Positions 1 through 64,000 of a DNA stretch of 64,000 nt are shown piece by piece. A model generated the notes under the pieces. That model had not been told where the DNA came from and did not search any database. It saw only the letters and a list, made by a program, of their open reading frames with translations. The position numbers and the translations under genes were made by a program. Within the stretch, counting starts at the first letter, position 1. Every line of letters begins with the position of its first letter. Source of the stretch: an uncultured Alphaproteobacteria bacterium. Its GTDB lineage: Bacteria > Pseudomonadota > Alphaproteobacteria > HIMB59 > GCA-002718135. The DNA lies in assembly GCA_902518705.1 (NCBI GenBank), contig CABYHW010000005.1, positions 1,101-65,100 on the forward strand, read 5' to 3'.

Positions 1-1749
1 GAATTTGAAATACTAGGTTTAAAATCAATTGGATATAAAAATAAAGTTATATTCCCTTTGATTGTAGATATTGAAGATAATCAAAAACAAACAAATTTAA
101 ATTTAAATATTAATTATTTAGTTTGCAGAGATGTTTGCATTCCAGGTAATGCGGATATATTTTTAAACTTACCATCTGGAGATGGTGTATACACAGATTA
201 TTTTTTTGAAATTGAAAAAGCTTTATCTACCACATTAAATAATAATATTGATTTTACACCTATTTCTAATTTCTCATTTAATGCTGTTGAAAATAACAAT
301 AACGTTATTTTTGATATAGAAATATCCACTAATTCTTTTTTTGACGATCCAAAAATTTTTATTCACACACCATTTGGACTACCTATCGTAGAACCAATAA
401 ATAATTATTCTCTTGATTTCCAAAAATTGAATACATCTCTATATTTTAGTGCCGATCAATTTAATGAAAAAAAATTTCCAATAGAAATATTTTTTTATGA
501 TAATAATCACAGCTTTAAAGTAGAAAAAAATGTAGAAATTGAAAATGTAGATAAAAATATTTCTATAAATACTAGTCTTATATACTTACTATTAATTTCA
601 CTCTTAGGCGGTTTTATTTTGAATCTTATGCCATGTGTTTTTCCAGTATTATCATTAAAATTATTATCTGTAATTAGTACTGAAGATAAAAAGATAAAAA
701 GTAGTTTTTTTATAACTGTACTGGGTATTATCACTTCTTTTCTATTACTTGGTGCATTTTTTGCGATCCTAAAACAAATCAATATTTCAATATCTTGGGG
801 TATGCAATTTCAAGAACCCTACTTTTTAATGTTCATTTTGATAATTATATCAATGTTCTTTTTGAACACACTTGGTCTTTTCCAAATAAATTTACCAAGT
901 TTTTTATATTCATCAAAAATTTTAAATTCAGGAAATAATTTTTATACAAAGAATTTTTTTAATGGTTTTTTTGCTACACTACTTGCTACACCTTGTTCTG
1001 CACCTTATTTAGGAACAGCTGTCACTGCTGCATTTACTCAATCAACAACGTATCTATTTTTAATATTCTGTTTTATGGGTATAGGAATGAGCTTACCTTA
1101 TTTGGTTATAGCTTTTTTTCCAGGCTTAATTTCCTTCTTACCTCGATCTGGAAAATGGATGATGTATTTTAAATATTTTTTATCTATCTTATTACTAACA
1201 ACAATAGTTTGGCTATTAAGTGTATTAAATAATTATTTTAATTATTTTTTTATAGTCACATTTATTGTTTTATTGACTTTAATATCTGCAATTTTAAAAT
1301 TTAGAACTTATCAATTACCTTTAATTATATCTTTAATATTTATTTTCTTTTTAACTCCATTATTAAATTCTTTTCAAAAAATTAATGAAGATAATTATAA
1401 AAGTAATAAATGGTTAGATTTTAATTTAAAAAGTATTCCTGAAACAATAGCTAATAATGAAATTATTTTTCTAGATATAACAGCAGATTGGTGCATTACC
1501 TGTAAATTTAATAAAATTAATGTTTTAAACTCAGAAGCAATTTCAGAATTTTTTGATTCACAAGAAATTACATTGATAAAAGCTGATTGGACACAACCAA
1601 ATGAAAAAATAAATAAATTTTTAAAAAAATATAATAAATTTGGTATACCTTTTAATGCATTTTACTCTTCAAAGTTTCCAGAAGGCATAGTAATGAATGA
1701 AATATTGACTGAGAAACAAATATTTGAAACATATAATAAAGTTAAATGA
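1..1749 (+). CDS. dsbD: Thiol:disulfide interchange protein DsbD (N-terminus lies upstream of the window)
   Basis: Frame 1 is open from base 1 (EFEILGLKSIGYK...). It has a multi-TM CcdA/DsbD core with conserved Cys motifs MPCVFPVL and TPCSAPYL, and a C-terminal thioredoxin-like domain with WCITCK (CxxC). Confidence 0.85.
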   Translation, partial: EFEILGLKSIGYKNKVIFPLIVDIEDNQKQTNLNLNINYLVCRDVCIPGNADIFLNLPSGDGVYTDYFFEIEKALSTTLNNNIDFTPISNFSFNAVENNNNVIFDIEISTNSFFDDPKIFIHTPFGLPIVEPINNYSLDFQKLNTSLYFSADQFNEKKFPIEIFFYDNNHSFKVEKNVEIENVDKNISINTSLIYLLLISLLGGFILNLMPCVFPVLSLKLLSVISTEDKKIKSSFFITVLGIITSFLLLGAFFAILKQINISISWGMQFQEPYFLMFILIIISMFFLNTLGLFQINLPSFLYSSKILNSGNNFYTKNFFNGFFATLLATPCSAPYLGTAVTAAFTQSTTYLFLIFCFMGIGMSLPYLVIAFFPGLISFLPRSGKWMMYFKYFLSILLLTTIVWLLSVLNNYFNYFFIVTFIVLLTLISAILKFRTYQLPLIISLIFIFFLTPLLNSFQKINEDNYKSNKWLDFNLKSIPETIANNEIIFLDITADWCITCKFNKINVLNSEAISEFFDSQEITLIKADWTQPNEKINKFLKKYNKFGIPFNAFYSSKFPEGIVMNEILTEKQIFETYNKVK

Positions 1750-2222
1750 AAAATAAAACTATTGATGATTTTAAAGTGCCTATTATTACAAAAGGTGTTT
1801 CAACAATATCTTCATTAAAAAATGAATTCATAAATAAAAAAATAATCCTATTTGGCGTTCCAGGAGCATTTACACCAACTTGTTCTGAGAAACATCTTCC
1901 TGGTTATATAAAATTATATAATTCATTTATAAATAAAAAAATTGATGGAATTTATTGTCTCTCTGTAAACGATGAACATGTTATGAAATCTTGGTTATTG
2001 AGTTACACAGATGGAGAAAAGATCAGTGGAATTGCAGATGGAAATGCTGAGATTACAAAATATTTTGACTTGATATCTGATAAGACAAAAAACTATATGG
2101 GCTTAAGGTGTCTAAGGTTTGCCATGATCATTGAGAACAATATTATTACAAACAGGTTTATTGAAAATGATGGTGAATACCGTGTTAGTTCAGCTGAATA
2201 TATTTTAGAACAAATCCAATGA
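1746..2222 (+). CDS. Peroxiredoxin, Prx5-like (AhpC/TSA family)
   Basis: PGAFTPTCS peroxidatic-Cys motif. 158 aa with no signal peptide. 4-nt overlap with dsbD. Confidence 0.85.
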   Translation: MKNKTIDDFKVPIITKGVSTISSLKNEFINKKIILFGVPGAFTPTCSEKHLPGYIKLYNSFINKKIDGIYCLSVNDEHVMKSWLLSYTDGEKISGIADGNAEITKYFDLISDKTKNYMGLRCLRFAMIIENNIITNRFIENDGEYRVSSAEYILEQIQ

Positions 2223-2956
2223 ATAAAATTAATTTAGAAAATAGAGTAGCAATTGTAACGGGTGGAGCACAAGGCTTTGGGTTAGCAATTACAAAAAGAT
2301 TTATAGAATCAGGTGCAAGAGTTCTAATATGGGATAAAGATACAGAATATTTAAATAAAGTTGATCTAAAAAATATTCAAAAAATTGAAGTTGATGTCTC
2401 AAATTATAAAAGTGTAGAGAATGCATTTGCCAAAAGTCTTACGCATGAAAACAAAATTGATATTTTAGTAAATAATGCAGGAATAGCTGGACCAAATTTT
2501 AAGACATGGGATTATCCACTCGAGGAATGGCAAAAAGTTATAGACATAGATCTAAGTGGAGTATTTTATTGCTGTAAAACTATAGTTCCTCATTTTATCA
2601 AAAATAATTATGGACGTATTGTTAATATTTCCTCCATAGCTGGTAAGGAAGGTAATCCTAATGCAATGCCTTATAGTGCAGCAAAAGCAGGAGTTATTGC
2701 ACTTACTAAATCTTTAGGAAAGGAATTAGCTGAAAATAATATTTCAGTGAATTGTGTTACCCCTGCACCTGCTAAGACACGTATTTTTGATCAAATTACG
2801 CAAGAACATATTGATTATATGCTATCAAAAATTCCAAGAAATAGATTTGTGTTAGTAGAAGAATTAGCTTCTTTAGTTGCATGGATGTCTTCTGAAGAAA
2901 ATTCTTATACCACTGGATCAACTTTTGACTTAAGTGGAGGTAGAGCTACTTATTAA
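2219..2956 (+). CDS. Short-chain dehydrogenase/reductase (FabG-like)
   Basis: TGGAQGFG cofactor motif, NNAG, catalytic YSAAK. 4-nt overlap with the upstream gene. Confidence 0.8.
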   Translation: MNKINLENRVAIVTGGAQGFGLAITKRFIESGARVLIWDKDTEYLNKVDLKNIQKIEVDVSNYKSVENAFAKSLTHENKIDILVNNAGIAGPNFKTWDYPLEEWQKVIDIDLSGVFYCCKTIVPHFIKNNYGRIVNISSIAGKEGNPNAMPYSAAKAGVIALTKSLGKELAENNISVNCVTPAPAKTRIFDQITQEHIDYMLSKIPRNRFVLVEELASLVAWMSSEENSYTTGSTFDLSGGRATY

Positions 2957-3930
2957 TTTTTTCTTCTTTGTATTAAAGCGTAAACTGTTACGGCTACTGT
3001 AATCATGAGTCCGTTAATAAATTTTACATAAAAACCAGATAAACCTAAAGCAACTATTCCTGATTCTAATGATCCAATAATTAATACTCCAATAAAAGTT
3101 CCAAAAATAGTACCTTTACCACCAAAGACTGAAGTGCCACCAACAAAGACGGCTGCTAGCGTTGTTAACATCAAACCTTCACCTTGTGTAGGCCAGAAAT
3201 ATAACATTTCATACATTGTAAAAATTCCTGCTAATGCAGAGAAAAATCCTAGTTGAACAAAAGCAATAATTTTTACATTATCGACGTTAATTCCCATCAT
3301 TTGAGCGCTTGCTTTGTTATCGCCTACAAAGTGGATATGATTTCCAAATTTATGGTATCGATAAACCCATTGCATCAATCCAGTTAATACAATGAACCAA
3401 ATAAATTGCATTGGAATTTTTCCAAATAATTTTTCAACAAATATCATATGATGCCATGTTCCATCTGCTACATCGACGATTGCAATACCGCTACCTTGAG
3501 AAATTACATTAACTAATCCACGCCAAAAAAATAATGTACCTATAGTGGCAACTATTGAAGGTATACCAATTTTAGTAACAAGTAATCCATTTACTAATCC
3601 CGCAAACATTCCAAGTGAAGTTGCCAAAATAAATGCTATAAAAAAGTTACCATCAGTCGATGTCATTATAATTCCAAATATGAGAGATGTAATTCCAACT
3701 ATAGATGGAAATGATAAATCAATTTCACCAAGTGTAACAACAAATGTTGCTGATATAGCAATAATTCCAAAAAAAGGCATTGATTGCATAAAAGCTCTAT
3801 AAATAGGAAATCTTGTAAATACATGTGGTGCACCAAGAAAATAAATTAGGAATAATACTACAGCAATTATAGTAATACTAATTTCAAGTTTGTGAGTTTT
3901 TACAAAATAACTATTTAATAAATTATTCAT
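2953..3930 (-). CDS. Sugar ABC transporter permease (RbsC/FrcC-type)
   Basis: 325 aa, strongly hydrophobic multi-TM protein with a glycine-rich C-terminal half typical of monosaccharide ABC permeases. It abuts the ATPase gene with a 0-nt gap. Confidence 0.8.
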   Translation of the reverse strand: MNNLLNSYFVKTHKLEISITIIAVVLFLIYFLGAPHVFTRFPIYRAFMQSMPFFGIIAISATFVVTLGEIDLSFPSIVGITSLIFGIIMTSTDGNFFIAFILATSLGMFAGLVNGLLVTKIGIPSIVATIGTLFFWRGLVNVISQGSGIAIVDVADGTWHHMIFVEKLFGKIPMQFIWFIVLTGLMQWVYRYHKFGNHIHFVGDNKASAQMMGINVDNVKIIAFVQLGFFSALAGIFTMYEMLYFWPTQGEGLMLTTLAAVFVGGTSVFGGKGTIFGTFIGVLIIGSLESGIVALGLSGFYVKFINGLMITVAVTVYALIQRRKN

Positions 3931-4698
3931 TTAATCTTCCACTTTTATTTTTCCTGATTCATGAAGTTGAATCATTTTTTGCACAAGTTCTTCTCTTGAA
4001 ATATCTTCTTTATTAAATTCCCCAACAACCTCACCTCTATCTAAAATAATAAATCTATCTGCAGCTCCATATACGTGTATAATATTATGATCGATAAATA
4101 TTGCAGATTTGTTTTCATTCTTTAAACCTTTTACAAAATTAAGAACTTTTTCTGTTTCTTGTATCGATAATCCCATTGTTGGTTCATCTAATACGATTAA
4201 ATCAGAATTAAAATACAATGATCTACCGAAAGCTACACCTTGTTTTTCACCACCAGAAAGTCCCATTACTTGAGAGTCAACTGTTATAGCTTTTGAAGTA
4301 AAGCCTATATAGTCGCGTAAAATTTTTTCTGCTTCTTTTCTTTGTTTTTTTATATCCAAAAAACCAAATGAATTTGTAATTTCTCTTCCTGCAAAGATAT
4401 TTCTGTATAATTCTTGCTGATCACATAATGCTCTTTCTTGATACACTGCTTCAATCCCCATTTTTCTTGATTGAGCAACTGATTTAATTTGTACTTCTTT
4501 CTCTTTAAAAAAAACTTTTCCCGAGTTTGGACTATGAACTCCAGTTATAACTTTAATAAGTGTAGATTTTCCAGCTCCGTTATCACCGATTAAAGCTACT
4601 ACTTCACCTTTGTTTATTTTGATATTCACATCTTTTAAAACTTTTACGTTTCCAAAGTTTTTGTAAATATTTTGTAATTTTAAGAGTTCTTCAGCCAT
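3931..4698 (-). CDS. Sugar ABC transporter ATP-binding protein (single NBD, FrcA-like)
   Basis: Walker A GDNGAGKST, signature LSGGEKQ, Walker B LIVLDEPT. At 255 aa it is a single NBD, not the fused double NBD of RbsA. Confidence 0.9.
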   Translation of the reverse strand: MAEELLKLQNIYKNFGNVKVLKDVNIKINKGEVVALIGDNGAGKSTLIKVITGVHSPNSGKVFFKEKEVQIKSVAQSRKMGIEAVYQERALCDQQELYRNIFAGREITNSFGFLDIKKQRKEAEKILRDYIGFTSKAITVDSQVMGLSGGEKQGVAFGRSLYFNSDLIVLDEPTMGLSIQETEKVLNFVKGLKNENKSAIFIDHNIIHVYGAADRFIILDRGEVVGEFNKEDISREELVQKMIQLHESGKIKVED

Positions 4699-4707
4699 AA
4701 AAATAAA

Positions 4708-4730
4708 CCTGCCTTATAAAATAAGGCAGG
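4708..4730 (-). terminator. Intercistronic stem-loop between the binding-protein and ATPase genes (partial terminator or mRNA stabiliser)
   Basis: Perfect 9-bp stem CCTGCCTTA / TAAGGCAGG with a 5-nt loop, sitting in the 46-nt spacer directly after the SBP stop codon. Confidence 0.55.
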
Positions 4731-4744
4731 CTATATTATTTAAT

Positions 4745-5725
4745 TTATCTGATTTGTACTGCTGCTAATGGAGCAACAGCATCAACGTTATCAGCTGTAA
4801 CAAATGCAGCACCAGTATCCATTGCTAATCCAGCCATTCCATATTTTGTACTTAGGAATAACTGAACAATTGGCATATATCCTTGGATAAATGGTTGTTG
4901 ATCAATTACAACGTCAATGTATCCAGAATTAATTCCGTCAACAATTGGAGCTGATAAATCAAATCCAGCACCACATACTTCTTCAGTACCATGACCTGCA
5001 GCCTTCATATATGTTGGTAAACTTGCAGTTAATCCACCATGATCTGTAATAGCCATTTTGATATCAGGATTTGCACTATAAGTAGCAACGTACATAGGAG
5101 TTCCCTGTGATGCATCTGAGTTTACATTATCAGGAATTTCTTGATAAACTACTTCAACACCTGCTGCTTCAACACCAGCTATTGCACCTTTAGTTCTTTC
5201 TCCTCTGTTTGGCATACTTGCAAGACCCCAGATAAAAGCTTTATCTCCAGCTTGTAGACCACAAACTTCAACTGCTTTTTTACCTAGATTAAATCCAGCA
5301 TCAAATAGATCTGCGCCTGCATAACCAAAACCTTCAGTTTTATATTCTGATTCAAGATCAGGAAGAGGTGTATTCATAGTAGTAATTACTATTCCCATTT
5401 CTCTAGCTTCTTGAATGATAGGTCTCATTGCAGCGTCTCCTGGAAAACCATAGATTGCAATTCCATCAGGCTGTAAAGCAACAGCTTCTTTAAATTGTTT
5501 AATCATGATTTCTGAATTCCACTGTGACCAGTAGTAATCTACTTCACAACCAGTGTGTTCAGCAGCAGCTACTGCACCATTGTAAACGATAGTTCCAAAT
5601 GGACCACCTTCTGGACCACCTGGGAAAAATATAAATTTCTTATCACAGCTGTAATCATTTTTTGCTACTGCTGAAGAAGATGCAAAAGCAAAAAATAAAG
5701 CAATGACTGCAAAGATTTTTTTCAT
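4745..5725 (-). CDS. Periplasmic sugar-binding protein (type I PBP, RbsB/FrcB-like)
   Basis: Signal peptide MKKIFAVIALFFAFASSSAVA. PBP-1 fold-like sequence. I prefer the ATG at 5725, preceded by GGAGGA, over the track start at 5749. The protein is Ala/Gly-rich and its DNA is visibly more GC-rich than neighbouring genes. Confidence 0.8.
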   Translation of the reverse strand: MKKIFAVIALFFAFASSSAVAKNDYSCDKKFIFFPGGPEGGPFGTIVYNGAVAAAEHTGCEVDYYWSQWNSEIMIKQFKEAVALQPDGIAIYGFPGDAAMRPIIQEAREMGIVITTMNTPLPDLESEYKTEGFGYAGADLFDAGFNLGKKAVEVCGLQAGDKAFIWGLASMPNRGERTKGAIAGVEAAGVEVVYQEIPDNVNSDASQGTPMYVATYSANPDIKMAITDHGGLTASLPTYMKAAGHGTEEVCGAGFDLSAPIVDGINSGYIDVVIDQQPFIQGYMPIVQLFLSTKYGMAGLAMDTGAAFVTADNVDAVAPLAAVQIR

Positions 5726-5914
5726 AATTCCTCCAAATATTTTATGCATTAATTTATAAGTAAATAAATCAATAATACAATTAAATTAAAGTATTAAAGT
5801 TCTTATTACAAATTAAATTCACCTTTCTTTTGATAGATAAAATAGTCGCACTTATTTACCAATATAAAGCAATTTTTATATTTATAAGATTATCAAAAAG
5901 TGTTATTTTTGACC

Positions 5915-6901
5915 ATGGATGTTGATTTAGGTAAATGGTATCGAGCAAATATAGATAAAAAAGAATTCAAGCAATTATGCAAGAAATCTGATTGGCAGGG
6001 TTTTAAGCATATGATTATTTATTTTTCATCTCTATTTCTTTTTGGATATCTTGCGTATGTCACTTGGGGCACTTGGTGGTCATTATTATTCTTTATAATA
6101 TATGGAAATATTTGGGGATGCAGTGATGCTATATGGCATGAAACTGGTCACAGAACTGCTTTTAAATCTAAATTCTGGAATGATTTCTTTTATTATATTG
6201 CTAGTTTCATGGATAATTTTGAACCTATCAGATGGAGATATTCTCACTACCATCATCATACATATACTCAATTCAATGATCCTGTAGATTTTGAAATACA
6301 TGTAAAAAAACCAACTGATTTAATAGTATTTTTTTCTCACTACGTTCCATTCTCTGGTTTTATTTTCTTTAAAAATTCTCTTCAATGGGAAACTATAAAA
6401 CATGCATTTGGTGTTACTACTGATGTAATGAAGGTTTGCATTCCGGAAAATGAAAGATGGAAATGTAGATTATCTGCGTGGAGTCATCTCTCTATCTGGA
6501 TAATAAGCATAGCTTCTTCAGTTTACTTTCAAAGTTGGCTTCCAGTTCTATATGTTTTATTACCTAATTTTTATGGAAAGACCCTTGTGATGCTTATGGG
6601 TCTAACTCAACACGCAGGACTTAGAGAAGATAAAAGAGACCATAGATATACAACCAGAACAGTGTATTTAAATCCAGTTTTAAGTTTTTTATATTGGCAT
6701 ATGGAATATCATGTTGAACACCATATGTTCCCTCAAGTTCCCTCACATAATTTACCTAAACTGCATGCTATGATTAAAGAACAATTACCACCTGCTAGAA
6801 AAGGTCTTCTTGGGGCTTATAAAGAAATTATTCCAGCACTCATAAAACAAGCAAAAAATCCTGACTATCAAATTCCATTATCTGTTCCAAGCAACGCTTA
6901 G
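5915..6901 (+). CDS. Membrane histidine-box di-iron oxygenase (fatty acid desaturase family), paralogue 1
   Basis: His boxes HETGH, HYHHH and HVEHH, with TM segments. Start moved to the ATG at 5915 (MDVDLGKWY), which aligns with the N-terminus of paralogue 2 (EVDLKTWY). Confidence 0.8.
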   Translation: MDVDLGKWYRANIDKKEFKQLCKKSDWQGFKHMIIYFSSLFLFGYLAYVTWGTWWSLLFFIIYGNIWGCSDAIWHETGHRTAFKSKFWNDFFYYIASFMDNFEPIRWRYSHYHHHTYTQFNDPVDFEIHVKKPTDLIVFFSHYVPFSGFIFFKNSLQWETIKHAFGVTTDVMKVCIPENERWKCRLSAWSHLSIWIISIASSVYFQSWLPVLYVLLPNFYGKTLVMLMGLTQHAGLREDKRDHRYTTRTVYLNPVLSFLYWHMEYHVEHHMFPQVPSHNLPKLHAMIKEQLPPARKGLLGAYKEIIPALIKQAKNPDYQIPLSVPSNA

Positions 6902-6906
6902 ACTGA

Positions 6907-8136
6907 GTGAAAAATAACATTATAATTTTAGGCGGTGGTCAAGCTGGAATCTATGCTGCTAGAGAAATTAGGCAAAATGATTTAAAATCAAATATTAAAA
7001 TTTTAGGTGAGGAAAATTTATTACCATACGAAAGACCTCCTCTATCTAAAGATTTTTTGCTAGATAAAAAAAATGAAGAAGATCTTTATTTTCATTCTAG
7101 CGACATACTAAAAAATGAAAATATAGAATTTGAAAATGTATCAATTTCTAAAGTTGATTTTGAAAATAAAAAACTTTTTGCAAAAAATGATGATGTTTAC
7201 TCTTATGATAGTTTGCTTATTTCAACAGGTTCTGAAAATAAAAAACTTAGTTTAGATAATAATTTAAAGGATGATGTTTATTATCTAAGAAATTTAGAAG
7301 AAGCCAAAAAAATTAAAGAAATAGTTTCAAATAAAAATAAAATAACAATTATTGGCGGTGGCTTCATTGGCTTAGAAATTGCCTCATCTTTATCTCAGCT
7401 TCAAAAGAAAGTAATTGTTATCGAAATTGGTAATCAACTTATGGGAAGAATTATACCCAAACAAATTGCTGATTTAGTTCAAAACACTCATTTAGAACAT
7501 GGAAATGAAATAATATTAAATAAACAGATAGAAAAAATAACTAAAAAAAATGGCATTTATGAAATTTTATTAAATGATAATTCTTTAATAGAAACAGATT
7601 TTGTAATTGCAGGTATAGGCTCAACCCCTGCTGTAAAGTTATTTGAAAATACAAATTTAAAGCTTGATAATGGTATAGTAACTAATCAATTTTGTGAAAC
7701 TTCTATTAAAGATGTTTATGCAGCAGGTGACGTATCTAATTTTTATCATCCATTCTATGAAAGAAATATGCGACTCGAGTCTTATCAACATGCACAAAAT
7801 CATGGAATATGTGCTGGAAAAAATATTGCTGGAGTAAAAACAGAATATACATCAATTCCTTGGATGTGGTCTGATCAATTTAATTTGAATCTTCAACTGA
7901 CTGGTATTTGTGATGAGTATGATGAAATCATCGAAAGAGGTAATGATATTAATAATGGTGTTATTTATTTTTTCCTAAAAAATAACAAAATAAGAGGAGC
8001 ATGTGGTGTTGGAGTCATAGGAAAAGTAGGACGTGACATTAGAATAACTTCTAAATTAACTGAGAAAGATACCATTGTAGATAAACAAATTCTCTCAGAT
8101 CAAAATCTAAAATTAAATAAACTTATACAAAAATAA
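6907..8136 (+). CDS. FAD-dependent NAD(P)H:ferredoxin reductase (pyridine nucleotide-disulfide oxidoreductase family)
   Basis: Two Rossmann motifs, LGGGQAG and IGGGFIGLE, plus AAGDV. The 409-aa size matches BphG/TodA/putidaredoxin-reductase-type proteins. Confidence 0.8.
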   Translation: MKNNIIILGGGQAGIYAAREIRQNDLKSNIKILGEENLLPYERPPLSKDFLLDKKNEEDLYFHSSDILKNENIEFENVSISKVDFENKKLFAKNDDVYSYDSLLISTGSENKKLSLDNNLKDDVYYLRNLEEAKKIKEIVSNKNKITIIGGGFIGLEIASSLSQLQKKVIVIEIGNQLMGRIIPKQIADLVQNTHLEHGNEIILNKQIEKITKKNGIYEILLNDNSLIETDFVIAGIGSTPAVKLFENTNLKLDNGIVTNQFCETSIKDVYAAGDVSNFYHPFYERNMRLESYQHAQNHGICAGKNIAGVKTEYTSIPWMWSDQFNLNLQLTGICDEYDEIIERGNDINNGVIYFFLKNNKIRGACGVGVIGKVGRDIRITSKLTEKDTIVDKQILSDQNLKLNKLIQK

Positions 8137-8188
8137 CAATTTAATTATTTTGTATTTATTTTCATAAAATAGCTATTATATACAATCT

Positions 8189-8506
8189 ATGTCTGAAGAA
8201 AATTGGATTGAAGTAGGGTCTACAGATAGTATTGAAGAAGAGGATCTCATCAGATTCGATCATCAAGATAAAACTTTTTGTGTGTATAGGCTAACAGATG
8301 GTTTTTATGCCACTGATGGAATTTGTACACACGAGGCGGTACATCTTGAAGATGGTTTGGTTATGGATGATGAAATTGAATGTCCAATGCACCAGGGAAT
8401 TTTTAATATTAAATCCGGAGAAGCTTTAAGTCCACCAGCGTGTGAGGATTTAAAAACATATCCAGTTAAAGTTGATAATGACAAAATTTTCATTAAGATA
8501 GATTAA
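8189..8506 (+). CDS. Rieske-type [2Fe-2S] ferredoxin
   Basis: CTHEAVH ... CPMHQG (CxH-N-CxxH). The 105-aa size matches BphF/TodB-type electron carriers. Confidence 0.85.
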   Translation: MSEENWIEVGSTDSIEEEDLIRFDHQDKTFCVYRLTDGFYATDGICTHEAVHLEDGLVMDDEIECPMHQGIFNIKSGEALSPPACEDLKTYPVKVDNDKIFIKID

Positions 8507-8525
8507 CTATTTTTTTGGAGATTTT

Positions 8526-9353
8526 ATGAGCAGAAAAAAACTTACAGTTTATGATTATTTGCAATGCAAAGGTAAAAGACAACTAAGTGTTATGTTTGTG
8601 CATAATGCTGATGAAGCTGCAGCAGCTGAAGAGGCAGGCATTGACATGATTTGTACTTCTCATGATGCTCCACAATTTGGTATTTTCAATTCTTTTGATG
8701 AGCTTAAGCGAATTCGCGAGGCTGCACCAACTTGCTTTATGCAATCCGGAGGAGCAGTAAGAGTAGCTTCTGAATACGAAGCAATGAAACTATCACACAA
8801 GTATTTAGACATTGGTGCAGATGTTATCTATGGTGGTAATTGGAGTTACAAATGGATTAGAGCATTAAGAGATGAGTATGTTCCAATTAATAGTCATGTT
8901 GGATTAGTTCCAGGAAATGCTACTTGGATTGGAGGATTTGTTGCACAAGGTAAAACAGCAGATAAAGCCATAAGAATATTAGAACATACTCTTGAGTTAC
9001 AAGAAGCAGGTGCTATTGGAGTTGAACTTGAAGTAGTCCCACCAAAAGTTGCAGAAGTTATTACAAAAAAAGTTGATATCATGACTCTCTCAATGGGAAG
9101 TGGTTCTGGATGTGATGGGCAATATTTATTTGCTAATGATGTACTCGGATATACTCAGGGAAAAATTCCAAGACATGCGCGAATTTATAGGGATTTTAAA
9201 AAAGAATTTTCAAAACTACAAGCTGAAAGAGTAAGTGCATTCAAAGAGTTTCACGATGATACGGTAAACAAAAAATTTAATGATCCTAAAATCACAGTTA
9301 ACATTGATGAAGGTGAATTTGAAAAATTTTTAAAGCTTTCAGAAAAATTTTGA
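8526..9353 (+). CDS. PanB-like protein (ketopantoate hydroxymethyltransferase family, divergent N-terminal half)
   Basis: The C-terminal half matches my recollection of E. coli PanB: VPINSHVGLVPGN..GGFVAQGK and ELEVVP versus VPVCGHLGLTPQS..GGYKVQGR and LVLECVP. The N-terminal GDSLGM-type motif is not recognisable. GGAG lies 7 nt upstream of the ATG. Confidence 0.6.
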   Translation: MSRKKLTVYDYLQCKGKRQLSVMFVHNADEAAAAEEAGIDMICTSHDAPQFGIFNSFDELKRIREAAPTCFMQSGGAVRVASEYEAMKLSHKYLDIGADVIYGGNWSYKWIRALRDEYVPINSHVGLVPGNATWIGGFVAQGKTADKAIRILEHTLELQEAGAIGVELEVVPPKVAEVITKKVDIMTLSMGSGSGCDGQYLFANDVLGYTQGKIPRHARIYRDFKKEFSKLQAERVSAFKEFHDDTVNKKFNDPKITVNIDEGEFEKFLKLSEKF

Positions 9354-9356
9354 TTA

Positions 9357-10373
9357 ATGTTTGCGGGTGAAGTTGATTTAAAAACTTGGTATAAACCAAA
9401 AATAGATAAGAAAACTTTAAAGGAACTTTCTAAGAGATCGGATATAAAAGGTTTATTAGATATATCTATATTTATTGTTGCTCTAATATTATGTGGATAT
9501 CTATGTATTTTAAGTTGGGGTACTTTATGGTTAATACCTGCTCTTTTGCTTTATGGAAATATTTTCTATTGTAAGATCATAAGCATTCAACATGAAACAA
9601 ATCACGAAACATATTTTAAAACAAGAGCGTTAAATAAATTTTTTTATCATATAACTTCTTTACTCGGTGGTTTTGAAGCAGTTAGATGGAAGTGGAGTCA
9701 TTTTCATCACCATACTTACACTATATTTACACATGAAGAGGTCTACGATTATGAAAATAATAGTCCAAAACCAACAGAACCTGTAAGATTTCTTTTAAAT
9801 TTTTTACCTCTTGGTCCAATAATTAATATTCAAAAAATAAGACATTTTACACATTTTGAAATTATTAAACATTCATTTGGGATAATTACTCCTGTTGTAA
9901 AAGTTACAGTACCTGAAAAGGAGATAAAAAAAATTATTAATAGTTCAAGATTATATTTAAGTTTTTGGTTGCTTGTAATTTTATGTTCAGTTTTGTTACA
10001 ATCATGGCTACCAATAATAATGATAATTTTACCTCCATTTTATGGTAATACTATATTAATGATATGCGGCATGACTCAACATGCTGGACTAGCTGATAAT
10101 ATTAAAGATCATAGAAAAAGTACAAGAACCGTTATTATGAATCCCTTTTTTAGTTTTTTGTATTCAAATATGGAGTATCATATTGAGCACCACATTTTCC
10201 CAAAAATCCCTTGCCATAATCTAAAAAAATTTCACAAAATAGTTAAAAATCAAATGCCAGAACCTCATAACGGAATAATTTCTGCTTATAGATCAATAAT
10301 CCCAGCAATATTTAAGCAATCTAAAGATAAAAATTATTTTATTGATGTGAAGGTTCCAGATACGACAATTTAG
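9357..10373 (+). CDS. Membrane histidine-box di-iron oxygenase (fatty acid desaturase family), paralogue 2
   Basis: His boxes HETNH, HFHHH and HIEHH. Collinear similarity to 5915-6901 along the whole length. Confidence 0.8.
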   Translation: MFAGEVDLKTWYKPKIDKKTLKELSKRSDIKGLLDISIFIVALILCGYLCILSWGTLWLIPALLLYGNIFYCKIISIQHETNHETYFKTRALNKFFYHITSLLGGFEAVRWKWSHFHHHTYTIFTHEEVYDYENNSPKPTEPVRFLLNFLPLGPIINIQKIRHFTHFEIIKHSFGIITPVVKVTVPEKEIKKIINSSRLYLSFWLLVILCSVLLQSWLPIIMIILPPFYGNTILMICGMTQHAGLADNIKDHRKSTRTVIMNPFFSFLYSNMEYHIEHHIFPKIPCHNLKKFHKIVKNQMPEPHNGIISAYRSIIPAIFKQSKDKNYFIDVKVPDTTI

Positions 10374-10411
10374 TCTCTTTTTTTTTATTCAAAATATACT
10401 ATAGATATATT

Positions 10412-11416
10412 ATGGTAAATCAATTAAATGATAGTGATTTTGGTACAAGGGATAAAAGAGGTCATTGGAAACCATTTGGTACAATAAGTATTAACCCACC
10501 TAAAGATATATTTTTTAACCCTATAAAATTTTTTAAGTATTTTTTTAAATTTCCGGGGATTTTTTTCCCATGGACCTTTGTCTTTGCAGCAATAACAGTT
10601 GCTACATATCTTTTTTTGACTCCTTCTTTAGAGACAATGAAGACTTTTGAAATAGGATGGATATCATATATATTTTTCAGAAATGCAGTTATTATTTTAC
10701 TTTGGACAGGCTTCTTTCATTTAAGACTGAAGACACAAGGAACTTCATTTAAATATAACCCACGACCTCTAGAAAAAAATAACTCAACTTTTTTATTTAA
10801 TGATCAGACTAAAGATAACTTATTCTATACTTTTTGTAGTGCCATTCCATTATGGACAGCTTATGAAGTAATTACATTCTGGGCATTTGCAAATCAAATT
10901 ATCCCGTATGTAAGCTGGGAGGCGTATCCAATATATTGTTGTTTTATGTTCTTTCTTGTTCCATTTATAAGAGACGCACATTTTTACTTAACTCATAGAC
11001 TATTGCACTGGGCACCACTTTATAAAATTGCACATAAAGTACACCACCGTAATACTAATACAGGTGCTTGGTCAGGTATGTCTATGCATCCAATAGAGCA
11101 CATACTATATTTTTCAGGTATCTTAGTTCATTGGATAATCCCTTCACATCCTCTTGTTGCCATGTATCATGTATTTCATGCTGGTTTAGCACCTACACCT
11201 GGACATACAGGATATGAAAAAATGACTTTCAAAAATGGTGTATCAATTCCAACAGGTGATTATATGCATTATATTCATCATAAATATTTTGAATGCAATT
11301 ACTCAGGTGGAAATACTAGTTTCTTAGATAAACTAATGGGCACGTTCCATGATGGATCTGAAGAGGCAACAAAAGAAGTAATGGCTCGTATCAAAGATAA
11401 AGCCCATTACCTCTAA
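10412..11416 (+). CDS. Fatty acid hydroxylase / sterol desaturase superfamily membrane protein
   Basis: His motifs HRLLH, HKVHHR and HYIHHKYF, with several TM helices. Confidence 0.75.
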   Translation: MVNQLNDSDFGTRDKRGHWKPFGTISINPPKDIFFNPIKFFKYFFKFPGIFFPWTFVFAAITVATYLFLTPSLETMKTFEIGWISYIFFRNAVIILLWTGFFHLRLKTQGTSFKYNPRPLEKNNSTFLFNDQTKDNLFYTFCSAIPLWTAYEVITFWAFANQIIPYVSWEAYPIYCCFMFFLVPFIRDAHFYLTHRLLHWAPLYKIAHKVHHRNTNTGAWSGMSMHPIEHILYFSGILVHWIIPSHPLVAMYHVFHAGLAPTPGHTGYEKMTFKNGVSIPTGDYMHYIHHKYFECNYSGGNTSFLDKLMGTFHDGSEEATKEVMARIKDKAHYL

Positions 11417-11460
11417 ACTTACCTTCATAAATATTAATTTTTATTATATTGATCTAAAAT

Positions 11461-12336
11461 ATGAGTAAGGTCGAATTATATAAAGATGTAAAAAATAGTT
11501 TAGGAGAAGGTATTACTTGGTCTTCAATTGATCAAAGTTTACTTTGGGTAGATATAAAACCAAAATCAGTTTTATTCAGAATTAATTTAGATAACGTAAA
11601 ATTAGAAACTTTTGATTTACCTGATTTTGTAACAGCGACGTCAATAATCTCAGAAAATGAAATTGCTTTAGTCTCAAATAATGGCGTAAATAAATTTAAC
11701 TTTCAATCTAAAAAATATGAAAGAATAATTAATGTTGAAGATGATATTGCAACAAATAGATCTAATGACGGTGCATCAGATGCTAAAGGTAGACTTTGGT
11801 TTGGGACGATGCAAAATAATTTTAATCAAGATGGAAGTGCAAAATCTTTAAATGCTAAATCTGGTAGTTTATATTGTCTATCTGATAATAAGGTAAATAT
11901 TGTTGAAACAAATCTAGGTATACCTAATACATTTGTTTGGAGTCCAGATAACACGAAATTTTATTTTGCCGATACAACTGAGGGATCATTACTAGAATAC
12001 AATTTTAACCTAGATGAAGGTAGTTTGTCAGACAAAAAAAACTTCTTCGATTTTGATAGAGGTGCTCCAGATGGATCAACTATTGATAGTGATGGTTTTA
12101 TTTGGAATTGTCGTTGGGGTGGATCATGTGTAGTGAGAATAGACCCCAAAGGAAGAATAGATAAAATTTACGAACTGCCTGTTGAAAATGTAACAAATTG
12201 TGTATTTGGAGGAAGTGATCTTAAAACTTTATTTATTACAAGTGCTACTAATTCAGGTAAAAATCAATATGATGGTAGTTTATTTGCATTAAATGTTAAT
12301 GTACCTGGCCTTGAAGATAATAAATTTAAAATTTGA
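11461..12336 (+). CDS. SMP-30/gluconolactonase/LRE-family lactonase
   Basis: 291 aa, beta-propeller-like. LGEGITWS near the N-terminus and PDGSTIDSDG / NCVFGG motifs typical of sugar lactonases. Confidence 0.75.
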   Translation: MSKVELYKDVKNSLGEGITWSSIDQSLLWVDIKPKSVLFRINLDNVKLETFDLPDFVTATSIISENEIALVSNNGVNKFNFQSKKYERIINVEDDIATNRSNDGASDAKGRLWFGTMQNNFNQDGSAKSLNAKSGSLYCLSDNKVNIVETNLGIPNTFVWSPDNTKFYFADTTEGSLLEYNFNLDEGSLSDKKNFFDFDRGAPDGSTIDSDGFIWNCRWGGSCVVRIDPKGRIDKIYELPVENVTNCVFGGSDLKTLFITSATNSGKNQYDGSLFALNVNVPGLEDNKFKI

Positions 12337-12368
12337 TTTTTTACTTTAATTAGCTAAAACTTTCACAC

Positions 12369-14102
12369 ATGAATAAAAAAAATAAATTTAGATCTTCTAA
12401 TTGGTATAATTCTAAATCACATCGAAGAGATACATTTATTCACAGAGGCTGGATGAGAAATCAAGGTCATCCAAATCATTTGTTTGATGGTCGTCCTGTA
12501 ATTGGAATTTGTAATACTTGGTCAGAATTAACTCCATGTAATGGTCATTTCAGAGAGATAGCAGAGTCTGTTAAAAAAGGTGTTTATGAAGCTGGCGGTT
12601 TTCCTCTTGAATTCCCTGTTTTTTCAGCAAGTGAATCCAATTTAAGACCTACAGCTATGTTGTTTAGAAATTTAGCAAGTATGGATGTTGAAGAGGCGAT
12701 AAGGGGCAATCCAATAGACGGAGTCGTATTATTAATGGGGTGTGATAAAACAACACCTTCATTAATGATGGGAGCTGCTAGTGTAGATCTTCCCACAATA
12801 GGTGTTTCAGGCGGCCCAATGCTTAATGGACATCATCAAGGTGAAACAATAGGTTCTGGCACTGGTGTTTGGAAACTTGATGCAGATTTAAACGCTGGTG
12901 TAATTACAGAAGAAGATTTTATTAATGCAGAAATTTCAATGAGTAGATCAAAAGGTAATTGTATGACTATGGGTACTGCATCTACAATGGGATCAATGGT
13001 GGAAGCATTAGGGATGTCGCTACCCGGAAATGCTGCGATACCTGCAGTTGACTCAAGAAGATATGCTTTAGCTCATATGTCAGGGAAAAGAATTGTTGAA
13101 ATGGTTAAGGAAGATATAACTATGTCAAAAGTTGTTACAAAAAAATCATTTGAAAATGCAATCAAGGTCAATGGAGCAATAGGGGGATCTACAAATGCAG
13201 TTATCCATCTAGCTGCAATCGCAGGTCGAATGGAAATAGATTTAGATTTAGAAGATTGGAATAAATGTGGAGATGGCATTCCAACATTAGTTAATCTACA
13301 ACCTTCTGGAAAATACTTAATGGAAGATTTTTATTATGCAGGTGGTGTTCCTGTAGTTATAAAAAGATTAATGGAAAAAAATCTATTAGAAGAAAATGAA
13401 ATGACTGTTAATGGAAAAACTATAGCTGAGAATAATATGAATGCAAAATGTTGGAACAATGAAGTTATCAAAGAATTTGAAAATCCATTAACAAAAAATG
13501 GAGGGATTAAAATTCTCAGGGGTAATATTGCTCCAAATGGTGCAATTATTAAACCATCAGCAGCATCGCCTGAATTAATGAAACATACTGGAAAAGCTAT
13601 AGTTTTTGAAAGCGTAGAAGAGTTTCATGAAAAGATTGATGATCCTAATTTAGAAGTTGATGAAAATTCAATATTAGTTTTAAAAAACTGTGGGCCGAAA
13701 GGTTATCCTGGTATGGCCGAAGTTGGAAATATGAGACTACCACAAAAAGTACTTAAGAAAGGTGTGAGAGACATGATTCGAATATCTGATGCTAGAATGA
13801 GTGGAACAGCATATGGTACAGTAATACTTCATACAGCTCCAGAAGCTGCTGTTAAAGGTCCTTTAGCAGCGGTTCAAAATGGTGATGAAATAGAAGTTGA
13901 TGTTGATCAAGGTACAATGAATTTAAAAGTTGATGATGAAACAATAAAAAAACGTTTGGAAAATTATTCACCTGTTGTTCCAGAAATCACAGGTGGTTAT
14001 CAAAAAATGTATGTAGAACATGTAATGCAAGCTGACAAAGGAGCAGATTTAGATTTTCTAATTGGAAAAAGAGGTGCTGAAGTAAAAAGACATAGCCATT
14101 AA
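12369..14102 (+). CDS. IlvD/Edd-family dehydratase (probably a sugar-acid/pentonate dehydratase rather than IlvD)
   Basis: GCDKTTPS and GNCMTMGTAS Fe-S cluster region, and SDARMSGT. 577 aa. It sits next to a lactonase rather than branched-chain amino-acid genes. Confidence 0.8.
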   Translation: MNKKNKFRSSNWYNSKSHRRDTFIHRGWMRNQGHPNHLFDGRPVIGICNTWSELTPCNGHFREIAESVKKGVYEAGGFPLEFPVFSASESNLRPTAMLFRNLASMDVEEAIRGNPIDGVVLLMGCDKTTPSLMMGAASVDLPTIGVSGGPMLNGHHQGETIGSGTGVWKLDADLNAGVITEEDFINAEISMSRSKGNCMTMGTASTMGSMVEALGMSLPGNAAIPAVDSRRYALAHMSGKRIVEMVKEDITMSKVVTKKSFENAIKVNGAIGGSTNAVIHLAAIAGRMEIDLDLEDWNKCGDGIPTLVNLQPSGKYLMEDFYYAGGVPVVIKRLMEKNLLEENEMTVNGKTIAENNMNAKCWNNEVIKEFENPLTKNGGIKILRGNIAPNGAIIKPSAASPELMKHTGKAIVFESVEEFHEKIDDPNLEVDENSILVLKNCGPKGYPGMAEVGNMRLPQKVLKKGVRDMIRISDARMSGTAYGTVILHTAPEAAVKGPLAAVQNGDEIEVDVDQGTMNLKVDDETIKKRLENYSPVVPEITGGYQKMYVEHVMQADKGADLDFLIGKRGAEVKRHSH

Positions 14103-14112
14103 ATTAATTTTT

Positions 14113-15483
14113 TTATAAATCAAAAACCTTACCAGGATTTAAAATATTATTTGGATCAAAACTTTTCTTTATCAATTTCATTAATTGAATATTATCTGGG
14201 TGTTGTTTTAATAAATACTCTTTCTTTTGAAGACCTATACCGTGCTCGCCCGTTATAGTTCCATCCATTTCTAGCGCTTTATCAATTAATTTATTACTAA
14301 ATGATCTAATATATTTATATTCATTTTCTTTACCAGGATCATAGATAATAGATACATGAAAGTTTCCATCACCTACATGACCAACCATTGGTGCCTTTAA
14401 TCCAGTGTCTCTAAGTTCTGTTTCTGCAAATTTAATACATTCCACAATGTTTGAAATAGGTACACAAACATCAGTGACATAAACTCTAATGTTATCTCCT
14501 TCTGCTTTTACTGAATAATATACATTATGCCTTGCTTTCCAGATTTTGTTTCTTTCTTCTGTGTTTGCTGCCCACTTAAATTCACTGCCATTATTATTTT
14601 TTGAAATTTCTTCCACTACATCAATCGATTCTTTATTTGAATTTTCACTCCCATGAAACTCATAGAAAAGTGTAGGCAAACTTTCTAAATTTTCTAACTT
14701 TGAATATTTAATACTTATATCCATTTGATCTTTATTTAATAATTCTACTCTTGCAATTGGAACACCATACTGAATTATTTCTTGTGCCGTTAAAACAGCA
14801 GAGTCTAGATCTGGGAATTGACAAACAGCGCTAATGATACTTTCAGGTATAGGGGATAACCTTAGATGAACCTCAGTAATTATCCCAAGTGTTCCTTCTG
14901 AACCAACAAAAAGATTTGTTAAATTATATCCCGCAGAAGTTTTTTTTGCTCTACTTCCTGTTTTAATTATATCGCCATTCGCCATTACAACGGTTAAACC
15001 AAGAACACTTGTACGCATTGTTCCATACCTAACTGCCATCGTTCCTGAAGCAGAGCAGGCTGCCATACCCCCAAGAGAAGCGTTTGCACCTGGATCTATT
15101 GGAAAAAAAACCCCTTTATCTTTTAAAGTTTCATTTAATTGTTCCCTAGTTACATTTGCTTGTACTCGACAATCAAAATCAGCTTCATTTATTGAAATAA
15201 TTTTGTTAAAATTTTCCATTGAAACTGTAAAACCTTCATCATTTCCAACGACATGACCTTCTAATGATGTTCCTGTACCATAAGCAGTTACTGGTACTTT
15301 AAATTCATTACAAATTTTTATTATTTTTGAGAGTTCTTCATTATTATTTGGAAATAAAACTGCTCTAGGTAGAACAGGATCGTAAGCGTCCTCACCTTTT
15401 GCATGATTATTTCTTACACTTTCTGAAAATGATATTCTTTCTTGTAAAATATCTTTTAAATTGTCTAATAATCCTCTATCCAT
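14113..15483 (-). CDS. FAD-linked oxidase (GlcD / D-lactate dehydrogenase family)
   Basis: PCMH-type FAD-binding region with YGTGTSLEGH. C-terminal GEHGIG motif. 456 aa. Confidence 0.8.
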   Translation of the reverse strand: MDRGLLDNLKDILQERISFSESVRNNHAKGEDAYDPVLPRAVLFPNNNEELSKIIKICNEFKVPVTAYGTGTSLEGHVVGNDEGFTVSMENFNKIISINEADFDCRVQANVTREQLNETLKDKGVFFPIDPGANASLGGMAACSASGTMAVRYGTMRTSVLGLTVVMANGDIIKTGSRAKKTSAGYNLTNLFVGSEGTLGIITEVHLRLSPIPESIISAVCQFPDLDSAVLTAQEIIQYGVPIARVELLNKDQMDISIKYSKLENLESLPTLFYEFHGSENSNKESIDVVEEISKNNNGSEFKWAANTEERNKIWKARHNVYYSVKAEGDNIRVYVTDVCVPISNIVECIKFAETELRDTGLKAPMVGHVGDGNFHVSIIYDPGKENEYKYIRSFSNKLIDKALEMDGTITGEHGIGLQKKEYLLKQHPDNIQLMKLIKKSFDPNNILNPGKVFDL

Positions 15484-15516
15484 TAATTAATAATATTAAA
15501 TATTCAATAAAAGTAA

Positions 15517-16515
15517 ATGAATACCACAGCATTAGAATTAAAAAATATATATGATTTAGCATATAAAGCACTATCAGCCCATGGATGTGATCATTTCAAT
15601 GCTGATTCTGTAGCAACAACAGTTTCACATGCTGAAAGAGATGGAAGTGTTTCTCATGGATTGTTTCGTATTCCTGGTTATGTAGCTTCTCTAAAAAGTA
15701 AAAAAGTAAATGGAGTTTCGCGACCTTCTAATACTTATCTTACACAAAATGCAATTCGTGTTGAAGGTGATTATGGGTTTGCTCCTGTAGGAATAAAAGT
15801 TGGCTTGCCTGAATTGATAAAAACGACAAATAAACATGGTGTTGGTGTTTTAACTATTACTAACACACACCACTTTGCAGCATTATGGCATGAAACTGAA
15901 GCGTTAGCTGAAAATAATTTAATTGGAATTGCTTGTACTGCATATAAGCCAAGTGTAGCTCCAGCAGGTGCAAAAAAACCACTATTTGGAACCAATCCAA
16001 TATCATTTGCTTGGCCAAGAAAAAATAATACTCCTGTCGTTTACGATATGGCAACTTCCACAATGGCAATGGGAGAAGTTCAAGTTGCAGCAAGAGATGG
16101 TCATAAAGTTCCTTTTGGAACAGGTTTAAATAAAGAAGGAGAAAAAACTGATGATCCATCACAAATTGCTAATGGAGGAGTTCTTCTAACTTTTGGTGAT
16201 TATAAAGGTTCTGCTATAGCAATGATGATTGAGTTATTAGCTGCAGGTTTAGTAGGAGATTTATTTAGCTTTGAAGCTAAAGAAGAAGATAATAATGATG
16301 GCGGTCCTGCAAGAGGAGGTGAATTTATGATGGCTTTATCTCCTGAACTTATAGCAGGGAAAAATTGGAACGAACATGCTGAGAAATTTTTTGAACAAAT
16401 GACATCTTTAGACGGTGTGCGTTTACCTGGACAACGAAGACATACTAATAGGCAAGATAAAGGTCCAAGACAAGTTAATTCAGAGCTAATAGAAAAGATA
16501 AAGAGTCTAACCTAA
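15517..16515 (+). CDS. Ldh2-family (type 2 malate/L-lactate dehydrogenase) oxidoreductase
   Basis: SHGLFRIPGY and FGTNPISFA motifs typical of the Ldh2 family. 332 aa. Confidence 0.75.
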   Translation: MNTTALELKNIYDLAYKALSAHGCDHFNADSVATTVSHAERDGSVSHGLFRIPGYVASLKSKKVNGVSRPSNTYLTQNAIRVEGDYGFAPVGIKVGLPELIKTTNKHGVGVLTITNTHHFAALWHETEALAENNLIGIACTAYKPSVAPAGAKKPLFGTNPISFAWPRKNNTPVVYDMATSTMAMGEVQVAARDGHKVPFGTGLNKEGEKTDDPSQIANGGVLLTFGDYKGSAIAMMIELLAAGLVGDLFSFEAKEEDNNDGGPARGGEFMMALSPELIAGKNWNEHAEKFFEQMTSLDGVRLPGQRRHTNRQDKGPRQVNSELIEKIKSLT

Positions 16516-16522
16516 TCCAGTT

Positions 16523-17713
16523 ATGGATAATATTAAGTTAGATTTTCAAAAACATATTGATGCTGGCAGATGTAATGGAGCTGAATGGATAATAAATCAT
16601 AAAAATAACATTTATCATGAAGTAATTGGTTACAAAGATTTGGAGTTAAAAAATAAACTCAATAAAAATTCATATTATAGAATTTGGTCAATGACAAAGC
16701 CAATTATTGGTTTTACTGCAATGCAATTAATTGAAAAAAATTTCTTATCTCTTGATGATACTATAGATAAGCATTTATCTGATTTTAAAAATTTAAAAAA
16801 ACTTAGTAGTATTGAGAGTAGCTTAAACAATACAACTTCTATAGAAAATAAGCCTACAGTTAGACAACTTTTACAACATACAGCAGGCTTTACATATAAC
16901 AGTTGTGATAATTTTTTAGCTAAAGAATATGAGGATAGACATTTATTTCATTCTGCATCTTCAAGTTTGGAGGAAGAGATAAGTAAAATTTCTGAATTAC
17001 CTCTGTTATATGAACCTGGTTCAAAATGGCATTATTCTATATCTATTGATGTTTTAGCCAAAATTATAGAAGTTGTAACAAAAGATAAAATTTTTGACGT
17101 TTTAAACGAAAATATTTTTTTACCTTTAGAAATGAATAATACAAATTTTTATATTGATGAAAATAGTAATAGTCAGTTAGTTGAAACATTTGAATATAAT
17201 AGTGATAAATTAAAACTAACAAATTTAAATTACGATAAAAGAAAGTTAATATTATACGGGTATCCAACAAATAATAAAAATTATTCCAGAGGAGGCCATG
17301 GTTTGTTTTCTACAGCTGAAGATTATGAAAAATTTGCTACAATGCTTATCGATGGTAAAAATAAAAATGGAAAAGAGCTCATTAATTCTCAAAGTTTAGA
17401 ATTAATGCGAAATAATTCTTTAAATAAAGAGTTATTTCCAATTGAAATCACATCAATTAATACAAATAAAGATGAAGATTATGAAAATGATCTAGATGGA
17501 TATGGTTGGGGTTTAGGATTTAGAGTTTTAATGAATAATACCTCTCAAAATAAGTTAGGTCCAGTTGGAGAATTTGGATGGTCAGGCTATGCCGCTACTT
17601 ATTTTTTGGCAGATCCAAAAAATAGTTTGTCAGCTGTTTTAATGATGCAAATTTTAGATGCAGATAAGAATATTAAAAAAGATTTTTACAATAATATTTT
17701 TAAAAATCTTTAA
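16523..17713 (+). CDS. Serine hydrolase (beta-lactamase/transpeptidase-like, class C/esterase type), cytoplasmic
   Basis: SxxK nucleophile motif (WSMTKP). 396 aa. No signal peptide. Confidence 0.7.
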   Translation: MDNIKLDFQKHIDAGRCNGAEWIINHKNNIYHEVIGYKDLELKNKLNKNSYYRIWSMTKPIIGFTAMQLIEKNFLSLDDTIDKHLSDFKNLKKLSSIESSLNNTTSIENKPTVRQLLQHTAGFTYNSCDNFLAKEYEDRHLFHSASSSLEEEISKISELPLLYEPGSKWHYSISIDVLAKIIEVVTKDKIFDVLNENIFLPLEMNNTNFYIDENSNSQLVETFEYNSDKLKLTNLNYDKRKLILYGYPTNNKNYSRGGHGLFSTAEDYEKFATMLIDGKNKNGKELINSQSLELMRNNSLNKELFPIEITSINTNKDEDYENDLDGYGWGLGFRVLMNNTSQNKLGPVGEFGWSGYAATYFLADPKNSLSAVLMMQILDADKNIKKDFYNNIFKNL

Positions 17714-18573
17714 TGAACATGAAATCAAATCCATATACCTATGGAATAGTATTAACACTTTTAACTTATTTATCGTTTGGTATTTTGGATACAATTCAAA
17801 AAACAGCAGTTCAATATCACTCTGTTTTTGTATTATTATTTGTTAAATTTACTTTCTGTTTTGTTTTTTCTTTTTTTATTGCCAAAAAAAATAAAGTTAA
17901 AAAATTTTATCTTTCAAATAATTACAAGATACAGATAACTAGATGTATTTTATCTGTATGTGAATCTTGTTTTTTTGTATTGTCTTTTAGGCACTTAGCT
18001 CTGGCAGATGCTCACACAATAGGATCTTTAGCCCCTATTTTAGTTTTAGTTTTTTCTTATTTTATTTTAAAAGAAAAAATAAATGTAGCCACTTGGTTAG
18101 CAATTTTCATTAGTTTTTGTGGAGTTATTCTAATTATGCGACCTGGACTAACTATATTTAATCCATATCTAATTATCCCATTATGTGCTGCTTTTTTCTA
18201 TTCACTATTTCAAATAGCAACAAGATTAAATGCTAAGTATGATGATAATGAAACTATGTTATTCTACAATGGCCTTATAGGTGCTATCATTACATTTGTT
18301 CTATCATTTTTTTTCTGGCAACCTCTACATTCATTTTCTTTTATCTTTTTTATTTTTTTGGGTATCTTTTTTTGTACTGGTTTATTTTTACAAATTAAAG
18401 CATTGAGTGTTACGCCTGCAAGTATTTTAGCGCCTTATAATTATACTATAATTGTTTGGGGAATAATTTTTGGCTTATTAGTGTATGGAGAAATCCCAGA
18501 TATATTTACAATAATAGGAGCAATCATTATTGTTTCATCAGGAATATTTATATTTAGATATTCTTACAAGTAG
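17713..18573 (+). CDS. DMT-superfamily (EamA-like) transporter
   Basis: About 10 TM helices in two repeated halves. 286 aa. 1-nt overlap with the upstream gene. Confidence 0.75.
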   Translation: MNMKSNPYTYGIVLTLLTYLSFGILDTIQKTAVQYHSVFVLLFVKFTFCFVFSFFIAKKNKVKKFYLSNNYKIQITRCILSVCESCFFVLSFRHLALADAHTIGSLAPILVLVFSYFILKEKINVATWLAIFISFCGVILIMRPGLTIFNPYLIIPLCAAFFYSLFQIATRLNAKYDDNETMLFYNGLIGAIITFVLSFFFWQPLHSFSFIFFIFLGIFFCTGLFLQIKALSVTPASILAPYNYTIIVWGIIFGLLVYGEIPDIFTIIGAIIIVSSGIFIFRYSYK

Positions 18574-18622
18574 TTTGAATTTCTTTGTATCAATTAAAAA
18601 ATTAATGTAATAAATTTACTCT

Positions 18623-20107
18623 ATGTTTATTGGAATTGATCTTGGAACTTCATCAATCAAAATGATTTTAATAGATCAAAATCAAAGCATCCTTGCATCT
18701 GCTAATTCAAGTCTTACTGTACAATCCCCTAAAGATGGTTTTAGTGAACAAAATCCACAAGAATGGATTGACTCAACAATGGAATGCTTGGAGGCTTTAA
18801 AGTCAAAAAAACCAAAAGAATTTTCACAAACTATTTCAATAGGAATATCAGGTCATATGCATGGAGCTACGTTAATAGATAAGTATGGAAATGTTATTAG
18901 ACCATGTATTCTTTGGAACGATACAAGATCATATCAAGAGTGTGAAGAATTTGAAAAACAAAATTTTGATGTACGATCAATCTCAGGAAATATTACTATG
19001 CCTGGTTTTACTGCACCAAAAATAAATTGGATAAAAAATAATGAAATAGATAATTTCAAAAAAATTTTTAAAGTTTTACTCCCTAAAGATTATTTACGAT
19101 TTGTTCTTACCGGTGAATTTTTTTCTGAAATGTCAGATGCATCTGGAACATTATGGTTAGACATAAAACATAGAAAATGGTCTAATAAACTTTTATCATG
19201 TTCATTTTTAGAAGAAAAACACATGCCAAATCTTGTGGAAGGTAATGAGCAGACAGGATTTTTAAAAAAAGATTTAAAAGAGAAATTTAATTTTAATAAT
19301 AATGTCAAAGTTGTTGGTGGAGCAGGGGATAATGCTGCCGCAGCAACTGGTATGGGTATAACAAATAAAAATCAATCATTTATATCTCTTGGTACTTCAG
19401 GCGTTTTTTTTACCCCCACTGAAAATTTTTTAAGTAATACTGGAGATGCAGTGCATTCATTTTGTCATTGTTTACCAAACAAATGGCACTTGATGTCAGT
19501 TATGTTAAGTGCAAGTAATTGTTTAGATTGGATTTGTGCTATTACCAATACTTCAATTGCTGATACACTTAATAATGTAGAGCAATTTTATAATGATAAA
19601 AATTCTATAAAAAATTCATCATATTTTTTACCTTATTTGTCTGGAGAAAGGACTCCACATAATGATCCGCATATTAGAGGTTCACTCCATTCTATAAAAA
19701 CAACTACAATTGCAACAGATTTACAGTATGCAGTAATTGAAGGTGTCAGTTTTGGAATATTAGATGGAGTAAATTCTATTTTGAAAGTTAATAATAACTT
19801 TGATAAAATATTTATGGTTGGAGGTGGTTCAAAAAGTTCATTTTGGATTGAATTGCTTGCAGCACTTTTAAATAGAAAGTTAAGTGTTTGTGATCAAAGC
19901 GAATTTGGTGCCGCACTTGGCGTAGCAAGATTAGCTATGTATCAGGATGCTACTATTGATAATAAAGAAAATATTATTAGTGAAATAAAAATAAGTAAAA
20001 CTTATGAACCTAAGAAACATAACATGGATATCTTGTTACGAAGGTATGCTATTTGGAAAGAATTATATAACAGCAATTATAAAATTGCTAAAAATTTAAA
20101 TTTTTAA
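18623..20107 (+). CDS. xylB: Xylulokinase (FGGY carbohydrate kinase)
   Basis: N-terminal IGIDLGTSSIK, GAGDNAAAA and GGGSKSSFW motifs. 494 aa. Confidence 0.8.
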   Translation: MFIGIDLGTSSIKMILIDQNQSILASANSSLTVQSPKDGFSEQNPQEWIDSTMECLEALKSKKPKEFSQTISIGISGHMHGATLIDKYGNVIRPCILWNDTRSYQECEEFEKQNFDVRSISGNITMPGFTAPKINWIKNNEIDNFKKIFKVLLPKDYLRFVLTGEFFSEMSDASGTLWLDIKHRKWSNKLLSCSFLEEKHMPNLVEGNEQTGFLKKDLKEKFNFNNNVKVVGGAGDNAAAATGMGITNKNQSFISLGTSGVFFTPTENFLSNTGDAVHSFCHCLPNKWHLMSVMLSASNCLDWICAITNTSIADTLNNVEQFYNDKNSIKNSSYFLPYLSGERTPHNDPHIRGSLHSIKTTTIATDLQYAVIEGVSFGILDGVNSILKVNNNFDKIFMVGGGSKSSFWIELLAALLNRKLSVCDQSEFGAALGVARLAMYQDATIDNKENIISEIKISKTYEPKKHNMDILLRRYAIWKELYNSNYKIAKNLNF

Positions 20108-21510
20108 TAAATATTTTTCAAAAAATTTATTTTCTTTTTTAAAATTTCAGAAAACGAAGGAAATTGTTTTGGTGTGTTACCCCATAGTTCTACACAATTT
20201 GTAAATTCAATAATTTTATCTTCTTCTAGATAATATTTGATCCATTGCCAACTTGGTTCATAATATTCAAAACTTAATTTTTTATTTTTAATTTTCAACA
20301 TAAAAACATACCAACTTGCAATTGCATCAATACAATTTTCAGGAATAATTTTTTTTTCAAAGCAATTACGTATAGTAGGTAATATAAATATAGGAAATTT
20401 ACCTACACCATCCATTGCAATTCTCTCTAATTTATCAGCAATATTTTTATTTTTAAACCTTTCATAAATTGTGATCATATATTCTTCTAAATCAAATGGT
20501 TTGTGAACTAGTGCTGGTAAAATTTCTTTTTGTTGAATTTCAAAGAAAAATTGTTCTAAATTTTTATCTGATATTGCTTCATCATAAGTTGTATAACCTT
20601 TAAGTGCTCCAAAATAACTTAATGCTAAGTGAGCTCCATTTAGAATTCTAATTTTAGCTTCTTCATAGGGAAAAACATCTTTCACAAACTTTACACCAAC
20701 ATCTTCTAGCTTTGGTCTTTCATTTATGAAGTTATCCTCTATTATCCATTGAATAAAGGGCTCAGATATCACACCACAATTTTCCTTCAAATTAAATTTT
20801 TGCCTTATATCAGACTTTAAAAATTCTGGTGTTCTAGGAGTAATTCGATCAACAACACAAGACGGAAAACTGACATTTTCTTCTATCCATTCTAAAAGTT
20901 TATATTCTTTAGATGCTGATAAATATTGTTTTAAACAGTCTTGTAACATTTTTCCATTTTCTCTAATATTATCACAACATAGCAATGTGATTTTTTTATC
21001 TATAGATAACATTCTTTTTTTTAAGGCTGCCATAAGAAAAGAGTAAATTATATTGTTTTCTTTTCCTTGAATATTATTCTTAATAAGTTCTAAATTTAGA
21101 TTTAATTTATTTTTTTCATTTATATAGTAACCACTTTCGGTAATTGTCATTGTAACTAATTTTATATCAGGATTTGAAAGAATACCCTCTGCTTCATCTT
21201 TATCCTTACTCCAGTCTATTAATTTTATAATTGAATTGATATCTTTATATTTTTCATCTCCTGATGTAGAAATTGTTTTCAGGATATATTTCCCTTGTCT
21301 TAATTTTAGATTTTCAAAATTTTTGCTATCTTCTTCTCTTAAATTAATTCCACATATTCCCCAATTTATATTATTAGATGTATTAATATATTCATCTATA
21401 TAGTTAGCTTGATGAGCTCTATGAAAATTTCCTACACCAAGATGAACAATACCTGTTTTACAATTTTCTCTATCAAACGATGAAATAACTAGTTCATTTC
21501 TATTCATCAA
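20104..21510 (-). CDS. Mannitol dehydrogenase-family polyol/sugar-acid oxidoreductase
   Basis: VHLGVGNFHRAHQA N-terminal Rossmann signature of the long-chain mannitol dehydrogenase family. 468 aa. Confidence 0.75.
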   Translation of the reverse strand: MMNRNELVISSFDRENCKTGIVHLGVGNFHRAHQANYIDEYINTSNNINWGICGINLREEDSKNFENLKLRQGKYILKTISTSGDEKYKDINSIIKLIDWSKDKDEAEGILSNPDIKLVTMTITESGYYINEKNKLNLNLELIKNNIQGKENNIIYSFLMAALKKRMLSIDKKITLLCCDNIRENGKMLQDCLKQYLSASKEYKLLEWIEENVSFPSCVVDRITPRTPEFLKSDIRQKFNLKENCGVISEPFIQWIIEDNFINERPKLEDVGVKFVKDVFPYEEAKIRILNGAHLALSYFGALKGYTTYDEAISDKNLEQFFFEIQQKEILPALVHKPFDLEEYMITIYERFKNKNIADKLERIAMDGVGKFPIFILPTIRNCFEKKIIPENCIDAIASWYVFMLKIKNKKLSFEYYEPSWQWIKYYLEEDKIIEFTNCVELWGNTPKQFPSFSEILKKKINFLKNIY

Positions 21511-22537
21511 TTTTAATTTGAAGCTTTACATCGGTGGGTCTATGTTCTGCTGCTCGTAAAAATGCTTCAACACTTTCTTCAAATTTAAAGGTATGAGTAA
21601 TCATTGGTTTAACATCAATTTTTCCTCGTTCTAGTAGTCTTATGGATGGTTCGTATTGATGTGAATATCTATGCACAGTTTGAAACTCAAGACCTTTAGA
21701 AAATAGTATAGCCCAATTCATTGGTACTGGTTCAGCATTATTTCCAATTAAAACAACATTTGCGCCAGGTGAACAACAAGTAAAAATAGCCTCATATGCT
21801 TTTACTGCTCCGCTGCATTCGAAAAACCTATCAACTCCCCATCCATTAGTTTCATCCATAATTTTTGTTTCTAAATTTTCTTTGGATATATCTATGGGAA
21901 TAAGATCAGGATAATAATCACACATTTTTAATTTTTCACTTAAAATATCAGCAATATAAACTTTTGCACATCCACCAGCTAGAGCGGCAAGGGCTGTAAC
22001 CAACCCAATTGGCCCACATCCCATTACTAATCCAATTTGACCAGGTTTTATTTTTGCTTTTGTTACTCCTTGCATACCTACTGCTAAAGGCTCAACCATT
22101 GCTCCTTCAGCATAAGAGAGATTGTCTGGTATTTTAAAAACCATATCACTTGGAAATACAACCTCAGGTGTTAAACAACCATGAATAGGTGGTGTAGCCC
22201 AAAATTTTACTTTTTGATCATAATTGTAAATACCAAGTTTATATTCTTTTGTACTTTTACTAACAATCTGAGGTTCAACACAAACTCTGTTACCGATTTT
22301 TAAATTTTTAACATTTGTACCTACTTCGATGATTGTTCCTGATCCTTCGTGTCCCAAAACCATTGGCGAATTAACATGCCATTGCCCAATTTTTCCATGT
22401 TTATAATAGTGAACATCTGAACCACATATTCCAACAGTGTGCATTTTGATTTTTACATCATTTGAACCAACCTTGTTTGGTAAATCTATATCTCTTAAAT
22501 TCAATTCAAGTTTTTTTTCTAAAACTAATGCCTTCAT
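21500..22537 (-). CDS. Zn-dependent polyol dehydrogenase (sorbitol/xylitol/L-iditol dehydrogenase-like MDR)
   Basis: CGSDVHYY, GHEGSGTIIEVG Zn signature, GCGPIGL NAD motif. 11-nt overlap with the downstream gene. Confidence 0.8.
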   Translation of the reverse strand: MKALVLEKKLELNLRDIDLPNKVGSNDVKIKMHTVGICGSDVHYYKHGKIGQWHVNSPMVLGHEGSGTIIEVGTNVKNLKIGNRVCVEPQIVSKSTKEYKLGIYNYDQKVKFWATPPIHGCLTPEVVFPSDMVFKIPDNLSYAEGAMVEPLAVGMQGVTKAKIKPGQIGLVMGCGPIGLVTALAALAGGCAKVYIADILSEKLKMCDYYPDLIPIDISKENLETKIMDETNGWGVDRFFECSGAVKAYEAIFTCCSPGANVVLIGNNAEPVPMNWAILFSKGLEFQTVHRYSHQYEPSIRLLERGKIDVKPMITHTFKFEESVEAFLRAAEHRPTDVKLQIKIDE

Positions 22538-22623
22538 GTTTGTTAATAAATAGCATATTTTTAAATATAAATTATTATAATTTTTAATGAAATTTCTACT
22601 TTGTTAACATATTGTATGTATTG

Positions 22624-23388
22624 ATGATTTTTGATCATTTTAAATTAACTAATAAAGTTGCCATTGTAACAGGTGGAACAAGAGGAATTGGTCTATCTAT
22701 TGCACACGCTCTTGGAGAGGCTGGTGCAAAGATAATTGTCACTAGTAGAACAGATAAATATTCTGGTCTAAAAAGTCTCAAAGATGCAAATTATGATGTT
22801 TCTTTTTTACAAGGTGATATTACTAATCCTAATGAGCCTCAAAATATTATAAATTTTGTTTTAGAAAAATATAATTCAATTGATATCTTAGTTAATAATG
22901 CTGGTGTTGCTCAACATGGTACTATGGAAGAATTTGATGATAAATTATTAGATAAAATAATGAATACAAATGTTGATTCTGTTTTTAGGATGTGTCGTTC
23001 TGTCTTACCACAAATGAAAAAACAAGGTAAAGGAGTGATTTTAAATATAGGCTCAATATCTGGATTAGTATCAAATATTCCTCAACCTCAAGTGGCTTAT
23101 AATGCATCAAAAGCTGCAGTACATATGTTAACAAAAAGTTTAGCAAGTGATTTTGCTGAAAATAATATCCGTGTAAACGCTATTGCTCCTGGTTACATTG
23201 ATACAGAAATGACAAAGTTGACTAAAGAAAACGAACATTGGTATGAAACTTGGAATAGTATGACACCTCTTAAAAGAATGGGTAAGCCAAATGAAATTGC
23301 AACTGCAGCACTTTTTTTATGTAGTCCTGCTTCAAGTTACATTACAGGTGAAGTATTAGTTATAGATGGCGGATATACGCTTAGATAA
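22624..23388 (+). CDS. Short-chain dehydrogenase/reductase
   Basis: VTGGTRGIG, NNAG, YNASKAA. ATG at 22624 preferred over the TTG at 22612. Confidence 0.8.
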   Translation: MIFDHFKLTNKVAIVTGGTRGIGLSIAHALGEAGAKIIVTSRTDKYSGLKSLKDANYDVSFLQGDITNPNEPQNIINFVLEKYNSIDILVNNAGVAQHGTMEEFDDKLLDKIMNTNVDSVFRMCRSVLPQMKKQGKGVILNIGSISGLVSNIPQPQVAYNASKAAVHMLTKSLASDFAENNIRVNAIAPGYIDTEMTKLTKENEHWYETWNSMTPLKRMGKPNEIATAALFLCSPASSYITGEVLVIDGGYTLR

Positions 23389-23393
23389 ACTAA

Positions 23394-23957
23394 CTATTCT
23401 TTAAAGAGAAAAATATTTGCTTTTATTATTATTTCATCTTTAAGAATTGATGTATTCTTCCAATTACCAGTGCCAATATTAAACTCATTCCTAGAAAAAA
23501 ATATTTCACTTTTTACCTGAACCAAATCACTAGCCAATTTTATAATTTCAATATCAATAGGGATATTTTGACTTTTACCTTTTATTGTTAATTCACCTAT
23601 TAAATTAATTTTATTATCTTCGTAATTAAAATTAAAATTATTTGTATCAATAAGACCTAAAGGAAATTTTTTAGCATCAAAGAAAACCTCACTCAGTACT
23701 AAATCTTTATATCGTTTATAATTTAAGCCTAAACTATCAATACTAACATTTATAAGTGCTTTATTATTATTTTGATTAGACAAATCTAATGAAACAAAAC
23801 CATCAAATGTATTGAATTTACCAGTAACATTTTTTGCAAACAAAACTGGTACTTCAAATTCTATACTAGAAATATTTTTATCTATAATCCATAAATCATT
23901 TGCAACACTCTGTTTACAATACAGAAAAATAAAAAATAAACTAAATATTACTTTCAA
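23394..23957 (-). CDS. YceI-family periplasmic (polyisoprenoid-binding-like) protein
   Basis: Signal peptide. The 187-aa size fits a beta-barrel YceI protein. The pattern IDKNISSIEFEV..KF.G and a C-terminal FSRNEFNIG are typical of the YceI family. Confidence 0.65.
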   Translation of the reverse strand: MKVIFSLFFIFLYCKQSVANDLWIIDKNISSIEFEVPVLFAKNVTGKFNTFDGFVSLDLSNQNNNKALINVSIDSLGLNYKRYKDLVLSEVFFDAKKFPLGLIDTNNFNFNYEDNKINLIGELTIKGKSQNIPIDIEIIKLASDLVQVKSEIFFSRNEFNIGTGNWKNTSILKDEIIIKANIFLFKE

Positions 23958-24369
23958 TATATTTCCTTGCTAGTTCATCAGCTTTTTCATTAAATTCGAA
24001 ACCTGCGTGACCCTTAACCCACTTCCAAGTTACATTATGTTTATTTATTTGATTATCTAATTGTATCCATAATTCTTTATTTTTCACTGTTTTTTTTGTT
24101 GATGTCTTCCATCCATTTTTTTTCCAATTTATAATCCAGGATTCAATTCCATCCTTTACATATTTACTATCTGTATAAATAATCAAATCTTTTTTCATCT
24201 TAAAATATTCTAGTGCTTTTATTGCTGCTGTAAGCTCCATTTTATTATTTGTTGTAAGTTGATCTCCACCATATATTAAAATTTCTTTGTTATTATCTAA
24301 AATTACAACACCCCATCCACCTATACCTGGATTTCCAGAACATGCACCATCAGTATAAATATTAATCAT
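23941..24369 (-). CDS. rnhA: Ribonuclease HI
   Basis: IYTDGACSGNPGIGGWG, TNNKMELTA, YTDSKYV, GHAGFEFNEKADELA (DEDD catalytic residues). Confidence 0.95.
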   Translation of the reverse strand: MINIYTDGACSGNPGIGGWGVVILDNNKEILIYGGDQLTTNNKMELTAAIKALEYFKMKKDLIIYTDSKYVKDGIESWIINWKKNGWKTSTKKTVKNKELWIQLDNQINKHNVTWKWVKGHAGFEFNEKADELARKYIESNI

Positions 24370-24372
24370 TAC

Positions 24373-25320
24373 TCAAAAAATATTATTTTGCTGGTGCCAT
24401 TTTAAAATATTATAATACTCAAATGGATTTTTTTTAATGACAATTGCATTAGGAGGGTGGAAGATATAATCTAGTAATCTCGTTGATAATATTCTAACAG
24501 CTGCAGCTCTTAACAAAGTATTAAATGAATCTTTTTCAATGTCACTTAACTTTCTAATATTTTCATACTCTTCTATTATTATTTTACAATTCTGCCTGTC
24601 AAAATCTCTTCCATTATTTTTAAAACACCAGTCATTAATTATAATAGCTAAATCATAAATATAAAAATAATAGCAAGCAAAATAGAAGTCAATTACACCA
24701 GTAATTTTTTCATCTATAAAAAAAATATTATCTTTGAAAAGATCTGCATGTATAATGCCACAAGGTACATTTTTTGGCCAATTTAATTCTAAATAGACCA
24801 ACTCTTTTTCTAATACAGTCATTACTTCATTAAATTTATCCGAAGTATTATTTTGACATCTTTTATAAATATCTTTCCAGTCTTTTAAATCTAGATTGTT
24901 TACCCTTTTCTCATTAAAATTTGATGTAATCATATGTAATGTTCCAACCATTTTTCCAATCTCTTTAGAAATATTATTGCTAATATTTTTTACACTTTCA
25001 CCCTTTAAGTAGGAAATTATTACAGCATCTTTACCTTTTATTTTATTTAAATCTTTTCCACTTTTATCTGATATTGGTTTTGGACATTTAAAATTATTAT
25101 TATTTAGAAATTTTTTGAGATTAAGGAAAAAAGGTAAATCTTTCGAATTTATTCTCTTTTCAAATATTGTTAAAATATAGGCAGTATTATCACAAAAAAT
25201 CCTAAAATTTGAATTTTCAATACCTTCAATAATTTCCTCAAAATTTTCTAGATCTCCGATAGAATAATTAGAAATAAAACTTTCTATATCTTTTATAGTT
25301 AACTTTGTGAAAACTGCCAT
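24373..25320 (-). CDS. thrB: Homoserine kinase, type II (APH/choline-kinase fold ThrB)
   Basis: GIENSNF nucleotide-loop region and IHADLFKDNIFF catalytic loop. The 315-aa size and position are as in other alphaproteobacteria. Confidence 0.75.
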   Translation of the reverse strand: MAVFTKLTIKDIESFISNYSIGDLENFEEIIEGIENSNFRIFCDNTAYILTIFEKRINSKDLPFFLNLKKFLNNNNFKCPKPISDKSGKDLNKIKGKDAVIISYLKGESVKNISNNISKEIGKMVGTLHMITSNFNEKRVNNLDLKDWKDIYKRCQNNTSDKFNEVMTVLEKELVYLELNWPKNVPCGIIHADLFKDNIFFIDEKITGVIDFYFACYYFYIYDLAIIINDWCFKNNGRDFDRQNCKIIIEEYENIRKLSDIEKDSFNTLLRAAAVRILSTRLLDYIFHPPNAIVIKKNPFEYYNILKWHQQNNIF

Positions 25321-25324
25321 TAGT

Positions 25325-26266
25325 TTAAACTTTTAATTTTTGAGGAATTTTAAAATAAACATCTTCTTTTTCATAGTGTTCTTCATTTACAATTATCTCA
25401 AAATTATTTTTTAAATTATTTATAAGTTTTGTGACTAATATTTCTGGTGAAGATGCACTAGCAGTTATTCCTATATTTTTACTTTCTTGAAAAATATTTA
25501 AATTTATTGAGTCTACATCTTCTACTAGTATAGCTTTTTTTGATCCATACTTTTTTGCAACTTCTACTAATCTTAATGAATTTGAAGAATTACTTGCCCC
25601 TATTACTAAAAAATAATCACATTGATTTGCTATTTTTTTAACTGCCTCCTGTCTATTTGTTGTTGCATAACAAATATCATTTTTTTTTGGTTCAATAATG
25701 TTTGGGAAATGTTTTTTAATTTCTTTTATTATGCCTTTTGTATCATCAACAGATAATGTAGTTTGTGTAACATATGCAATTTGATCATTAACATTTAAAG
25801 GTAACTTTTTAACATCAGCTTCTTTTTCAACTAAGAATATTTCACTATTAGTTTGTCCCATAGTTCCTATGACTTCTGGATGGTTACGATGTCCAATTAA
25901 AATTACAGGCAGATTTTTTTTATCAAAATTTTCTACTTCTTTATGAATCTTACTAACTAGTGGACAAGTAGCATCATAATAAATTAAATTCAGTTTTAAT
26001 GCTTCTTTAGGAACTTTTTTTGGCACTCCATGAGCAGAAAAAATTACAGGTCTACTTTTATCTTTAATTTCATCTAATTCTTCAACAAAGATAGCTCCTT
26101 GAGATTTAAGATTTTCAACAACAAATTTATTATGAACTATTTCATGTCTTACATAAACTGGTTTTCCATACTTTCTTAGAGCTTCTTTCACCATTTCTAT
26201 CGCTCTATCAACACCAGCACAAAAACCTCTGGGTCCTGCTAAATAAATGTTTAATTTTTGATGCAT
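25325..26266 (-). CDS. ispH: 4-hydroxy-3-methylbut-2-enyl diphosphate reductase
   Basis: GPRGFCAGVDRAI, SAHGV, TCPLV and SSNS motifs. ATG at 26266 (MHQKLNIYLAGPRGFC) preferred over the track start at 26311. Confidence 0.9.
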   Translation of the reverse strand: MHQKLNIYLAGPRGFCAGVDRAIEMVKEALRKYGKPVYVRHEIVHNKFVVENLKSQGAIFVEELDEIKDKSRPVIFSAHGVPKKVPKEALKLNLIYYDATCPLVSKIHKEVENFDKKNLPVILIGHRNHPEVIGTMGQTNSEIFLVEKEADVKKLPLNVNDQIAYVTQTTLSVDDTKGIIKEIKKHFPNIIEPKKNDICYATTNRQEAVKKIANQCDYFLVIGASNSSNSLRLVEVAKKYGSKKAILVEDVDSINLNIFQESKNIGITASASSPEILVTKLINNLKNNFEIIVNEEHYEKEDVYFKIPQKLKV

Positions 26267-26316
26267 TTTACTTACTTTATTGTATTCAAAGTTGTTTTTA
26301 TAGTAATACAATAATT

Positions 26317-26808
26317 ATGAAAAAAAACTTAATATTTTTATTATTATTTTTATTTTTTGGATGTCAAAGTACTTTTGATAAACCTCAAAAAATTGCCTTA
26401 ATTAAGTGTCCAAAGATATTCTTTTCCTCGGAAAATAGTGTTTATGTTAATGGGGATATAGTAAATTTAGATATTGATAAAATTAAATATAGAGCAAAAT
26501 TAAACAATTATAATTTTTCACAGGGATGTTTTTCAGATTTAAATAAAAATAATTATCCTATTGATTTATTAATACTACTTGAGCCAACAAATTTAATAAA
26601 TCAAGAAATAAGCCTATCATTGTTTACTTTACTTTATGACAGTAACGATAAATTGATCGATAGATATTATTTTATAAGAAATAGAAATATCAATATGCTC
26701 GAGGAAAATTTAGATTTAAACACAAAAGATATTATTGTTAATTTAAATATTTCAGTTGATAAAAGTGAAAAGGTAGAAAAAATTACAATTGGTTTTGTTA
26801 AAATTTAA
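26317..26808 (+). CDS. Hypothetical lipoprotein
   Basis: Lipobox LFFGC|Q after a hydrophobic leader. I recognise no family. Confidence 0.5.
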   Translation: MKKNLIFLLLFLFFGCQSTFDKPQKIALIKCPKIFFSSENSVYVNGDIVNLDIDKIKYRAKLNNYNFSQGCFSDLNKNNYPIDLLILLEPTNLINQEISLSLFTLLYDSNDKLIDRYYFIRNRNINMLEENLDLNTKDIIVNLNISVDKSEKVEKITIGFVKI

Positions 26809-26816
26809 AAAATGGT

Positions 26817-27302
26817 TCAATTATTTAGAATACTATTTAAGTCCTTAATAGATGTTTCTATTAACTTCGTTTTTTGTTCATTCGTAAGCTTTTTTTCTAA
26901 AATATTTCTAGTAATTTCAATCGCTACATTTGATATATAAATTTTAATAGAGCTATTTGTATCCCTAACTAATTGTTCAATTTTATTTTCGGCCAATATT
27001 TTTCTTTTTTTAATTTGATCAGTTAATTTGGAGATAGAAACATCTTTTAATTCAGCAATTTTTTTTTCAGATTCCAAATTTAGATTATGGATTTCTTTTT
27101 CTACCTTAGCTTCTCTTTCTTTTAGTTCATCCAAAGCTTTTTGCGCATCATTTTTTAAATTCTCTACTTCATCAATATTTTTTTTTATAGCTTTTATTTG
27201 TGCATCTAAACTAGATGTAAGACTTTTTCTTACTGGATTAAAAATTGCTGCAATAAATAAGATAAAAGATACTGCTACCCAAAATTGAGGATCAGAAAAC
27301 AT
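26817..27302 (-). CDS. atpF: F0F1 ATP synthase subunit b
   Basis: A single N-terminal TM helix followed by a long charged helix. It is the last gene of the atpI-B-E-F'-F order typical of alphaproteobacteria. Confidence 0.85.
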   Translation of the reverse strand: MFSDPQFWVAVSFILFIAAIFNPVRKSLTSSLDAQIKAIKKNIDEVENLKNDAQKALDELKEREAKVEKEIHNLNLESEKKIAELKDVSISKLTDQIKKRKILAENKIEQLVRDTNSSIKIYISNVAIEITRNILEKKLTNEQKTKLIETSIKDLNSILNN

Positions 27303-27793
27303 TAATTAAAACTACCTTTATATGTTTCAATAACGTTATTAAACTCATTGTCTGACAATTCTATATCTGCTATTTTACCAATAGTCAGTTTTGTAATACT
27401 AGATATTTCATTATTAATATTTTTCATTTGATGATCTTTACTTTTTAAAATTTCTCTTTCCGCATCAGAAACTTTTTTTTCTAAGTCTTTATCAAGTGAA
27501 GATAGTTGAGAAGAAATGTCTTCTTGTAAAGCATTGATAGTTTTTTTAATTTTTTCATCTGATTCTAGTTTAGCCTTATTTATTTGATCGTTAATTTTTT
27601 TTTCAATTTCCTTTGCCTTTTCCTGAAGCTCTTTTGCTAAGGATAAATTTTCATCTATTTTATTTTGTCTTTTTTCTAAAACTGTAGCTATTCTTGGAAG
27701 AGACACCCTCCATAAAAATACAAACAGAAAAGTAAAAAATACAGCTAGCCAAAAGAGCTGTGAAACAAAAAACTCTGGATTTAATTGAGGCAT
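27302..27793 (-). CDS. atpG: F0F1 ATP synthase subunit b'
   Basis: PQLNPEFFVSQLFWL N-terminus typical of b'. One TM helix plus a charged coiled helix. Confidence 0.85.
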   Translation of the reverse strand: MPQLNPEFFVSQLFWLAVFFTFLFVFLWRVSLPRIATVLEKRQNKIDENLSLAKELQEKAKEIEKKINDQINKAKLESDEKIKKTINALQEDISSQLSSLDKDLEKKVSDAEREILKSKDHQMKNINNEISSITKLTIGKIADIELSDNEFNNVIETYKGSFN

Positions 27794-27810
27794 TAATTAA
27801 TTATTGAGTT

Positions 27811-28035
27811 CTATCCAAACAAAATAACTAACGCAATAACTAGCGCGAAAAGTGCAATCGCTTCAACTAATGCGAAACCTAACATTGTCATTGTAAAAAC
27901 TTCACCTCTTGCTGCCGGATTTCTTCCAACTGCTTGAATAAAAGATGAGAAAATATTCCCAATTCCAATACCTGATCCAATAACACCGATAACGGCTAAA
28001 CCCGCTCCGATTACTTTTGCTGCTTCAATTTCCAT
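27811..28035 (-). CDS. atpE: F0F1 ATP synthase subunit c
   Basis: 74-aa hairpin proteolipid with a GxGxGxG packing motif (GSGIGIGN) and the conserved carboxylate in LVEAIALF. Confidence 0.95.
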   Translation of the reverse strand: MEIEAAKVIGAGLAVIGVIGSGIGIGNIFSSFIQAVGRNPAARGEVFTMTMLGFALVEAIALFALVIALVILFG

Positions 28036-28053
28036 AAGTCCTCCTATTTTAAA

Positions 28054-28788
28054 TTAATGTAAATGATAAGCATCGTTAATATATAAACACGTCAGTATTG
28101 CAAACACATATGCTTGCAAAAAAGCAATTAAAATTTCTAATCCTGTTAAAGCTACAATGAAAGCTAAAGGAAAAACTCCTGTAAAAAACGGCATTGAAAC
28201 TACAAAGCCTGCAAATACTTTTAGTAGTGTGTGACCAGCCAGCATGTTTGCAAATAATCTAACTGATAAACTTATAGGTCTTGATAAATAAGAAATTACC
28301 TCAATGGGAATAAGCAATGGATGCATGTAAAACGGCACACCTGGTATATAAAAGAAAGTAAAAAATTTAATGCCATGGTTAATAAATCCAAGAATAGTTA
28401 CACCAATAAATACAACTGCTGCTAACGCAAATGTAACAATAATATGACTCGTGAAAGTAAATTGGTATGGTATCATACCAACCATATTGCCAATTAAAAC
28501 AAACATAAATAAAGAGAAAACAAATGGGAAGTATTTTTTTCCATTATCTCCAACTGTATCTGACAGTAACTGAGCAATAAAATTATACATCAGCTCTGAG
28601 ATAAGCTGCATCCTAGAGGGGATAATTGATCTTGTGTTCACTGTTAAAGTTAAAAATAGAGTAATCACTAAAACAGTAATTAGCATTGCAAAAGATGAGT
28701 TTGTGAAAGAAATGTTATAACCACCAAGTTCAATATTAGATATTGGATCTATTTCGAACTGTTTTAGAGGACTATCTTTTGCGGCCAT
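28054..28788 (-). CDS. atpB: F0F1 ATP synthase subunit a
   Basis: LSVRLFANMLAGH with the essential Arg. About 5-6 TM helices. Confidence 0.95.
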   Translation of the reverse strand: MAAKDSPLKQFEIDPISNIELGGYNISFTNSSFAMLITVLVITLFLTLTVNTRSIIPSRMQLISELMYNFIAQLLSDTVGDNGKKYFPFVFSLFMFVLIGNMVGMIPYQFTFTSHIIVTFALAAVVFIGVTILGFINHGIKFFTFFYIPGVPFYMHPLLIPIEVISYLSRPISLSVRLFANMLAGHTLLKVFAGFVVSMPFFTGVFPLAFIVALTGLEILIAFLQAYVFAILTCLYINDAYHLH

Positions 28789-28809
28789 AATTGATATTGA
28801 ATATTAAAA

Positions 28810-29097
28810 TTACCTTTGCTTTTCAATGCGACGCATTACACGATAAACGTTCAAAAATCCAGCTAATGCGCCAAATATGAAGAAAATAATTAAGCCTATT
28901 GGTTTAGTATTAAAGTAATTATCCACAATAAGCCCAATTCCAACTCCAACAACTAGTGCAGCGATAATTTCTGTACTAATTTTAAAACCAAATCCTGCAC
29001 CACTTTCTTTTTTTTTTATATTAGGTACTTTATTTTGATTATCTAAATCATCAATTTTTTTACCTAATTCTTCTAAATTTTTATTTTTATAATTCAT
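28810..29097 (-). CDS. atpI: AtpI-like small membrane protein (ATP synthase protein I)
   Basis: Two TM helices and a basic C-terminus, immediately upstream of atpB. I prefer the start at ATG 29097 (MNYKNKN), which still overlaps the smc 3' end by 11 nt. Confidence 0.55.
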   Translation of the reverse strand: MNYKNKNLEELGKKIDDLDNQNKVPNIKKKESGAGFGFKISTEIIAALVVGVGIGLIVDNYFNTKPIGLIIFFIFGALAGFLNVYRVMRRIEKQR

Positions 29098-31735
29098 TTG
29101 TAGCGTCTTGCTCTTTAATCTCAATTGCTTTTTCAAGATCAACGGAAACTAATTGTGATACACCTTTCTCAGGCATAGTAACACCAAATAATCTATTTAC
29201 TCTTGCCATTGTCATTCTATGATGAGTTATTACTAAGAATTTTGTTGAAGAAGTTTTAGCTATTTCTTCCACTAATGAACAAAATCTATCAACATTAGTA
29301 TCATCTAATGGAGCATCAACCTCATCAAGTACACAAATTGGAGCTGGGTTTGATAAAAATACAGCGAATAATAATGATAATGCTGTAAGAGCTTGCTCAC
29401 CCCCGGAGAGTAAATTTAGGTTTTGTAATTTTTTTCCTGGAGGACTAGCAAATATTTCTAAACCAGCTTGAAGAGGATCTGACTCATCTGTAAACTTTAG
29501 ATAAGCCTTTCCACCACCAAACAACCTAGTAAATAACTTTTGAAAATTTTCATTTACTATTCCATATGCAGCAAGTAAGCGTTGTCTACCTTCTGTATTA
29601 AGTGAGTCAATTGCTTCTCTTAGTTTTGCAATTGCGCTTAAAAGGTCGCTTTGATCTTTCTTTATCGTATTAACTTTTTCTTCTAAATCTTTTGACTCTT
29701 GTTCTGCGAGAAGATTGACACCACCTAAACGCTCTTGCTCAGCAATTAGTCTTTCTAATTTTTTTTCTAAATCATAAGTTTCACCTAAAACTTTATTTGG
29801 ATTGATTTCTCCAATGTTGTAAAGCTCATCTAGATCTACACTCAATCTTTCTTTTACTTGAGTAGATAATAATTTAATTGCTTCATTAATTGTATTAATT
29901 TGACCTTCAGTTCTAATTCTCTCTTCTCTCAATTCATTTAATTTAATTTCCTCAAGTTTTAATTTCTTATTGATTTCATTAGAATTTTGCTCAGTTTGAC
30001 GAAGTTGCTCAGCTATTTGCTCGTAAGAATTCTTATTTTCATCAATCAATTTTTGTATTTTTAATTTTTCACTCGATACATCTTCAGGAACAGATTGCAG
30101 ATTAGATAATTCACCAATTAATGAACTTTGCCTTGAATTTAATTCTTCTATTCTTTGATTAGCTTTTGCAGAAATATCATTCCATTGTTTTTCTTCTGCA
30201 CTTAATTGCTTTATTCTTCTATTTTTTAGTTGCTCTAATATAGCTTTAGTAGAATTATTTTGTTTACCTTTAGATACATACCCATCCCATCTCCAAATTT
30301 CTCCTAGCTTGCTTACTAATATCTGTCCTGGTCTTAAAGTTTTTTGAATTTCTAAAACATTTTCTTTATTTTCAATTAATCCAACAAATTCTAATTTCTT
30401 TTTCAAATTATCTGGAGCTTTGATTAGAGAGGAAAATTTAGTAATTTCTGAATTAAAGGGAGAAACTTCCACATCTAATTTTCTCCAAAAAATACTTTGT
30501 TCTTCATCGATAGATGCAATTAACTCATCTGAAAAAACTGCAGCAATTGCTTGTTCAAGACCATCTTCAAAGTCTAGATAATCAATTATTGGGTTATTAT
30601 TTTTTTTATTAGAAACATTTTCATTATTTAGATCATCATCAGTTTGAATAAAAAGATCACCTTGTTGTTTTAAAAGTATTGATTTTTCTTCTTGTACCCT
30701 TTGAAGATTTTGTTTTGCATCTTCAAATAAAAATTTTTCTCTATCAATATCATTTTTAATTTGTTCTATACGGACCTTTGTTTCATCTACTGCAATATTT
30801 GCTCTTTCAATTTCTTTTTCTTGATTTTCTAAACTAATTGAATATTTTTGCAGCTCAGCTGCAATCTTACTTTCTTGGAGTCTAAGGTTTGGAAGACTTT
30901 CTTGAACTTTTTCAAATTCAACATTTATTTGTGCTACAACTTGTGTTTGCTCATTGACAGCATTAGTTTCAGACTGAATTTTTTCATTGGCATTTTTTAA
31001 TTTATCTTTTTCATCAATCCATTTCTTATAAAATAATCTTGCTCTTGCTTTAGTAATATCCTTTTGAATGTATTTGTATCTTTCAGCTTGTTTAGATTGT
31101 TTCTTTAATATTGTTAGTTGTTCATCTTGTGCTTTTAATACGTCCTTTACACGCTCTAAGTTATTTTCAGTAGCATTTAATCGTAATTCAGCTTCGTGTC
31201 GTCTAGAGTGAAGACCAGTAATTCCTGCAGCTTCTTCCAGTAATGTTCTTCTTTGTTCAGGTTTAGCTGCGATAATAGCTCCAACTCTACCTTGACTAAC
31301 CATCGATGTTGAACGAGCACCTGTTGCTGCATCAGCAAATAGTAATTGTACATCCTTTAATCGCACCTCCTTGCCATTAACTCTATATTCTGAGCCTTCA
31401 CCTCGCCAAATTCTTCTAGTTACTTCAATAGTATCATTTTCATTGAAAATACTTGGTGCTTTTCTTGCTTTATTATCTAAATCTATAGTAACCTCGGCAA
31501 TATCCCATGCAGGTCTATCATCTGTTCCATTAAAGATAACATCGTCTAATTCACTTCCTCTCATTTGTTTTGGAGAAAGTTCTCCCATAACAAACCTAAA
31601 AGCCTCTACAAGATTCGATTTACCACATCCGTTTGGACCAACAATACCTGTTAAGCCATTTTCAATCAAAATTTCTGTGGGTTCAACAAAAGACTTAAAG
31701 CCTTTGACCTTAAGGGTCCTAAAATTAATCATCAA
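29087..31735 (-). CDS. smc: SMC chromosome-condensation ATPase, unusually short (882 aa)
   Basis: Walker A GPNGCGKSN, long heptad-rich arms, ABC signature LSGGEQALTALS, Walker B ICVLDEVDAPLDD. Confidence 0.9.
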   Translation of the reverse strand: MMINFRTLKVKGFKSFVEPTEILIENGLTGIVGPNGCGKSNLVEAFRFVMGELSPKQMRGSELDDVIFNGTDDRPAWDIAEVTIDLDNKARKAPSIFNENDTIEVTRRIWRGEGSEYRVNGKEVRLKDVQLLFADAATGARSTSMVSQGRVGAIIAAKPEQRRTLLEEAAGITGLHSRRHEAELRLNATENNLERVKDVLKAQDEQLTILKKQSKQAERYKYIQKDITKARARLFYKKWIDEKDKLKNANEKIQSETNAVNEQTQVVAQINVEFEKVQESLPNLRLQESKIAAELQKYSISLENQEKEIERANIAVDETKVRIEQIKNDIDREKFLFEDAKQNLQRVQEEKSILLKQQGDLFIQTDDDLNNENVSNKKNNNPIIDYLDFEDGLEQAIAAVFSDELIASIDEEQSIFWRKLDVEVSPFNSEITKFSSLIKAPDNLKKKLEFVGLIENKENVLEIQKTLRPGQILVSKLGEIWRWDGYVSKGKQNNSTKAILEQLKNRRIKQLSAEEKQWNDISAKANQRIEELNSRQSSLIGELSNLQSVPEDVSSEKLKIQKLIDENKNSYEQIAEQLRQTEQNSNEINKKLKLEEIKLNELREERIRTEGQINTINEAIKLLSTQVKERLSVDLDELYNIGEINPNKVLGETYDLEKKLERLIAEQERLGGVNLLAEQESKDLEEKVNTIKKDQSDLLSAIAKLREAIDSLNTEGRQRLLAAYGIVNENFQKLFTRLFGGGKAYLKFTDESDPLQAGLEIFASPPGKKLQNLNLLSGGEQALTALSLLFAVFLSNPAPICVLDEVDAPLDDTNVDRFCSLVEEIAKTSSTKFLVITHHRMTMARVNRLFGVTMPEKGVSQLVSVDLEKAIEIKEQDATNEL

Positions 31736-32350
31736 TTATTGTGATAATATTTTATCGATGATTTGTCTAAACTCTTTTATGTTTTTATTCCCGGAATATA
31801 AAACTCCATTAACAATGAATGACGGAGTGGAGCCTATTTTATATTCTCTTTGCGCTTCCATTACACCCTCAAGTAATTGATTCTCTAAATCCACATTACT
31901 TAAGCATGCATCAAATTCTTCTTGTTGCATACCGCCACTTTGCATAATTTTATATAATTCAGATCTTGTTTTGGAATGATCTCTATTAACCCAACTATTT
32001 TGAAGCTTATAAAGGCCATTCATATAATCGTATCTTACCTCATCTGGCACACATTTTAAAATCATACTTCCAGCAAGAGCCGGATAATTAAAGGGAAAAT
32101 CACGAAAAATAAACTTAACTTTACCAGTATCAATAAACTCTTTTTTTAATTCTGCCAGAGTATCATTATGAAAATCTGCACAGTGACTACAAGACATTGA
32201 AGCATATTCTATAATTGTGATTGGAGCATTTTCTTCTCCAATATAAAAATCATTATCTTTAACATCTAGTATTGAATTTTCACCTGCTTTGGCATTAATA
32301 AAAAGTAGTGACAGTATAATAGAAATAAATAAAATTCTAATTTTCATCAT
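31736..32350 (-). CDS. DsbA-family periplasmic thiol:disulfide oxidoreductase
   Basis: Signal peptide and CSHC active site. 0-nt gap to the smc start. Confidence 0.85.
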   Translation of the reverse strand: MMKIRILFISIILSLLFINAKAGENSILDVKDNDFYIGEENAPITIIEYASMSCSHCADFHNDTLAELKKEFIDTGKVKFIFRDFPFNYPALAGSMILKCVPDEVRYDYMNGLYKLQNSWVNRDHSKTRSELYKIMQSGGMQQEEFDACLSNVDLENQLLEGVMEAQREYKIGSTPSFIVNGVLYSGNKNIKEFRQIIDKILSQ

Positions 32351-32868
32351 TTGTCCTCAGTTGTAATTTTATTACCTAAATTTAATAGTGATTTTTTCAA
32401 ATCTGAATTTTGAAATTCTTTTACGTTTTCTTCAACAAATCTTATGTCATCTTTGTTTATTTGTTTTTTCTTACTTTGTTTCATATACGTATGTTTAGGT
32501 ATGTAATTTTGATGAATTCTCAAGTCCATTATAGCTTTATAGCCAAAATAAGTATTAATTTTTTCAATTATAGTGTCCTTAAAGTGTTGAAACTCAATGG
32601 CTGCGGCCGGTGCAACACTCACATTTAGATAATTTTTATATACCGTCTCACCTAAATCATTTTCAAAATCACGCACCCTTGAAACATTTAATGGTTCTGA
32701 ATATTCTTTAAAATAACTACCTGCAATTTTTGGCCATTTAGAGTTAATTACAAATTCTGTTCGATTATATTTAGAGGAAAATTTTCTATTAACCTTCCTC
32801 AGAGTATCGCCAATAGATTGTGGAACAAATGCTCTTTTTTGCTTTATATTTTTTTTGTCCATACGCAT
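32347..32868 (-). CDS. DUF721-like protein (conserved alphaproteobacterial gene between mutY and dsbA-smc)
   Basis: Called from position and size. The basic N-terminus precedes QSIGDTL...SKWPKIAG, which resembles DUF721 proteins. Start moved to ATG 32868 so that it no longer overlaps mutY. Confidence 0.5.
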   Translation of the reverse strand: MRMDKKNIKQKRAFVPQSIGDTLRKVNRKFSSKYNRTEFVINSKWPKIAGSYFKEYSEPLNVSRVRDFENDLGETVYKNYLNVSVAPAAAIEFQHFKDTIIEKINTYFGYKAIMDLRIHQNYIPKHTYMKQSKKKQINKDDIRFVEENVKEFQNSDLKKSLLNLGNKITTEDK

Positions 32869-32901
32869 AAATAATTTATAGTACCTAAATATGAAAGCAA
32901 T

Positions 32902-33951
32902 ATGTTTAAACACGAAACACAAGTAATAAAGTTTTTACTTCAATGGTATTCTATGAATGCCAGAAAATTACCATGGCGGAAGAAAAATAATTTAAATTTA
33001 CCTCATCCATACTTTGTGTTTGTAAGTGAGTATATGCTTCAACAAACAACAGTAAATACCGTAAAAAACAAATTTAATGAATTTATTTTAAAATGGCCTT
33101 CACTAAATAAATTAGCGCAAACTTCAGAGCCAAATATCTTGGAATTCTGGTCAGGTCTTGGTTATTATTCAAGAGCGAGAAATTTATTAAAGTCTGCAAA
33201 AATAATTAAAAATAATTTTAAAAATAAAATACCAGAAACTTATGATGAACTCATCCAACTTCCTGGTATTGGAGATTATACTGCAAAAGCAATTCTTGGA
33301 ATAGGATATAATCAATCAGTCATGCCACTTGATGCTAATATTGAGAGAATTTTGGTTAGGTTACATGCTATCGATAAACCAATTAATAAAGTAAAAAATA
33401 AACTTAAAGATTTAGGAAAAAAATTCATCTCAGATAAATATTCTTCAAACTTAATTCAGTCTTTTATGGATTACGGATCAGAGATCTGCCTTCCACGAAA
33501 CCCTAAATGTAATATTTGTGGAATTAATAAATTTTGCCAATCATATAAAAAGAATTTACAGCAAAAAATTCCTCTTAAACAAAAAAAGAAAAGTAACAAG
33601 CCAATAAAGTACACAAGAGCTTATGTAATTGTGAATGAAAAGAATGAAATCCTAGTACGAAGTAGACCAAATAAAGGAATGTTAGCCTCTATGCTTGAAG
33701 TACCAAATGATGTCTGGGTTAAAAATAAAAAATTGCTAACTACTGATCAAGACATACAAAAAATAAAAACAAAATTACAACCTAAAGGTTCATTTGAATA
33801 TTCATTTAGTCATTTTGATTTAGAAACAGAAATTTTTTATGGAAATGTTAAAAAAGCAAAATTATCAAAAAGTAATTGGATAAAGAAATCATCTTATTCT
33901 AGTTCTAGAATGCCAACTGTTATGAAAAAAATAGTAGATATAGCAGTGTAA
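32902..33951 (+). CDS. mutY: A/G-specific adenine DNA glycosylase
   Basis: HhH-GPD element LPGIGDYTAKAI, Fe-S loop CLPRNPKCNICGINKFC (C-x6-C-x2-C-x5-C), and a C-terminal NUDIX-like domain. Confidence 0.9.
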   Translation: MFKHETQVIKFLLQWYSMNARKLPWRKKNNLNLPHPYFVFVSEYMLQQTTVNTVKNKFNEFILKWPSLNKLAQTSEPNILEFWSGLGYYSRARNLLKSAKIIKNNFKNKIPETYDELIQLPGIGDYTAKAILGIGYNQSVMPLDANIERILVRLHAIDKPINKVKNKLKDLGKKFISDKYSSNLIQSFMDYGSEICLPRNPKCNICGINKFCQSYKKNLQQKIPLKQKKKSNKPIKYTRAYVIVNEKNEILVRSRPNKGMLASMLEVPNDVWVKNKKLLTTDQDIQKIKTKLQPKGSFEYSFSHFDLETEIFYGNVKKAKLSKSNWIKKSSYSSSRMPTVMKKIVDIAV

Positions 33952-33952
33952 T

Positions 33953-34717
33953 TTATGCAAAGAATTTTTTTGCGTTCATAAAAATTTTATACCCATCACC
34001 GAATTTTTTAGAAGTATTGTTTTGCCAATTAGGAACATTATAATGATACAATGCTCTTTCTGGGTGAGGCATCATTGCAAGAACATTCCCATTTTGATTT
34101 GTTAACGCAGCTATATCATCTCTAGATCCATTAGGATTAAAGGGAAACTGACCTTTTGCTAATTTTTTATGGTTATTAATGTATTGTAAGCCAATAAGGT
34201 TATTAGCTTTGATACTTTTAAGTATATTAATAGGTATCATGAATTGCCCTTCTTGATGGGCGACAGGCAAGTTCAAGATATTAATATTTTTTAGCCATGG
34301 TGATTTATTATTATTTACTTTTAAATCAACCCATCGACACTCATAGCTCCCAGATTTATTTTCAATCATTGCAACTTCTGGATCTTTTTTATTTAGGCTT
34401 GGAACTAACCCAAGATTAATTAATATCTGGCATCCATTACAAATGCCTATAATTAATTTATCTTTTAATGAAAATTCTATTAAATGATCATACAAATTGG
34501 TCAGAATTTTTTTCGCCATTGCATTTCCTGAACCTGTATCATCGCCATACGAAAAACCCCCAGGTATAGCGAATACTTGATAGTTATTAAGTTGTTTAGG
34601 ATTTTGTATTAGATCATTAATATGAACAATTTTTCCTTTAAAGCCTACTACTTCAAAAGCATGTAGTGTTTCATTTTCACAATTAATACCATAACCTGAT
34701 AAGACTAATACGTTCAT
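33953..34717 (-). CDS. purQ: Phosphoribosylformylglycinamidine synthase, glutaminase subunit
   Basis: Class-I amidotransferase triad: nucleophile in GICNGCQIL and His/Glu in MMPHPER. 4-nt overlap with purL. Confidence 0.9.
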   Translation of the reverse strand: MNVLVLSGYGINCENETLHAFEVVGFKGKIVHINDLIQNPKQLNNYQVFAIPGGFSYGDDTGSGNAMAKKILTNLYDHLIEFSLKDKLIIGICNGCQILINLGLVPSLNKKDPEVAMIENKSGSYECRWVDLKVNNNKSPWLKNINILNLPVAHQEGQFMIPINILKSIKANNLIGLQYINNHKKLAKGQFPFNPNGSRDDIAALTNQNGNVLAMMPHPERALYHYNVPNWQNNTSKKFGDGYKIFMNAKKFFA

Positions 34718-37641
34718 AACCCTTTAATATTTTGTTTGTATGACTTAGCAAAATCTGAAATTTTACCTCTAATAATTTTTTTGTTATCTTTAAACTCGAC
34801 TACATCTGAGCCCGTACATTTGCCAATAATTGTATAATGAGAACCTTTAAATATTTTTTTAAAATTGGCTAACTTATTTTTTTTCATGGAAACAAGAATT
34901 CTACTTTGTGATTCAGAAAATAAAAATTGGTCAACCGAGATTTTATTTTTTAGTTTTAAATCAATGGTTAAACCTTTCTTTGTAGCAATTGCCATCTTTG
35001 TAACTGCAATTCCAATTCCACCCAAATCTATTCCAATTGCAGAATTTATAATTCCTAGTTTATTTGCTTTTTCAAAAATTCTATATGTGCGAAGTGCATC
35101 CTTGCTATTTACAACTGGATTTTTTGATTTTTCATAACCTATAATTTTGGAATAAACACTATCCTGTAATTCATTACGGGTATTTCCTAAAACTAAAAGT
35201 ATATCACCATCATCGGGTGTAATTTTTGTTAAGTGTGAAATTTTATCTACCACTCCAATAGAAGAAATCAGCAATGTTGGAGGTATTGAAATTTTTACTG
35301 ATTTTCCAGTTTTATCAAAACCTTTAAAATCATTAAACATACTATCTTTTCCTGAAATAAAAGGTGTTTGATAAGCAACTGCATAATCATAACAAGCTTT
35401 TGCTGCTTCTTTCAATTGATATAAGCGATCAGGTTCATCCGAGCTGCACCAACAAAAGTTATCAAGAATTGCAATTTTTTTTGAGTTGGCACCACTTACA
35501 ATTAAATTTTTATATGCTGTATCAATAGAGCACCCAGACATATCATAAGGATTTGTTTCGGCGTACTGAGGATATGCAGCTTGAGAAAGAGCTATTGATT
35601 TTTCATCATCAAATAGAGGTTTAATAGCAGTAGCATTTCCAAAAACTCTACCTTCGCCTTGTAATGGTTTTATAATAGAGGTAGCTTGTACTTCGTGATC
35701 ATATTGTGTGGCTATAAATTCTTTTGATACAATATTTGGACTAGAGAGAAGTTTATGTAGCTTATCTATCAAAGATCTTTTCTTAATTATTTTTTTCTTT
35801 TCTTTTTTAATTTTTGGAAAAGATGTTTTTAAATTTAATTTTGGATAACCTTCATGAAGAAATTCCATATCTAAATTGAGAATTTCAGTTTTATTGTATT
35901 TTACTATGGCTTTTTCTTTTTTAATAAACTTACCAATTATTGTTGCTTCCACACCTCTTGCATTAAATATATTTATAACTTTTTTTACGTTCTCTGGAGG
36001 TACTGCTAGTGTCATTCTTTCTTGCGATTCAGAAACCCAAATCTCCCAAGGATATAATCCATTATATTTGAGAGGAACTTTTTCAAGATTAACTATAAAA
36101 CCACCACTCTCTTTTGCCATTTCTCCAATTGATGATGATAATCCTCCAGCTCCATTATCTGTTATGCTCGAGTAAAGATTTTCATCACGCAATTCTCTAA
36201 TGATGACATCAGACATTTTCTTTTGTGTTATAGGATCACCAATTTGTACTGCAGAAACTGGACTATTAGGATCTAATTCCTCCGATGAAAATGTTGCACC
36301 GTGAATACCATCTTTTCCTACTCTGCCTCCAGCCATTAGTATGATATCCCCTGGATTAGCTTTCTTCTTATGTGATAATTTTCCTCTAATTTTTTTCGGA
36401 ATAATCCCAACTGTTCCACAAAATACAAGGGGCTTTCCTGCAAACCGGTCATCAAAATATACATTACCTTGAGGAGTAGGAATACCCGAACAATTTCCCC
36501 CAACTCTAACACCACTTATAATACCCTTCGCAATAAAATTTGCTGGAAGCATTGGATTCTTATTTTTTTGACGATACAATTGATATTTTTTATTCGGGTC
36601 TGCTAAATAATATGCATACGTATTCGCTATAGGTTTTGCTCCCTTTCCAAATCCAAGACAATCCCTATTAACACCAACAATTCCAGTGATTGCACCACCA
36701 AATGGATCTAAGGCTGAGGGTGTATTATGTGTTTCAACTTTATGACAAATAATCCAATCTTTATTAAATTCTATTCCACCGGCATTATCCGTAAAAAGAG
36801 AAACACAAAAATTATCTTTTCTTAATTGAATAATTTTATCAGTAGCGCCTTTAATATATTTTTTAAATATACCTTCTTGAATATCATCAATTTTAGCTGA
36901 AAATATTTTGTGTTTACAATGCTCGGACCAAGTCTGAGCTAATGTTTCAATTTCTACATCTGTTGGTTTACGTTTTATAGTGGAAAAATAATTTCTTATG
37001 GTTTTTAAAGATTCTAGATCTAAGCCAAGTGTTCCTCTTCTAGATTTATCATTTTCTTCAATACCAAGTTTACCAATGAGGCTGAGATTATAGTCAGAAA
37101 TATCTAAATTTATTTCTTTTTTACTATATTTTTTTTTCGGTAATTTTACCTTTTCTATTTTGAACTGATTTTTTTTAAAATTATTTAAATATTGTTTAAA
37201 TGGATAAATCTTAATTGTTTGAATTAAGGGATTTGCTTCATTTTTAGATATTTTGGTAATATCTTCTTTTTTTCCTTTTATTAAAATAATTTTTGTTGAA
37301 CCAAGTTCAAAGCTTTTAAAACTACTTTTTAGATTATCTTTGATTATTTCTTTTACAGTTGTAGCTATATTATCAGTTACACCTGGTAAAAATTTTATTT
37401 CTACAACCCAGTTGAAATTACAATAACTAGATAAAACCTTATTTACATTTTTTTTTGTTAATATTGTTTGAGAAACGTCATTAGAAATAAGTTTACTTAT
37501 TTTAGTAAACTTTTGATCATCAAGATTTCTCGAAAAGAAATATCCATCTATAATTTTGATAGATTTATTATTGTGTTCTTTTTGTAGTGAACTTTCTTTC
37601 CCTGTCTTCTCAATGGAGAGAATTTGAATTGTATTTGTCAT
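34714..37641 (-). CDS. purL: Phosphoribosylformylglycinamidine synthase, synthetase subunit with a ~200-aa PurS-like N-terminal extension (large-PurL type lacking the glutaminase domain)
   Basis: SEHCKHKIF motif at about residue 245 (large-PurL style). Duplicated AIR-synthase-like domains. The N-terminal FLPGVTDNIATTVKE resembles the PurS/lgPurL N-domain. 975 aa. Confidence 0.85.
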   Translation of the reverse strand: MTNTIQILSIEKTGKESSLQKEHNNKSIKIIDGYFFSRNLDDQKFTKISKLISNDVSQTILTKKNVNKVLSSYCNFNWVVEIKFLPGVTDNIATTVKEIIKDNLKSSFKSFELGSTKIILIKGKKEDITKISKNEANPLIQTIKIYPFKQYLNNFKKNQFKIEKVKLPKKKYSKKEINLDISDYNLSLIGKLGIEENDKSRRGTLGLDLESLKTIRNYFSTIKRKPTDVEIETLAQTWSEHCKHKIFSAKIDDIQEGIFKKYIKGATDKIIQLRKDNFCVSLFTDNAGGIEFNKDWIICHKVETHNTPSALDPFGGAITGIVGVNRDCLGFGKGAKPIANTYAYYLADPNKKYQLYRQKNKNPMLPANFIAKGIISGVRVGGNCSGIPTPQGNVYFDDRFAGKPLVFCGTVGIIPKKIRGKLSHKKKANPGDIILMAGGRVGKDGIHGATFSSEELDPNSPVSAVQIGDPITQKKMSDVIIRELRDENLYSSITDNGAGGLSSSIGEMAKESGGFIVNLEKVPLKYNGLYPWEIWVSESQERMTLAVPPENVKKVINIFNARGVEATIIGKFIKKEKAIVKYNKTEILNLDMEFLHEGYPKLNLKTSFPKIKKEKKKIIKKRSLIDKLHKLLSSPNIVSKEFIATQYDHEVQATSIIKPLQGEGRVFGNATAIKPLFDDEKSIALSQAAYPQYAETNPYDMSGCSIDTAYKNLIVSGANSKKIAILDNFCWCSSDEPDRLYQLKEAAKACYDYAVAYQTPFISGKDSMFNDFKGFDKTGKSVKISIPPTLLISSIGVVDKISHLTKITPDDGDILLVLGNTRNELQDSVYSKIIGYEKSKNPVVNSKDALRTYRIFEKANKLGIINSAIGIDLGGIGIAVTKMAIATKKGLTIDLKLKNKISVDQFLFSESQSRILVSMKKNKLANFKKIFKGSHYTIIGKCTGSDVVEFKDNKKIIRGKISDFAKSYKQNIKGL

Positions 37642-37688
37642 TATGAGTACGAATCAACTTAATTTACTATATTAATAGTTTACTCGTT

Positions 37689-37699
37689 AACGATTCGTT
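37689..37699. promoter_or_regulatory. 11-bp perfect palindrome AACGA-T-TCGTT (contains GANTC) 16 nt upstream of the purM ATG; a partner ACGAATC lies at 37649-37655
   Basis: Read directly from the 73-bp purL|purM divergent spacer. Confidence 0.25.
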
Positions 37700-37714
37700 T
37701 AAAACTAATTAAAT

Positions 37715-38749
37715 ATGACAACATATAAAGAAGCAGGTGTTGATATAGAAAATACAGATGCCCTTGTTGAAGATATTTCTGAGCTAAGCAAATCAACTAA
37801 CAGAAACGGAAATTTTGATAAAATTGGCGGATTTGGTGGTATTTTTGATCTTAAAAATTGTGGATATGAAGATCCTTTATTGGTCTCTGGTACAGATGGC
37901 ATAGGGACAAAAATATTACTAGGGATTGAAACTGACATTTTAGATGGCTTGGGTCATGATCTTGTTGGTATGTGCCTTAATGATATTCTTTGCCATGGGG
38001 CAGAGCCATTATTTTTTTTAGATTACTATGCTTCTTCCAAAATTGATAAAAATTCTTTTTTAAAAATTATGAAAAGCATCACTGAAGCTTGTAAGATAAA
38101 TAATTGTTCTCTTATTGGTGGTGAAACAGCAGAGATGCCTGGGCTCTATAAAAAAGATGATTTTGATTTTGCTGGATTTTGTGTTGGTGCAGTGGAGAGA
38201 AAAAAAATTTTACCTAAAAGAGATATCATGAAAGAAGATGATCTTCTATATGGGATTAGATCTTCGGGTTTTCACTCAAATGGATATTCCCTCATTAGAA
38301 AGGTTTTAAAAGAAAAAAATATAGATCTACAAAAAAAAACAGAATTTAAATCATCTTACGAAACAAATGCAGCAGCCTTAATGGCTCCAACAAAATTATA
38401 TTTTCCTTTTTTAAAAAAAATTTTAACAACAAATCTTATCAACGGTATTTCGCATATAACAGGCGGAGGTGTTGTTGGTAATGCACCAAGAATGCTATCT
38501 GAAAATTTATCAGCAAGGATTGATAAAAAATTTATTTGTGATGAAGAAATTTTTCAATGGTTTCAAAGTTTAGCTAACATTCCAGACGAAGAAATGTTTA
38601 AGACCTTTAATTGTGGAATTGGTTTGATAATGACTATTTCAAAAAATAATTACAAAGAATTTGAACAATTAATAAAAGATGAAAATTTAGATATTTTTGA
38701 AATTGGGAAAATAGAAGTTAACAAATCATCAAGGTGCACAATTAGTTGA
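37715..38749 (+). CDS. purM: Phosphoribosylformylglycinamidine cyclo-ligase (AIR synthetase)
   Basis: SGTDGIGTK and GGETAEMPG motifs. 344 aa. Confidence 0.95.
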   Translation: MTTYKEAGVDIENTDALVEDISELSKSTNRNGNFDKIGGFGGIFDLKNCGYEDPLLVSGTDGIGTKILLGIETDILDGLGHDLVGMCLNDILCHGAEPLFFLDYYASSKIDKNSFLKIMKSITEACKINNCSLIGGETAEMPGLYKKDDFDFAGFCVGAVERKKILPKRDIMKEDDLLYGIRSSGFHSNGYSLIRKVLKEKNIDLQKKTEFKSSYETNAAALMAPTKLYFPFLKKILTTNLINGISHITGGGVVGNAPRMLSENLSARIDKKFICDEEIFQWFQSLANIPDEEMFKTFNCGIGLIMTISKNNYKEFEQLIKDENLDIFEIGKIEVNKSSRCTIS

Positions 38750-39315
38750 AAAAATTACAAGTTGCTATTTTCATATCGGGAAGAGGTTCCAATTTAGAAT
38801 CACTAATACAATCATCATTGAAAAAACAAAGTTTAGTAGAGGTTCAATTAGTAGTCTCTAATAACTCCAAAGCAAAAGGTTTAACTATTGCTAAAAAAAA
38901 TAAAATTCCATTCATACATTTTATTCCAAGAAAAAATTTCGAAAACAAAGTCATGAAGTATCTAAAAAATATAGATATCATTTGTTTGGCTGGTTTTATG
39001 CAAGTTTTAGACTCAAAATTTGTAAGGCAGTGGCGATCGCGATTAATCAATATTCATCCATCTTATCTTCCAGCTTTCAAAGGCTTAAATGCTCAAGATC
39101 AGGCCATAAAGGCTAAATCGAGTTATTCTGGTTGTAGTGTTCATTACGTTAACGCTAAAATTGACTCTGGAAAGATTATATTGCAAAAAAAAGTAAAGAT
39201 TTTGAAGAAAGATAATACCGAATCACTCTCAAAGAAAATATTGATAGAAGAACATAAGGTTTATCCAAGAGCATTACAGATGGTTGCAAAAAAACTTTTA
39301 ACAAGACAACAGTAA
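38746..39315 (+). CDS. purN: Phosphoribosylglycinamide formyltransferase
   Basis: FISGRGSNL and INIHPSYLPAFKG motifs. TTG start overlapping the purM stop by 4 nt. Confidence 0.9.
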   Translation: MKKLQVAIFISGRGSNLESLIQSSLKKQSLVEVQLVVSNNSKAKGLTIAKKNKIPFIHFIPRKNFENKVMKYLKNIDIICLAGFMQVLDSKFVRQWRSRLINIHPSYLPAFKGLNAQDQAIKAKSSYSGCSVHYVNAKIDSGKIILQKKVKILKKDNTESLSKKILIEEHKVYPRALQMVAKKLLTRQQ

Positions 39316-39316
39316 G

Positions 39317-40804
39317 ATGAAAAATCGATTAAATTTCCTAAAAAAATTTGAGGTAAGGCAATCTCATGTTCCCAGATTTAATGAGGAGTGTGGTGTTTTT
39401 GGAATAAGTGGAACCAAAGATGCTGCTGCCTTAACAGCTCTTGGTTTGCATGCGTTGCAACATCGTGGTCAAGAAGGTTGTGGAATAGTAAGCTATGATG
39501 GCAACTCCTATCACTCAGAAAGAAAATTTGGATTAGTTGGCGATAATTTTACGAAGAAACATTCATTAGATAAGTTAAAGGGAAAAATTGCAATAGGACA
39601 CAATCGCTATTCAACAACGGGTGGTGAAACAATAAGGAATATACAGCCTTTTTATGCTGATCTTCATGGTGGAGCTATTAGTATTGCTCATAATGGTAAT
39701 TTAACTAATGCACTCCTTTTAAGAGAGCAAATGGTACGCGAAGGTGCAATATTTCAAACAACATCAGATACCGAAACAATTGTTCAACTTGTAGCTCGTT
39801 CAAAAAAGAAAGATATTTTAAATAAAATTATTGATGCTTTAATGCAAATTCAAGGTGGTTATGCTTTATCAATTATTGCTAATGGTAAGTTGATTGGCGC
39901 AAGAGATCCATTAGGTATTCGACCACTTGTTTTAGGTAAATTTAAAAATGCATTTATCCTTGCCTCTGAAACTTGCGCGCTAGACATTATAGGTGCAAAA
40001 TTTATCCGTGAAATTGAAAATGGAGAAGTTGTAGTTATTAACGATAATAAAGTTGAAAGTAGAAGACCTTTTCCAAAAAAACAAATCAAACCATGTGTAT
40101 TTGAATATATTTATTTTTCGCGGCCAGATAGTATTTTAAAAAATAAAACCGCCTATGAATATAGAAAAAATTTAGGTACATACTTAGCAAAAGAAACTGA
40201 TATAAAACCTGATGTAGTCGTACCAGTTCCAGATTCTGGTGTTCCTGCTGCGCTTGGTTTTAGTCAAGAGTCTGGTATTCCTTTTGAATTAGGACTAATA
40301 CGAAATCATTATGTGGGGAGGACATTTATTGAGCCAACTCAGCAAATTAGAAGTTTAGGTGTAAAGTTAAAACTAAATCCTAACCAAAGTTCTATTAAAA
40401 AAAAGAAAGTTGTTTTAATTGACGACTCATTGGTTCGAGGAACTACATCCACAAAGATAATAAAAATGCTTTATGATTTTGGCGCAAAAGAAGTCCATAT
40501 GCGTATTGCTTCACCTGCAATTAAATATCCAGATTTTTACGGTGTAGATACTCCAACCCAAGAAGAATTATTGGCTGCAAACAAAAATTTAGAGGAAATG
40601 CGTAAATATATTGGAGCTAAATCATTAAAATTTTTATCATTAGATGGTCTGTATCAAGCTCTTGGTTATGATGAGAGAGATAATGATAATCCTCAATTTA
40701 CTGATCATTATTTTACAGGAGAGTATCCAGTCAGACCTTTAGATTACTTGAATGACGAAAGCTTAAAAAAACTATCATTTTTAAGTCTTGCTTCAAATAA
40801 TTAA
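39317..40804 (+). CDS. purF: Amidophosphoribosyltransferase
   Basis: Ntn nucleophile in EECGVFGI and PRPP loop VVLIDDSLVRGTT. It appears to lack Fe-S cluster cysteines (YPDFYGVDTP). Confidence 0.9.
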   Translation: MKNRLNFLKKFEVRQSHVPRFNEECGVFGISGTKDAAALTALGLHALQHRGQEGCGIVSYDGNSYHSERKFGLVGDNFTKKHSLDKLKGKIAIGHNRYSTTGGETIRNIQPFYADLHGGAISIAHNGNLTNALLLREQMVREGAIFQTTSDTETIVQLVARSKKKDILNKIIDALMQIQGGYALSIIANGKLIGARDPLGIRPLVLGKFKNAFILASETCALDIIGAKFIREIENGEVVVINDNKVESRRPFPKKQIKPCVFEYIYFSRPDSILKNKTAYEYRKNLGTYLAKETDIKPDVVVPVPDSGVPAALGFSQESGIPFELGLIRNHYVGRTFIEPTQQIRSLGVKLKLNPNQSSIKKKKVVLIDDSLVRGTTSTKIIKMLYDFGAKEVHMRIASPAIKYPDFYGVDTPTQEELLAANKNLEEMRKYIGAKSLKFLSLDGLYQALGYDERDNDNPQFTDHYFTGEYPVRPLDYLNDESLKKLSFLSLASNN

Positions 40805-40824
40805 TTAATGAATTATTTTTTTTC

Positions 40825-42102
40825 ATGAACGTTCTTGTCATTGGTAATGGTGGAAGAGAGCACGCATTATGTTATGGCATAAAACAATCTCCTAATTGTT
40901 CTAATTTATATTGTATTCCTGGAAGTGATAGTATCAGTGAAATTGCTTCTTCTATTATCACAGATGTTAATGATCATGAGGCTATTCTTCAATTTTGTCT
41001 AGAAAGTAAAATTGATCTTGTCGTGATAGGTCCAGAACTACCTTTAACTAAAGGATTATCCAACCTTTTAATGAATAATTCTATTTTTGTCTTTGGCCCT
41101 GATCAGATGGGAGCTGAGTTAGAAAAATCAAAAAAATTTACAAAAGATATTTGTAAAAAATTACATATAGCAACAGCTGCTTATGACGTATTTGACAACT
41201 ATGATGATGCCTTGAATTTTTGTCAAAATCAATCCTATCCTCTTGTTATTAAAGCTGATGGTTTAGCAGCAGGAAAAGGAGTTATTATTTGTCAAACAAT
41301 GGAAGATGCAAAAGATGCACTGATTAAATGTTTTAAAGATAATTCTTTTGGTGATGCTGGTTCAGTTGTTGTTATTGAAGAATTTTTAGTTGGTGAAGAG
41401 GTAAGTTTATTTTCACTTGTTGATAAAAATGGATTTGTGTTGCCACTTACAACAGCACAAGATCATAAAAAAATCTTAGAAGGAGAAAAAGGGTTAAACA
41501 CTGGTGGTATGGGAGCCTACACACCTGTTCCTTCTATTTCATCAAATAAAATGAATGAATTATCCAAAACATTTGTTGAGCCTATTGTTCAACATCTTGC
41601 TGAACAAGGCATCAACTACCAAGGAATGTTTTATGCTGGATTAATTTTAACAGATAAGGGTCCAAATTTACTCGAAATTAATGTTCGTTTTGGTGATCCA
41701 GAAACGCAAGCAATTATTCCATTATTAGAAACAGATTTATTAGAACTCCTTTATGCTTCGGCAAAAGGAACTTTAAATAAAATGGAGCAAATTAAGTGGA
41801 AAAATGAATATTCCATGACAATAGTAATGGCTGCTAATGGCTATCCTGAGGATTATAAAAAATTCACATCCATTAATAATTTAGAAAATCTTACTTTAAC
41901 AAAAGATGAGTATTTGTTTCATGCGGGAACAACACTTAAAGAAAACAAATGGTACTCTAATGGTGGACGTGTATTAAATATTTCTACTACGGGCAAAGAC
42001 TTAAAAACTATTAGAGAAACTATTCACAATATAATCAATCAAATTAATTGGGATGAAGGATATTATCGAAAAGATATTGGTTGGAGATATATTGATGAGT
42101 AA
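40825..42102 (+). CDS. purD: Phosphoribosylamine-glycine ligase
   Basis: MNVLVIGNGGREHAL, ATP-grasp VIKADGLAAGKGV, EINVRFGDPE. Confidence 0.95.
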   Translation: MNVLVIGNGGREHALCYGIKQSPNCSNLYCIPGSDSISEIASSIITDVNDHEAILQFCLESKIDLVVIGPELPLTKGLSNLLMNNSIFVFGPDQMGAELEKSKKFTKDICKKLHIATAAYDVFDNYDDALNFCQNQSYPLVIKADGLAAGKGVIICQTMEDAKDALIKCFKDNSFGDAGSVVVIEEFLVGEEVSLFSLVDKNGFVLPLTTAQDHKKILEGEKGLNTGGMGAYTPVPSISSNKMNELSKTFVEPIVQHLAEQGINYQGMFYAGLILTDKGPNLLEINVRFGDPETQAIIPLLETDLLELLYASAKGTLNKMEQIKWKNEYSMTIVMAANGYPEDYKKFTSINNLENLTLTKDEYLFHAGTTLKENKWYSNGGRVLNISTTGKDLKTIRETIHNIINQINWDEGYYRKDIGWRYIDE

Positions 42103-42997
42103 CTCATTTTTAGTTGAAGGAAAAACAAAAATTATTGAGAAAACAAATGATCACAATATTATTCGAATTGTAACAAAAGATTTTTTAACAGGCGGGGACG
42201 CAGCGAAGAAAGAGGAAATCAAAGATATTGGAATACAAAAGACAAAACAAACAAGTAATGTTTTTAGTATGCTAACCAAGGCAGGTATTGCAACATCATT
42301 TATTGAACAAGATTCGCCAAATAGCCTTTTAAGTTACAACTGCAATATGCTTCCTTTAGAATTTGTAGTAAGACGTTATGCATGGGGTAGTTATTTAAGT
42401 AGAAACACTCAATTTGCAAAAGATAAAAGTAATCCTCATCAATTTGAAAGCTTAGTTTGGGAAATATTTCATAAACAAGCGGTTGTTATGCCTCCTCATG
42501 TTACAGAACCTGTTCAAATGGATGAGAGTGAAGCGAGAAGACAATTTTTGAAAGATGGAAAATGGGAAGAGGGTGTATTTACGGATCCATTTGTAAAAGC
42601 TGGAGAAAAATGGGAATTATTTTCTGCCAAACAACCTATAACAAGCAAAAGCTTGATGAAGACTAAAAAATTATTGTCTGATAAAGAATTAGAAATAGCT
42701 ATTAATGGAATTATTCTTCCAAGTTTTGAGCTCATAGAAGACAAATGGAAAACTATTGAGACGATTGATGGTCCTATACATTTAGTCGATATTAAGTTTG
42801 AGCTTGGCTTTAAAGTATCCGATAATTCGTTAGTTTTATCTGATGTCGTTGATAATGATAGTTGGCGAATATGGCCTGGAGGAGATCCCAATAAACAATT
42901 AGATAAACAATCTTTTCGTGAAGGAGATGATTTAGTAAATGTTGCTAATAAATACGAGTTAGTAACGCAGTTAACTGATCAATTTAATTTAAGTTAA
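42095..42997 (+). CDS. purC: SAICAR synthetase (long form)
   Basis: LVEGKTKII N-terminus and LEFVVRRYAWGS. ATG at 42095 is preferred; it overlaps the purD stop by 8 nt. Confidence 0.85.
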   Translation: MSNSFLVEGKTKIIEKTNDHNIIRIVTKDFLTGGDAAKKEEIKDIGIQKTKQTSNVFSMLTKAGIATSFIEQDSPNSLLSYNCNMLPLEFVVRRYAWGSYLSRNTQFAKDKSNPHQFESLVWEIFHKQAVVMPPHVTEPVQMDESEARRQFLKDGKWEEGVFTDPFVKAGEKWELFSAKQPITSKSLMKTKKLLSDKELEIAINGIILPSFELIEDKWKTIETIDGPIHLVDIKFELGFKVSDNSLVLSDVVDNDSWRIWPGGDPNKQLDKQSFREGDDLVNVANKYELVTQLTDQFNLS

Positions 42998-43001
42998 TAA
43001 A

Positions 43002-44045
43002 TTATTTTTCAATAATTGTTATATGACCCATTTTCCTTTTATTTTTAATTTCTGTTTTTAAATAGTCATAAAAAAATTCGTTATCCTTAAATTTTTTACT
43101 GCGATAAGGTGTAATATCATCACCAATCAAGTTTATCATTTTGGCGTTATACAATTTTTTAGTCTCAATCTTCTCTAAGCTGCATACTGCTCGTACATGA
43201 TTTTCAAATTGACTAATATTATGAGAATTCATTGTCAGATGTCCAGAATTATGAACGCGAGGAGCAATTTCGTTAGCATATAAATTATCATCAGTATCAA
43301 TAAAAAACTCTACACATAACGTTCCAATATAATCTAGTTTTTCTACAACTTGTTTTGCCCACTCAATTGATTTTATTCGTATGTCTTCAGAGATATCACT
43401 TGGTATTTTTGAATATTTTAAAATTTGTTCTTCATGAACATTCTCGATAGGATCATAGATCTCATAACTATTTTGATCATAACGGGTAATGACGACTGAA
43501 ATTTCTTTTTTAAGATGAATGAGTCTTTCTAAAATGTATTCTTTTGTAAAATCAATTTCGTTCATAACATCATCTACAGTGTTTAATTTATACTGACCTT
43601 TACCATCGTATCCTAATGTTGTTGTTTTTAACAAACCAGGAAGCAAGTCTAGATTTTCACTCAAATCTTTTCCATTTTTGATAGTTACATATTTTGTTGT
43701 TGTTATATTATTGTCATTGAGAAATTTTTTTTCTGTTTCTCGGTGTTGAATGAGTTGATTAATTTCAGGTTTTGGTAAAACTTTTTTCTTTTCATTAATT
43801 TTTTTTAATATTGCGAAGGGAATATTTTCAAATTCATATGTAACAAGATCAACTGCATTAATAAAATTATTTACCGTTGTATCATCATCATACTGACCAA
43901 AAATAAATTTAGTAGCAAAGTGTTTCCCGGGTGCATCAGGATCATCACTTAATATGACGGTTTGTATATCTATTTTTTTTGCAGCATCTGCTAAAAGACT
44001 TCCTAATTGTCCGCCACCGATAATGCCAAGTGTGGGTGCATTCAT
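43002..44045 (-). CDS. purK: N5-carboxyaminoimidazole ribonucleotide synthase
   Basis: LGIIGGGQLG and an ATP-grasp core. Immediately downstream of purE on the minus strand. Confidence 0.9.
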   Translation of the reverse strand: MNAPTLGIIGGGQLGSLLADAAKKIDIQTVILSDDPDAPGKHFATKFIFGQYDDDTTVNNFINAVDLVTYEFENIPFAILKKINEKKKVLPKPEINQLIQHRETEKKFLNDNNITTTKYVTIKNGKDLSENLDLLPGLLKTTTLGYDGKGQYKLNTVDDVMNEIDFTKEYILERLIHLKKEISVVITRYDQNSYEIYDPIENVHEEQILKYSKIPSDISEDIRIKSIEWAKQVVEKLDYIGTLCVEFFIDTDDNLYANEIAPRVHNSGHLTMNSHNISQFENHVRAVCSLEKIETKKLYNAKMINLIGDDITPYRSKKFKDNEFFYDYLKTEIKNKRKMGHITIIEK

Positions 44046-44048
44046 GAC

Positions 44049-44540
44049 TTATGGTTTTTGTTTAACAGCTTTTGATTGTTTGCTTCGATAATTCTTTAGA
44101 TTTTTCTTAATTTCTTTATTCGTAAGAGCAATGATGGAAGCTGCATATAAACCGGCATTCATTGCTCCATCCTCACCAATTGCTACACTGCCAACAGGAA
44201 TACCTTTTGGCATCTGTACTATTGATAATAAACTATCCAATCCTTTTAATTTACGACTTTCTACTGGTACACCGATTACAGGTATAGTTGTCAATGATGC
44301 AATCATTCCTGGTAAATGTGCAGAACCTCCAGCACCGGCAATAATGACAGAAATATTATTATCTTCTGCTGCTTTAGCAAATTTAAACATCCTCTCTGGT
44401 GTGCGGTGCGCAGAAACAATTTTGGTTTCAAACTTAACTTTCAGTAATTTTAAAATTTTTTCACAATTTTTCATGGTAGTATAATCAGACTTACTACCCA
44501 TCACAATTGCTACTTTATGTTTTGTTGATGCTGACGTCAT
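44049..44540 (-). CDS. purE: N5-CAIR mutase (class I PurE)
   Basis: [10 protein letters not shown] and [10 protein letters not shown] motifs. Confidence 0.95.
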
Positions 44541-44582
44541 TTTTATTTTATTGTATCAATTCAAAGATGATTCGATACATTA

Positions 44583-45698
44583 TTACATAATGACATCGTG
44601 AACATTACTCTCGCGGGCTCCTGCTTTTGAAATAAAGACAAATTTACAGTTTCCCTGCATTTTCTTAATCGTTTTATGACCAGTGTACCCCATAGAAGAT
44701 TTTAAACCACCAACAAGTTGATAGGCTACATCTTCTATTGTACCTTTGTATGGAACCATTCCTTCTACACCTTCTGCTACTAATTTTTTGGCATTCTTTG
44801 TTTCTTCTTGGGAGTATCGATCAAAAGATCCTTTTTGCATTGCTCCTACAGAGCCCATACCTCTATATGATTTATATTTTTTACCTTTAATCGTTAATAA
44901 TTTCCCTGGTGACTCTTCAGTGCCGGCAAATAAAGAGCCTATCATACAAGCACTTGCACCAGCTGCTATAGCTTTCGCAATATCACCTGATGTCTTTATG
45001 CCTCCATCTGCAATTACTGGAACTTTAAATTTTTTGGCCACTTGAAATGCATCCATCACAGCTGAAAGCTGAGGAATACCAACACCTGTTACAACTCTTG
45101 TAGTACAAATTGATCCCGGGCCAATACCAACTTTAATAGCATCAACACCAACACTAATTAAATCTGATGCAGCTTTTTTTGTAGCGATATTTCCAACAAT
45201 AAGAGGAGTTTTCTTTAAAACTTTTTTAGCTTTTTCTATAAACTGTAAAGTTGTTTTTGTATGTGCATGAGCAACATCGATAAAGACTATATCAACGCCG
45301 ACATTTAATAATTCTAATAGTCGTAAGTACGCATTATTTTCAACACCGATTGCAGCTCCTACTGCAATCTGTCCATTAGTATTAATCACAGCATTTTGAA
45401 ATTTTTTTGAATCAACTTTAAAACTATGAACTTTGTTAACTTCACCTGCTTGTTTATCTATTGGCATGTTTCGGTGTATAACACCTAGACCACCATTAAG
45501 TGCTAAATTGATCGCCATTTTGTTCTCTGTCACGGTATCCATAGCAGCGGAGAGTATGGGAATGTGTAATTTGACTTTTCCAATGGTAATCGATGTATCT
45601 ACATCTTTTGGTTTTATCTCCGAATACGCTGGTGAAAGCAGAACATCATCAAAAGTAACGGAATAATTAGTATTTATCTGGTAGGCCATTTCCAACAA
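44583..45698 (-). CDS. guaB: IMP dehydrogenase lacking the CBS/Bateman subdomain
   Basis: [19 protein letters not shown], catalytic [11 protein letters not shown], flap GSFDRYSQ...[10 protein letters not shown]-terminal ESNVHDV. At 371 aa, the region after [16 protein letters not shown] runs straight into the barrel. Confidence 0.8.
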
Positions 45699-45761
45699 TA
45701 TTTATTTTGTTTCGATTTGTAAAATAAATAGTTCAAATTATGCTTTTTGAACCCCTACGTC

Positions 45762-46241
45762 TTAAATTTTATATTCGAAATTCTGTGTTGTAGGGTTAAT
45801 CTTAATTAACCTTGCGCCATTTCGAATATGATAGTGGGTAGCAACAGGAGTCAAAGGCGAAATAGTAATGATGCTTTCAAATTGCTCTTTTGATTTGATA
45901 TATTTTTGCAATTCTTTCATAATTTTTTTCCCTGCCCCTTTTTTAAAAGACCATAACGTATAAGCAATTGGTATAGATGCTTGATCTTCTTCAACACTCA
46001 TCAAATCCATTTCTTTAATAGTAGTTGGTATTTCATTCGTAAAGGCAAAGCAGGCAATACCCTCAATATCATCCTTGTATTTGAGGCCAAAAATTTTTCT
46101 TCCCTTTGATGTACGAAAGTCATTATCAAGTTCTGGGCGTACTGGATCGTCGGATGGATTTACACCTTCTAGCTCTACTAGCTCCGTTTTTTTGATCCAA
46201 CTAAAGAAATCAAACTCGTATTTGTATCTGCCAATTTTCAT
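45762..46241 (-). CDS. Hypothetical protein, possibly a GNAT-fold acetyltransferase
   Basis: The only hint is a KKGAGKKIM segment resembling the GNAT (Q/R)xxGxG/A acetyl-CoA motif. 159 aa. Confidence 0.35.
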   Translation of the reverse strand: MKIGRYKYEFDFFSWIKKTELVELEGVNPSDDPVRPELDNDFRTSKGRKIFGLKYKDDIEGIACFAFTNEIPTTIKEMDLMSVEEDQASIPIAYTLWSFKKGAGKKIMKELQKYIKSKEQFESIITISPLTPVATHYHIRNGARLIKINPTTQNFEYKI

Positions 46242-46360
46242 TTAAAGTATGTAATGCTTTATAAGATTTGATAAATAAAGATAGTAAATATTTTGATAAG
46301 AAAGTAGCCTTAATTACTTATTATCAAATTTTACTAATATAAATTCTTGTTACATTAAAA

Positions 46361-47677
46361 ATGTCTTCAAAATCATCCATTCAAAATATTTTTAAATTAT
46401 CTATCCCTATTTTTTTTGCAAATTTAGTCATTCCTTTTGTGGCTATTGTTGATACCGGTTTAATGGGCAATCTTGATAACGCTAGTTACTTGGTTGCGAC
46501 CAGTATTGCGGCAAGTGTCTTTTCCATTCTTTTTGGGAGTTTTGGTTTTTTACGATCGGGTACGGTTGGAATGATTGCACAGGCAGATGGATCAAAAGAT
46601 TATGAAGAAATCATAAATATTTTTTTACGTAATATTACTTTTGTCATTATTATTTCCCTCTTGTTAGTTATTCTTCAAACATACATATATAATATTTCTT
46701 TATCTATTTTTGATTTATCAAAGGAAACAAAACTTTATTTTAAAGATTATTTTACTTTTCGTATTTACTCTTCTTTTGGTGAGCTAACGATTTTTGTGAT
46801 CACAGGATTGTTTATTGGTTTACAAAAAACAAAAACATCAAGTCTTATTGTCGGGTTTTATTCTATTGCCAATATAATTTTAAGCTTAGTCTTTGTTTTA
46901 TATTTTAATTTAAATGTTTTAGGTGTTGCCTTAGGCACACTCGTAGCTTCAACGCTGACAACAATTATCTTTTTAGTCTTTACATTCTATGACTTAAGCA
47001 AGATGACTAAATTAGAATTTAATTCAAAAAAAATTTTTAATTTCAGTAAAGTAAAAAATATTTTTAATATTAATCTTAATATATTTATCCGGTCTCTTCT
47101 TCTTGCTTTTGCCTTTTTATATTTTACTTATCTTGGTAATTCTATCAGTGAAGAAACAGTAGCAGCAAATACCATTTTGCTAAATTTTATTATGTTATCA
47201 GCTTATGTTCTTGATGCTTATGCATTCTCTACAGAGGGTATTGTTGGGTATTCTATTGGATCAAAAAATAAACAACTCTTAAGAGATGTCATAAAAAATT
47301 CATTTATCTTAAGTACAGCAACTGGCTTAGTAATATGTGTAATCTTTTTCTTTAGTAAAAATTATTTCATCATTATGATGACAGATTTACCTGACATTCG
47401 AGAAATTAGTTTTAACTTTTCTTACTGGGTAATCATTATTCCTTTTGCAGCTTCTTTTTGTTTTCAATTTGATGGTATCTTTGTTGGTGCATCGCAAACA
47501 ACAGAACTGCGTAATGCGATGATCGTATCTGTCGCCATCTATATTGTTGTCTCTTTCTTTTTAATAGCAAGTTTTGGCAATACAGGATTATGGCTATCTC
47601 TTTGTTTTTTCTTTATTGCAAGAGCAATCACTTTATTTTTCTATATGCCTAGAATTTATGGTCGTATCCATGAATAA
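46361..47677 (+). CDS. MATE-family efflux transporter (DinF/NorM-like)
   Basis: 438 aa with about 12 TM helices in two halves. The N-terminal PIFFANLVIPFVAIVDTGLMG resembles MATE TM1. Confidence 0.75.
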   Translation: MSSKSSIQNIFKLSIPIFFANLVIPFVAIVDTGLMGNLDNASYLVATSIAASVFSILFGSFGFLRSGTVGMIAQADGSKDYEEIINIFLRNITFVIIISLLLVILQTYIYNISLSIFDLSKETKLYFKDYFTFRIYSSFGELTIFVITGLFIGLQKTKTSSLIVGFYSIANIILSLVFVLYFNLNVLGVALGTLVASTLTTIIFLVFTFYDLSKMTKLEFNSKKIFNFSKVKNIFNINLNIFIRSLLLAFAFLYFTYLGNSISEETVAANTILLNFIMLSAYVLDAYAFSTEGIVGYSIGSKNKQLLRDVIKNSFILSTATGLVICVIFFFSKNYFIIMMTDLPDIREISFNFSYWVIIIPFAASFCFQFDGIFVGASQTTELRNAMIVSVAIYIVVSFFLIASFGNTGLWLSLCFFFIARAITLFFYMPRIYGRIHE

Positions 47678-47721
47678 TTCTATTAAATTTAAAAAAAATA
47701 ATTAAAAAGACACAATTATAC

Positions 47722-47747
47722 AAATAGGTCGGTCACTAGCCCTATTT
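47722..47747 (+). terminator. Weak stem-loop after the MATE gene (AAATAGG-N12-CCTATTT, followed by a T/A-rich run)
   Basis: Read from the sequence. The stem is AT-rich and the loop is long. Confidence 0.25.
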
Positions 47748-47783
47748 TAAAATAAAAAAGGCCAAAAATTATTAAAAGTTTTT

Positions 47784-50204
47784 ATGTTTGTAAGCGTGGT
47801 CAAAATAAATAAATACTTAATTTACCTTTTCCTATTTTTATTTTTCAATTGTATTCATATTGGCCCTATTATAGCAGCTGACACGTCATACGATAATATC
47901 TATTATGATGTACCTACAGGAAAGGCACAATATATAAGAGGCATAACTTTCAATAATGATGGAACTAAAATGTTCATAACTGGCGGGAAAGTAGCTCAAT
48001 TTACTTTATCAACTGGATTTGATTTATCATCAACAATTGGGACAAGTTTAGATAGCTTTAATGCCGGACTTGCTCCTCAAGATATTAGATTTAATAATGA
48101 TGGTACAAAAATGTTCCTTGCGCCTCACAGCAGTTTTGATTTGAGACAGTATTCTCTAAGTACAGCTTTCGATGTTACAACAGCAACCAGTGATGGTGTT
48201 GATTATGAATTATCAAATCGTAACGCGACTAATCCAGGTTCTGTGGGTTTAGCATTTAACAGTGATGGTACTAAAATGTTTACTACTGATTCTGCTAATG
48301 GAGGTGAGATTGATGAATACAGTTTATCAACTGGATTTGATTTATCATCAGTCACATATGTGCGTACTTTATCTATTTCAAGCAATACTGGCGGTGATCC
48401 AAGATCATTGATATTTAGTCCTGATGGAACGACAATGTTCATTTTGGATAGTGAGGAAATTGATGAATATGTCTTAACTACAGGTTATGATCTTTCAACT
48501 GCTAAATATGCAGATACTTTTGCAGCAGGTACGACGAAAGCTTGGAGTATTGCATTAAATAATCAAGGAACAAAATTATTTATTGCTCAAAACGATAACA
48601 ATAGGGTGAGACAGTATTCATTACCTGCAGCCTATAATTTAACAACGCCAACTCTTAGTTCTTCAGTACCAGCAGATAATGCTACTGGTGTTTTAATAGA
48701 TGCTAATATAATTCTAAATTTTAGTGAACCGATGGATGTAGAAAGTGGCAATATAAAAATTTATAAAACATCTGATAATTCTCTTGTTGAAACAATAGAT
48801 GTCACCAGTAGTCAAGTAACAGGTACTGGAACAACTGCCATAACAATTAATCCTAGCTCAGATTTTGAATATAATGTTGAATATTATGTTTTAATTGATG
48901 CCACAGCTTTTGATGACGGAAGTGATGCTTCTTATGCTGGTATAACATCAACAACGGCTTTAAGTTTTACTGTTAGCGATGATAGGTTGGATCCAACAAC
49001 AATTAAAGATGTTGTAGGCTCCATAGATGCGCAAAGTGAATTAGCAAAAAACTATATTAGTCAGTCTATTGATACTGTCTCAAATCGTTTACGATTTTTA
49101 AGACAAAATAGATTAAGTGATTCTTTGTCGAGCCAAGGTTTACAATTAGATATTGATAATAACATTCTTGCCTCATTAGCAAATGATAATATAGAAAAAA
49201 ATGCCAATTCCATTATGCCAGGTAATTGGTCTGCATGGACATCTGGATCAACTTATGTATCAAAAATTGGTGATAGTATAAATTCATCAAAACAAGAAAC
49301 TGAAGGTCAAGCAGTAGCATTAGGATTTGATAAAAAATTAAGTGATAGTGATTTTCTTGGTTTTGCTATTCAGTATGGTGAAAGTGATACGGATATTGGA
49401 ACAAATGGAACAAGTGTTGATAGTGAAAATATAAATTTCTCTATTTACCGAGCAAGGCCACTTGATAATAATAATTTTATCGAAACACTATTAGGCATAG
49501 GGTTAATAGAAAGTGATTTGAAAAGAGTCCATAATTCTAATGTATTAACTGGGACGCGGGATGGAACACAAATATTTGGCTCTATCAATTACGGTAAAAC
49601 AATTGATAAAGGTGATTTTAATATAACACCAATTGGACGTCTTGATTTAGGTTATACTAAACTTGATGACTACAAGGAGACTGGATTAAATGCGTTGTAT
49701 TATGCAAGTCAGAGAATTGAGAGTGGATTAGCCTCATTTGGTTTTGAAGTTAGTGATAATATTCAGTTTAATGAAAATAAATTTCAACCATTTGGATCGC
49801 TTAAATTTATTACTGATTTTAGTAACAAATCTGATGCCAAGATCAATTATGTAACAGACACTTCAACAATTTATACTTATACGCAAGAAGCTAATTCAGA
49901 TCATTTAATCAGCTCTATGATTGGGTTAACATTTATTGCTGGAGATTATTTAAATATTAACTCTAGTTATAGTAGGGTTCAAGGTAACAGGAGTGAACGT
50001 AGAGATACTATAGATTTTGCTATTAACTTTATATCAAATCGTGAGACACAATACAGTCTGTCATTAGCTGGTGATGAAAACACAGAGGCTAAACTTGGTA
50101 TATCAAAAAATATATATGGTTTTGATTTAGGGTTTAATGCTAATCAGTCTATTAGTAATAATTCTAATCAAGAAGCAGAATTAATACTCACGTACAATTT
50201 TTAA
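47784..50204 (+). CDS. Autotransporter (type Va) outer-membrane protein: signal peptide, 5 propeller-like repeats, Ig-like domain, helical linker, beta-barrel
   Basis: Signal peptide ending IIAAD. Repeats of consensus FNNDGTKMF...Y.LST.FDLSS. An Ig-like module (LSSSVPADNATGV...ALSFTV). A C-terminal half of alternating-hydrophobic beta-strands ending ELILTYNF (terminal Phe). Confidence 0.75.
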   Translation: MFVSVVKINKYLIYLFLFLFFNCIHIGPIIAADTSYDNIYYDVPTGKAQYIRGITFNNDGTKMFITGGKVAQFTLSTGFDLSSTIGTSLDSFNAGLAPQDIRFNNDGTKMFLAPHSSFDLRQYSLSTAFDVTTATSDGVDYELSNRNATNPGSVGLAFNSDGTKMFTTDSANGGEIDEYSLSTGFDLSSVTYVRTLSISSNTGGDPRSLIFSPDGTTMFILDSEEIDEYVLTTGYDLSTAKYADTFAAGTTKAWSIALNNQGTKLFIAQNDNNRVRQYSLPAAYNLTTPTLSSSVPADNATGVLIDANIILNFSEPMDVESGNIKIYKTSDNSLVETIDVTSSQVTGTGTTAITINPSSDFEYNVEYYVLIDATAFDDGSDASYAGITSTTALSFTVSDDRLDPTTIKDVVGSIDAQSELAKNYISQSIDTVSNRLRFLRQNRLSDSLSSQGLQLDIDNNILASLANDNIEKNANSIMPGNWSAWTSGSTYVSKIGDSINSSKQETEGQAVALGFDKKLSDSDFLGFAIQYGESDTDIGTNGTSVDSENINFSIYRARPLDNNNFIETLLGIGLIESDLKRVHNSNVLTGTRDGTQIFGSINYGKTIDKGDFNITPIGRLDLGYTKLDDYKETGLNALYYASQRIESGLASFGFEVSDNIQFNENKFQPFGSLKFITDFSNKSDAKINYVTDTSTIYTYTQEANSDHLISSMIGLTFIAGDYLNINSSYSRVQGNRSERRDTIDFAINFISNRETQYSLSLAGDENTEAKLGISKNIYGFDLGFNANQSISNNSNQEAELILTYNF
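47931..48647 (+). repeat. Five tandem 47-55-codon repeats inside the autotransporter passenger
   Basis: ITFNNDGTKMFITGG..QFTLSTGFDLSS / IRFNNDGTKMFLAP..QYSLSTAFDVTT / LAFNSDGTKMFTTD..EYSLSTGFDLSS / LIFSPDGTTMFILD..EYVLTTGYDLST / IALNNQGTKLFIAQ..QYSLPAAYNLTT. Confidence 0.8.
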
Positions 50205-50209
50205 AAATA

Positions 50210-51280
50210 CTAATTTAGTTTATCTTTACGGTAATTAGATCGTATTTCATCTAGTAGGATTGATTTAGACTTGTTCTTTACATGCCAAAAATCCCATCCA
50301 TTACAACTTGGTAGTCCTTGTATCTTTGCTCCCATTTGATGAATAGAACCTGATAAATCTTTTATTTTAAGTGTACCATCAATACTAACCGTTGCTCTAA
50401 AGCGTTCTTTTTTATCTGTTAATACGGCGCCGGGTGGGATAATTCCTTGCTCGACTAATTCACCAAAAGGAACTTTTGGTAATTCTTTTCTACTTTTGGC
50501 AATAGTCACAACTTCTTCTTTTAACACTTTTGTATTCTTTAATCGTTCTTTTGAAAGTTTAACGTAATCTTTATCTTTTTCTATTCCAATAAAGTTACGT
50601 TGTAATTTCTTTGCAACAACCGCAGTTGTCCCACTTCCAGAAAAAGGATCAAGAACAAGATCACCTTTGTTTGTTGAGGCTAATAGAATTCGGTAGAGTA
50701 GAGCTTCTGGTTTTTGTGTTGGGTGTGATCGTTGATTGTTATCTTTACGTAATCTTTCTTTCCCTGAACAAATAGGAATATACCAGTCACTACGCATTTG
50801 TTTTCCTTCATTTAGTTCTTTGAGATTTTGATAGTTGAATGTGTATTTTGCCTCTCTTGATGTTGTGCACCATAAAAGTGTTTCATGGGCATTTGTGAAA
50901 CGTGTACCACGAAAGTTTGGCATAGGGTTTGTTTTATGCCAAATAATATCATTCAAGATCCATAAGCCTTCATCTTGGATTGTAGAACCTACACGTAAAA
51001 TATTATGATAACTCCCTATGACCCAAAGCGCTCCACCTTTTTTTAAAACACGTTTACATTCATTAAGCCATGCATTGGTAAATTGATCATATTCTTTATA
51101 TGTGCTAAATTTATCCCAATCTTGTGTAACAGCTTCTACTGTTGTTTGATCTGGTCTGTATAATGTATCTTTTAATTGAAGATTGTATGGCGGATCAGCA
51201 AAAATAAGATCAACCGAATGATCTTTTAGTTTTTTCATTTTCTTAATTGAATCGCCTAAAATGATCTGATTTTTCTTCAT
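50210..51280 (-). CDS. ccrM: Cell-cycle-type N6-adenine DNA methyltransferase (GANTC-specific CcrM family)
   Basis: Beta-class motif order: FADPPYNL (motif IV) comes before [13 protein letters not shown] (motif I). The 356-aa size and ~80-aa C-terminal extension are as in CcrM. Confidence 0.85.
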
Positions 51281-51346
51281 AATTGATAAAAAGAATCTTT
51301 AAGCAGATATGGAATCAGGTCAATTGAGTTATCAACAGGGGGAATC
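51249..51346. promoter_or_regulatory. Cluster of four GANTC (GAATC) sites at and just upstream of the ccrM start
   Basis: GAATC at 51249-51253, 51293-51297, 51312-51316 and 51342-51346. The ccrM ATG is at 51280-51278 on the minus strand. Confidence 0.45.
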
Positions 51347-51383
51347 TTTAGGTAGGGATAACCATAAAATTTGGCAAAAAACA

Positions 51384-51408
51384 TAAAAAAAGGGGTCCGT
51401 AGACCCCT
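51384..51408 (-). terminator. Rho-independent terminator downstream of rnhB
   Basis: On the minus strand: AGGGGTC-TACG-GACCCCT followed by TTTTTTT. It is the most GC-rich hairpin I saw in the window. Confidence 0.75.
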
Positions 51409-51532
51409 AGAATAGTTCATCAAATGGGAGGAATGATGAAATCTAGTTTATATTTAGTATTTGTCGCATCTTTTTGAAGCATAATAAAATGATATTTATT
51501 ATGCAGTATTTGCATGGATAAATTTCAGAAAT

Positions 51533-52147
51533 TTATTTTTTTAATAGAGATTTAATTGGCTCAAAAGATTTTCGGTGAAAATTAGTTATCCCATGTTTAT
51601 GTATTGCATCAATATGTTTTTTAGTTCCATATCCCGCATTTTTTTTCCAATCATAAACTTTAAATTTAGAATCAAGCATACTCATCAGTCGATCACGGTG
51701 AACTTTTGCAATAATAGATGCGCTTGCAATGGATAAAGATTTTTTATCACCACTTATAATGGATTTTTCATTTTGATAATTCAATGAAAAATTTCCATCA
51801 ATAATAAGATTGGGATTTTCAAAATTAAATTTATGTATTACTCTTTTCATCGATAGTTTTGTTGCTTCCAAAATATTAATTGTATCGATTTCTTCTACAC
51901 TCGCATAACCTAAGTAATATTGAAGTTTTCTTTCTTTTTGTAATTTTTTAAAATATATAAATAATTTTTCTCTCTGTTTTGCCGTATGTTTTTTTGAATC
52001 AGTTATGGGTATTTCTGATTCTAAATCATCATAATTAGAAAAATAACATCCACAACTAACTACTGGACCTGCTAATGGACCTCTGCCAACTTCATCTAAA
52101 CCAATTACAGGTCCATTGATTGATTTTTCTATAGAAAAATCAGTCAC
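51533..52147 (-). CDS. rnhB: Ribonuclease HII
   Basis: GLDEVGRGPLAGPVV catalytic motif, DSKK, ASIIAKV. Confidence 0.95.
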   Translation of the reverse strand: MTDFSIEKSINGPVIGLDEVGRGPLAGPVVSCGCYFSNYDDLESEIPITDSKKHTAKQREKLFIYFKKLQKERKLQYYLGYASVEEIDTINILEATKLSMKRVIHKFNFENPNLIIDGNFSLNYQNEKSIISGDKKSLSIASASIIAKVHRDRLMSMLDSKFKVYDWKKNAGYGTKKHIDAIHKHGITNFHRKSFEPIKSLLKK

Positions 52148-52674
52148 TATTTTTCATTTAATCTTGGCATGATTTCAACAAAATTACATGGCTTATGTCT
52201 AATGTCTAATTGATATTTTAAAATTTCGTCCCAGCCGTCCTTGCATGCGCCCGTTGATCCAGGTAAGCAAAAAACATAGGTACTATTTATTAAAGCTGCA
52301 ACTGCACGTGATTGAATTGCCGATGTACCAATTTTTTCAAAACTAACTTGACGAAATAATTCTCCAAATCCATCAATATGTTTACTGGCAATAGCATTAA
52401 TAGCTTCTGGTGTTGTATCTCTTCCTGTTAAACCAGTACCACCAGTTGTAATAATGCAATCAATTTCTTCTTCTTTTGACATTGTATCTAAAGTATCTTT
52501 TATTTGGGAAACATCATCTGGGATAATTGTACGTTTAATCATTGTATGACCAGCATCAGTAATGCGCTTTTCTAATGTATCTCCAGATGTATCATTCTCT
52601 TTAGTTCTTGAATCTGAAATTGTAATTACAGCAATATTTATAGGAACAAAATCTAGAGAAGTATCAATTGGCAT
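52147..52674 (-). CDS. moaB: MoaB/MogA-family molybdopterin-binding protein
   Basis: TTGGTGLTGRD motif. 175 aa. Confidence 0.7.
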   Translation of the reverse strand: MPIDTSLDFVPINIAVITISDSRTKENDTSGDTLEKRITDAGHTMIKRTIIPDDVSQIKDTLDTMSKEEEIDCIITTGGTGLTGRDTTPEAINAIASKHIDGFGELFRQVSFEKIGTSAIQSRAVAALINSTYVFCLPGSTGACKDGWDEILKYQLDIRHKPCNFVEIMPRLNEK

Positions 52675-52680
52675 AACTTA

Positions 52681-54426
52681 TTAATAAAGTGGATCATTTC
52701 CATTTGCTAGCATTTTTAGGGAACGCATTTCTTTATTATTTTTATTTTGGTAAATCCAATATTTTGTTAAGATTTTTTCAATAAACCACCTTGTTTCTCT
52801 TGAAGGAATACTTTCCATAAAGAAAAGTGAGTCTTCCATATAATTTGTTTCATTTTTCCATTTTTGTAAATTTCCTGGACCACCATTATATGCTGCTGCC
52901 AGAAATATAAGATTTCTTGAAACTTGCTCTAGATCAAGAAGGTACGTTAAGTATTCTTGTCCAACCTCTAAATTTATCTCTGGATTTTTAAGAATGTTAC
53001 TATTACTTCTTTTAACGTCTTTGCTTTTGGTGATAAATTTTGCCGTTGAAGGTAATACCTGCATTAAACCTATGGCACCGTCTTTACTTTTAGCTTTAAT
53101 ATTAAACATAGATTCTTGATGCATAAAGGCGTGAAGTAATTCTGTTTCTAATTTGAAACCATCTCTTGGTTTCCAGATACTTGTTGGGTAATAGAGGTAG
53201 GTTGGAACATCCATTCCAAAATTTTCGAGCTTATTGACAATTTTTAATTGCGTATAGGCTAGATCAAAATTTTCAGCAATTTGAATAGACTCCTTTGCTA
53301 TTTCTCTATTTAAAATGGAATTGATATGCACAATTTCCTTTTCTAACTCATCAGCAAATCCAACCTGTATTAGTGTCTGCATTCTTTTTCCTGCTGGTAT
53401 ATTTAAAATAGTACTATTATTCTTATTTAGATCAGTATGTTCTACCCATTCTATTTTTTCATCTACACCTAAAATTTCTAATGCAAGCATTCCATAAAAA
53501 CTATTTGGATTATTTGATGCTCTTTTTAACCAAAAATTAATATCATCATAACGACCAAGTTTTGCATATGATCTAGCTGTCCAAAAACTTCCTGACGTTT
53601 GATGCCACGCATCATCTTTTAAACTAATCGAAAAGAGAGAAAAATATTTTGCAGCATCTTCATATTTTTCTAGCCTCCAAGAAGATAAACCAGCAGTCCA
53701 AGCCGCATAAGGAACATATTTTGCAGAATTTACAAGAGCTTCAGAAGCGTATTGAATTGCCAAGTCATTTTTATTTGCTAAGAAATATCCTTTGGCGATT
53801 AATTCTTTTTGTTGATCTATCTCAACTTGATCTAATAATAGATCTACATCTCTTTGATTTAATAATTGTACTGCACCTGTCGGCCATCCTTTATTAACTC
53901 TTGATTTAATTCCTTTAATTAATTTTCTTTTTTCAGTTCTTTGATTGTTAGAGAGTTTTTTAGAACTTTTATATTTACTAGTCTTTTTACTGGTTACCTG
54001 TTCTGACTCTATTCCAATTGGAATGCTTGGTTTAGTCGGGCTTTTATAACCCTCTGGCATTCTTCGAATAGCCAATTTATAAATTTGTTTTGCTTGTGGG
54101 TGGTCATTATATTTTTTGAGCCAATAATATAGTTCTAAATACTTTGATCGATAACAATTTGGATGCAAAAACTTTTGTGCATAGATGTGTCCTAATAAAG
54201 ATTTATTTTTAATTTTTAAAATAAAATTGTTTGCACTTTTCCATTTGCATATATCTTGAAACTTGTATGCTTGTTGATAGTTATATACATCTTCTTCACT
54301 AAGAACCTTTGATGAGAATATATCATCGTATTTGGTGACTATATCTTGTTGGTATGAGTAGACTTGTTTTGAAAAAATTATAAAGAATACAAAAAAACAA
54401 AAAATTAAAAATTTTTTATGATACAT
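52681..54426 (-). CDS. slt: Soluble lytic murein transglycosylase (Slt70-like)
   Basis: Signal peptide, a superhelical repeat region, and a C-terminal SLT domain HQESMFN...SKDGAIGLMQV...AAYNGGPG. Confidence 0.85.
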   Translation of the reverse strand: MYHKKFLIFCFFVFFIIFSKQVYSYQQDIVTKYDDIFSSKVLSEEDVYNYQQAYKFQDICKWKSANNFILKIKNKSLLGHIYAQKFLHPNCYRSKYLELYYWLKKYNDHPQAKQIYKLAIRRMPEGYKSPTKPSIPIGIESEQVTSKKTSKYKSSKKLSNNQRTEKRKLIKGIKSRVNKGWPTGAVQLLNQRDVDLLLDQVEIDQQKELIAKGYFLANKNDLAIQYASEALVNSAKYVPYAAWTAGLSSWRLEKYEDAAKYFSLFSISLKDDAWHQTSGSFWTARSYAKLGRYDDINFWLKRASNNPNSFYGMLALEILGVDEKIEWVEHTDLNKNNSTILNIPAGKRMQTLIQVGFADELEKEIVHINSILNREIAKESIQIAENFDLAYTQLKIVNKLENFGMDVPTYLYYPTSIWKPRDGFKLETELLHAFMHQESMFNIKAKSKDGAIGLMQVLPSTAKFITKSKDVKRSNSNILKNPEINLEVGQEYLTYLLDLEQVSRNLIFLAAAYNGGPGNLQKWKNETNYMEDSLFFMESIPSRETRWFIEKILTKYWIYQNKNNKEMRSLKMLANGNDPLY

Positions 54427-55126
54427 TTTTTAATTTCTCTTGTAGCATTTGTAAATCTTCCCAAGAATGTTTTTTATACTGAGGAGATCGCAGTAAAAAA
54501 GCAGGATGATAGGAAGCTATTGTAGGAATTGATTCATCTAAATTGAGTGATTTGTATTCATGCAATTTACCTCTGAGTTTTCCAAGCGCTAGAGGCGTTG
54601 ATAAAATAGCTTTTGCTGCAACGCCTCCTAATAGAAAGATAAATTTTGGTTTAATAATATCAATTTGTCTTTGCAAAAATGGTAAAAATTCTAAAATTTC
54701 TTCATCATTAGGTGTTCTATTATCAGGCGGGCGCCAATTAACGACATTAGTAATGTAGACATCTTCTCTTTGTAAATTAATTGCTAAAAGCATTTTATTT
54801 AATAGTTGCCCAGCTCTCCCAACAAATGGAATACCTTGCTGATCCTCATCTCTTCCTGGAGCCTCACCTATTAACATAACTTTTGCATTTAAATTTCCAT
54901 CATAGACTACTAAATTTTTTGCAGTTTTTTGAAGATTAGATTTGTGATCTTTAAGGTCTTGAATCACATCATCAATTTTCTTTTTTTTATCCCCAGCATT
55001 GATATTGGGATCAGGTAATTCAGATTTTTTCTCATTTTCAAACCAGTTTCTTGGAGAATCTTGAAGAAAATAGTTTACTCCAGAATTAACTATGAATTCT
55101 AAATTTTTTTTATTTGATTGATTCAT
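54416..55126 (-). CDS. Uracil-DNA glycosylase, family 4
   Basis: GEAPGRDEDQQGIPFVGRAG and HPAFLLR motifs, with a ~70-aa N-terminal extension. Confidence 0.85.
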   Translation of the reverse strand: MNQSNKKNLEFIVNSGVNYFLQDSPRNWFENEKKSELPDPNINAGDKKKKIDDVIQDLKDHKSNLQKTAKNLVVYDGNLNAKVMLIGEAPGRDEDQQGIPFVGRAGQLLNKMLLAINLQREDVYITNVVNWRPPDNRTPNDEEILEFLPFLQRQIDIIKPKFIFLLGGVAAKAILSTPLALGKLRGKLHEYKSLNLDESIPTIASYHPAFLLRSPQYKKHSWEDLQMLQEKLKNVS

Positions 55127-55173
55127 GCAAAATTACAATTATCTATTCATAGTGTAACTCTAGTATATTTAAA

Positions 55174-56481
55174 ATGATTAATTTGATTAAAAAATGGTTT
55201 TTTATTTGTCTTCTTATCTCCTTCAATACTAGTGTTTTTGCAACAAATAGTTCTAACTTTTTAATCTCACAACTAGCCTTTAAAAATTATGATTATCCTG
55301 CAACATTATTGAATTTTAATGCCGATAAAATAAAACTATCACAAGACCAACTACTTGATAAAGCAATAGCGGCAATTATTACCGAAGACATTAATTTAGC
55401 CAAAGATATTGCTAATAAAATTTTGGAAAAAAACAAAAATAATCAAGAAGCATATATAATTAAAATTTCATCCTTATTTTTAGATAAAAAGTTTAATCAG
55501 ATAAAAGAATTACGAGATAATTTAGATCAACCAAATGAATTACTAGATTTTATTTTCTTCACAAATAATAGACTTAAGGATGGTACTACCATTAGTCGTT
55601 CACTTGTTGAAATTGTTGCATCATCTTTTTCAAACAATGAGCAAAGACGTTTAAATTATAATTTCTTATTATTTTATGCTTCACTTGCCAAATTAACTGA
55701 TCCTAAAAATGAAAGAGCAATAATTATTAAGGCTGAACTATTTGATCAAGTTGGTCAATTCGAAGTGGCAAGAGATACTTTGGAGAAGATAAGGAAGGAA
55801 AGTCCATATTATTTAGATGCACAAAGTAGTTTAGCAATAAATTATTTATATAATAGTTCATATGAAGATGCTGAAAATAAAATTTTATCTATTCTACAAA
55901 ATAACAATAACAATTATTCTCTTAAAAAAATTCTTGGTGACTTTTATCGGTACAATAAAAAATATGATTTAGCTTTATCAATTTATAACCAGATGATTGA
56001 AGAAAACCGCGGTGACGTTTGGAATATATATTATATGAGAGGGATATGTTTTGAACAATTAGGTGATTGGGATTTGGCAGAAAAAGATTTTTTAAAATCA
56101 CTTGAAATAAAACCTGATAGTCCAAATGTATTAAATTATCTTGCATATGGTTGGGTTGAAAGAGAAATGAAATTAGATCGTTCTTTGCAAATGTTAGAAG
56201 AAGCATATGAAGCTAACCCTGAGAGTTTCTATATTATTGACAGTCTTGCTTGGGCACATTTTAAAAAAAATAATCTTTCAGAAGCTGCTCGTTTAATGGA
56301 AATGGTAATAGATATTGCGCCAGGTGAAGCAATATCTCTAGACCATCTCGGAGATATTTATTATGCTATGAATAGAAAAAGAGAAGCTATTCATTTCTGG
56401 CAACAAGCTCTAGAATTAGCTGAACCTGAAGATGAAATTGAAGAAAATGTAAAAATTAAATTAGAAAAATTTAATGGATAA
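55174..56481 (+). CDS. Periplasmic TPR-repeat protein
   Basis: Signal peptide. TPR-like 34-aa repeats in the C-terminal half (e.g. WNIYYMRGICFEQLGDWDLAEKDFLKSLEIKPDSP). Confidence 0.7.
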   Translation: MINLIKKWFFICLLISFNTSVFATNSSNFLISQLAFKNYDYPATLLNFNADKIKLSQDQLLDKAIAAIITEDINLAKDIANKILEKNKNNQEAYIIKISSLFLDKKFNQIKELRDNLDQPNELLDFIFFTNNRLKDGTTISRSLVEIVASSFSNNEQRRLNYNFLLFYASLAKLTDPKNERAIIIKAELFDQVGQFEVARDTLEKIRKESPYYLDAQSSLAINYLYNSSYEDAENKILSILQNNNNNYSLKKILGDFYRYNKKYDLALSIYNQMIEENRGDVWNIYYMRGICFEQLGDWDLAEKDFLKSLEIKPDSPNVLNYLAYGWVEREMKLDRSLQMLEEAYEANPESFYIIDSLAWAHFKKNNLSEAARLMEMVIDIAPGEAISLDHLGDIYYAMNRKREAIHFWQQALELAEPEDEIEENVKIKLEKFNG

Positions 56482-57307
56482 TAGTATTACTGAGAAATCG
56501 CCTGCAAAAATAAATTTATTTCTTAAAATTTTAAATCGAAGAGAAGATAATTACCATAATATTAGAACAGGAATAACCAGTATTAATTTATGTGATGAAA
56601 TAGAGGTAAAACCAAGCAACCAATTTAATGTTGCATACAATGGTGCATTTGCTCCAGAAAATAATATATTTGATGATTGTATTATAAAAAAAATATTTAG
56701 TTTTTTGAATATCTCACCTCCCAACATTTCGTTTTCAATTACAAAAAACTTTCCCTATCAAGCTGGATTGGGCTCGGCATCTTCAAATGCAGCAACGGTA
56801 ATAAAGATCCTAGAAAATCTAGAAATTATTAATAAAAAAAATATTTTTGACTATACAGATTTAGGTTCTGATATTCCTTTCTTTCTTAATCAACACGATA
56901 GCTTGGTAAGAGGAAGAGGAGACTTAATCTCAAATATTGTCTTCCCAAAATATTTTTTCTTAATAACAAAACCTAATTTTAATTGCTCCACAAAAAAAAT
57001 GTACGACACATTCATTCCTTCTGATTTTGATTATAATGTCGAGGAAGATATTGAAGAAATTAATGATAACGATAACGGGAATGATTTTGAAAAAGTAATT
57101 AAAAAACTCGAGCCTGATTTTAATGCTATTTATAATAAGATGGATAATTTAGAAGATACTATTTTTACAAGACTAACAGGTAGTGGATCATGTATTTTTT
57201 CAGTTTTTGAAAATAAACTTACAGCTGAAAATGCAAAAAATTCTTTTCTTAAAACTTATCCAAATTTATGGGTAGCAGTTGCTGAAAATAATAATATAAA
57301 ATTATAA
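56474..57307 (+). CDS. ispE: 4-diphosphocytidyl-2-C-methyl-D-erythritol kinase
   Basis: PAKINLFLKI N-terminus and GHMP motif GLGSASSNAA. 8-nt overlap with the TPR gene. Confidence 0.9.
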   Translation: MDNSITEKSPAKINLFLKILNRREDNYHNIRTGITSINLCDEIEVKPSNQFNVAYNGAFAPENNIFDDCIIKKIFSFLNISPPNISFSITKNFPYQAGLGSASSNAATVIKILENLEIINKKNIFDYTDLGSDIPFFLNQHDSLVRGRGDLISNIVFPKYFFLITKPNFNCSTKKMYDTFIPSDFDYNVEEDIEEINDNDNGNDFEKVIKKLEPDFNAIYNKMDNLEDTIFTRLTGSGSCIFSVFENKLTAENAKNSFLKTYPNLWVAVAENNNIKL

Positions 57308-57958
57308 AATTTTATGTTTCTCAAATACGGCTGTTAAACTATCACCTTTTTTTAGTTCATCTCTAACAGTATTTTCACTACTTACTTTTTCTAGAGCTTT
57401 TCTTATTACTTCATCAATAACTTTAGATGGTAAAATAACAACACCATCATTATCGCCAAATACCAAATCTCCACTTTCAACATAGACATTTGCTATTTCG
57501 CCTGGCACATCTGCCATCATCATTTTACCTCTAAATTTTGTATCAACAGGATTAGTGCCTTTTGCAAAAACTGGAAAACCAATTTCATTAATCATTTTTG
57601 TATCACGAACACAGCCATCTGTTAAACAACCTGCTGATTTTAAATAAGTTGCTCGAGTTGATAATAATTCTCCCCATGGAGCTATCTTTTCATTTCCATG
57701 ACAACATAAAACAGCAATTTCATTTTCTCTTAAACTATCAATCAATGCTATTTCATGCTCGTAAACATTTGTATTTTCATCATCATGATAAATAGGCATA
57801 TACAAACCAACTCTCGCAAGCCCACATATAATTACATCTGGTTTTATTGATTTGATACCAGGTGTTAATGTTTGCTTATGATAACCCAAACTATCTAATG
57901 TATCAGCTAATACAGCTGAATAAAGTTTCGTTTTATATTCTTCAAAATTAAGAGTCAT
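57302..57958 (-). CDS. RraA-family protein (HMG/CHA aldolase / oxaloacetate decarboxylase-like)
   Basis: 218 aa. GELLSTRA and DNDGVVILP motifs typical of the RraA/dimethylmenaquinone-methyltransferase-like fold. Confidence 0.7.
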   Translation of the reverse strand: MTLNFEEYKTKLYSAVLADTLDSLGYHKQTLTPGIKSIKPDVIICGLARVGLYMPIYHDDENTNVYEHEIALIDSLRENEIAVLCCHGNEKIAPWGELLSTRATYLKSAGCLTDGCVRDTKMINEIGFPVFAKGTNPVDTKFRGKMMMADVPGEIANVYVESGDLVFGDNDGVVILPSKVIDEVIRKALEKVSSENTVRDELKKGDSLTAVFEKHKIL

Positions 57959-58046
57959 TTTTTTTTGAATTTATTTATATTATCAATTTACTTATTCGTA
58001 TAACATCATACTATTATAAAGTGGTCAAGTTAGTTTTATATAAATA

Positions 58047-59051
58047 ATGATTTATAATATTTTAATAATTGGAGCGGGTGGAATTGGTAAAAGACATATT
58101 AAAGGTTATTTGGGAACTAGCAGAGCTAAAATTTCTATTGTTGAACCAGATGTTAATAAACAAAAAAACTTAAATAGTGAATTTGAAATTCAACATACAT
58201 TTAATTCTCTTGATGAAGTTAATCAAAAATTTGATATAGCAATAATATGTTCGCCAGCTAATTGGCATCTGGAACATATTCAGTTTTGTATAAAAAATAA
58301 TCTATCATTTATGGTAGAAAAACCTCTTTCTACAAAAATTGATGGTCTGGAAAACATTATAGAAGAGGTCAGAGAAAAAAAATTGTTTGTTCGTGTAGGA
58401 TATACAAGAAGAAATAGCTTTGTCTCCAGAGCCTTAAAAGATCAAATTATGAATAATAAAATCGGAGAAGTTAAATTAGCTTATATTAATTCTTCTCAAG
58501 AGTTTCCTAAATATAGGCCAGATTATCAAACTATTTATTATGCAAAAGAAGAAACCGGCGGTGGAGCCATACTTGATGCTTCTACTCATATGATTGATCA
58601 ATTAATTTGGATATTGGGCATTCCTGAAGAGGTAGGCTGTATGTACGACAGATTAGTATTAGAGGGTACAGAAACTGAGGATACTTGTCTTATTAATATA
58701 AAATTTTCTAATGGATGTTTAGCCAACATAACTGTTAATCAATTTCAGAAACCAAATATTAATACATATGAGTTTGTTGGCACTAAAGGTAATATTAAAC
58801 TTGATCATTCTACTTTAATGTTTGCTGATGATGATAGTGGTGTTTGGAAAGATCAGAAAGATTATATGAAGGGTCAAGATCCAATGGAAGTACATCAGAA
58901 TAATTTTCTATTACAGGCAAACAGATTTTTAGATGGTTATGAAGGCAAGGATTGTGATTTAGCAACTTTAGAAGAAGCTTATTTAAATTTAAAAGTTGTA
59001 TTAGCTGCTAAATTGTCTTGGAAAGATAAAAAAATAATTAAAATCAGTTAA
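58047..59051 (+). CDS. Gfo/Idh/MocA-family NAD(P) oxidoreductase
   Basis: ILIIGAGGIGKRH Rossmann motif and the MVEKPL (EKP) motif. Confidence 0.8.
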   Translation: MIYNILIIGAGGIGKRHIKGYLGTSRAKISIVEPDVNKQKNLNSEFEIQHTFNSLDEVNQKFDIAIICSPANWHLEHIQFCIKNNLSFMVEKPLSTKIDGLENIIEEVREKKLFVRVGYTRRNSFVSRALKDQIMNNKIGEVKLAYINSSQEFPKYRPDYQTIYYAKEETGGGAILDASTHMIDQLIWILGIPEEVGCMYDRLVLEGTETEDTCLINIKFSNGCLANITVNQFQKPNINTYEFVGTKGNIKLDHSTLMFADDDSGVWKDQKDYMKGQDPMEVHQNNFLLQANRFLDGYEGKDCDLATLEEAYLNLKVVLAAKLSWKDKKIIKIS

Positions 59052-59052
59052 G

Positions 59053-59832
59053 ATGATTAGTTTGAAAAATAAAAATATTTTTATTGCTGGAGGTAGTGGA
59101 TATCTTGGTTCAGTTTTATGTGAAGAAATATTGAAACTAGAAGGAAATATATTTTTAGCCGATCAAGACATCAAAAGATCTAAATTAGTAATAAAAAAAT
59201 TACAAAAAAAATACCCTAAAAGTAAAATTATATTCTCTCACTTAAATATGATTGAGCCTGAGTCAATTTCTAAAAATATTAAATTAGCTTATCAAAAATT
59301 TAAATATATAGATGGATTAGTTAACGCAACATTTGGATCAACTTCTGATAAGCTATCTGAATTAACTGCAGAAAAATTTAATAAAGCTAATCAAATTAAT
59401 TTAACGGGCTCTTTTTTACTTATGAGAGGTGTGGCAAATAAAATGAAAAAAGGTGGAAGTATCGTAATGTTTGCTTCAATGTATGGATTAGTATCACCAA
59501 AAATGGAAATGTATCCAAAAAATATTAATCCTAATCCCATTGAATATGGTGCTGGAAAAGCTGGTCTAAACCAAATGGTAAAATATTTTTCCTCGTATTA
59601 TGGTAAAAATAATATTCGTATTAATGCAATTGTACCTGGGCCTTTTCCAAACATAACTAAGGCTGCAAACAATAATAAAAAATTTTTGAGTAATTTAAAA
59701 AATTCTACAATGTTAAAACGTTTTGGTAAACCTATCGAAACCGCAAAACCAACAATTTTTCTTTTATCTGATGCATCAAGTTATATGACGGGTCATTCAC
59801 TTATAGTTGATGGTGGTTGGACAGCGTGGTAA
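59053..59832 (+). CDS. Short-chain dehydrogenase/reductase
   Basis: IAGGSGYLGS cofactor motif and YGAGKAG catalytic YxxxK. Confidence 0.75.
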   Translation: MISLKNKNIFIAGGSGYLGSVLCEEILKLEGNIFLADQDIKRSKLVIKKLQKKYPKSKIIFSHLNMIEPESISKNIKLAYQKFKYIDGLVNATFGSTSDKLSELTAEKFNKANQINLTGSFLLMRGVANKMKKGGSIVMFASMYGLVSPKMEMYPKNINPNPIEYGAGKAGLNQMVKYFSSYYGKNNIRINAIVPGPFPNITKAANNNKKFLSNLKNSTMLKRFGKPIETAKPTIFLLSDASSYMTGHSLIVDGGWTAW

Positions 59833-59845
59833 GTGATATTAATTA

Positions 59846-60805
59846 ATGACTCAGTTTCCCATAGAAAATAAAAAAATCAAATTAGCAATGCTAGGAATGA
59901 CGGAAGGAAATGGACATCCTTACTCATGGAGCATAATTATTAACGGTCGATATAACGCTGAAGCATTAGCACAATGTCCTTATGCAGCAATTATTGATTA
60001 TATTTCAAAGCAACCAAAAAATACTCTAGGTATAAAAGATGTAGAAGTTTCACATGTATGGACAGATAATCCTGAGGATGCAAAACTTGTCGCTAAAGTT
60101 GCAGAAATTGAAAATATTGTTGAAGATCCAAAAGATGTGATTGGACAAGTCGATGCAGTTTTAGTTGCAACTGATATTGGTTCAGAGCATGTTGAGAGGT
60201 GTAAACCATTCGTTGAGGCAAATGTACCAATCTTTGTTGATAAACCACTATGCGATAATTTTACTGATCTAAAAATTTTTCAACAGTGGATTGATGAAGG
60301 AAAGCCGATAATTAGTTCCTCTGCAATGCGATATTGTAAAGAGTACGAGCCATACCATCAATCAACTTACGAACTAGGTGATTTAAGATACATTAATGTC
60401 ACTATGGCAAAAAGTTGGGAAAAATATGGGATACACGCTTTAGAAACATTATATCCAATAGTTGGTCCAGGCTTTACCTCAATACAAAATCTAGGAGATA
60501 AAGATAGAAATATTGTTCATTTACATCATTCAAAAGGTATTGATATCAATATTGCTAATGTCTTTGATATGATTGGAGGTTTTGGTCTTGTTTCTTTAGT
60601 TGGAACTAAAAGTGGAATACAAATAAAATCAAATGATACTTTTTATGCATTTAAAAAACAATTAGAGTCATACGTTCATTATTTACGAACAGGTGTAAAA
60701 CCAGTTCCATGGGAGGAAACCAAAGAATTAATGCAACTTGTTGCTGCTGGTATAAAGAGTAGAGAAGAGGGTGGAATTAAAATTAATTTAAGTGAGGTTA
60801 GTTAG
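59846..60805 (+). CDS. Gfo/Idh/MocA-like oxidoreductase with an atypical N-terminal nucleotide motif
   Basis: KLAMLGMTEGNGHPYSWS replaces GxGxxG. FVDKPL is at the EKP position. 319 aa. Confidence 0.55.
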   Translation: MTQFPIENKKIKLAMLGMTEGNGHPYSWSIIINGRYNAEALAQCPYAAIIDYISKQPKNTLGIKDVEVSHVWTDNPEDAKLVAKVAEIENIVEDPKDVIGQVDAVLVATDIGSEHVERCKPFVEANVPIFVDKPLCDNFTDLKIFQQWIDEGKPIISSSAMRYCKEYEPYHQSTYELGDLRYINVTMAKSWEKYGIHALETLYPIVGPGFTSIQNLGDKDRNIVHLHHSKGIDINIANVFDMIGGFGLVSLVGTKSGIQIKSNDTFYAFKKQLESYVHYLRTGVKPVPWEETKELMQLVAAGIKSREEGGIKINLSEVS

Positions 60806-61597
60806 ATGAATGTTTTAGAAAGTTTTTCTTTAAAAGGTAAAGTTGCACTTGTTACTGGAGGTGCTGGACTTTACGGGAGACAAATAGTGGAAGCATTAGC
60901 TGAAGCTGGAGCAGATACATATATAGCTTCACGAAATATTGAAAGTTTACAACAAGTAGCAGAAGAAGAAACAAAACGAGGCTATAAAGTTACTGCATTA
61001 CAATTAGATTTATCTGAGGATGACTCAATCGAAAAATTATACAATGACATTATTGAGAAAAGTGGAAAATGTGATGTCTTGATAAATAATGCAGTTTCCA
61101 GAGAGCATGGCAGTCTTGGTTGGGACAATAGTCTAGATGACTTTGATAAAAGTTTAAGAATAAATGCATCAGCATTATTTAAAATTACAAATATGTTTGC
61201 TGAAGGAATGAAAAAAAATAAATCTGGATCTATTATAAATATTGGATCAATGATGGGTACTGTTGGTGTAGAAAATGGCAATTATGAAGGTACAGATTTC
61301 AAACCTGCTACTTCACCTCTCTACTTTTATGAAAAAGGTGGAATGCACAATTTTACAAGATGGGCAGCAAGTATGTTAGGACCTCATAATATTCGGGTAA
61401 ATTGTTTGGCACCAGGAGGTTTCAAAGTTCCTTCACATCCAGATAGGTTTGTAGAGAATTATAGCAAAAGAACGCAGTTAGGTAGAATGGCTAATAGCAC
61501 TGATCTAAAAGGGCCAATTATTTTTTTAGCGTCAGACTCATCCGCTTACTTAACAGGAACAATAATTGCAGTTGATGGTGGATATACTGCAAAATAA
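60806..61597 (+). CDS. Short-chain dehydrogenase/reductase
   Basis: VTGGAGLYG, NNAV and a possible YFYEK catalytic YxxxK. 0-nt gap to the upstream gene. Confidence 0.75.
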   Translation: MNVLESFSLKGKVALVTGGAGLYGRQIVEALAEAGADTYIASRNIESLQQVAEEETKRGYKVTALQLDLSEDDSIEKLYNDIIEKSGKCDVLINNAVSREHGSLGWDNSLDDFDKSLRINASALFKITNMFAEGMKKNKSGSIINIGSMMGTVGVENGNYEGTDFKPATSPLYFYEKGGMHNFTRWAASMLGPHNIRVNCLAPGGFKVPSHPDRFVENYSKRTQLGRMANSTDLKGPIIFLASDSSAYLTGTIIAVDGGYTAK

Positions 61598-61614
61598 ATA
61601 AAGGGAGAAATATT

Positions 61615-62439
61615 ATGACGAGATATGATAGAACAATGGCAAAAGTAAGCAAAAAACCTTTTGATACTTTTAGAGAAAGTAGAATCAAAAGAACTACAAA
61701 TGAAGGTAAAGTAGCAATAACCTTAAAATGTAATACCTCAGATACAAAAGTTGCCGAAATTTTTTCTCTTGCTCAACCAGACGCAATTTGGCTCGATATG
61801 GAACACGGATCTTTGGATTACACTCAAGCAGAGAATCAAGTTAATGCTGCTAAAATATATGATGTTGATGCAATCTTACGAGTATCTAGAGGTAGTTATA
61901 GTTCTTATATCAGAGGATTAGAAATAGATTGTGCTGGTTTAGTAATTCCACAAATTAAAAACTATGAAGATGCAAAATTTGTTAGAGATAGCACAAAATT
62001 TCCTCCTATAGGACACCGAGGTTTAGATGGAGGTAATAATGATGGTAAGTATGCCAGATTAGATATTGAAGAGTATTTAACAAAATCTAATGAAGAAAGA
62101 CTCGTAATTTATCAAATTGAAACACCAGAAGCATTTGATCATATAGAAGCAATTGCAGAAATGGAAGGTGTTGATGGTTTATTCTTTGGGCCTGGAGATT
62201 ATTCACTAGCTTTAGGTGTTCCTGGACAAATGGATCATCCAGAAGTTTCTAAAGTAAGAAAACTAGTTGCAGAACTTGCAAGGAAACATAATAAAATTGC
62301 AGCAACACCAGGTGGACCAAATATTGCCTCTGAATATATCGATATGGGATATAATCTCTTAAATATCGGTTCTGACGTTATAGGACTAACGAACTATGCA
62401 GAGGAGCTTATAAATACATTTGATAAAATAAATTCTTAA
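61615..62439 (+). CDS. HpcH/HpaI-family class II (2-keto-3-deoxy acid) aldolase
   Basis: 274 aa. IWLDMEHG and FFGPGDYSLALG motifs typical of the HpcH/HpaI/GarL aldolase family. GGGAGA upstream of the ATG. Confidence 0.75.
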   Translation: MTRYDRTMAKVSKKPFDTFRESRIKRTTNEGKVAITLKCNTSDTKVAEIFSLAQPDAIWLDMEHGSLDYTQAENQVNAAKIYDVDAILRVSRGSYSSYIRGLEIDCAGLVIPQIKNYEDAKFVRDSTKFPPIGHRGLDGGNNDGKYARLDIEEYLTKSNEERLVIYQIETPEAFDHIEAIAEMEGVDGLFFGPGDYSLALGVPGQMDHPEVSKVRKLVAELARKHNKIAATPGGPNIASEYIDMGYNLLNIGSDVIGLTNYAEELINTFDKINS

Positions 62440-63719
62440 TGGATTTGAGTGAAATTCAAAATACTATTTTAGATAGACGAATTAAAGGTATTCCAGGCTC
62501 AAGTGAGCCATTTCCACTTAAAGAACTTAAAAATAAAAATTGGAATATTTTGAAAGAAGATATGCCAATGCCATTAATGGTATTAAAACAAAAAAATTAT
62601 CTTCATAACTTAAAAACTTTTTCAAATTATTTAGAAAAACACAATTTACATATTTCTCCTCATGGTAAAACAACAATGGCCCCTCAGATTTTTTCTGAGC
62701 AGATAAAACATGGTGCATGGGGCATTACAGCTGGTGCCATTAACCAAATTCAAGTTATGTTTGATTTTGGTATTAATAAAGTTTTACTTGCTAATCAACT
62801 TTTAGGTAAATCGCATTTAGAAACAATAGCATCATATATTAATCAAAATAAAAATTTTTCTTTTTATTGTTTTGTTGATTCTATTGAACAGTTTTTAAAT
62901 ATTAAAAAAAATCTTGGTGATCAAAATTTAACCAATCCAATAAATTTATTGCCTGAAATAGGTGCAGAAAATGGAAGAACAGGTATACGTAAAAAAGAAG
63001 ATTTTTTAAAACTCGTTAATATAATTGGAGAGGACTCATCAAAGAATTTTACTTTTGCAGGTATATCTTCTTATGAGGGCATAGCGGCTGTTGCTATGAA
63101 AGGTTCAAATGCTGTGCATGAATTTTGTTCAAAGATTGAGGATATTATTAATGATATTCCTTCAAATTATTACTCTCATCTAAATGAATTATTAATTACG
63201 GCTGGCGGATCAACTCATTTTGATATTGTAGGAGAAAGATTTTCTAAAATCAAACTCAGTGTTCCTATTAAAGTACTATTACGAAGTGGATGTTATATTA
63301 CACATGATCATGGGCCTTACTTAGATGCACTTGAAACAGCTAAAAGTGATTCCAATAGACAATGGGATCAATCTCTACAACCAGCTCTTGAAATTTGGTC
63401 GTATGTACAATCAATTCCTGAAAATAATCTTGCCTTTCTAACCATGGGAAAACGAGATGCTCCCTATGATTCAGGTTTACCAAAACCTATAAAAAGATTT
63501 AGACCTGGTGAAGGTTTCTTAGATATTGGTGAAGCAGAAATATTTAGCACAAATGATCAGCATGCCTTTGTTAAACTTGCTGATAATCATCAATGGAAAG
63601 TAGGGGATATGATTTGTTCTGGTATTTCACATCCATGCACAGCATTTGATAAATGGAAGTTTATTCCAGTTGTTGATGATGACTATAATGTTCTTGATGG
63701 AATATTAACTTATTTTTAA
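62439..63719 (+). CDS. Fold-type III PLP enzyme (D-serine dehydratase-like / amino acid deaminase or aldolase)
   Basis: Alanine-racemase-N-like barrel with a candidate PLP lysine in SPHGKTTM. The C-terminal beta-domain contains HPC. 426 aa. Confidence 0.6.
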   Translation: MDLSEIQNTILDRRIKGIPGSSEPFPLKELKNKNWNILKEDMPMPLMVLKQKNYLHNLKTFSNYLEKHNLHISPHGKTTMAPQIFSEQIKHGAWGITAGAINQIQVMFDFGINKVLLANQLLGKSHLETIASYINQNKNFSFYCFVDSIEQFLNIKKNLGDQNLTNPINLLPEIGAENGRTGIRKKEDFLKLVNIIGEDSSKNFTFAGISSYEGIAAVAMKGSNAVHEFCSKIEDIINDIPSNYYSHLNELLITAGGSTHFDIVGERFSKIKLSVPIKVLLRSGCYITHDHGPYLDALETAKSDSNRQWDQSLQPALEIWSYVQSIPENNLAFLTMGKRDAPYDSGLPKPIKRFRPGEGFLDIGEAEIFSTNDQHAFVKLADNHQWKVGDMICSGISHPCTAFDKWKFIPVVDDDYNVLDGILTYF

Positions 63720-64000
63720 TTATCCTTCTTGTCTAGTATTTGGTGCATAAGCAACACAATCAAGCTCAAATTTTAAGAAAGTAGGCAGCACTTTTACAAT
63801 TGTACTTCTTGTTGGTAGCGGATCTTTAAAATATTCAGGATATATTTTATTATATTCTTTTAAATCTTTTTGATCAGCTACGTAACCTTTTACATTAATA
63901 ACATGATCCAAGGTCAGACCTGCTTCTTTTAAAATTACTTCTAAATTTTCAATTGAACGTCTCATTTCTTCTTCAAATGTTCCTTCAATGACTGACCCAT
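63720..64000 (-). CDS. ridA: RidA/YjgF-family enamine/imine deaminase (N-terminus beyond the window edge)
   Basis: The minus-strand frame stays open upstream of the track Met (..GSVIEGTFEEEMRRSIENL..), matching the RidA core. PTRSTI and the C-terminal ELDCVA are typical of the family. Confidence 0.75.
   Translation of the reverse strand, partial: GSVIEGTFEEEMRRSIENLEVILKEAGLTLDHVINVKGYVADQKDLKEYNKIYPEYFKDPLPTRSTIVKVLPTFLKFELDCVAYAPNTRQEG

Follow-up and report, generated by a model that had tools for sequence, protein, structure and literature searches.

The six forward-strand genes at 5915–11416 of the window, as we term the whole 64-kb stretch of DNA analyzed here, probably constitute a MocDEF-type three-component membrane monooxygenase with three terminal oxygenases, which O-demethylates methylated sugars or cyclitols in conjunction with the handling of the released C1 unit by a PanB-like protein. 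They form part of an island of sugar-uptake and sugar-acid genes in a marine alphaproteobacterium of the SAR11 type, and this island is conserved among SAR11-type genomes.

Three membrane di-iron oxygenases in one cluster

All six ORFs are present, in the order D1, reductase, Rieske ferredoxin, PanB-like, D2 and FAH, with spacers of 5, 52, 19, 3 and 38 nt computed from the ORF coordinates; no terminator-like sites were found between 5600 and 14300. The genes, coordinates, strand and 3–52 nt spacers given in the initial annotation are borne out by the ORFs and Pfam matches, and every histidine and Rieske motif that it quoted was recovered.

D1 (5915–6901) and D2 (9357–10373) are collinear MocD-like membrane di-iron oxygenases, 45% identical to each other (E = 3e-111), with FA_desaturase domains (PF00487; E = 1.5e-32 and 2.4e-34, respectively) and two long hydrophobic hairpins apiece. 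Their histidine boxes read HETGH/HYHHH/HVEHH in D1 and HETNH/HFHHH/HIEHH in D2, and the histidines of all three D1 boxes are invariant in an alignment of 22 homologs. An alternative D1 start exists at a GTG (5900), with the ATG at 5915 agreeing better with the paralog and homologs. D2 defines its own orthologous group, retained in loci L011–L018, L081 and L093–L096, and scores 47 bits against the model for the related GntB, which hydroxylates free arginine. The third oxygenase, FAH (10412–11416), belongs to the FA_hydroxylase superfamily (PF04116; E = 1.3e-19, 71.3 bits against a cut-off of 31) and combines four or five hydrophobic segments with the motifs HRLLH/HKVHH/HYIHH, which are invariant across 23 homologs.

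The FA_desaturase and FA_hydroxylase affiliations, the weak matches to bacterial DesA/DesB desaturase models and the database label 'sterol desaturase family' carried by FAH homologs could together be taken to indicate membrane-lipid modification, i.e., acyl desaturation or hydroxylation, or a sterol/hopanoid-like reaction, with the ferredoxin and reductase as mere donors and the sugar genes as unrelated neighbors. We regard this as improbable: the DesB and DesA models give 38 and 21 bits, their cut-offs being 500; the nearest homologs with an assigned function are MocD proteins; and the neighbors in alpha- and gammaproteobacterial MAGs and SAGs and in a Chloroflexi genome are sugar ABC transporters, LacI, iol genes, mutarotase and XylA2, never lipid-synthesis genes. 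There is very little likelihood, likewise, of an AlkB/XylM-like monooxygenase acting on hydrocarbons (alkane, toluene or xylene), as suggested by early papers and by annotations such as 'hydrocarbon oxygenase MocD'. MocD was first likened to XylM/AlkB-type hydroxylases, according to PMC5132102 and PMC13434037, and the AlphaFold2 model of D1 (pLDDT 87), which displays the desaturase/AlkB fold, weakly matches AlkB (8f6t; TM 0.45, E = 2e-3). However, desaturase-like proteins match the D1 fold better than AlkB does, and the context is one of sugar transport and catabolism throughout, with no alcohol/aldehyde dehydrogenase or beta-oxidation context found.

The proposed electron chain and its MocDEF counterpart

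The proteins predicted to be soluble are the PanB-like protein and the two components of a putative electron chain, namely a MocF-like NAD(P)H:ferredoxin reductase with FAD (6907–8136; Pyr_redox_2 + Reductase_C, 6.5e-60) and a 105-aa Rieske-type [2Fe-2S] ferredoxin (8189–8506; Rieske, 7.9e-17) with the motif CTH...CPMH. With the curated model TIGR02377 of NCBIfam, 'MocE family 2Fe-2S type ferredoxin', the latter scores 137.8 bits and so clears the cut-off of 136.15; it falls short of the models for ring-dioxygenase ferredoxins and for NirD. One might still ask if the pair serves a soluble Rieske oxygenase, ring-hydroxylating or N-demethylating, encoded elsewhere, with its position here being incidental: the best NCBIfam matches of the reductase are the HcaD/AndAa ferredoxin reductases, the ferredoxin also matches the AndAb/HcaC models, and our data cover only 64 kb of the genome. 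Yet these matches all fall below their cut-offs, as against the MocE-family model, which is passed; moreover, a six-frame scan of all 64 kb for CxH(14-24)CxxH recovered the ferredoxin as the sole match. The window accordingly encodes no Rieske oxygenase large subunit, as the initial annotation had stated of the alpha subunit. As many unrelated genomes also have the pair next to genes of the MocD-like or FAH type, we deem a separate soluble oxygenase highly unlikely.

MocD-like, MocE-type ferredoxin and reductase genes are neighbors in rhizobial, roseobacter, Roseiarcus, Bauldia and many SAR11-type genomes, and a MocE-type ferredoxin lies within 2.6 kb in 31 of the 95 collected loci holding a MocD-like gene. 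Many MocD-like genes have no Rieske ferredoxin nearby, and those of 21 Pelagibacter species use an adjacent plant-type ferredoxin instead. As for FAH, its Sinorhizobium ortholog adjoins a MocE-type ferredoxin (53% identical), a reductase, LacI and a sugar-binding protein, an independent pairing with a Rieske ferredoxin and reductase that is newly reported here; other orthologs adjoin MocD-like genes in Bauldia and a HIMB59-labelled MAG. Judging from this one Sinorhizobium locus and the adjacency, FAH probably draws on the same ferredoxin as the MocD-like proteins. These neighborhoods, the conserved gene order and the lack of a Rieske large subunit in the window support the earlier suggestion that the pair feeds the histidine-box membrane enzymes.

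The initial annotation also took the combination for a candidate undescribed system, and in this it was mistaken. MocDEF was already described in 1998, on genetic evidence, as an oxygenase system for the demethylation of 3-O-methyl-scyllo-inosamine, as recounted in PMC13434037, PMC2593844 and PMC5132102, which cite Bahar et al. 1998 and 2000. The combination of oxygenase, Rieske ferredoxin and reductase is therefore not new. Our collection includes a genuine moc locus, L090: its regulator scores 740 bits with the MocR equivalog, above the threshold of 650, and the locus also holds iolE, a MocE-family ferredoxin and purU. Against it, the window ferredoxin is 61% identical to MocE (E = 2e-48), D1 and D2 are 40% and 35% identical to MocD (E = 1e-74 for D2), the reductase is 33% identical to MocF (E = 3e-79), and the PanB-like protein is 41% identical to the product of a PanB-like gene 3' of mocF. 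The possibility raised earlier, that close orthologs of the cluster already have a demonstrated function, holds only in part: the system that has been characterized, by genetics, is a homolog of 35–61% identity that acts on a different substrate. The MocD identity of 35–40% is low enough that D1 and D2 may catalyze another reaction, such as the desaturation or C–H hydroxylation of some polar compound.

A proposed PanB-like partner for the released C1 unit

The fourth gene (8526–9353) encodes a TIM-barrel protein with a Pantoate_transf match (PF02548, 1.8e-37) that spans only profile positions 91–256 of 259, i.e., the C-terminal two thirds. Its scores stay below the cut-offs of both PanB models in NCBIfam (117.6 against 272 and 102.6 against 207.55), and the protein, by alignment, retains His136 and Glu181 and lacks Lys112, Glu114 and the conserved Asp84, with the region of the GDS motif shortened. 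Lys112, Glu114, Asp84 and the GDS motif, which bind Mg2+ and the alpha-keto acid in PanB, are absent in all seven PanB-like proteins aligned; we accordingly reject an identity as ketopantoate hydroxymethyltransferase. PanB-like genes directly flank 37 of 130 MocD-like genes and, together with purU, follow mocDEF in true moc loci, an association that is reported here for the first time. We propose for the PanB-like protein a role in processing the C1 unit that demethylation would release.

PanB chemistry is a reversible transfer of hydroxymethyl between tetrahydrofolate and a carbon next to a carbonyl. This admits a C-demethylation, wherein the oxygenases would act on a sugar or cyclitol, such as a C-methyl inositol or a sugar that is branched or 6-deoxy, and hydroxylate it at a C-methyl or deoxy carbon, and the PanB-like protein would move the new hydroxymethyl to tetrahydrofolate by the reverse PanB reaction. 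Gfo/Idh/MocA dehydrogenases, which are often encoded nearby, could make the neighboring carbonyl. Further, PanB-like paralogs are often paired with individual oxygenase paralogs: L095 and L096 have four PanB-like genes per four oxygenases, and in L013, L017 and L018 an additional PanB-like gene separates D2 from FAH; thus, a substrate-specific partner fits better than a generic formaldehyde scavenger. Nevertheless, we consider C-demethylation unlikely. With the Mg2+- and keto acid-binding residues of PanB missing, it would require an enolate-type retro-aldol without an obvious catalytic apparatus; the window has one PanB-like gene per three oxygenases; and in the sole homologous system whose substrate is known, the group removed is an O-methyl, as described in PMC13434037.

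A conserved sugar island and the proposed pathway

Divergent from the oxygenase genes, on the reverse strand, are those of a CUT2-type monosaccharide ABC transporter: a permease (2953–3930), syntenic with a BPD_transp_2 permease in L093/L094 and 98–100% conserved in L011–L014; an ATPase (3931–4698), syntenic with ABC_tran genes in L093/L094 and kept in relatives; and a periplasmic sugar-binding protein (4745–5749; Peripla_BP_4, 1.6e-30), whose nearest solved relatives are monosaccharide-binding proteins. The last matches the rhizopine-binding model NF052284 weakly (83 bits against a cut-off of 420) and is only 21% identical to its counterpart next to mocR in L090. We reject a rhizopine locus; the window lies in a sugar-uptake/sugar-acid island instead. 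On the forward strand, the cluster is followed by an SMP-30/gluconolactonase-family lactonase (11461–12336; PF08450, 9e-72), syntenic in L011–L014, L062–L074 and L093–L094, and an IlvD/Edd-family sugar-acid dehydratase (12369–14102; ILVD_EDD_N + ILV_EDD_C), syntenic in relatives, which clears the cut-off of the subfamily model NF004784 (915.6, cut-off 539) and scores 836 with the L-arabinonate dehydratase model (cut-off 882). Both would catalyze downstream catabolic steps. A peripheral member, an SDR-family candidate sugar 1-dehydrogenase (2219–2956, forward strand; adh_short/adh_short_C2, 2.9e-53), is beside the transporter in close relatives and after the dehydratase in L094.

The gene order is kept in related genomes: the whole 10-gene arrangement in SAGs and MAGs with D1 homologs 86–99% identical, the six-gene core at D1 identities of 51–82%, and all of it save D1 in L081. 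More broadly, a sugar-type ABC transporter lies within 3 kb in 47 of the 95 loci with a MocD-like gene; the version in a HIMB59-labelled MAG includes a rhamnose-mutarotase gene; and LacI, MocD-like, MocE, (reductase) and PanB-like genes recur together in S. meliloti pSymB, R. etli, Rhizobium sp. Kim5 and Marivivens, the Marivivens module adjoining iolG/iolC/iolD and a sugar ABC transporter.

On these grounds, the O-demethylation that we favor might proceed thus. The transporter (2953–5749) would import a methylated sugar or cyclitol, and electrons would pass from NAD(P)H via the FAD reductase to the MocE-type ferredoxin, and thence singly to the cytoplasm-facing di-iron centers of D1 and D2, and probably FAH. 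Each oxygenase, with O2, would hydroxylate the methyl ether carbon to a hemiacetal, which would yield the free hydroxyl sugar and a formaldehyde-level C1 unit, the latter being taken by the PanB-like protein, most likely onto tetrahydrofolate. The demethylated sugar would then be oxidized via the dehydrogenase, lactonase and sugar-acid dehydratase. Demethylation of imported sugars is the most likely use of this marine variant of the rhizobial MocDEF system, which, like its PanB-like partner, is unstudied so far. The lactonase and dehydratase genes point to an aldose and the rhizobial and Marivivens contexts to inositols; 'methylated sugar or cyclitol' therefore denotes a class rather than an identification.

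The MocDEF-type cluster of the window

The six open reading frames, all on the + strand of a window with a G+C content of ~30%, lie where the initial annotation had placed them, and its observations on ORFs, families, paralogy and motifs hold on every point. D1 (5915-6901) and D2 (9357-10373), the two MocD-like proteins, are collinear, 45% identical paralogues matching Pfam FA_desaturase (1.5e-32 and 2.4e-34; PF00487 at 113.8 and 119.7 bits against a gathering cut-off of 29.7), and the MocD-type histidine boxes (HxxxH, HxxHH and HxxHH), H75/H79, H111/H114/H115 and H266/H269/H270, are invariant among the 22 sequences aligned. Between them are encoded the FAD-dependent reductase F (6907-8136; Pyr_redox_2 plus Reductase_C, 6.5e-60), the Rieske ferredoxin E (8189-8506; Rieske, 7.9e-17) and a PanB-like protein (8526-9353; Pantoate_transf, 1.8e-37, covering profile positions 91-256 of 259 only). 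The last of the six, FAH (10412-11416), belongs to a second family, FA_hydroxylase (1.3e-19; PF04116 at 71.3 bits against a cut-off of 31), with HxxxH, HxxHH and HxxHH motifs whose histidines, H195/H199, H208/H211/H212 and H286/H289/H290, are invariant in 23 aligned sequences. All the previously noted histidine boxes and the CxH...CxxH motif are present. Hydropathy profiles give D1 and D2 two hairpins each, as is typical of membrane desaturases, and FAH four or five hydrophobic segments; F, E and the PanB-like protein appear soluble. The AlphaFold model of D1 (pLDDT 87) finds its closest solved folds in desaturase-like subunits of two cryo-EM complexes (8xks_K and 8xqw_M, TM 0.60-0.67), followed by AlkB as a weak match (TM 0.45). 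The former comes from the Orf2971-FtsHi complex of Chlamydomonas (chain K), the latter from the chloroplast import motor complex Ycf2-FtsHi (chain M). The model of FAH is mediocre (pLDDT 72.6), and a fold search of the PDB with it gave nothing with E below 9; sequence searches of the PDB with D1 and with FAH returned no match.

In a six-frame scan of the 64 kb, the ferredoxin E supplied the sole CxH...CxxH motif, which bears out the earlier statement that no Rieske oxygenase alpha subunit is encoded in the window. No terminator-like sites were found in 5600-14300, which agrees with, though it falls short of proving, a single transcript for the cluster; a sigma-70 promoter scan of the window, yielding 50 sites against 49.7 expected, was uninformative at ~30% G+C.

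These components are those of MocDEF. In PMC2593844, PMC5132102, PMC10107442 and PMC13434037, which cite Bahar et al. 1998 and 2000, MocD, MocE and MocF are described as the ‘ferredoxin oxygenase complex’ of rhizopine catabolism: an FA_desaturase-like ‘hydrocarbon oxygenase’, a Rieske-like ferredoxin and a ferredoxin reductase, which together convert 3-O-methyl-scyllo-inosamine to scyllo-inosamine. As presented there, the system is known from Rhizobium leguminosarum bv. viciae 1a and Sinorhizobium meliloti L5-30 (Bahar et al. 1998, 2000), and the evidence for it is genetic (PMC13434037). Genuine moc loci were found in Rhizobium lentis (L090) and in Phyllobacterium zundukense (L091), both on plasmids. 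The former, accepted as genuine by means of the MocR equivalog model, which its regulator passes with 740 bits against 650, also encodes IolE and PurU proteins that pass their family models. Against L090, E is 61% identical to MocE (E = 2e-48), D1 and D2 are respectively 40% and 35% identical to MocD over the full length (a MAFFT identity with no pairwise E-value for D1; E = 1e-74 for D2), F is 33% identical to MocF over 410 residues (E = 3e-79) and the PanB-like protein is 41% identical to its counterpart (E = 4e-66). Further, F has the Pyr_redox_2 plus Reductase_C architecture required of a MocF-type reductase, and E, a protein of 105 aa with the Rieske ligands CTHEAVH...CPMH and no other domain, passes the NCBIfam model TIGR02377, ‘MocE family 2Fe-2S type ferredoxin’, at 137.8 bits against a cut-off of 136.15, a narrow pass next to the 178 bits of the genuine MocE of L090. 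E stays under the cut-offs of the models for the dioxygenase ferredoxins AndAb and HcaC and for NirD; a NirD-type role was rejected because of this sub-cut-off score (60 bits against 74.65) and the lack of nirB. The D-type gene beside a MocE-type ferredoxin and a MocF-type reductase, at 5915-8506 in the window, recurs in the comparison loci L001, L003, L084, L085, L089-L091 and L093-L096.

Hence, the earlier claim that this combination is uncharacterized is incorrect, in light of the MocDEF literature and the homology to L090: a Rieske ferredoxin, a glutathione-reductase-type reductase and a histidine-box membrane enzyme together make up the MocDEF arrangement known since 1998, and the headline idea of a novel electron chain serving membrane di-iron enzymes does not stand. 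The novelty claimed was thus overstated, and the cluster is of the MocDEF type. The inference of electron flow from the ferredoxin and reductase to the histidine-box enzymes was sound, being what the literature proposes for MocDEF. That the cluster works as a MocDEF-type demethylase is, in our judgement, fairly probable.

The likeness to the moc loci goes beyond the homologous oxygenase, ferredoxin and reductase, in that the same PanB-like gene is attached and a sugar-type ABC transporter adjoins. The differences are equally clear: the order is D-F-E in the window as against D-E-F in moc; there are two MocD paralogues and one FA_hydroxylase-family oxygenase; MocR, MocA, MocC (IolE-like) and PurU are all missing near the cluster, which is not a rhizopine locus; a lactonase and a sugar-acid dehydratase take the place of the inositol pathway among the 3′ genes; and the host is a genome-streamlined marine bacterium, unlike the rhizobial moc hosts. 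The binding protein of the adjoining transporter (SBP, 4745-5749) reaches 83 bits with the rhizopine SBP model, whose cut-off is 420, and is 21% identical to the SBP adjoining mocR in L090. Given that regulators, SBP, 3′ genes and host all differ from moc, the substrate is therefore not rhizopine. Thus, the window holds a MocDEF variant with three terminal oxygenases from two superfamilies, another substrate class and a marine oligotroph as host; we found no MocDEF-type systems reconstituted or studied beyond plant-associated bacteria in the literature.

Several other known systems share features with that of the window. AlkB-rubredoxin and XylM-XylA have the same superfamily fold, the eight-histidine di-iron site and a soluble iron-sulfur electron carrier, but their carriers are rubredoxin or a plant-type ferredoxin-reductase fusion and their substrates are hydrophobic. 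GntB (NF041365), the transmembrane L-arginine gamma-hydroxylase of guanitoxin biosynthesis, is an FA_desaturase-family enzyme acting on a small polar substrate, though in a different pathway and context; its model is among the best NCBIfam matches of D1 (31 bits) and D2 (47 bits), against a cut-off of 380. The bacterial acyl-lipid desaturases DesB and DesA were rejected as identities, with 38.2 and 20.8 bits for D1 and 37.4 and 27.9 for D2 against a cut-off of 500 for both. Alike in outline is the cytochrome P450/ferredoxin/ferredoxin-reductase system with which marine Bacteroidetes demethylate 6-O-methyl-D-galactose (PMC6292453, PMC9400963), in which three components encoded in a sugar-utilization locus likewise use O2 to remove the methyl group of a methoxy sugar oxidatively. 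However, its catalyst is a soluble haem protein served by another ferredoxin type, whereas that of the window is an unrelated membrane di-iron enzyme. It also releases formaldehyde that the cell must handle, which is done through the ribulose monophosphate pathway, as opposed to the PanB-like, possibly THF-linked, enzyme proposed for the window.

Conservation, genomic neighborhoods and substrate class

The cluster is set within a sugar/polyol island of ~2.2-23.4 kb, comprising an SDR and a CUT2 ABC transporter, the latter divergently transcribed; on the 3′ side, an SMP-30 lactonase and an IlvD/Edd sugar-acid dehydratase, the latter near L-arabinonate dehydratase (836 bits against a cut-off of 882); and further a GlcD-like oxidase, an Ldh_2 dehydrogenase, a xylulokinase passing TIGR01312, an arabinitol-dehydrogenase-like protein, a Zn-ADH and another SDR. 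The relatives of the SBP with solved structures are only distant monosaccharide SBPs (best E = 5e-14). Neither Rfam families above the gathering score nor tRNA genes were detected in 1-64000, so no riboswitch hints at the ligand. Elsewhere in the window, a second sugar-acid-type cluster (57302-63719) encodes an RraA-like aldolase (on the - strand), a Gfo/Idh/MocA dehydrogenase, an SDR, a 319-aa protein (59846-60805) with no Pfam match at E <= 1e-12, another SDR, an HpcH/HpaI aldolase and a D-serine-dehydratase-like protein. A further region (47784-51280) holds the gene for an autotransporter of 806 aa that contains a Big_5 domain and, after it on the other strand, the gene for an N6/N4 DNA methylase carrying a RAMA domain; the autotransporter is unexpected in a streamlined SAR11-type genome.

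Scanning one genome per species recovered 79 loci, onto which the proteins of the window were mapped. The entire array of SDR, transporter, D1, F, E, PanB-like, D2, FAH, lactonase and dehydratase is kept in eight SAG/MAG species representatives (D1 97-99% identical), ‘uncultured Alphaproteobacteria’ of the AG- series with AG-899-L06 as the closest. Its transporter-to-dehydratase part is kept in two long lagoon contigs (L093 and L094; D1 86%), the D-F-E-PanB-D2-(PanB)-FAH core in L017, L018, L095 and L096 (D1 homologue 51-82%), and F-E-PanB-D2-FAH in L081. Gene order, which had been put forward as a check on the cluster, is thus maintained in related genomes across a D1 identity of 51-99%; close homologues carry the label ‘Pelagibacteraceae’ in public sources. 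Outside this clade, a module of LacI, MocD-like, MocE, (reductase) and PanB-like genes is present on S. meliloti pSymB and on plasmids of R. etli and Rhizobium sp. Kim5. The marine Marivivens has it too, adjoining iolG, iolC and iolD and a sugar ABC transporter.

Across 95 loci with a MocD-like gene, which are non-independent samples spanning Rhizobiales, Rhodobacterales, SAR11-type lineages and one gammaproteobacterial MAG, a PanB-like gene lies within 2.6 kb in 44, a MocE-type ferredoxin within the same distance in 31 and a sugar-type ABC transporter within 3 kb in 47; 21 are of a proteorhodopsin-linked subtype, and just five have none of these. MocDEF-type systems are abundant and diversified in SAR11-type marine genomes, with single protein clusters counting hundreds to thousands of metagenomic members. 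In Pelagibacter, a MocD-like gene (~52% identical to D1) directly follows proteorhodopsin in 21 species representatives (L046, L027, L030-L036, L039-L044, L047, L049, L052-L054 and L064). In the locus of Pelagibacter ubique HTCC8051 (L046, 7155-13103), which lacks a PanB-like gene, it precedes genes for a plant-type Fer2 ferredoxin, a thioredoxin-reductase-like reductase, a GST and two Gfo/Idh/MocA dehydrogenases. All 21 loci were confirmed to hold proteorhodopsin, Fer2 and the reductase, which means that another electron chain also serves this family.

The candidate substrates emerge from a combination of chemistry and context. A system homologous to that of the window, MocDEF, removes an O-methyl group from an inosamine (PMC13434037), and rhizobial mocDEF homologues respond to pinitol-dominated exudate (PMC5789663). 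An XylA2-type isomerase (PF27526) adjoins MocD-like/PanB-like pairs in marine genomes (L006 11932-13245, L007, L029 and L076), mirroring the mocDEF-xylA2 linkage of woody-host Pseudomonas syringae (PMC5132102, PMC13434037). The version of the system in a HIMB59-labelled MAG includes a rhamnose mutarotase and a PhyH dioxygenase, and the window itself contributes the lactonase, the sugar-acid dehydratase and the xylulokinase. By analogy, the MocDEF chemistry, the pinitol response, the iol, mutarotase and XylA2 contexts and the sugar genes of the window indicate small neutral carbohydrates as likely substrates: methylated aldoses in the clade of the window and methylated cyclitols in others. Literature searches on pinitol or methyl-inositol demethylases and on the use of methylated sugars by SAR11 retrieved nothing relevant.

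A third oxygenase from a second membrane di-iron family

FAH has homologues of 45-58% identity in Sinorhizobium, Rhizobium, Bauldia, Dongiaceae and Chloroflexi; those that the sources name are termed ‘sterol desaturase family’. Their neighborhoods are telling: a Sinorhizobium sp. locus (L097, 5205-10144) combines a MocE-type ferredoxin, a Reductase_C-type reductase, LacI, an FA_hydroxylase and a sugar SBP with no MocD-like gene, its FA_hydroxylase and ferredoxin being respectively 52% and 53% identical to those of the window; in Bauldia and the HIMB59-labelled MAG the homologue is beside MocD-like genes; and in a Chloroflexi genome its neighbors encode a sugar ABC transporter, a Gfo/Idh/MocA dehydrogenase and a TPP enzyme. 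Thus, a second, unrelated membrane di-iron family apparently draws on this ferredoxin system to act on sugar-like substrates, and the L097 module, judged from its gene content, is a putative second kind of Rieske-ferredoxin-dependent membrane di-iron system. It is in this part, the coupling of FAH to a Rieske ferredoxin, that the idea behind the initial annotation is new, as far as we could find. The FA_hydroxylase superfamily includes enzymes that oxidize methyl or ether carbons, namely sterol C4-methyl oxidase and alkylglycerol monooxygenase. The latter breaks its ether bond through hydroxylation of the carbon that adjoins the oxygen, which is also the chemistry proposed here. Both share the Pfam family and histidine motifs of FAH; they are eukaryotic, act on lipids and depend on cytochrome b5 or tetrahydrobiopterin.

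The PanB-like protein and its significance

The PanB-like protein is a fourth component of the system that has so far gone unrecognized. In the marine loci its gene is the most faithful neighbor of the MocD-like genes and is present in L006-L010 with neither ferredoxin nor reductase nearby. Of 130 MocD-like genes, 37 have it as their direct neighbor, and often there is one copy for each oxygenase. In L095 and L096, three MocD-like genes and FAH are accompanied by four PanB-like genes, and in L013, L017 and L018 a second copy separates D2 from FAH. The second copy between D2 and FAH in the relatives (L013, L017, L018, L095 and L096) is divergent (44-47% identical to the first), and the window has a mere 38-nt spacer (10374-10411) in its place, so that it was either lost or never gained there. 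In both genuine moc loci (L090 and L091, 12747-14488), the genes after mocDEF are a PanB-like gene and, behind it, purU, which encodes a formyl-THF deformylase; L084 shows the same. C1/folate genes are beside the module in Rhizobiales only (purU in L090, L091 and L084), and none adjoins it in the marine loci. A literature search for a PanB-like gene tied to moc or rhizopine found nothing relevant, the moc literature searched mentions neither this gene nor purU, and ‘rhizopine’ with ‘hydroxymethyltransferase’ gave a single match, concerning serine hydroxymethyltransferase.

The C-terminal two thirds of the protein are homologous to PanB (E. coli 1M3U and related enzymes), and it fails the curated PanB models (NF001452, 117.6 against 272; TIGR00222, 102.6 against 207.55), as does its L090 counterpart. 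The Mg2+/keto-acid residues of PanB we take to be Asp45/Ser46, Asp84, Lys112 and Glu114 (E. coli numbering, 1M3U). In all seven PanB-like sequences aligned with E. coli and PDB PanBs, IYGGN or VYCAA stands in place of the KIEGG motif that bears Lys112 and Glu114; position 84 shows no conserved Asp; and the GDS region (Asp45/Ser46) is shortened, most sequences having an Asp or Glu nearby. With 22-29% identity in the N-terminal alignment, it is uncertain what became of Asp45, whereas the loss of Lys112 and Glu114 is robust. His136, Glu181 and the G-x-G...D-x-Q segment are kept. We read this pattern of residues as a probable rebuilding of the keto-acid/Mg2+ half of the active site with retention of the other half. 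Unlike PanB, the protein is never encoded beside panC or panD in the loci mapped, adjoining membrane oxygenases instead; because of the missing catalytic residues and this invariable oxygenase neighborhood, its identification as the real panB product of the genome was rejected. Public records name it ‘3-methyl-2-oxobutanoate hydroxymethyltransferase’ (RefSeq/GenBank; L001, L004, L005, L090 and L091), and those of RefSeq add the GO term for pantothenate biosynthesis. This naming is probably a systematic misannotation, given that the two copies scored, those of the window and L090, are below NCBI's PanB cut-offs and that all the aligned copies are without Lys112 and Glu114.

We infer that the PanB-like protein moves a C1 unit generated by the oxygenase onto THF. 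PanB catalyzes a reversible hydroxymethyl transfer to THF, which fits such a role, as do the position of purU after the PanB-like gene in the type loci and the release of formaldehyde-level carbon by oxidative O-demethylation (cf. PMC9400963). Briefly, the protein would be a remodelled PanB relative, unrecognized until now, and the obligatory partner of MocD-type, perhaps also FA_hydroxylase-type, demethylases. It would accept the unit that the oxygenase product yields, hydroxymethyl or formaldehyde, and hand it on to tetrahydrofolate, and the methyl groups of methoxy sugars and cyclitols would thereby enter THF-linked C1 oxidation rather than being lost as toxic formaldehyde. A rival that we retain is a substrate-specific role, in which the oxygenases would hydroxylate a C-methyl or deoxy carbon and the PanB-like protein would then remove the hydroxymethyl group to THF; the one-to-one pairing of paralogues also fits this. 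As for the demethylation-linked role, the joint proposition that the PanB-like protein is THF-linked, that it is paired with the oxygenases and that methylated sugars are a substantial SAR11 substrate is tentative, and we would sooner doubt than assert it as a whole. In L095 and L096, a gene for an HxlR-family regulator (8188-8580, - strand) is situated between the reductase and Rieske ferredoxin genes. The founder of this family controls a formaldehyde-inducible operon, and the regulator may be a weak hint of a formaldehyde link through formaldehyde-responsive control.

For annotation, the misnaming of the PanB-like protein would distort predictions of vitamin auxotrophy for marine bacteria, and the protein itself is a candidate for new folate-linked C1 chemistry. 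If these enzymes do cleave methyl ethers of sugars, they would be a di-iron counterpart of the P450 enzymes with which Bacteroidetes demethylate sugars, and would give streamlined oligotrophs access to methylated sugars as well as a way to capture the methyl group. With up to four oxygenase/PanB-like pairs per SAR11-type locus, beside sugar transporters, the methylated sugars of marine dissolved organic matter would then be an overlooked and substantial source of carbon and energy for the most abundant heterotrophs of the ocean.

Follow-up and report, generated by a model that had tools for sequence, protein, structure and literature searches.

The closest described counterpart of the locus studied here is the ong cluster of Pseudoalteromonas prydzensis ACAM 620, which encodes OngB, OngC, OngD and KdgK and serves the catabolism of oxidised chitin (Jiang et al. 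2022, Nat Commun 13:5899). In this N-acetylglucosaminate pathway, OngB is the deacetylase, OngC is a fold-type-III PLP enzyme that converts D-glucosaminate into KDG and NH3, and the RidA protein OngD is essential; Ralstonia and Achromobacter are among the genera listed with ong clusters (PMC9537276). Non-phosphorylative 6-deoxy-sugar pathways (L-rhamnose LRA1-4; YfaU/RhmA) proceed from an SDR-type sugar 1-dehydrogenase, through an enolase-superfamily or IlvD-type dehydratase, to a 2-keto-3-deoxy-aldonate that an HpcH-family aldolase splits into pyruvate and an aldehyde. Canonical sialic-acid catabolism (NanA, NanK, NanE, NagA and NagB, with sialidase, NanT/NanX and NanY as accessories) has no role for PLP, RidA or HpcH proteins. 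A further relative, 3GWQ, is a structural-genomics entry from Burkholderia xenovorans ('D-serine deaminase', also labelled cryptic D-serine dehydratase); a literature search found no published function for it, and the papers in which the entry is mentioned leave it uncharacterised.

The locus lies at the end of a window of 64,000 nucleotides, the whole stretch of DNA analysed. Inspection of the ORFs displayed six co-directional genes (Gfo1, SDR1, Gfo2, SDR2, HpcH and PLP enzyme) behind an 88-bp divergent spacer, separated in order by 1, 13, 0, 17 and -1 nt, such that the end of the HpcH gene and the PLP start codon have one base in common. A convergent RidA gene follows with a 0-nt gap, its stop codon beginning at 63720, immediately past the PLP stop. 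These ORFs match exactly the order, spacing, spacer, convergent RidA and flanking RraA-like gene described in the earlier note, and each of its family assignments was borne out by Pfam and NCBIfam. Its remark that kinase, transporter and regulator genes are not to be seen holds for the window; in relatives, a transporter, a regulator and more enzymes lie past the contig end, in agreement with the suggestion that the cluster may run past position 64000.

The operon and RidA appear to be the proximal 6.7 kb of a flexible island of about 30.6 kb inserted after ispE, the rest of which is predicted from relatives of 95-98% identity; the remaining island genes are not in the window's own assembly (71% complete). 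The first island gene encodes an RraA-like/HMG-CHA-aldolase-family protein (57302..57958, minus strand, 218 aa; Pfam RraA-like, E 3e-27), overlaps the ispE stop by 6 nt and is divergent from the operon. This protein fell under all NCBIfam cut-offs, and its top PDB match was the uncharacterised 3k4i. Its gene adjoins Gfo1 at 68-79% identity in AG-457-A08, D. rhodophyticola and contig L110, and is missing from other island copies. Within the spacer between it and Gfo1 (57959-58046), a block at 57999..58028 (TATAACAnCATACTATT ... TGGTCAA) is invariant between the window and its relatives while the rest has diverged, suggesting a candidate operator or promoter. A promoter consensus scan gave matches no more numerous than in shuffled sequence.

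Gene order and orientation of the row are kept in three metagenome contigs and in three lineages of Alphaproteobacteria, with the proteins 45-70% identical, an arrangement far beyond chance. A neighbourhood comparison in related genomes, which had been proposed as a check, showed the row to be syntenic between the marine lineage, Devosia and Caenibius. A core of about 15 genes recurs in Devosia, Caenibius and metagenome contigs, and the whole island occurs in nine of the ten clade members examined. Seawater metatranscriptome contigs (97-99% identity) span the SDR1/Gfo2/SDR2, SDR2/HpcH, HpcH/PLP and PLP/RidA junctions; the gene row is probably transcribed in seawater, although DNA carry-over can occur in metatranscriptomes.

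The PLP enzyme (62439..63719, plus strand, 426 aa; PF14031, E 1e-14) belongs to the fold-type-III 3GWQ 'amino acid deaminase' family. It matches 3GWQ, also of 426 aa, from end to end (E 7e-82), with the PHGKTT and ISHPC motifs in common, and K77 (PHGKTT) and S-H398-P-C400 are invariant. The enzyme is 33-41% identical to family members in ong-type contexts (Ralstonia, Achromobacter, Herbaspirillum and others), and the Ralstonia order, GntP-RidA-DAA-RpiR / PLP-PfkB, corresponds to the ong cluster given for this genus by Jiang et al. In 76 loci of the family that lie outside the island clade, the genes found within 8 kb were D-aminoacylase (31), RidA (26), RpiR (19), GntP (17) and PfkB kinase (14); RidA was equally close in six of the nine island copies examined. 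Gene context and the genera in that paper's supplement suggest that the family fills the ongC slot of ong clusters. The earlier note had advised seeking the nearest characterised members of both families: a characterised relative of the PLP enzyme would be OngC (D-glucosaminate deaminase, by family context), and the best PDB match of the aldolase is YfaU. We predict that the PLP enzyme is a 2-amino-2-deoxy-aldonate ammonia-lyase/dehydratase; family membership leaves its substrate unfixed, since OngC also deaminates D-Ser and D-Thr.

The adjoining gene encodes an HpcH/HpaI class II (metal-dependent) pyruvate aldolase (61615..62439, plus strand, 274 aa; Pfam HpcH_HpaI, E 3e-26). Its best solved relative is YfaU, a 2-keto-3-deoxy-sugar aldolase acting on 2-keto-3-deoxy-L-rhamnonate (E 3e-28). 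Alignment to HpaI 4b5s showed all four catalytic residues to be kept (H45, R70, E149 and D175), and the enzyme is predicted to be competent. The RidA-type enamine/imine deaminase has its C-terminal 92 aa inside the window (63720..64000, minus strand; Pfam Ribonuc_L-PSP, E 3e-16); the gene ends 109 nt beyond, within the remaining 242 nt of the contig. The full protein (129 aa) carries the P-T-R101-S motif and scored 92.7 bits against TIGR00004 (cut-off 106.25). The logic originally proposed for the module (oxidation, PLP-dependent deamination/dehydration, RidA, HpcH cleavage, on a glucosaminate-type substrate) is thus supported by a precedent in the same PLP family.

For the four remaining operon proteins, a role in epimerising or oxidising the sugar, or what is made from it, is probable. 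Gfo1 (58047..59051, plus strand, 334 aa; three Pfam domains) is a canonical Gfo/Idh/MocA NAD(P) oxidoreductase, nearest to the NCBIfam models for inositol 2-dehydrogenase (108 bits, cut-off 355) and UDP-GlcNAc 3-dehydrogenase. Its PDB matches (E 1e-15 to 1e-11) were 3q2i (top, labelled 'dehydrogenase', and presumably a WlbA), TM0414 and inositol dehydrogenases. SDR1 (59053..59832, plus strand, 259 aa; Pfam adh_short_C2, E 4e-42) is a classical short-chain dehydrogenase whose best NCBIfam models, PRK09186 and PtmA-like, both scored under cut-off. Gfo2 (59846..60805, plus strand, 319 aa) is strongly divergent: it matched the N-terminal Rossmann model alone in Pfam (PF01408, 34 bits), displays LGMTEGNGHPYSW at the usual place of the glycine loop, with DKPL kept, and yielded zero PDB matches by phmmer. 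The best match of its profile was PmdC (E 0.0025). Foldseek with an AF2 model (pLDDT 82.7) returned Gfo/Idh/MocA dehydrogenases at TM ~0.7 and 12-18% identity, among them inositol dehydrogenases and the aminoglycoside enzymes KanD2 and GenD2. Its orthologues were confined to its own genus among 401 sampled Alphaproteobacteria, and homologues of 28-30% identity elsewhere also adjoin SDR genes. SDR2 (60806..61597, plus strand, 263 aa; Pfam adh_short, E 9e-38) is gluconate-5-dehydrogenase/KduD-like (PRK08213, 185 bits, cut-off 279; KduD, 157 bits) and is the best-conserved dehydrogenase of the operon, with 64-68% identity to Devosia and Caenibius. SDR3, encoded past the contig end in relatives, scored above the cut-off of a 'glucose 1-dehydrogenase' subfamily. 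The ong pathway requires zero dehydrogenases, against five in the island, four of which are without an assigned step.

In near-identical relatives, the island continues with an SDR, a divergent NagA-like deacetylase, two small Cys-rich proteins of no known family, two sialidase-fold propellers and an MFS carrier, and further along with nanA-nanE-nanK and a Dpp-type ABC transporter. The deacetylase matched E. coli NagA at E 1e-32 and keeps E131, H143, H195, H216 and D273. In the one loop around R227, a pairwise HMMER alignment placed an Asp at the position of this arginine, beside a 5-residue insertion. The protein scored under the nagA cut-off, and genuine nagA genes lie elsewhere in the same genomes. 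The BNR propellers fold like GH33 sialidases, with three invariant arginines in common. NanA (285.7 bits) and NanE (278 bits), both above cut-off, and a NanK-like ROK kinase were found in the island of a relative of 96-98% identity; this nanAEK adjacency is limited to the marine lineage. The ABC binding protein beside nanAEK shares 53-62% identity with its counterpart next to the six-gene operon of Devosia-type islands.

Like the ong cluster, the island would combine an N-deacetylase, a fold-type-III PLP deaminase yielding a 2-keto-3-deoxy acid, and an adjacent RidA. Unlike it, the deacetylase is NagA-like rather than D-aminoacylase-like, and an HpcH aldolase takes the place of KDG kinase, so that the route would be non-phosphorylative; in every island copy, the 10 kb or so around the operon is free of kinase genes. 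The island is also without the RpiR regulator, GH20 hexosaminidase, TonB receptor and SSS carrier, and adds five dehydrogenases, the sialidase-fold and Cys-rich proteins, carriers of the MFS and ABC types and nanAEK (the last in the marine lineage). It shares with the 6-deoxy-sugar pathways the sequence from sugar dehydrogenase to 2-keto-3-deoxy-aldonate and aldolase; in place of their dehydratase it would use a PLP ammonia-lyase and RidA, starting from an amino acid. It resembles sialic-acid systems in having NanA, NanE and the NanK-like kinase, along with a NagA homologue, a Gfo/Idh/MocA enzyme, an MFS carrier and proteins of sialidase fold. However, Gfo1 shares only 24% identity with E. coli NanY, the MFS carrier has no detectable kinship to NanX, the BNR proteins have no RIP motif and no invariant Tyr or Glu, and TIGR00502-type nagB was not found in the marine genomes.

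Based on these findings, we propose, with a probability of roughly 0.55, that the island encodes the non-phosphorylative catabolism of an N-acetylated amino sugar, most likely derived from or related to sialic/nonulosonic acids. Each step of the route is read from homology and context. The substrate would be taken up by the ABC transporter with its family-5 binding protein and/or by the MFS carrier, and an N-acetylhexosamine would be freed by the sialidase-fold proteins, acting in the cytoplasm, together with NanA (or the HpcH aldolase). An island sugar dehydrogenase would oxidise C1 to give an N-acetyl-aminoaldonic acid, from which the NagA paralogue, apparently without the phosphate-binding arginine, would remove the acetyl group. 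The PLP enzyme would then perform an alpha,beta-elimination on the 2-amino-3-hydroxy acid, which is the OngC reaction on D-glucosaminate; RidA would hydrolyse the enamine/imine to the 2-keto-3-deoxy-aldonate, and the Mg/Mn-dependent HpcH aldolase would cut this into pyruvate and an aldehyde, with no phosphorylation anywhere in the route. The aldonic acid derived from ManNAc has the L-configuration at C2, and the known fold-III dehydratases of this type act on D-substrates; ManNAc as the hexosamine thus counts against the scheme.

An unlikely but still serious alternative is that the PLP enzyme and RidA serve the breakdown of a beta-hydroxy-D-amino acid such as D-serine or D-threonine, obtained from imported peptides or N-acyl-D-amino acids through MlrC/M81 peptidases and amidohydrolases, with the dehydrogenases and aldolase forming a separate neighbouring sugar-acid pathway. 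The activity of OngC on D-Ser and D-Thr (PMC9537276) fits this, as do the MlrC peptidase and Dpp/Opp-type ABC system in most island copies, the class IV (D-amino-acid/BCAT-type) aminotransferase in the marine island, and the Frigidibacter PLP enzyme, sister to the island clade at 52% identity, whose locus is free of aldolase and Gfo genes and holds four MlrC genes along with RidA, a D-aminoacylase, an SDR and an ABC system of peptide type. However, the overlap of the PLP start with the HpcH stop and the order kept across lineages argue for one pathway for the six genes. D-Ser and D-Thr would give pyruvate or 2-oxobutyrate, making an aldolase needless, and the NagA-like deacetylase, the sialidase-fold proteins, nanAEK and the CE7 esterase of the D. 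rhodophyticola island point to carbohydrates. Nor are family-5 binding proteins specific to peptides; they carry sugars and opines as well.

Less probable still is the degradation of an aminocyclitol or polyol-amine (an inosamine, a rhizopine-like compound or an aminoglycoside fragment), in which ring hydroxyls would be the targets of the Gfo/Idh/MocA and SDR enzymes, and a ring-opened amino acid that of the PLP enzyme. The inositol dehydrogenase model hit by Gfo1, the structural neighbours of Gfo2 and the PhyH-type dioxygenases that recur in island copies, a family that includes KanJ, are consistent with it; yet the scores all lie far under the family cut-offs, IolE-, IolD- and IolB-type ring-opening enzymes are absent from every island copy, and the deacetylase, sialidase-fold proteins, nanAEK and ong-type PLP relatives would be left unexplained. 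We consider it very improbable that the PLP enzyme is a retro-aldolase of the D-threonine-aldolase or 3-hydroxy-D-aspartate-aldolase type, yielding glycine and an aldehyde, with RidA as general housekeeping. Its sole NCBIfam match is indeed 3-hydroxy-D-aspartate aldolase BhcC (62 bits, cut-off 690), and D-threonine aldolases are its next PDB relatives after 3GWQ, but the similarity to aldolases is weaker by at least 50 orders of magnitude. D-threonine aldolases bind their metal through His and Asp (H-x-D) and D-serine dehydratase through His and Cys (H-x-C); the motif of the window's enzyme is the invariant H-x-C, not H-x-D, and so of the dehydratase type. The link of RidA to the family, its abutment on the PLP gene in the window and the deaminase activity of OngC point the same way. 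A D-threonine aldolase with no link to the aldolase gene, which the earlier note had named as a refuting outcome, is at odds with both the motif and the overlapping genes.

The catabolism of an N-acetylated amino sugar thus remains our preferred reading of the island. If true, it would represent an uncharacterised variant of the oxidised-chitin pathway described in 2022, carried by a tiny marine bacterium.

The ORF map places six co-directional genes on the plus strand of the HIMB59 contig: Gfo1 (58047-59051), SDR1 (59053-59832), Gfo2 (59846-60805), SDR2 (60806-61597), the HpcH aldolase (61615-62439) and the PLP enzyme (62439-63719), separated by gaps of 1, 13, 0, 17, and -1 nt. An RraA-like gene (57302-57958, minus strand) lies across an 88-bp divergent spacer from Gfo1, and a convergent RidA gene on the minus strand has its stop codon from position 63720. 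The contig ends 242 nt past the window, in a stretch that completes RidA (129 aa) and holds the C-terminus of another SDR on the minus strand. The earlier note's account of this layout, including order, strands, spacing, spacer, and convergent RidA, agrees with the map to the base, and its family assignments were all borne out by Pfam and NCBIfam, with Gfo2 matching the N-terminal Rossmann model only. The G+C content is about 30% throughout the window, which belongs to a small-genome marine alphaproteobacterium (1.16-Mb assembly, 71% complete).

At least 14 seawater metatranscriptomes contain 34-45% of the operon's 31-mers, and metatranscriptome contigs with 97-99% identity span the SDR1-Gfo2-SDR2, SDR2-HpcH, HpcH-PLP, and PLP-RidA borders. 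This fits a polycistronic message transcribed in seawater, DNA carry-over being the other possible source of these contigs. Within the divergent spacer, the block 57999-58028 is invariant between the window and its relatives where the remaining spacer has diverged. Promoter and terminator scans of this AT-rich DNA gave no more hits than in shuffled sequence.

The PLP enzyme displays a fold-type-III architecture, in which a C-terminal D-ser_dehydrat domain (PF14031 over residues 316-412, E 1e-14) comes after an alanine-racemase-like barrel; its homologues match PF01168 too. Its closest solved relative is 3GWQ, with an end-to-end alignment (E 7e-82), and D-threonine aldolases came no closer than E 1e-18. 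At E <1e-20 it has more than 6,800 matches among database proteins, mostly under the names 'amino acid deaminase' or 'D-serine dehydratase'. Lys77 (in PHGKTT) is invariant, as is S-H398-P-C400, the latter among 12 homologues. The metal ligands are His and Asp in D-threonine aldolase and His and Cys in chicken D-serine dehydratase (PMC4401734). The enzyme thus appears to carry the dehydratase-type pattern (H-x-C), with the site equivalence of H398 and C400 deduced from the motif, as the C-termini were left unaligned by HMMER. Identity as a D-threonine or 3-hydroxy-D-aspartate aldolase, the former being the outcome that the earlier note had set against its own pathway, is very unlikely: the motif is H-x-C where H-x-D is required, and the BhcC model gave 62 bits against a cut-off of 690.

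The genomic context of the family provided further insights. Neighbours were tallied within 8 kb at 80 loci from named genomes, and the 76 loci outside the island clade included a D-aminoacylase (31/76), RidA (26/76), an RpiR regulator (19/76), a GntP permease (17/76), a family-5 binding protein (16/76), or a PfkB kinase (14/76). Ralstonia, Herbaspirillum, and Glaciimonas arrange the genes as GntP-RidA-D-aminoacylase-RpiR / PLP-PfkB, the same make-up as the ong cluster for N-acetylglucosaminate catabolism (Jiang et al. 2022). In that pathway, OngB deacetylates N-acetylglucosaminate, and OngC (PPRY_b0288, 415 aa, fold type III) converts glucosaminate (GlcN1A) into KDG and ammonia, acting on D-Ser and D-Thr as well; OngD, a RidA protein, is essential, and KDG is phosphorylated by KdgK (Jiang et al. 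2022, PMC9537276). The supplementary tables of the same study list Ralstonia and Achromobacter ong clusters with consecutive kdgK-ongC-ongR-ongB-ongD. Taking the genes in the ongC position of these two genera as a proxy for OngC PPRY_b0288, the window's PLP enzyme is 36-37% identical to them. In a maximum-likelihood tree it falls with the other island copies in a separate clade with 100% support. This clade also includes a Frigidibacter enzyme, encoded near a D-aminoacylase, RidA, an SDR, four MlrC genes, and a peptide-type ABC system.

Like the ong cluster, the island combines the PLP gene with an abutting RidA gene and, 2-3 genes further on in relatives, an N-deacetylase. Unlike the ong cluster, in which OngB is of the D-aminoacylase type and a KDG kinase provides a phosphorylative exit to the Entner-Doudoroff aldolase, the island has a NagA-like deacetylase, and the HpcH aldolase gene overlaps the PLP gene instead. 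All island copies lack a PfkB kinase within 10 kb of the operon. An OngB-type enzyme was considered for the amidohydrolase and rejected, the protein being NagA-like.

The HpcH aldolase (Pfam score 92.5 bits, cut-off 25) conserves His45, Arg70, Glu149, and Asp175 (HpaI numbering) in an alignment to 4b5s; we take the first two to be catalytic and the others to be metal ligands. It thereby has the residues of the HpcH/HpaI class II pyruvate aldolases and is nearest to the 2-keto-3-deoxy-sugar aldolase YfaU, while scoring below every cut-off of the NCBIfam equivalogs HpaI, GarL, and RhmA. RidA scored slightly under TIGR00004 (92.7 bits, cut-off 106.25), and the arginine of its P-T-R101-S motif can be read from the sequence; Arg105 in enterobacterial numbering presumably binds the substrate carboxylate.

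The dehydrogenases include an atypical member. In Gfo/Idh/MocA proteins the N-terminal Rossmann fold carries a GxGxxG-type loop, and an EKP motif and a C-terminal alpha/beta domain are also characteristic. In Gfo2 the glycine loop reads GMTEGNGH and DKPL is retained; no C-terminal Pfam model matches, and searches of the PDB gave no match by sequence and marginal hits only by profile. Its AF2 model (pLDDT 82.7; Foldseek TM about 0.7) is confidently predicted to adopt the Gfo/Idh/MocA fold. Distant Gfo2 homologues elsewhere also adjoin SDR1- and SDR2-like genes, which hints at a possible Gfo-like/SDR working pair. SDR3, encoded beyond RidA in relatives, lies above the 'glucose 1-dehydrogenase' subfamily cut-off, and gluconate-5- and glucose-1-dehydrogenases lead its PDB matches; N-acylmannosamine 1-dehydrogenase was rejected as its nearest solved relative, being absent from the top 60 PDB hits. 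Orthology to the NanXY-type 2,7-anhydro-sialic-acid system was likewise rejected: Gfo1 shares only 24% identity with E. coli NanY (pairwise E 2e-8), and Gfo2 and the MFS carrier had no significant match to NanY or NanX.

That the cluster may continue past position 64000, as had been anticipated, holds in relatives with 95-98% identity over the shared genes. There, RidA is followed by a 331-337-aa GntR-headed regulator (in some), SDR3, a 392-aa amidohydrolase, the paralogous Cys-rich proteins sm1 and sm2 (about 165 aa, no family), and two BNR_2 proteins on either side of an MFS carrier. Devosia, Caenibius, and metagenome contigs keep this set of about 15 genes, and their islands additionally have a PhyH dioxygenase, an MlrC/M81 peptidase, a GntR/FCD regulator, and a Dpp/Opp-type ABC system. 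D. rhodophyticola has a CE7 acetyl esterase gene as well, placed between those of the PLP enzyme and RidA. Devosia- and Caenibius-type islands encode the MFS carrier with a HEAT-repeat domain fused to its C-terminus (750-790 aa; L015:15667-17922, L020:17757-20126, L110:16801-19110), and in the marine lineage the carrier is unfused (441 aa).

Within the genus, 7 of 37 genomes carry the PLP gene, against 0 of 24 in the sister family, and every carrier in the genus whose contig reaches far enough has the same genes in the same order. Comparison with related genomes, which the earlier note had proposed as a check, revealed that the order Gfo1-SDR1-Gfo2-SDR2-HpcH-PLP is syntenic in 9 of the 10 examined members of the island PLP clade; at 45-70% protein identity, it is kept in Devosia riboflavina, D. 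rhodophyticola, a Caenibius MAG, and three long metagenome contigs. The tract 61350-62550, which spans the HpcH gene with flanks of about 100 nt, is a gene-sized mosaic, with 69-81% nucleotide identity between the window and the single-cell genome AG-891-K05 (L017) and 93-99% across the other parts of the operon. Two HpcH alleles (69-72% protein identity) circulate among otherwise near-identical operons, one in the window, L012, and L014 and another in L010, L011, L013, L017, and L018; the HpcH of L019 (76%) also differs from the window's allele.

Two PLP-less genomes of the genus were compared with the AG-891-K05 genome (G268, 96% complete). In both, ispE directly precedes the orthologue of a gene located 30.6 kb further on in G268, indicating that the operon forms the first 6.7 kb of a flexible island of about 30.6 kb. 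The distal half of this island holds NanA (285.7 bits, cut-off 281), NanE (278 bits, cut-off 189), a NanK-like ROK kinase (213 bits), two PanB-like genes, PhyH genes, class IV and class III aminotransferases, a DHDPS-like gene, MlrC, and a Dpp-type ABC system. The binding protein of the latter is 53-62% identical to one that adjoins the six-gene operon in Devosia-type islands, which places both ends of the marine island in one conserved gene set. The window's own incomplete (71%) assembly contains none of the distal genes and nothing else of the island past the contig end. On the left flank (52681-57307), protein identity to the island-free genomes L114/L115 of the same genus falls towards the island, from the lytic transglycosylase (96%) through the uracil-DNA glycosylase (89%) and a TPR protein (74%) to ispE (65%), and on the far side it is back at 94-96%. 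This suggests that the island arrived, or is maintained, along with a divergent left flank.

Other features of these loci deserve mention. The family-5 solute-binding proteins of L113 (15189-16835, minus strand) and L020 (2140-3717, minus strand) match their profiles in swapped order, with residues ~325-540 matching the N-terminal part of the SBP_bac_5/Opp models and ~40-240 the C-terminal part; they could be circularly permuted. The tandem PanB-like proteins of the marine island (ketopantoate hydroxymethyltransferase family; L113:732-2422, minus strand) are 39-43% identical to the genome's own panB product (C5:9644-10450) and stay under the panB cut-offs. The whole genomes of G268 and the window's organism gave no TIGR00502-type nagB, although nanA, nanE, a nanK-like gene, and also a genuine nagA occur. 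In Devosia sp. ZB163 (L088), the SDR3/NagA-like/sm1/sm2 module, RidA, and MlrC stand beside a different PLP-family member (34% identical), with no aldolase or Gfo genes at the locus, so that the two island halves can combine independently.

The island amidohydrolase is homologous to E. coli NagA (E 1e-32) and retains the metal and catalytic residues E131, H143, H195, H216, and D273. At position 227, which in E. coli NagA is an arginine that we take to be phosphate-binding, it has an Asp beside a five-residue insertion. Its score of 199 bits is under the nagA cut-off of 225.65, and genuine nagA genes (251-302 bits) occur elsewhere in the window's genome, G268, and D. rhodophyticola, suggesting that the island protein is a specialised paralogue. 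Plausibly, it would act on a non-phosphorylated substrate.

GH33 sialidases are recognised by a six-bladed propeller, Asp-boxes, an arginine triad that includes the RIP motif, and a nucleophilic Tyr/Glu pair. The BNR_2 proteins model as six-bladed propellers with Asp-boxes, and among solved structures the nearest to them is an uncharacterised Dyadobacter protein, followed by many GH33 sialidases, including the Pseudomonas pseudaminidase. Three arginines are invariant across both paralogue groups, but a RIP motif and an invariant Tyr or Glu are absent; no signal peptide was evident on reading the N-terminus. The genes of sm1 and sm2 are adjacent and overlapping (L017:13665-14165 and 14162-14647, plus strand; L013:9427-10406), always positioned after the NagA-like gene, and 56-86% conserved as far as Devosia. 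Family searches with them gave sub-threshold hints only (ATC_hydrolase, E 0.12; V4R-like MsvR C-terminal domain, E 5e-4).

Our analysis best supports the mechanism that the earlier note had proposed for this operon, namely oxidation, deamination, RidA action, and aldol cleavage, for which the characterised relative OngC now provides the anchor. An N-acetylated amino sugar would be oxidised to the aldonic acid and then deacetylated; the PLP enzyme, with the help of RidA, would deaminate the product to a 2-keto-3-deoxy acid, which the HpcH aldolase would split into pyruvate and an aldehyde, with no kinase involved. The main rival is that the PLP enzyme and RidA catabolise peptide-derived beta-hydroxy-D-amino acids. 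The association with MlrC and Dpp and the gene context in Frigidibacter favour such substrates, whereas the fixation of the PLP gene alongside aldolase and dehydrogenase genes across lineages argues against them.

The presence of NanA, NanE, and NanK, the sialidase-fold proteins, the shared ABC binding protein, and the acetyl esterase in one copy points to a hexosamine source in the sialic and nonulosonic acid world. We tentatively put forward, with a probability of roughly one in five, that the hexosamine moiety of sialic or bacterial nonulosonic acids is degraded by an oxidative route that needs no kinase and is encoded in full by the island, with ManNAc or the 6-deoxy-di-N-acetylhexosamines from legionaminic and pseudaminic acids as candidate substrates. 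ManNAc poses a stereochemical problem, as the acid derived from it would be an L-amino acid. For the 6-deoxy sugars freed from legionaminic and pseudaminic acids, phosphorylation at C6 is impossible.

If true, this route would involve several enzyme specificities that have yet to be described: an N-acetylhexosamine 1-dehydrogenase, a NagA paralogue for non-phosphorylated N-acetyl-aminoaldonates, an OngC-like ammonia-lyase coupled with a class II aldolase, cytoplasmic sialidase-fold enzymes, and a divergent Gfo-like protein partnered with SDRs, all at work in marine Alphaproteobacteria that are abundant and have small genomes. Neither the three core families nor the deacetylate-deaminate-RidA logic is new. 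What appears to be new is that a class II aldolase exit is combined with a NagA-type deacetylase, sialidase-fold proteins, and five dehydrogenases, in a mobile island carried by both marine oligotrophs and soil Hyphomicrobiales; our search of the literature found no description of the island or of its enzyme combination. The island offers testable functions for the 3GWQ-type 'amino acid deaminases' (>6,800 database hits), as well as for the NagA paralogue, the divergent Gfo-like family, the two Cys-rich small proteins, and the cytoplasmic sialidase-fold proteins, and Devosia are cultivable carriers usable for genetics.

Metagenomes commonly contain this lineage: protein clusters of the PLP enzyme comprise 600-670 member sequences. 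Amino sugars and their oxidised and acidic forms make up a large share of marine dissolved organic nitrogen, and to our knowledge their use by streamlined oligotrophs is poorly known. For a small-genome marine alphaproteobacterium, the island would yield carbon (two pyruvates per hexosamine) and ammonia without ATP-dependent activation.
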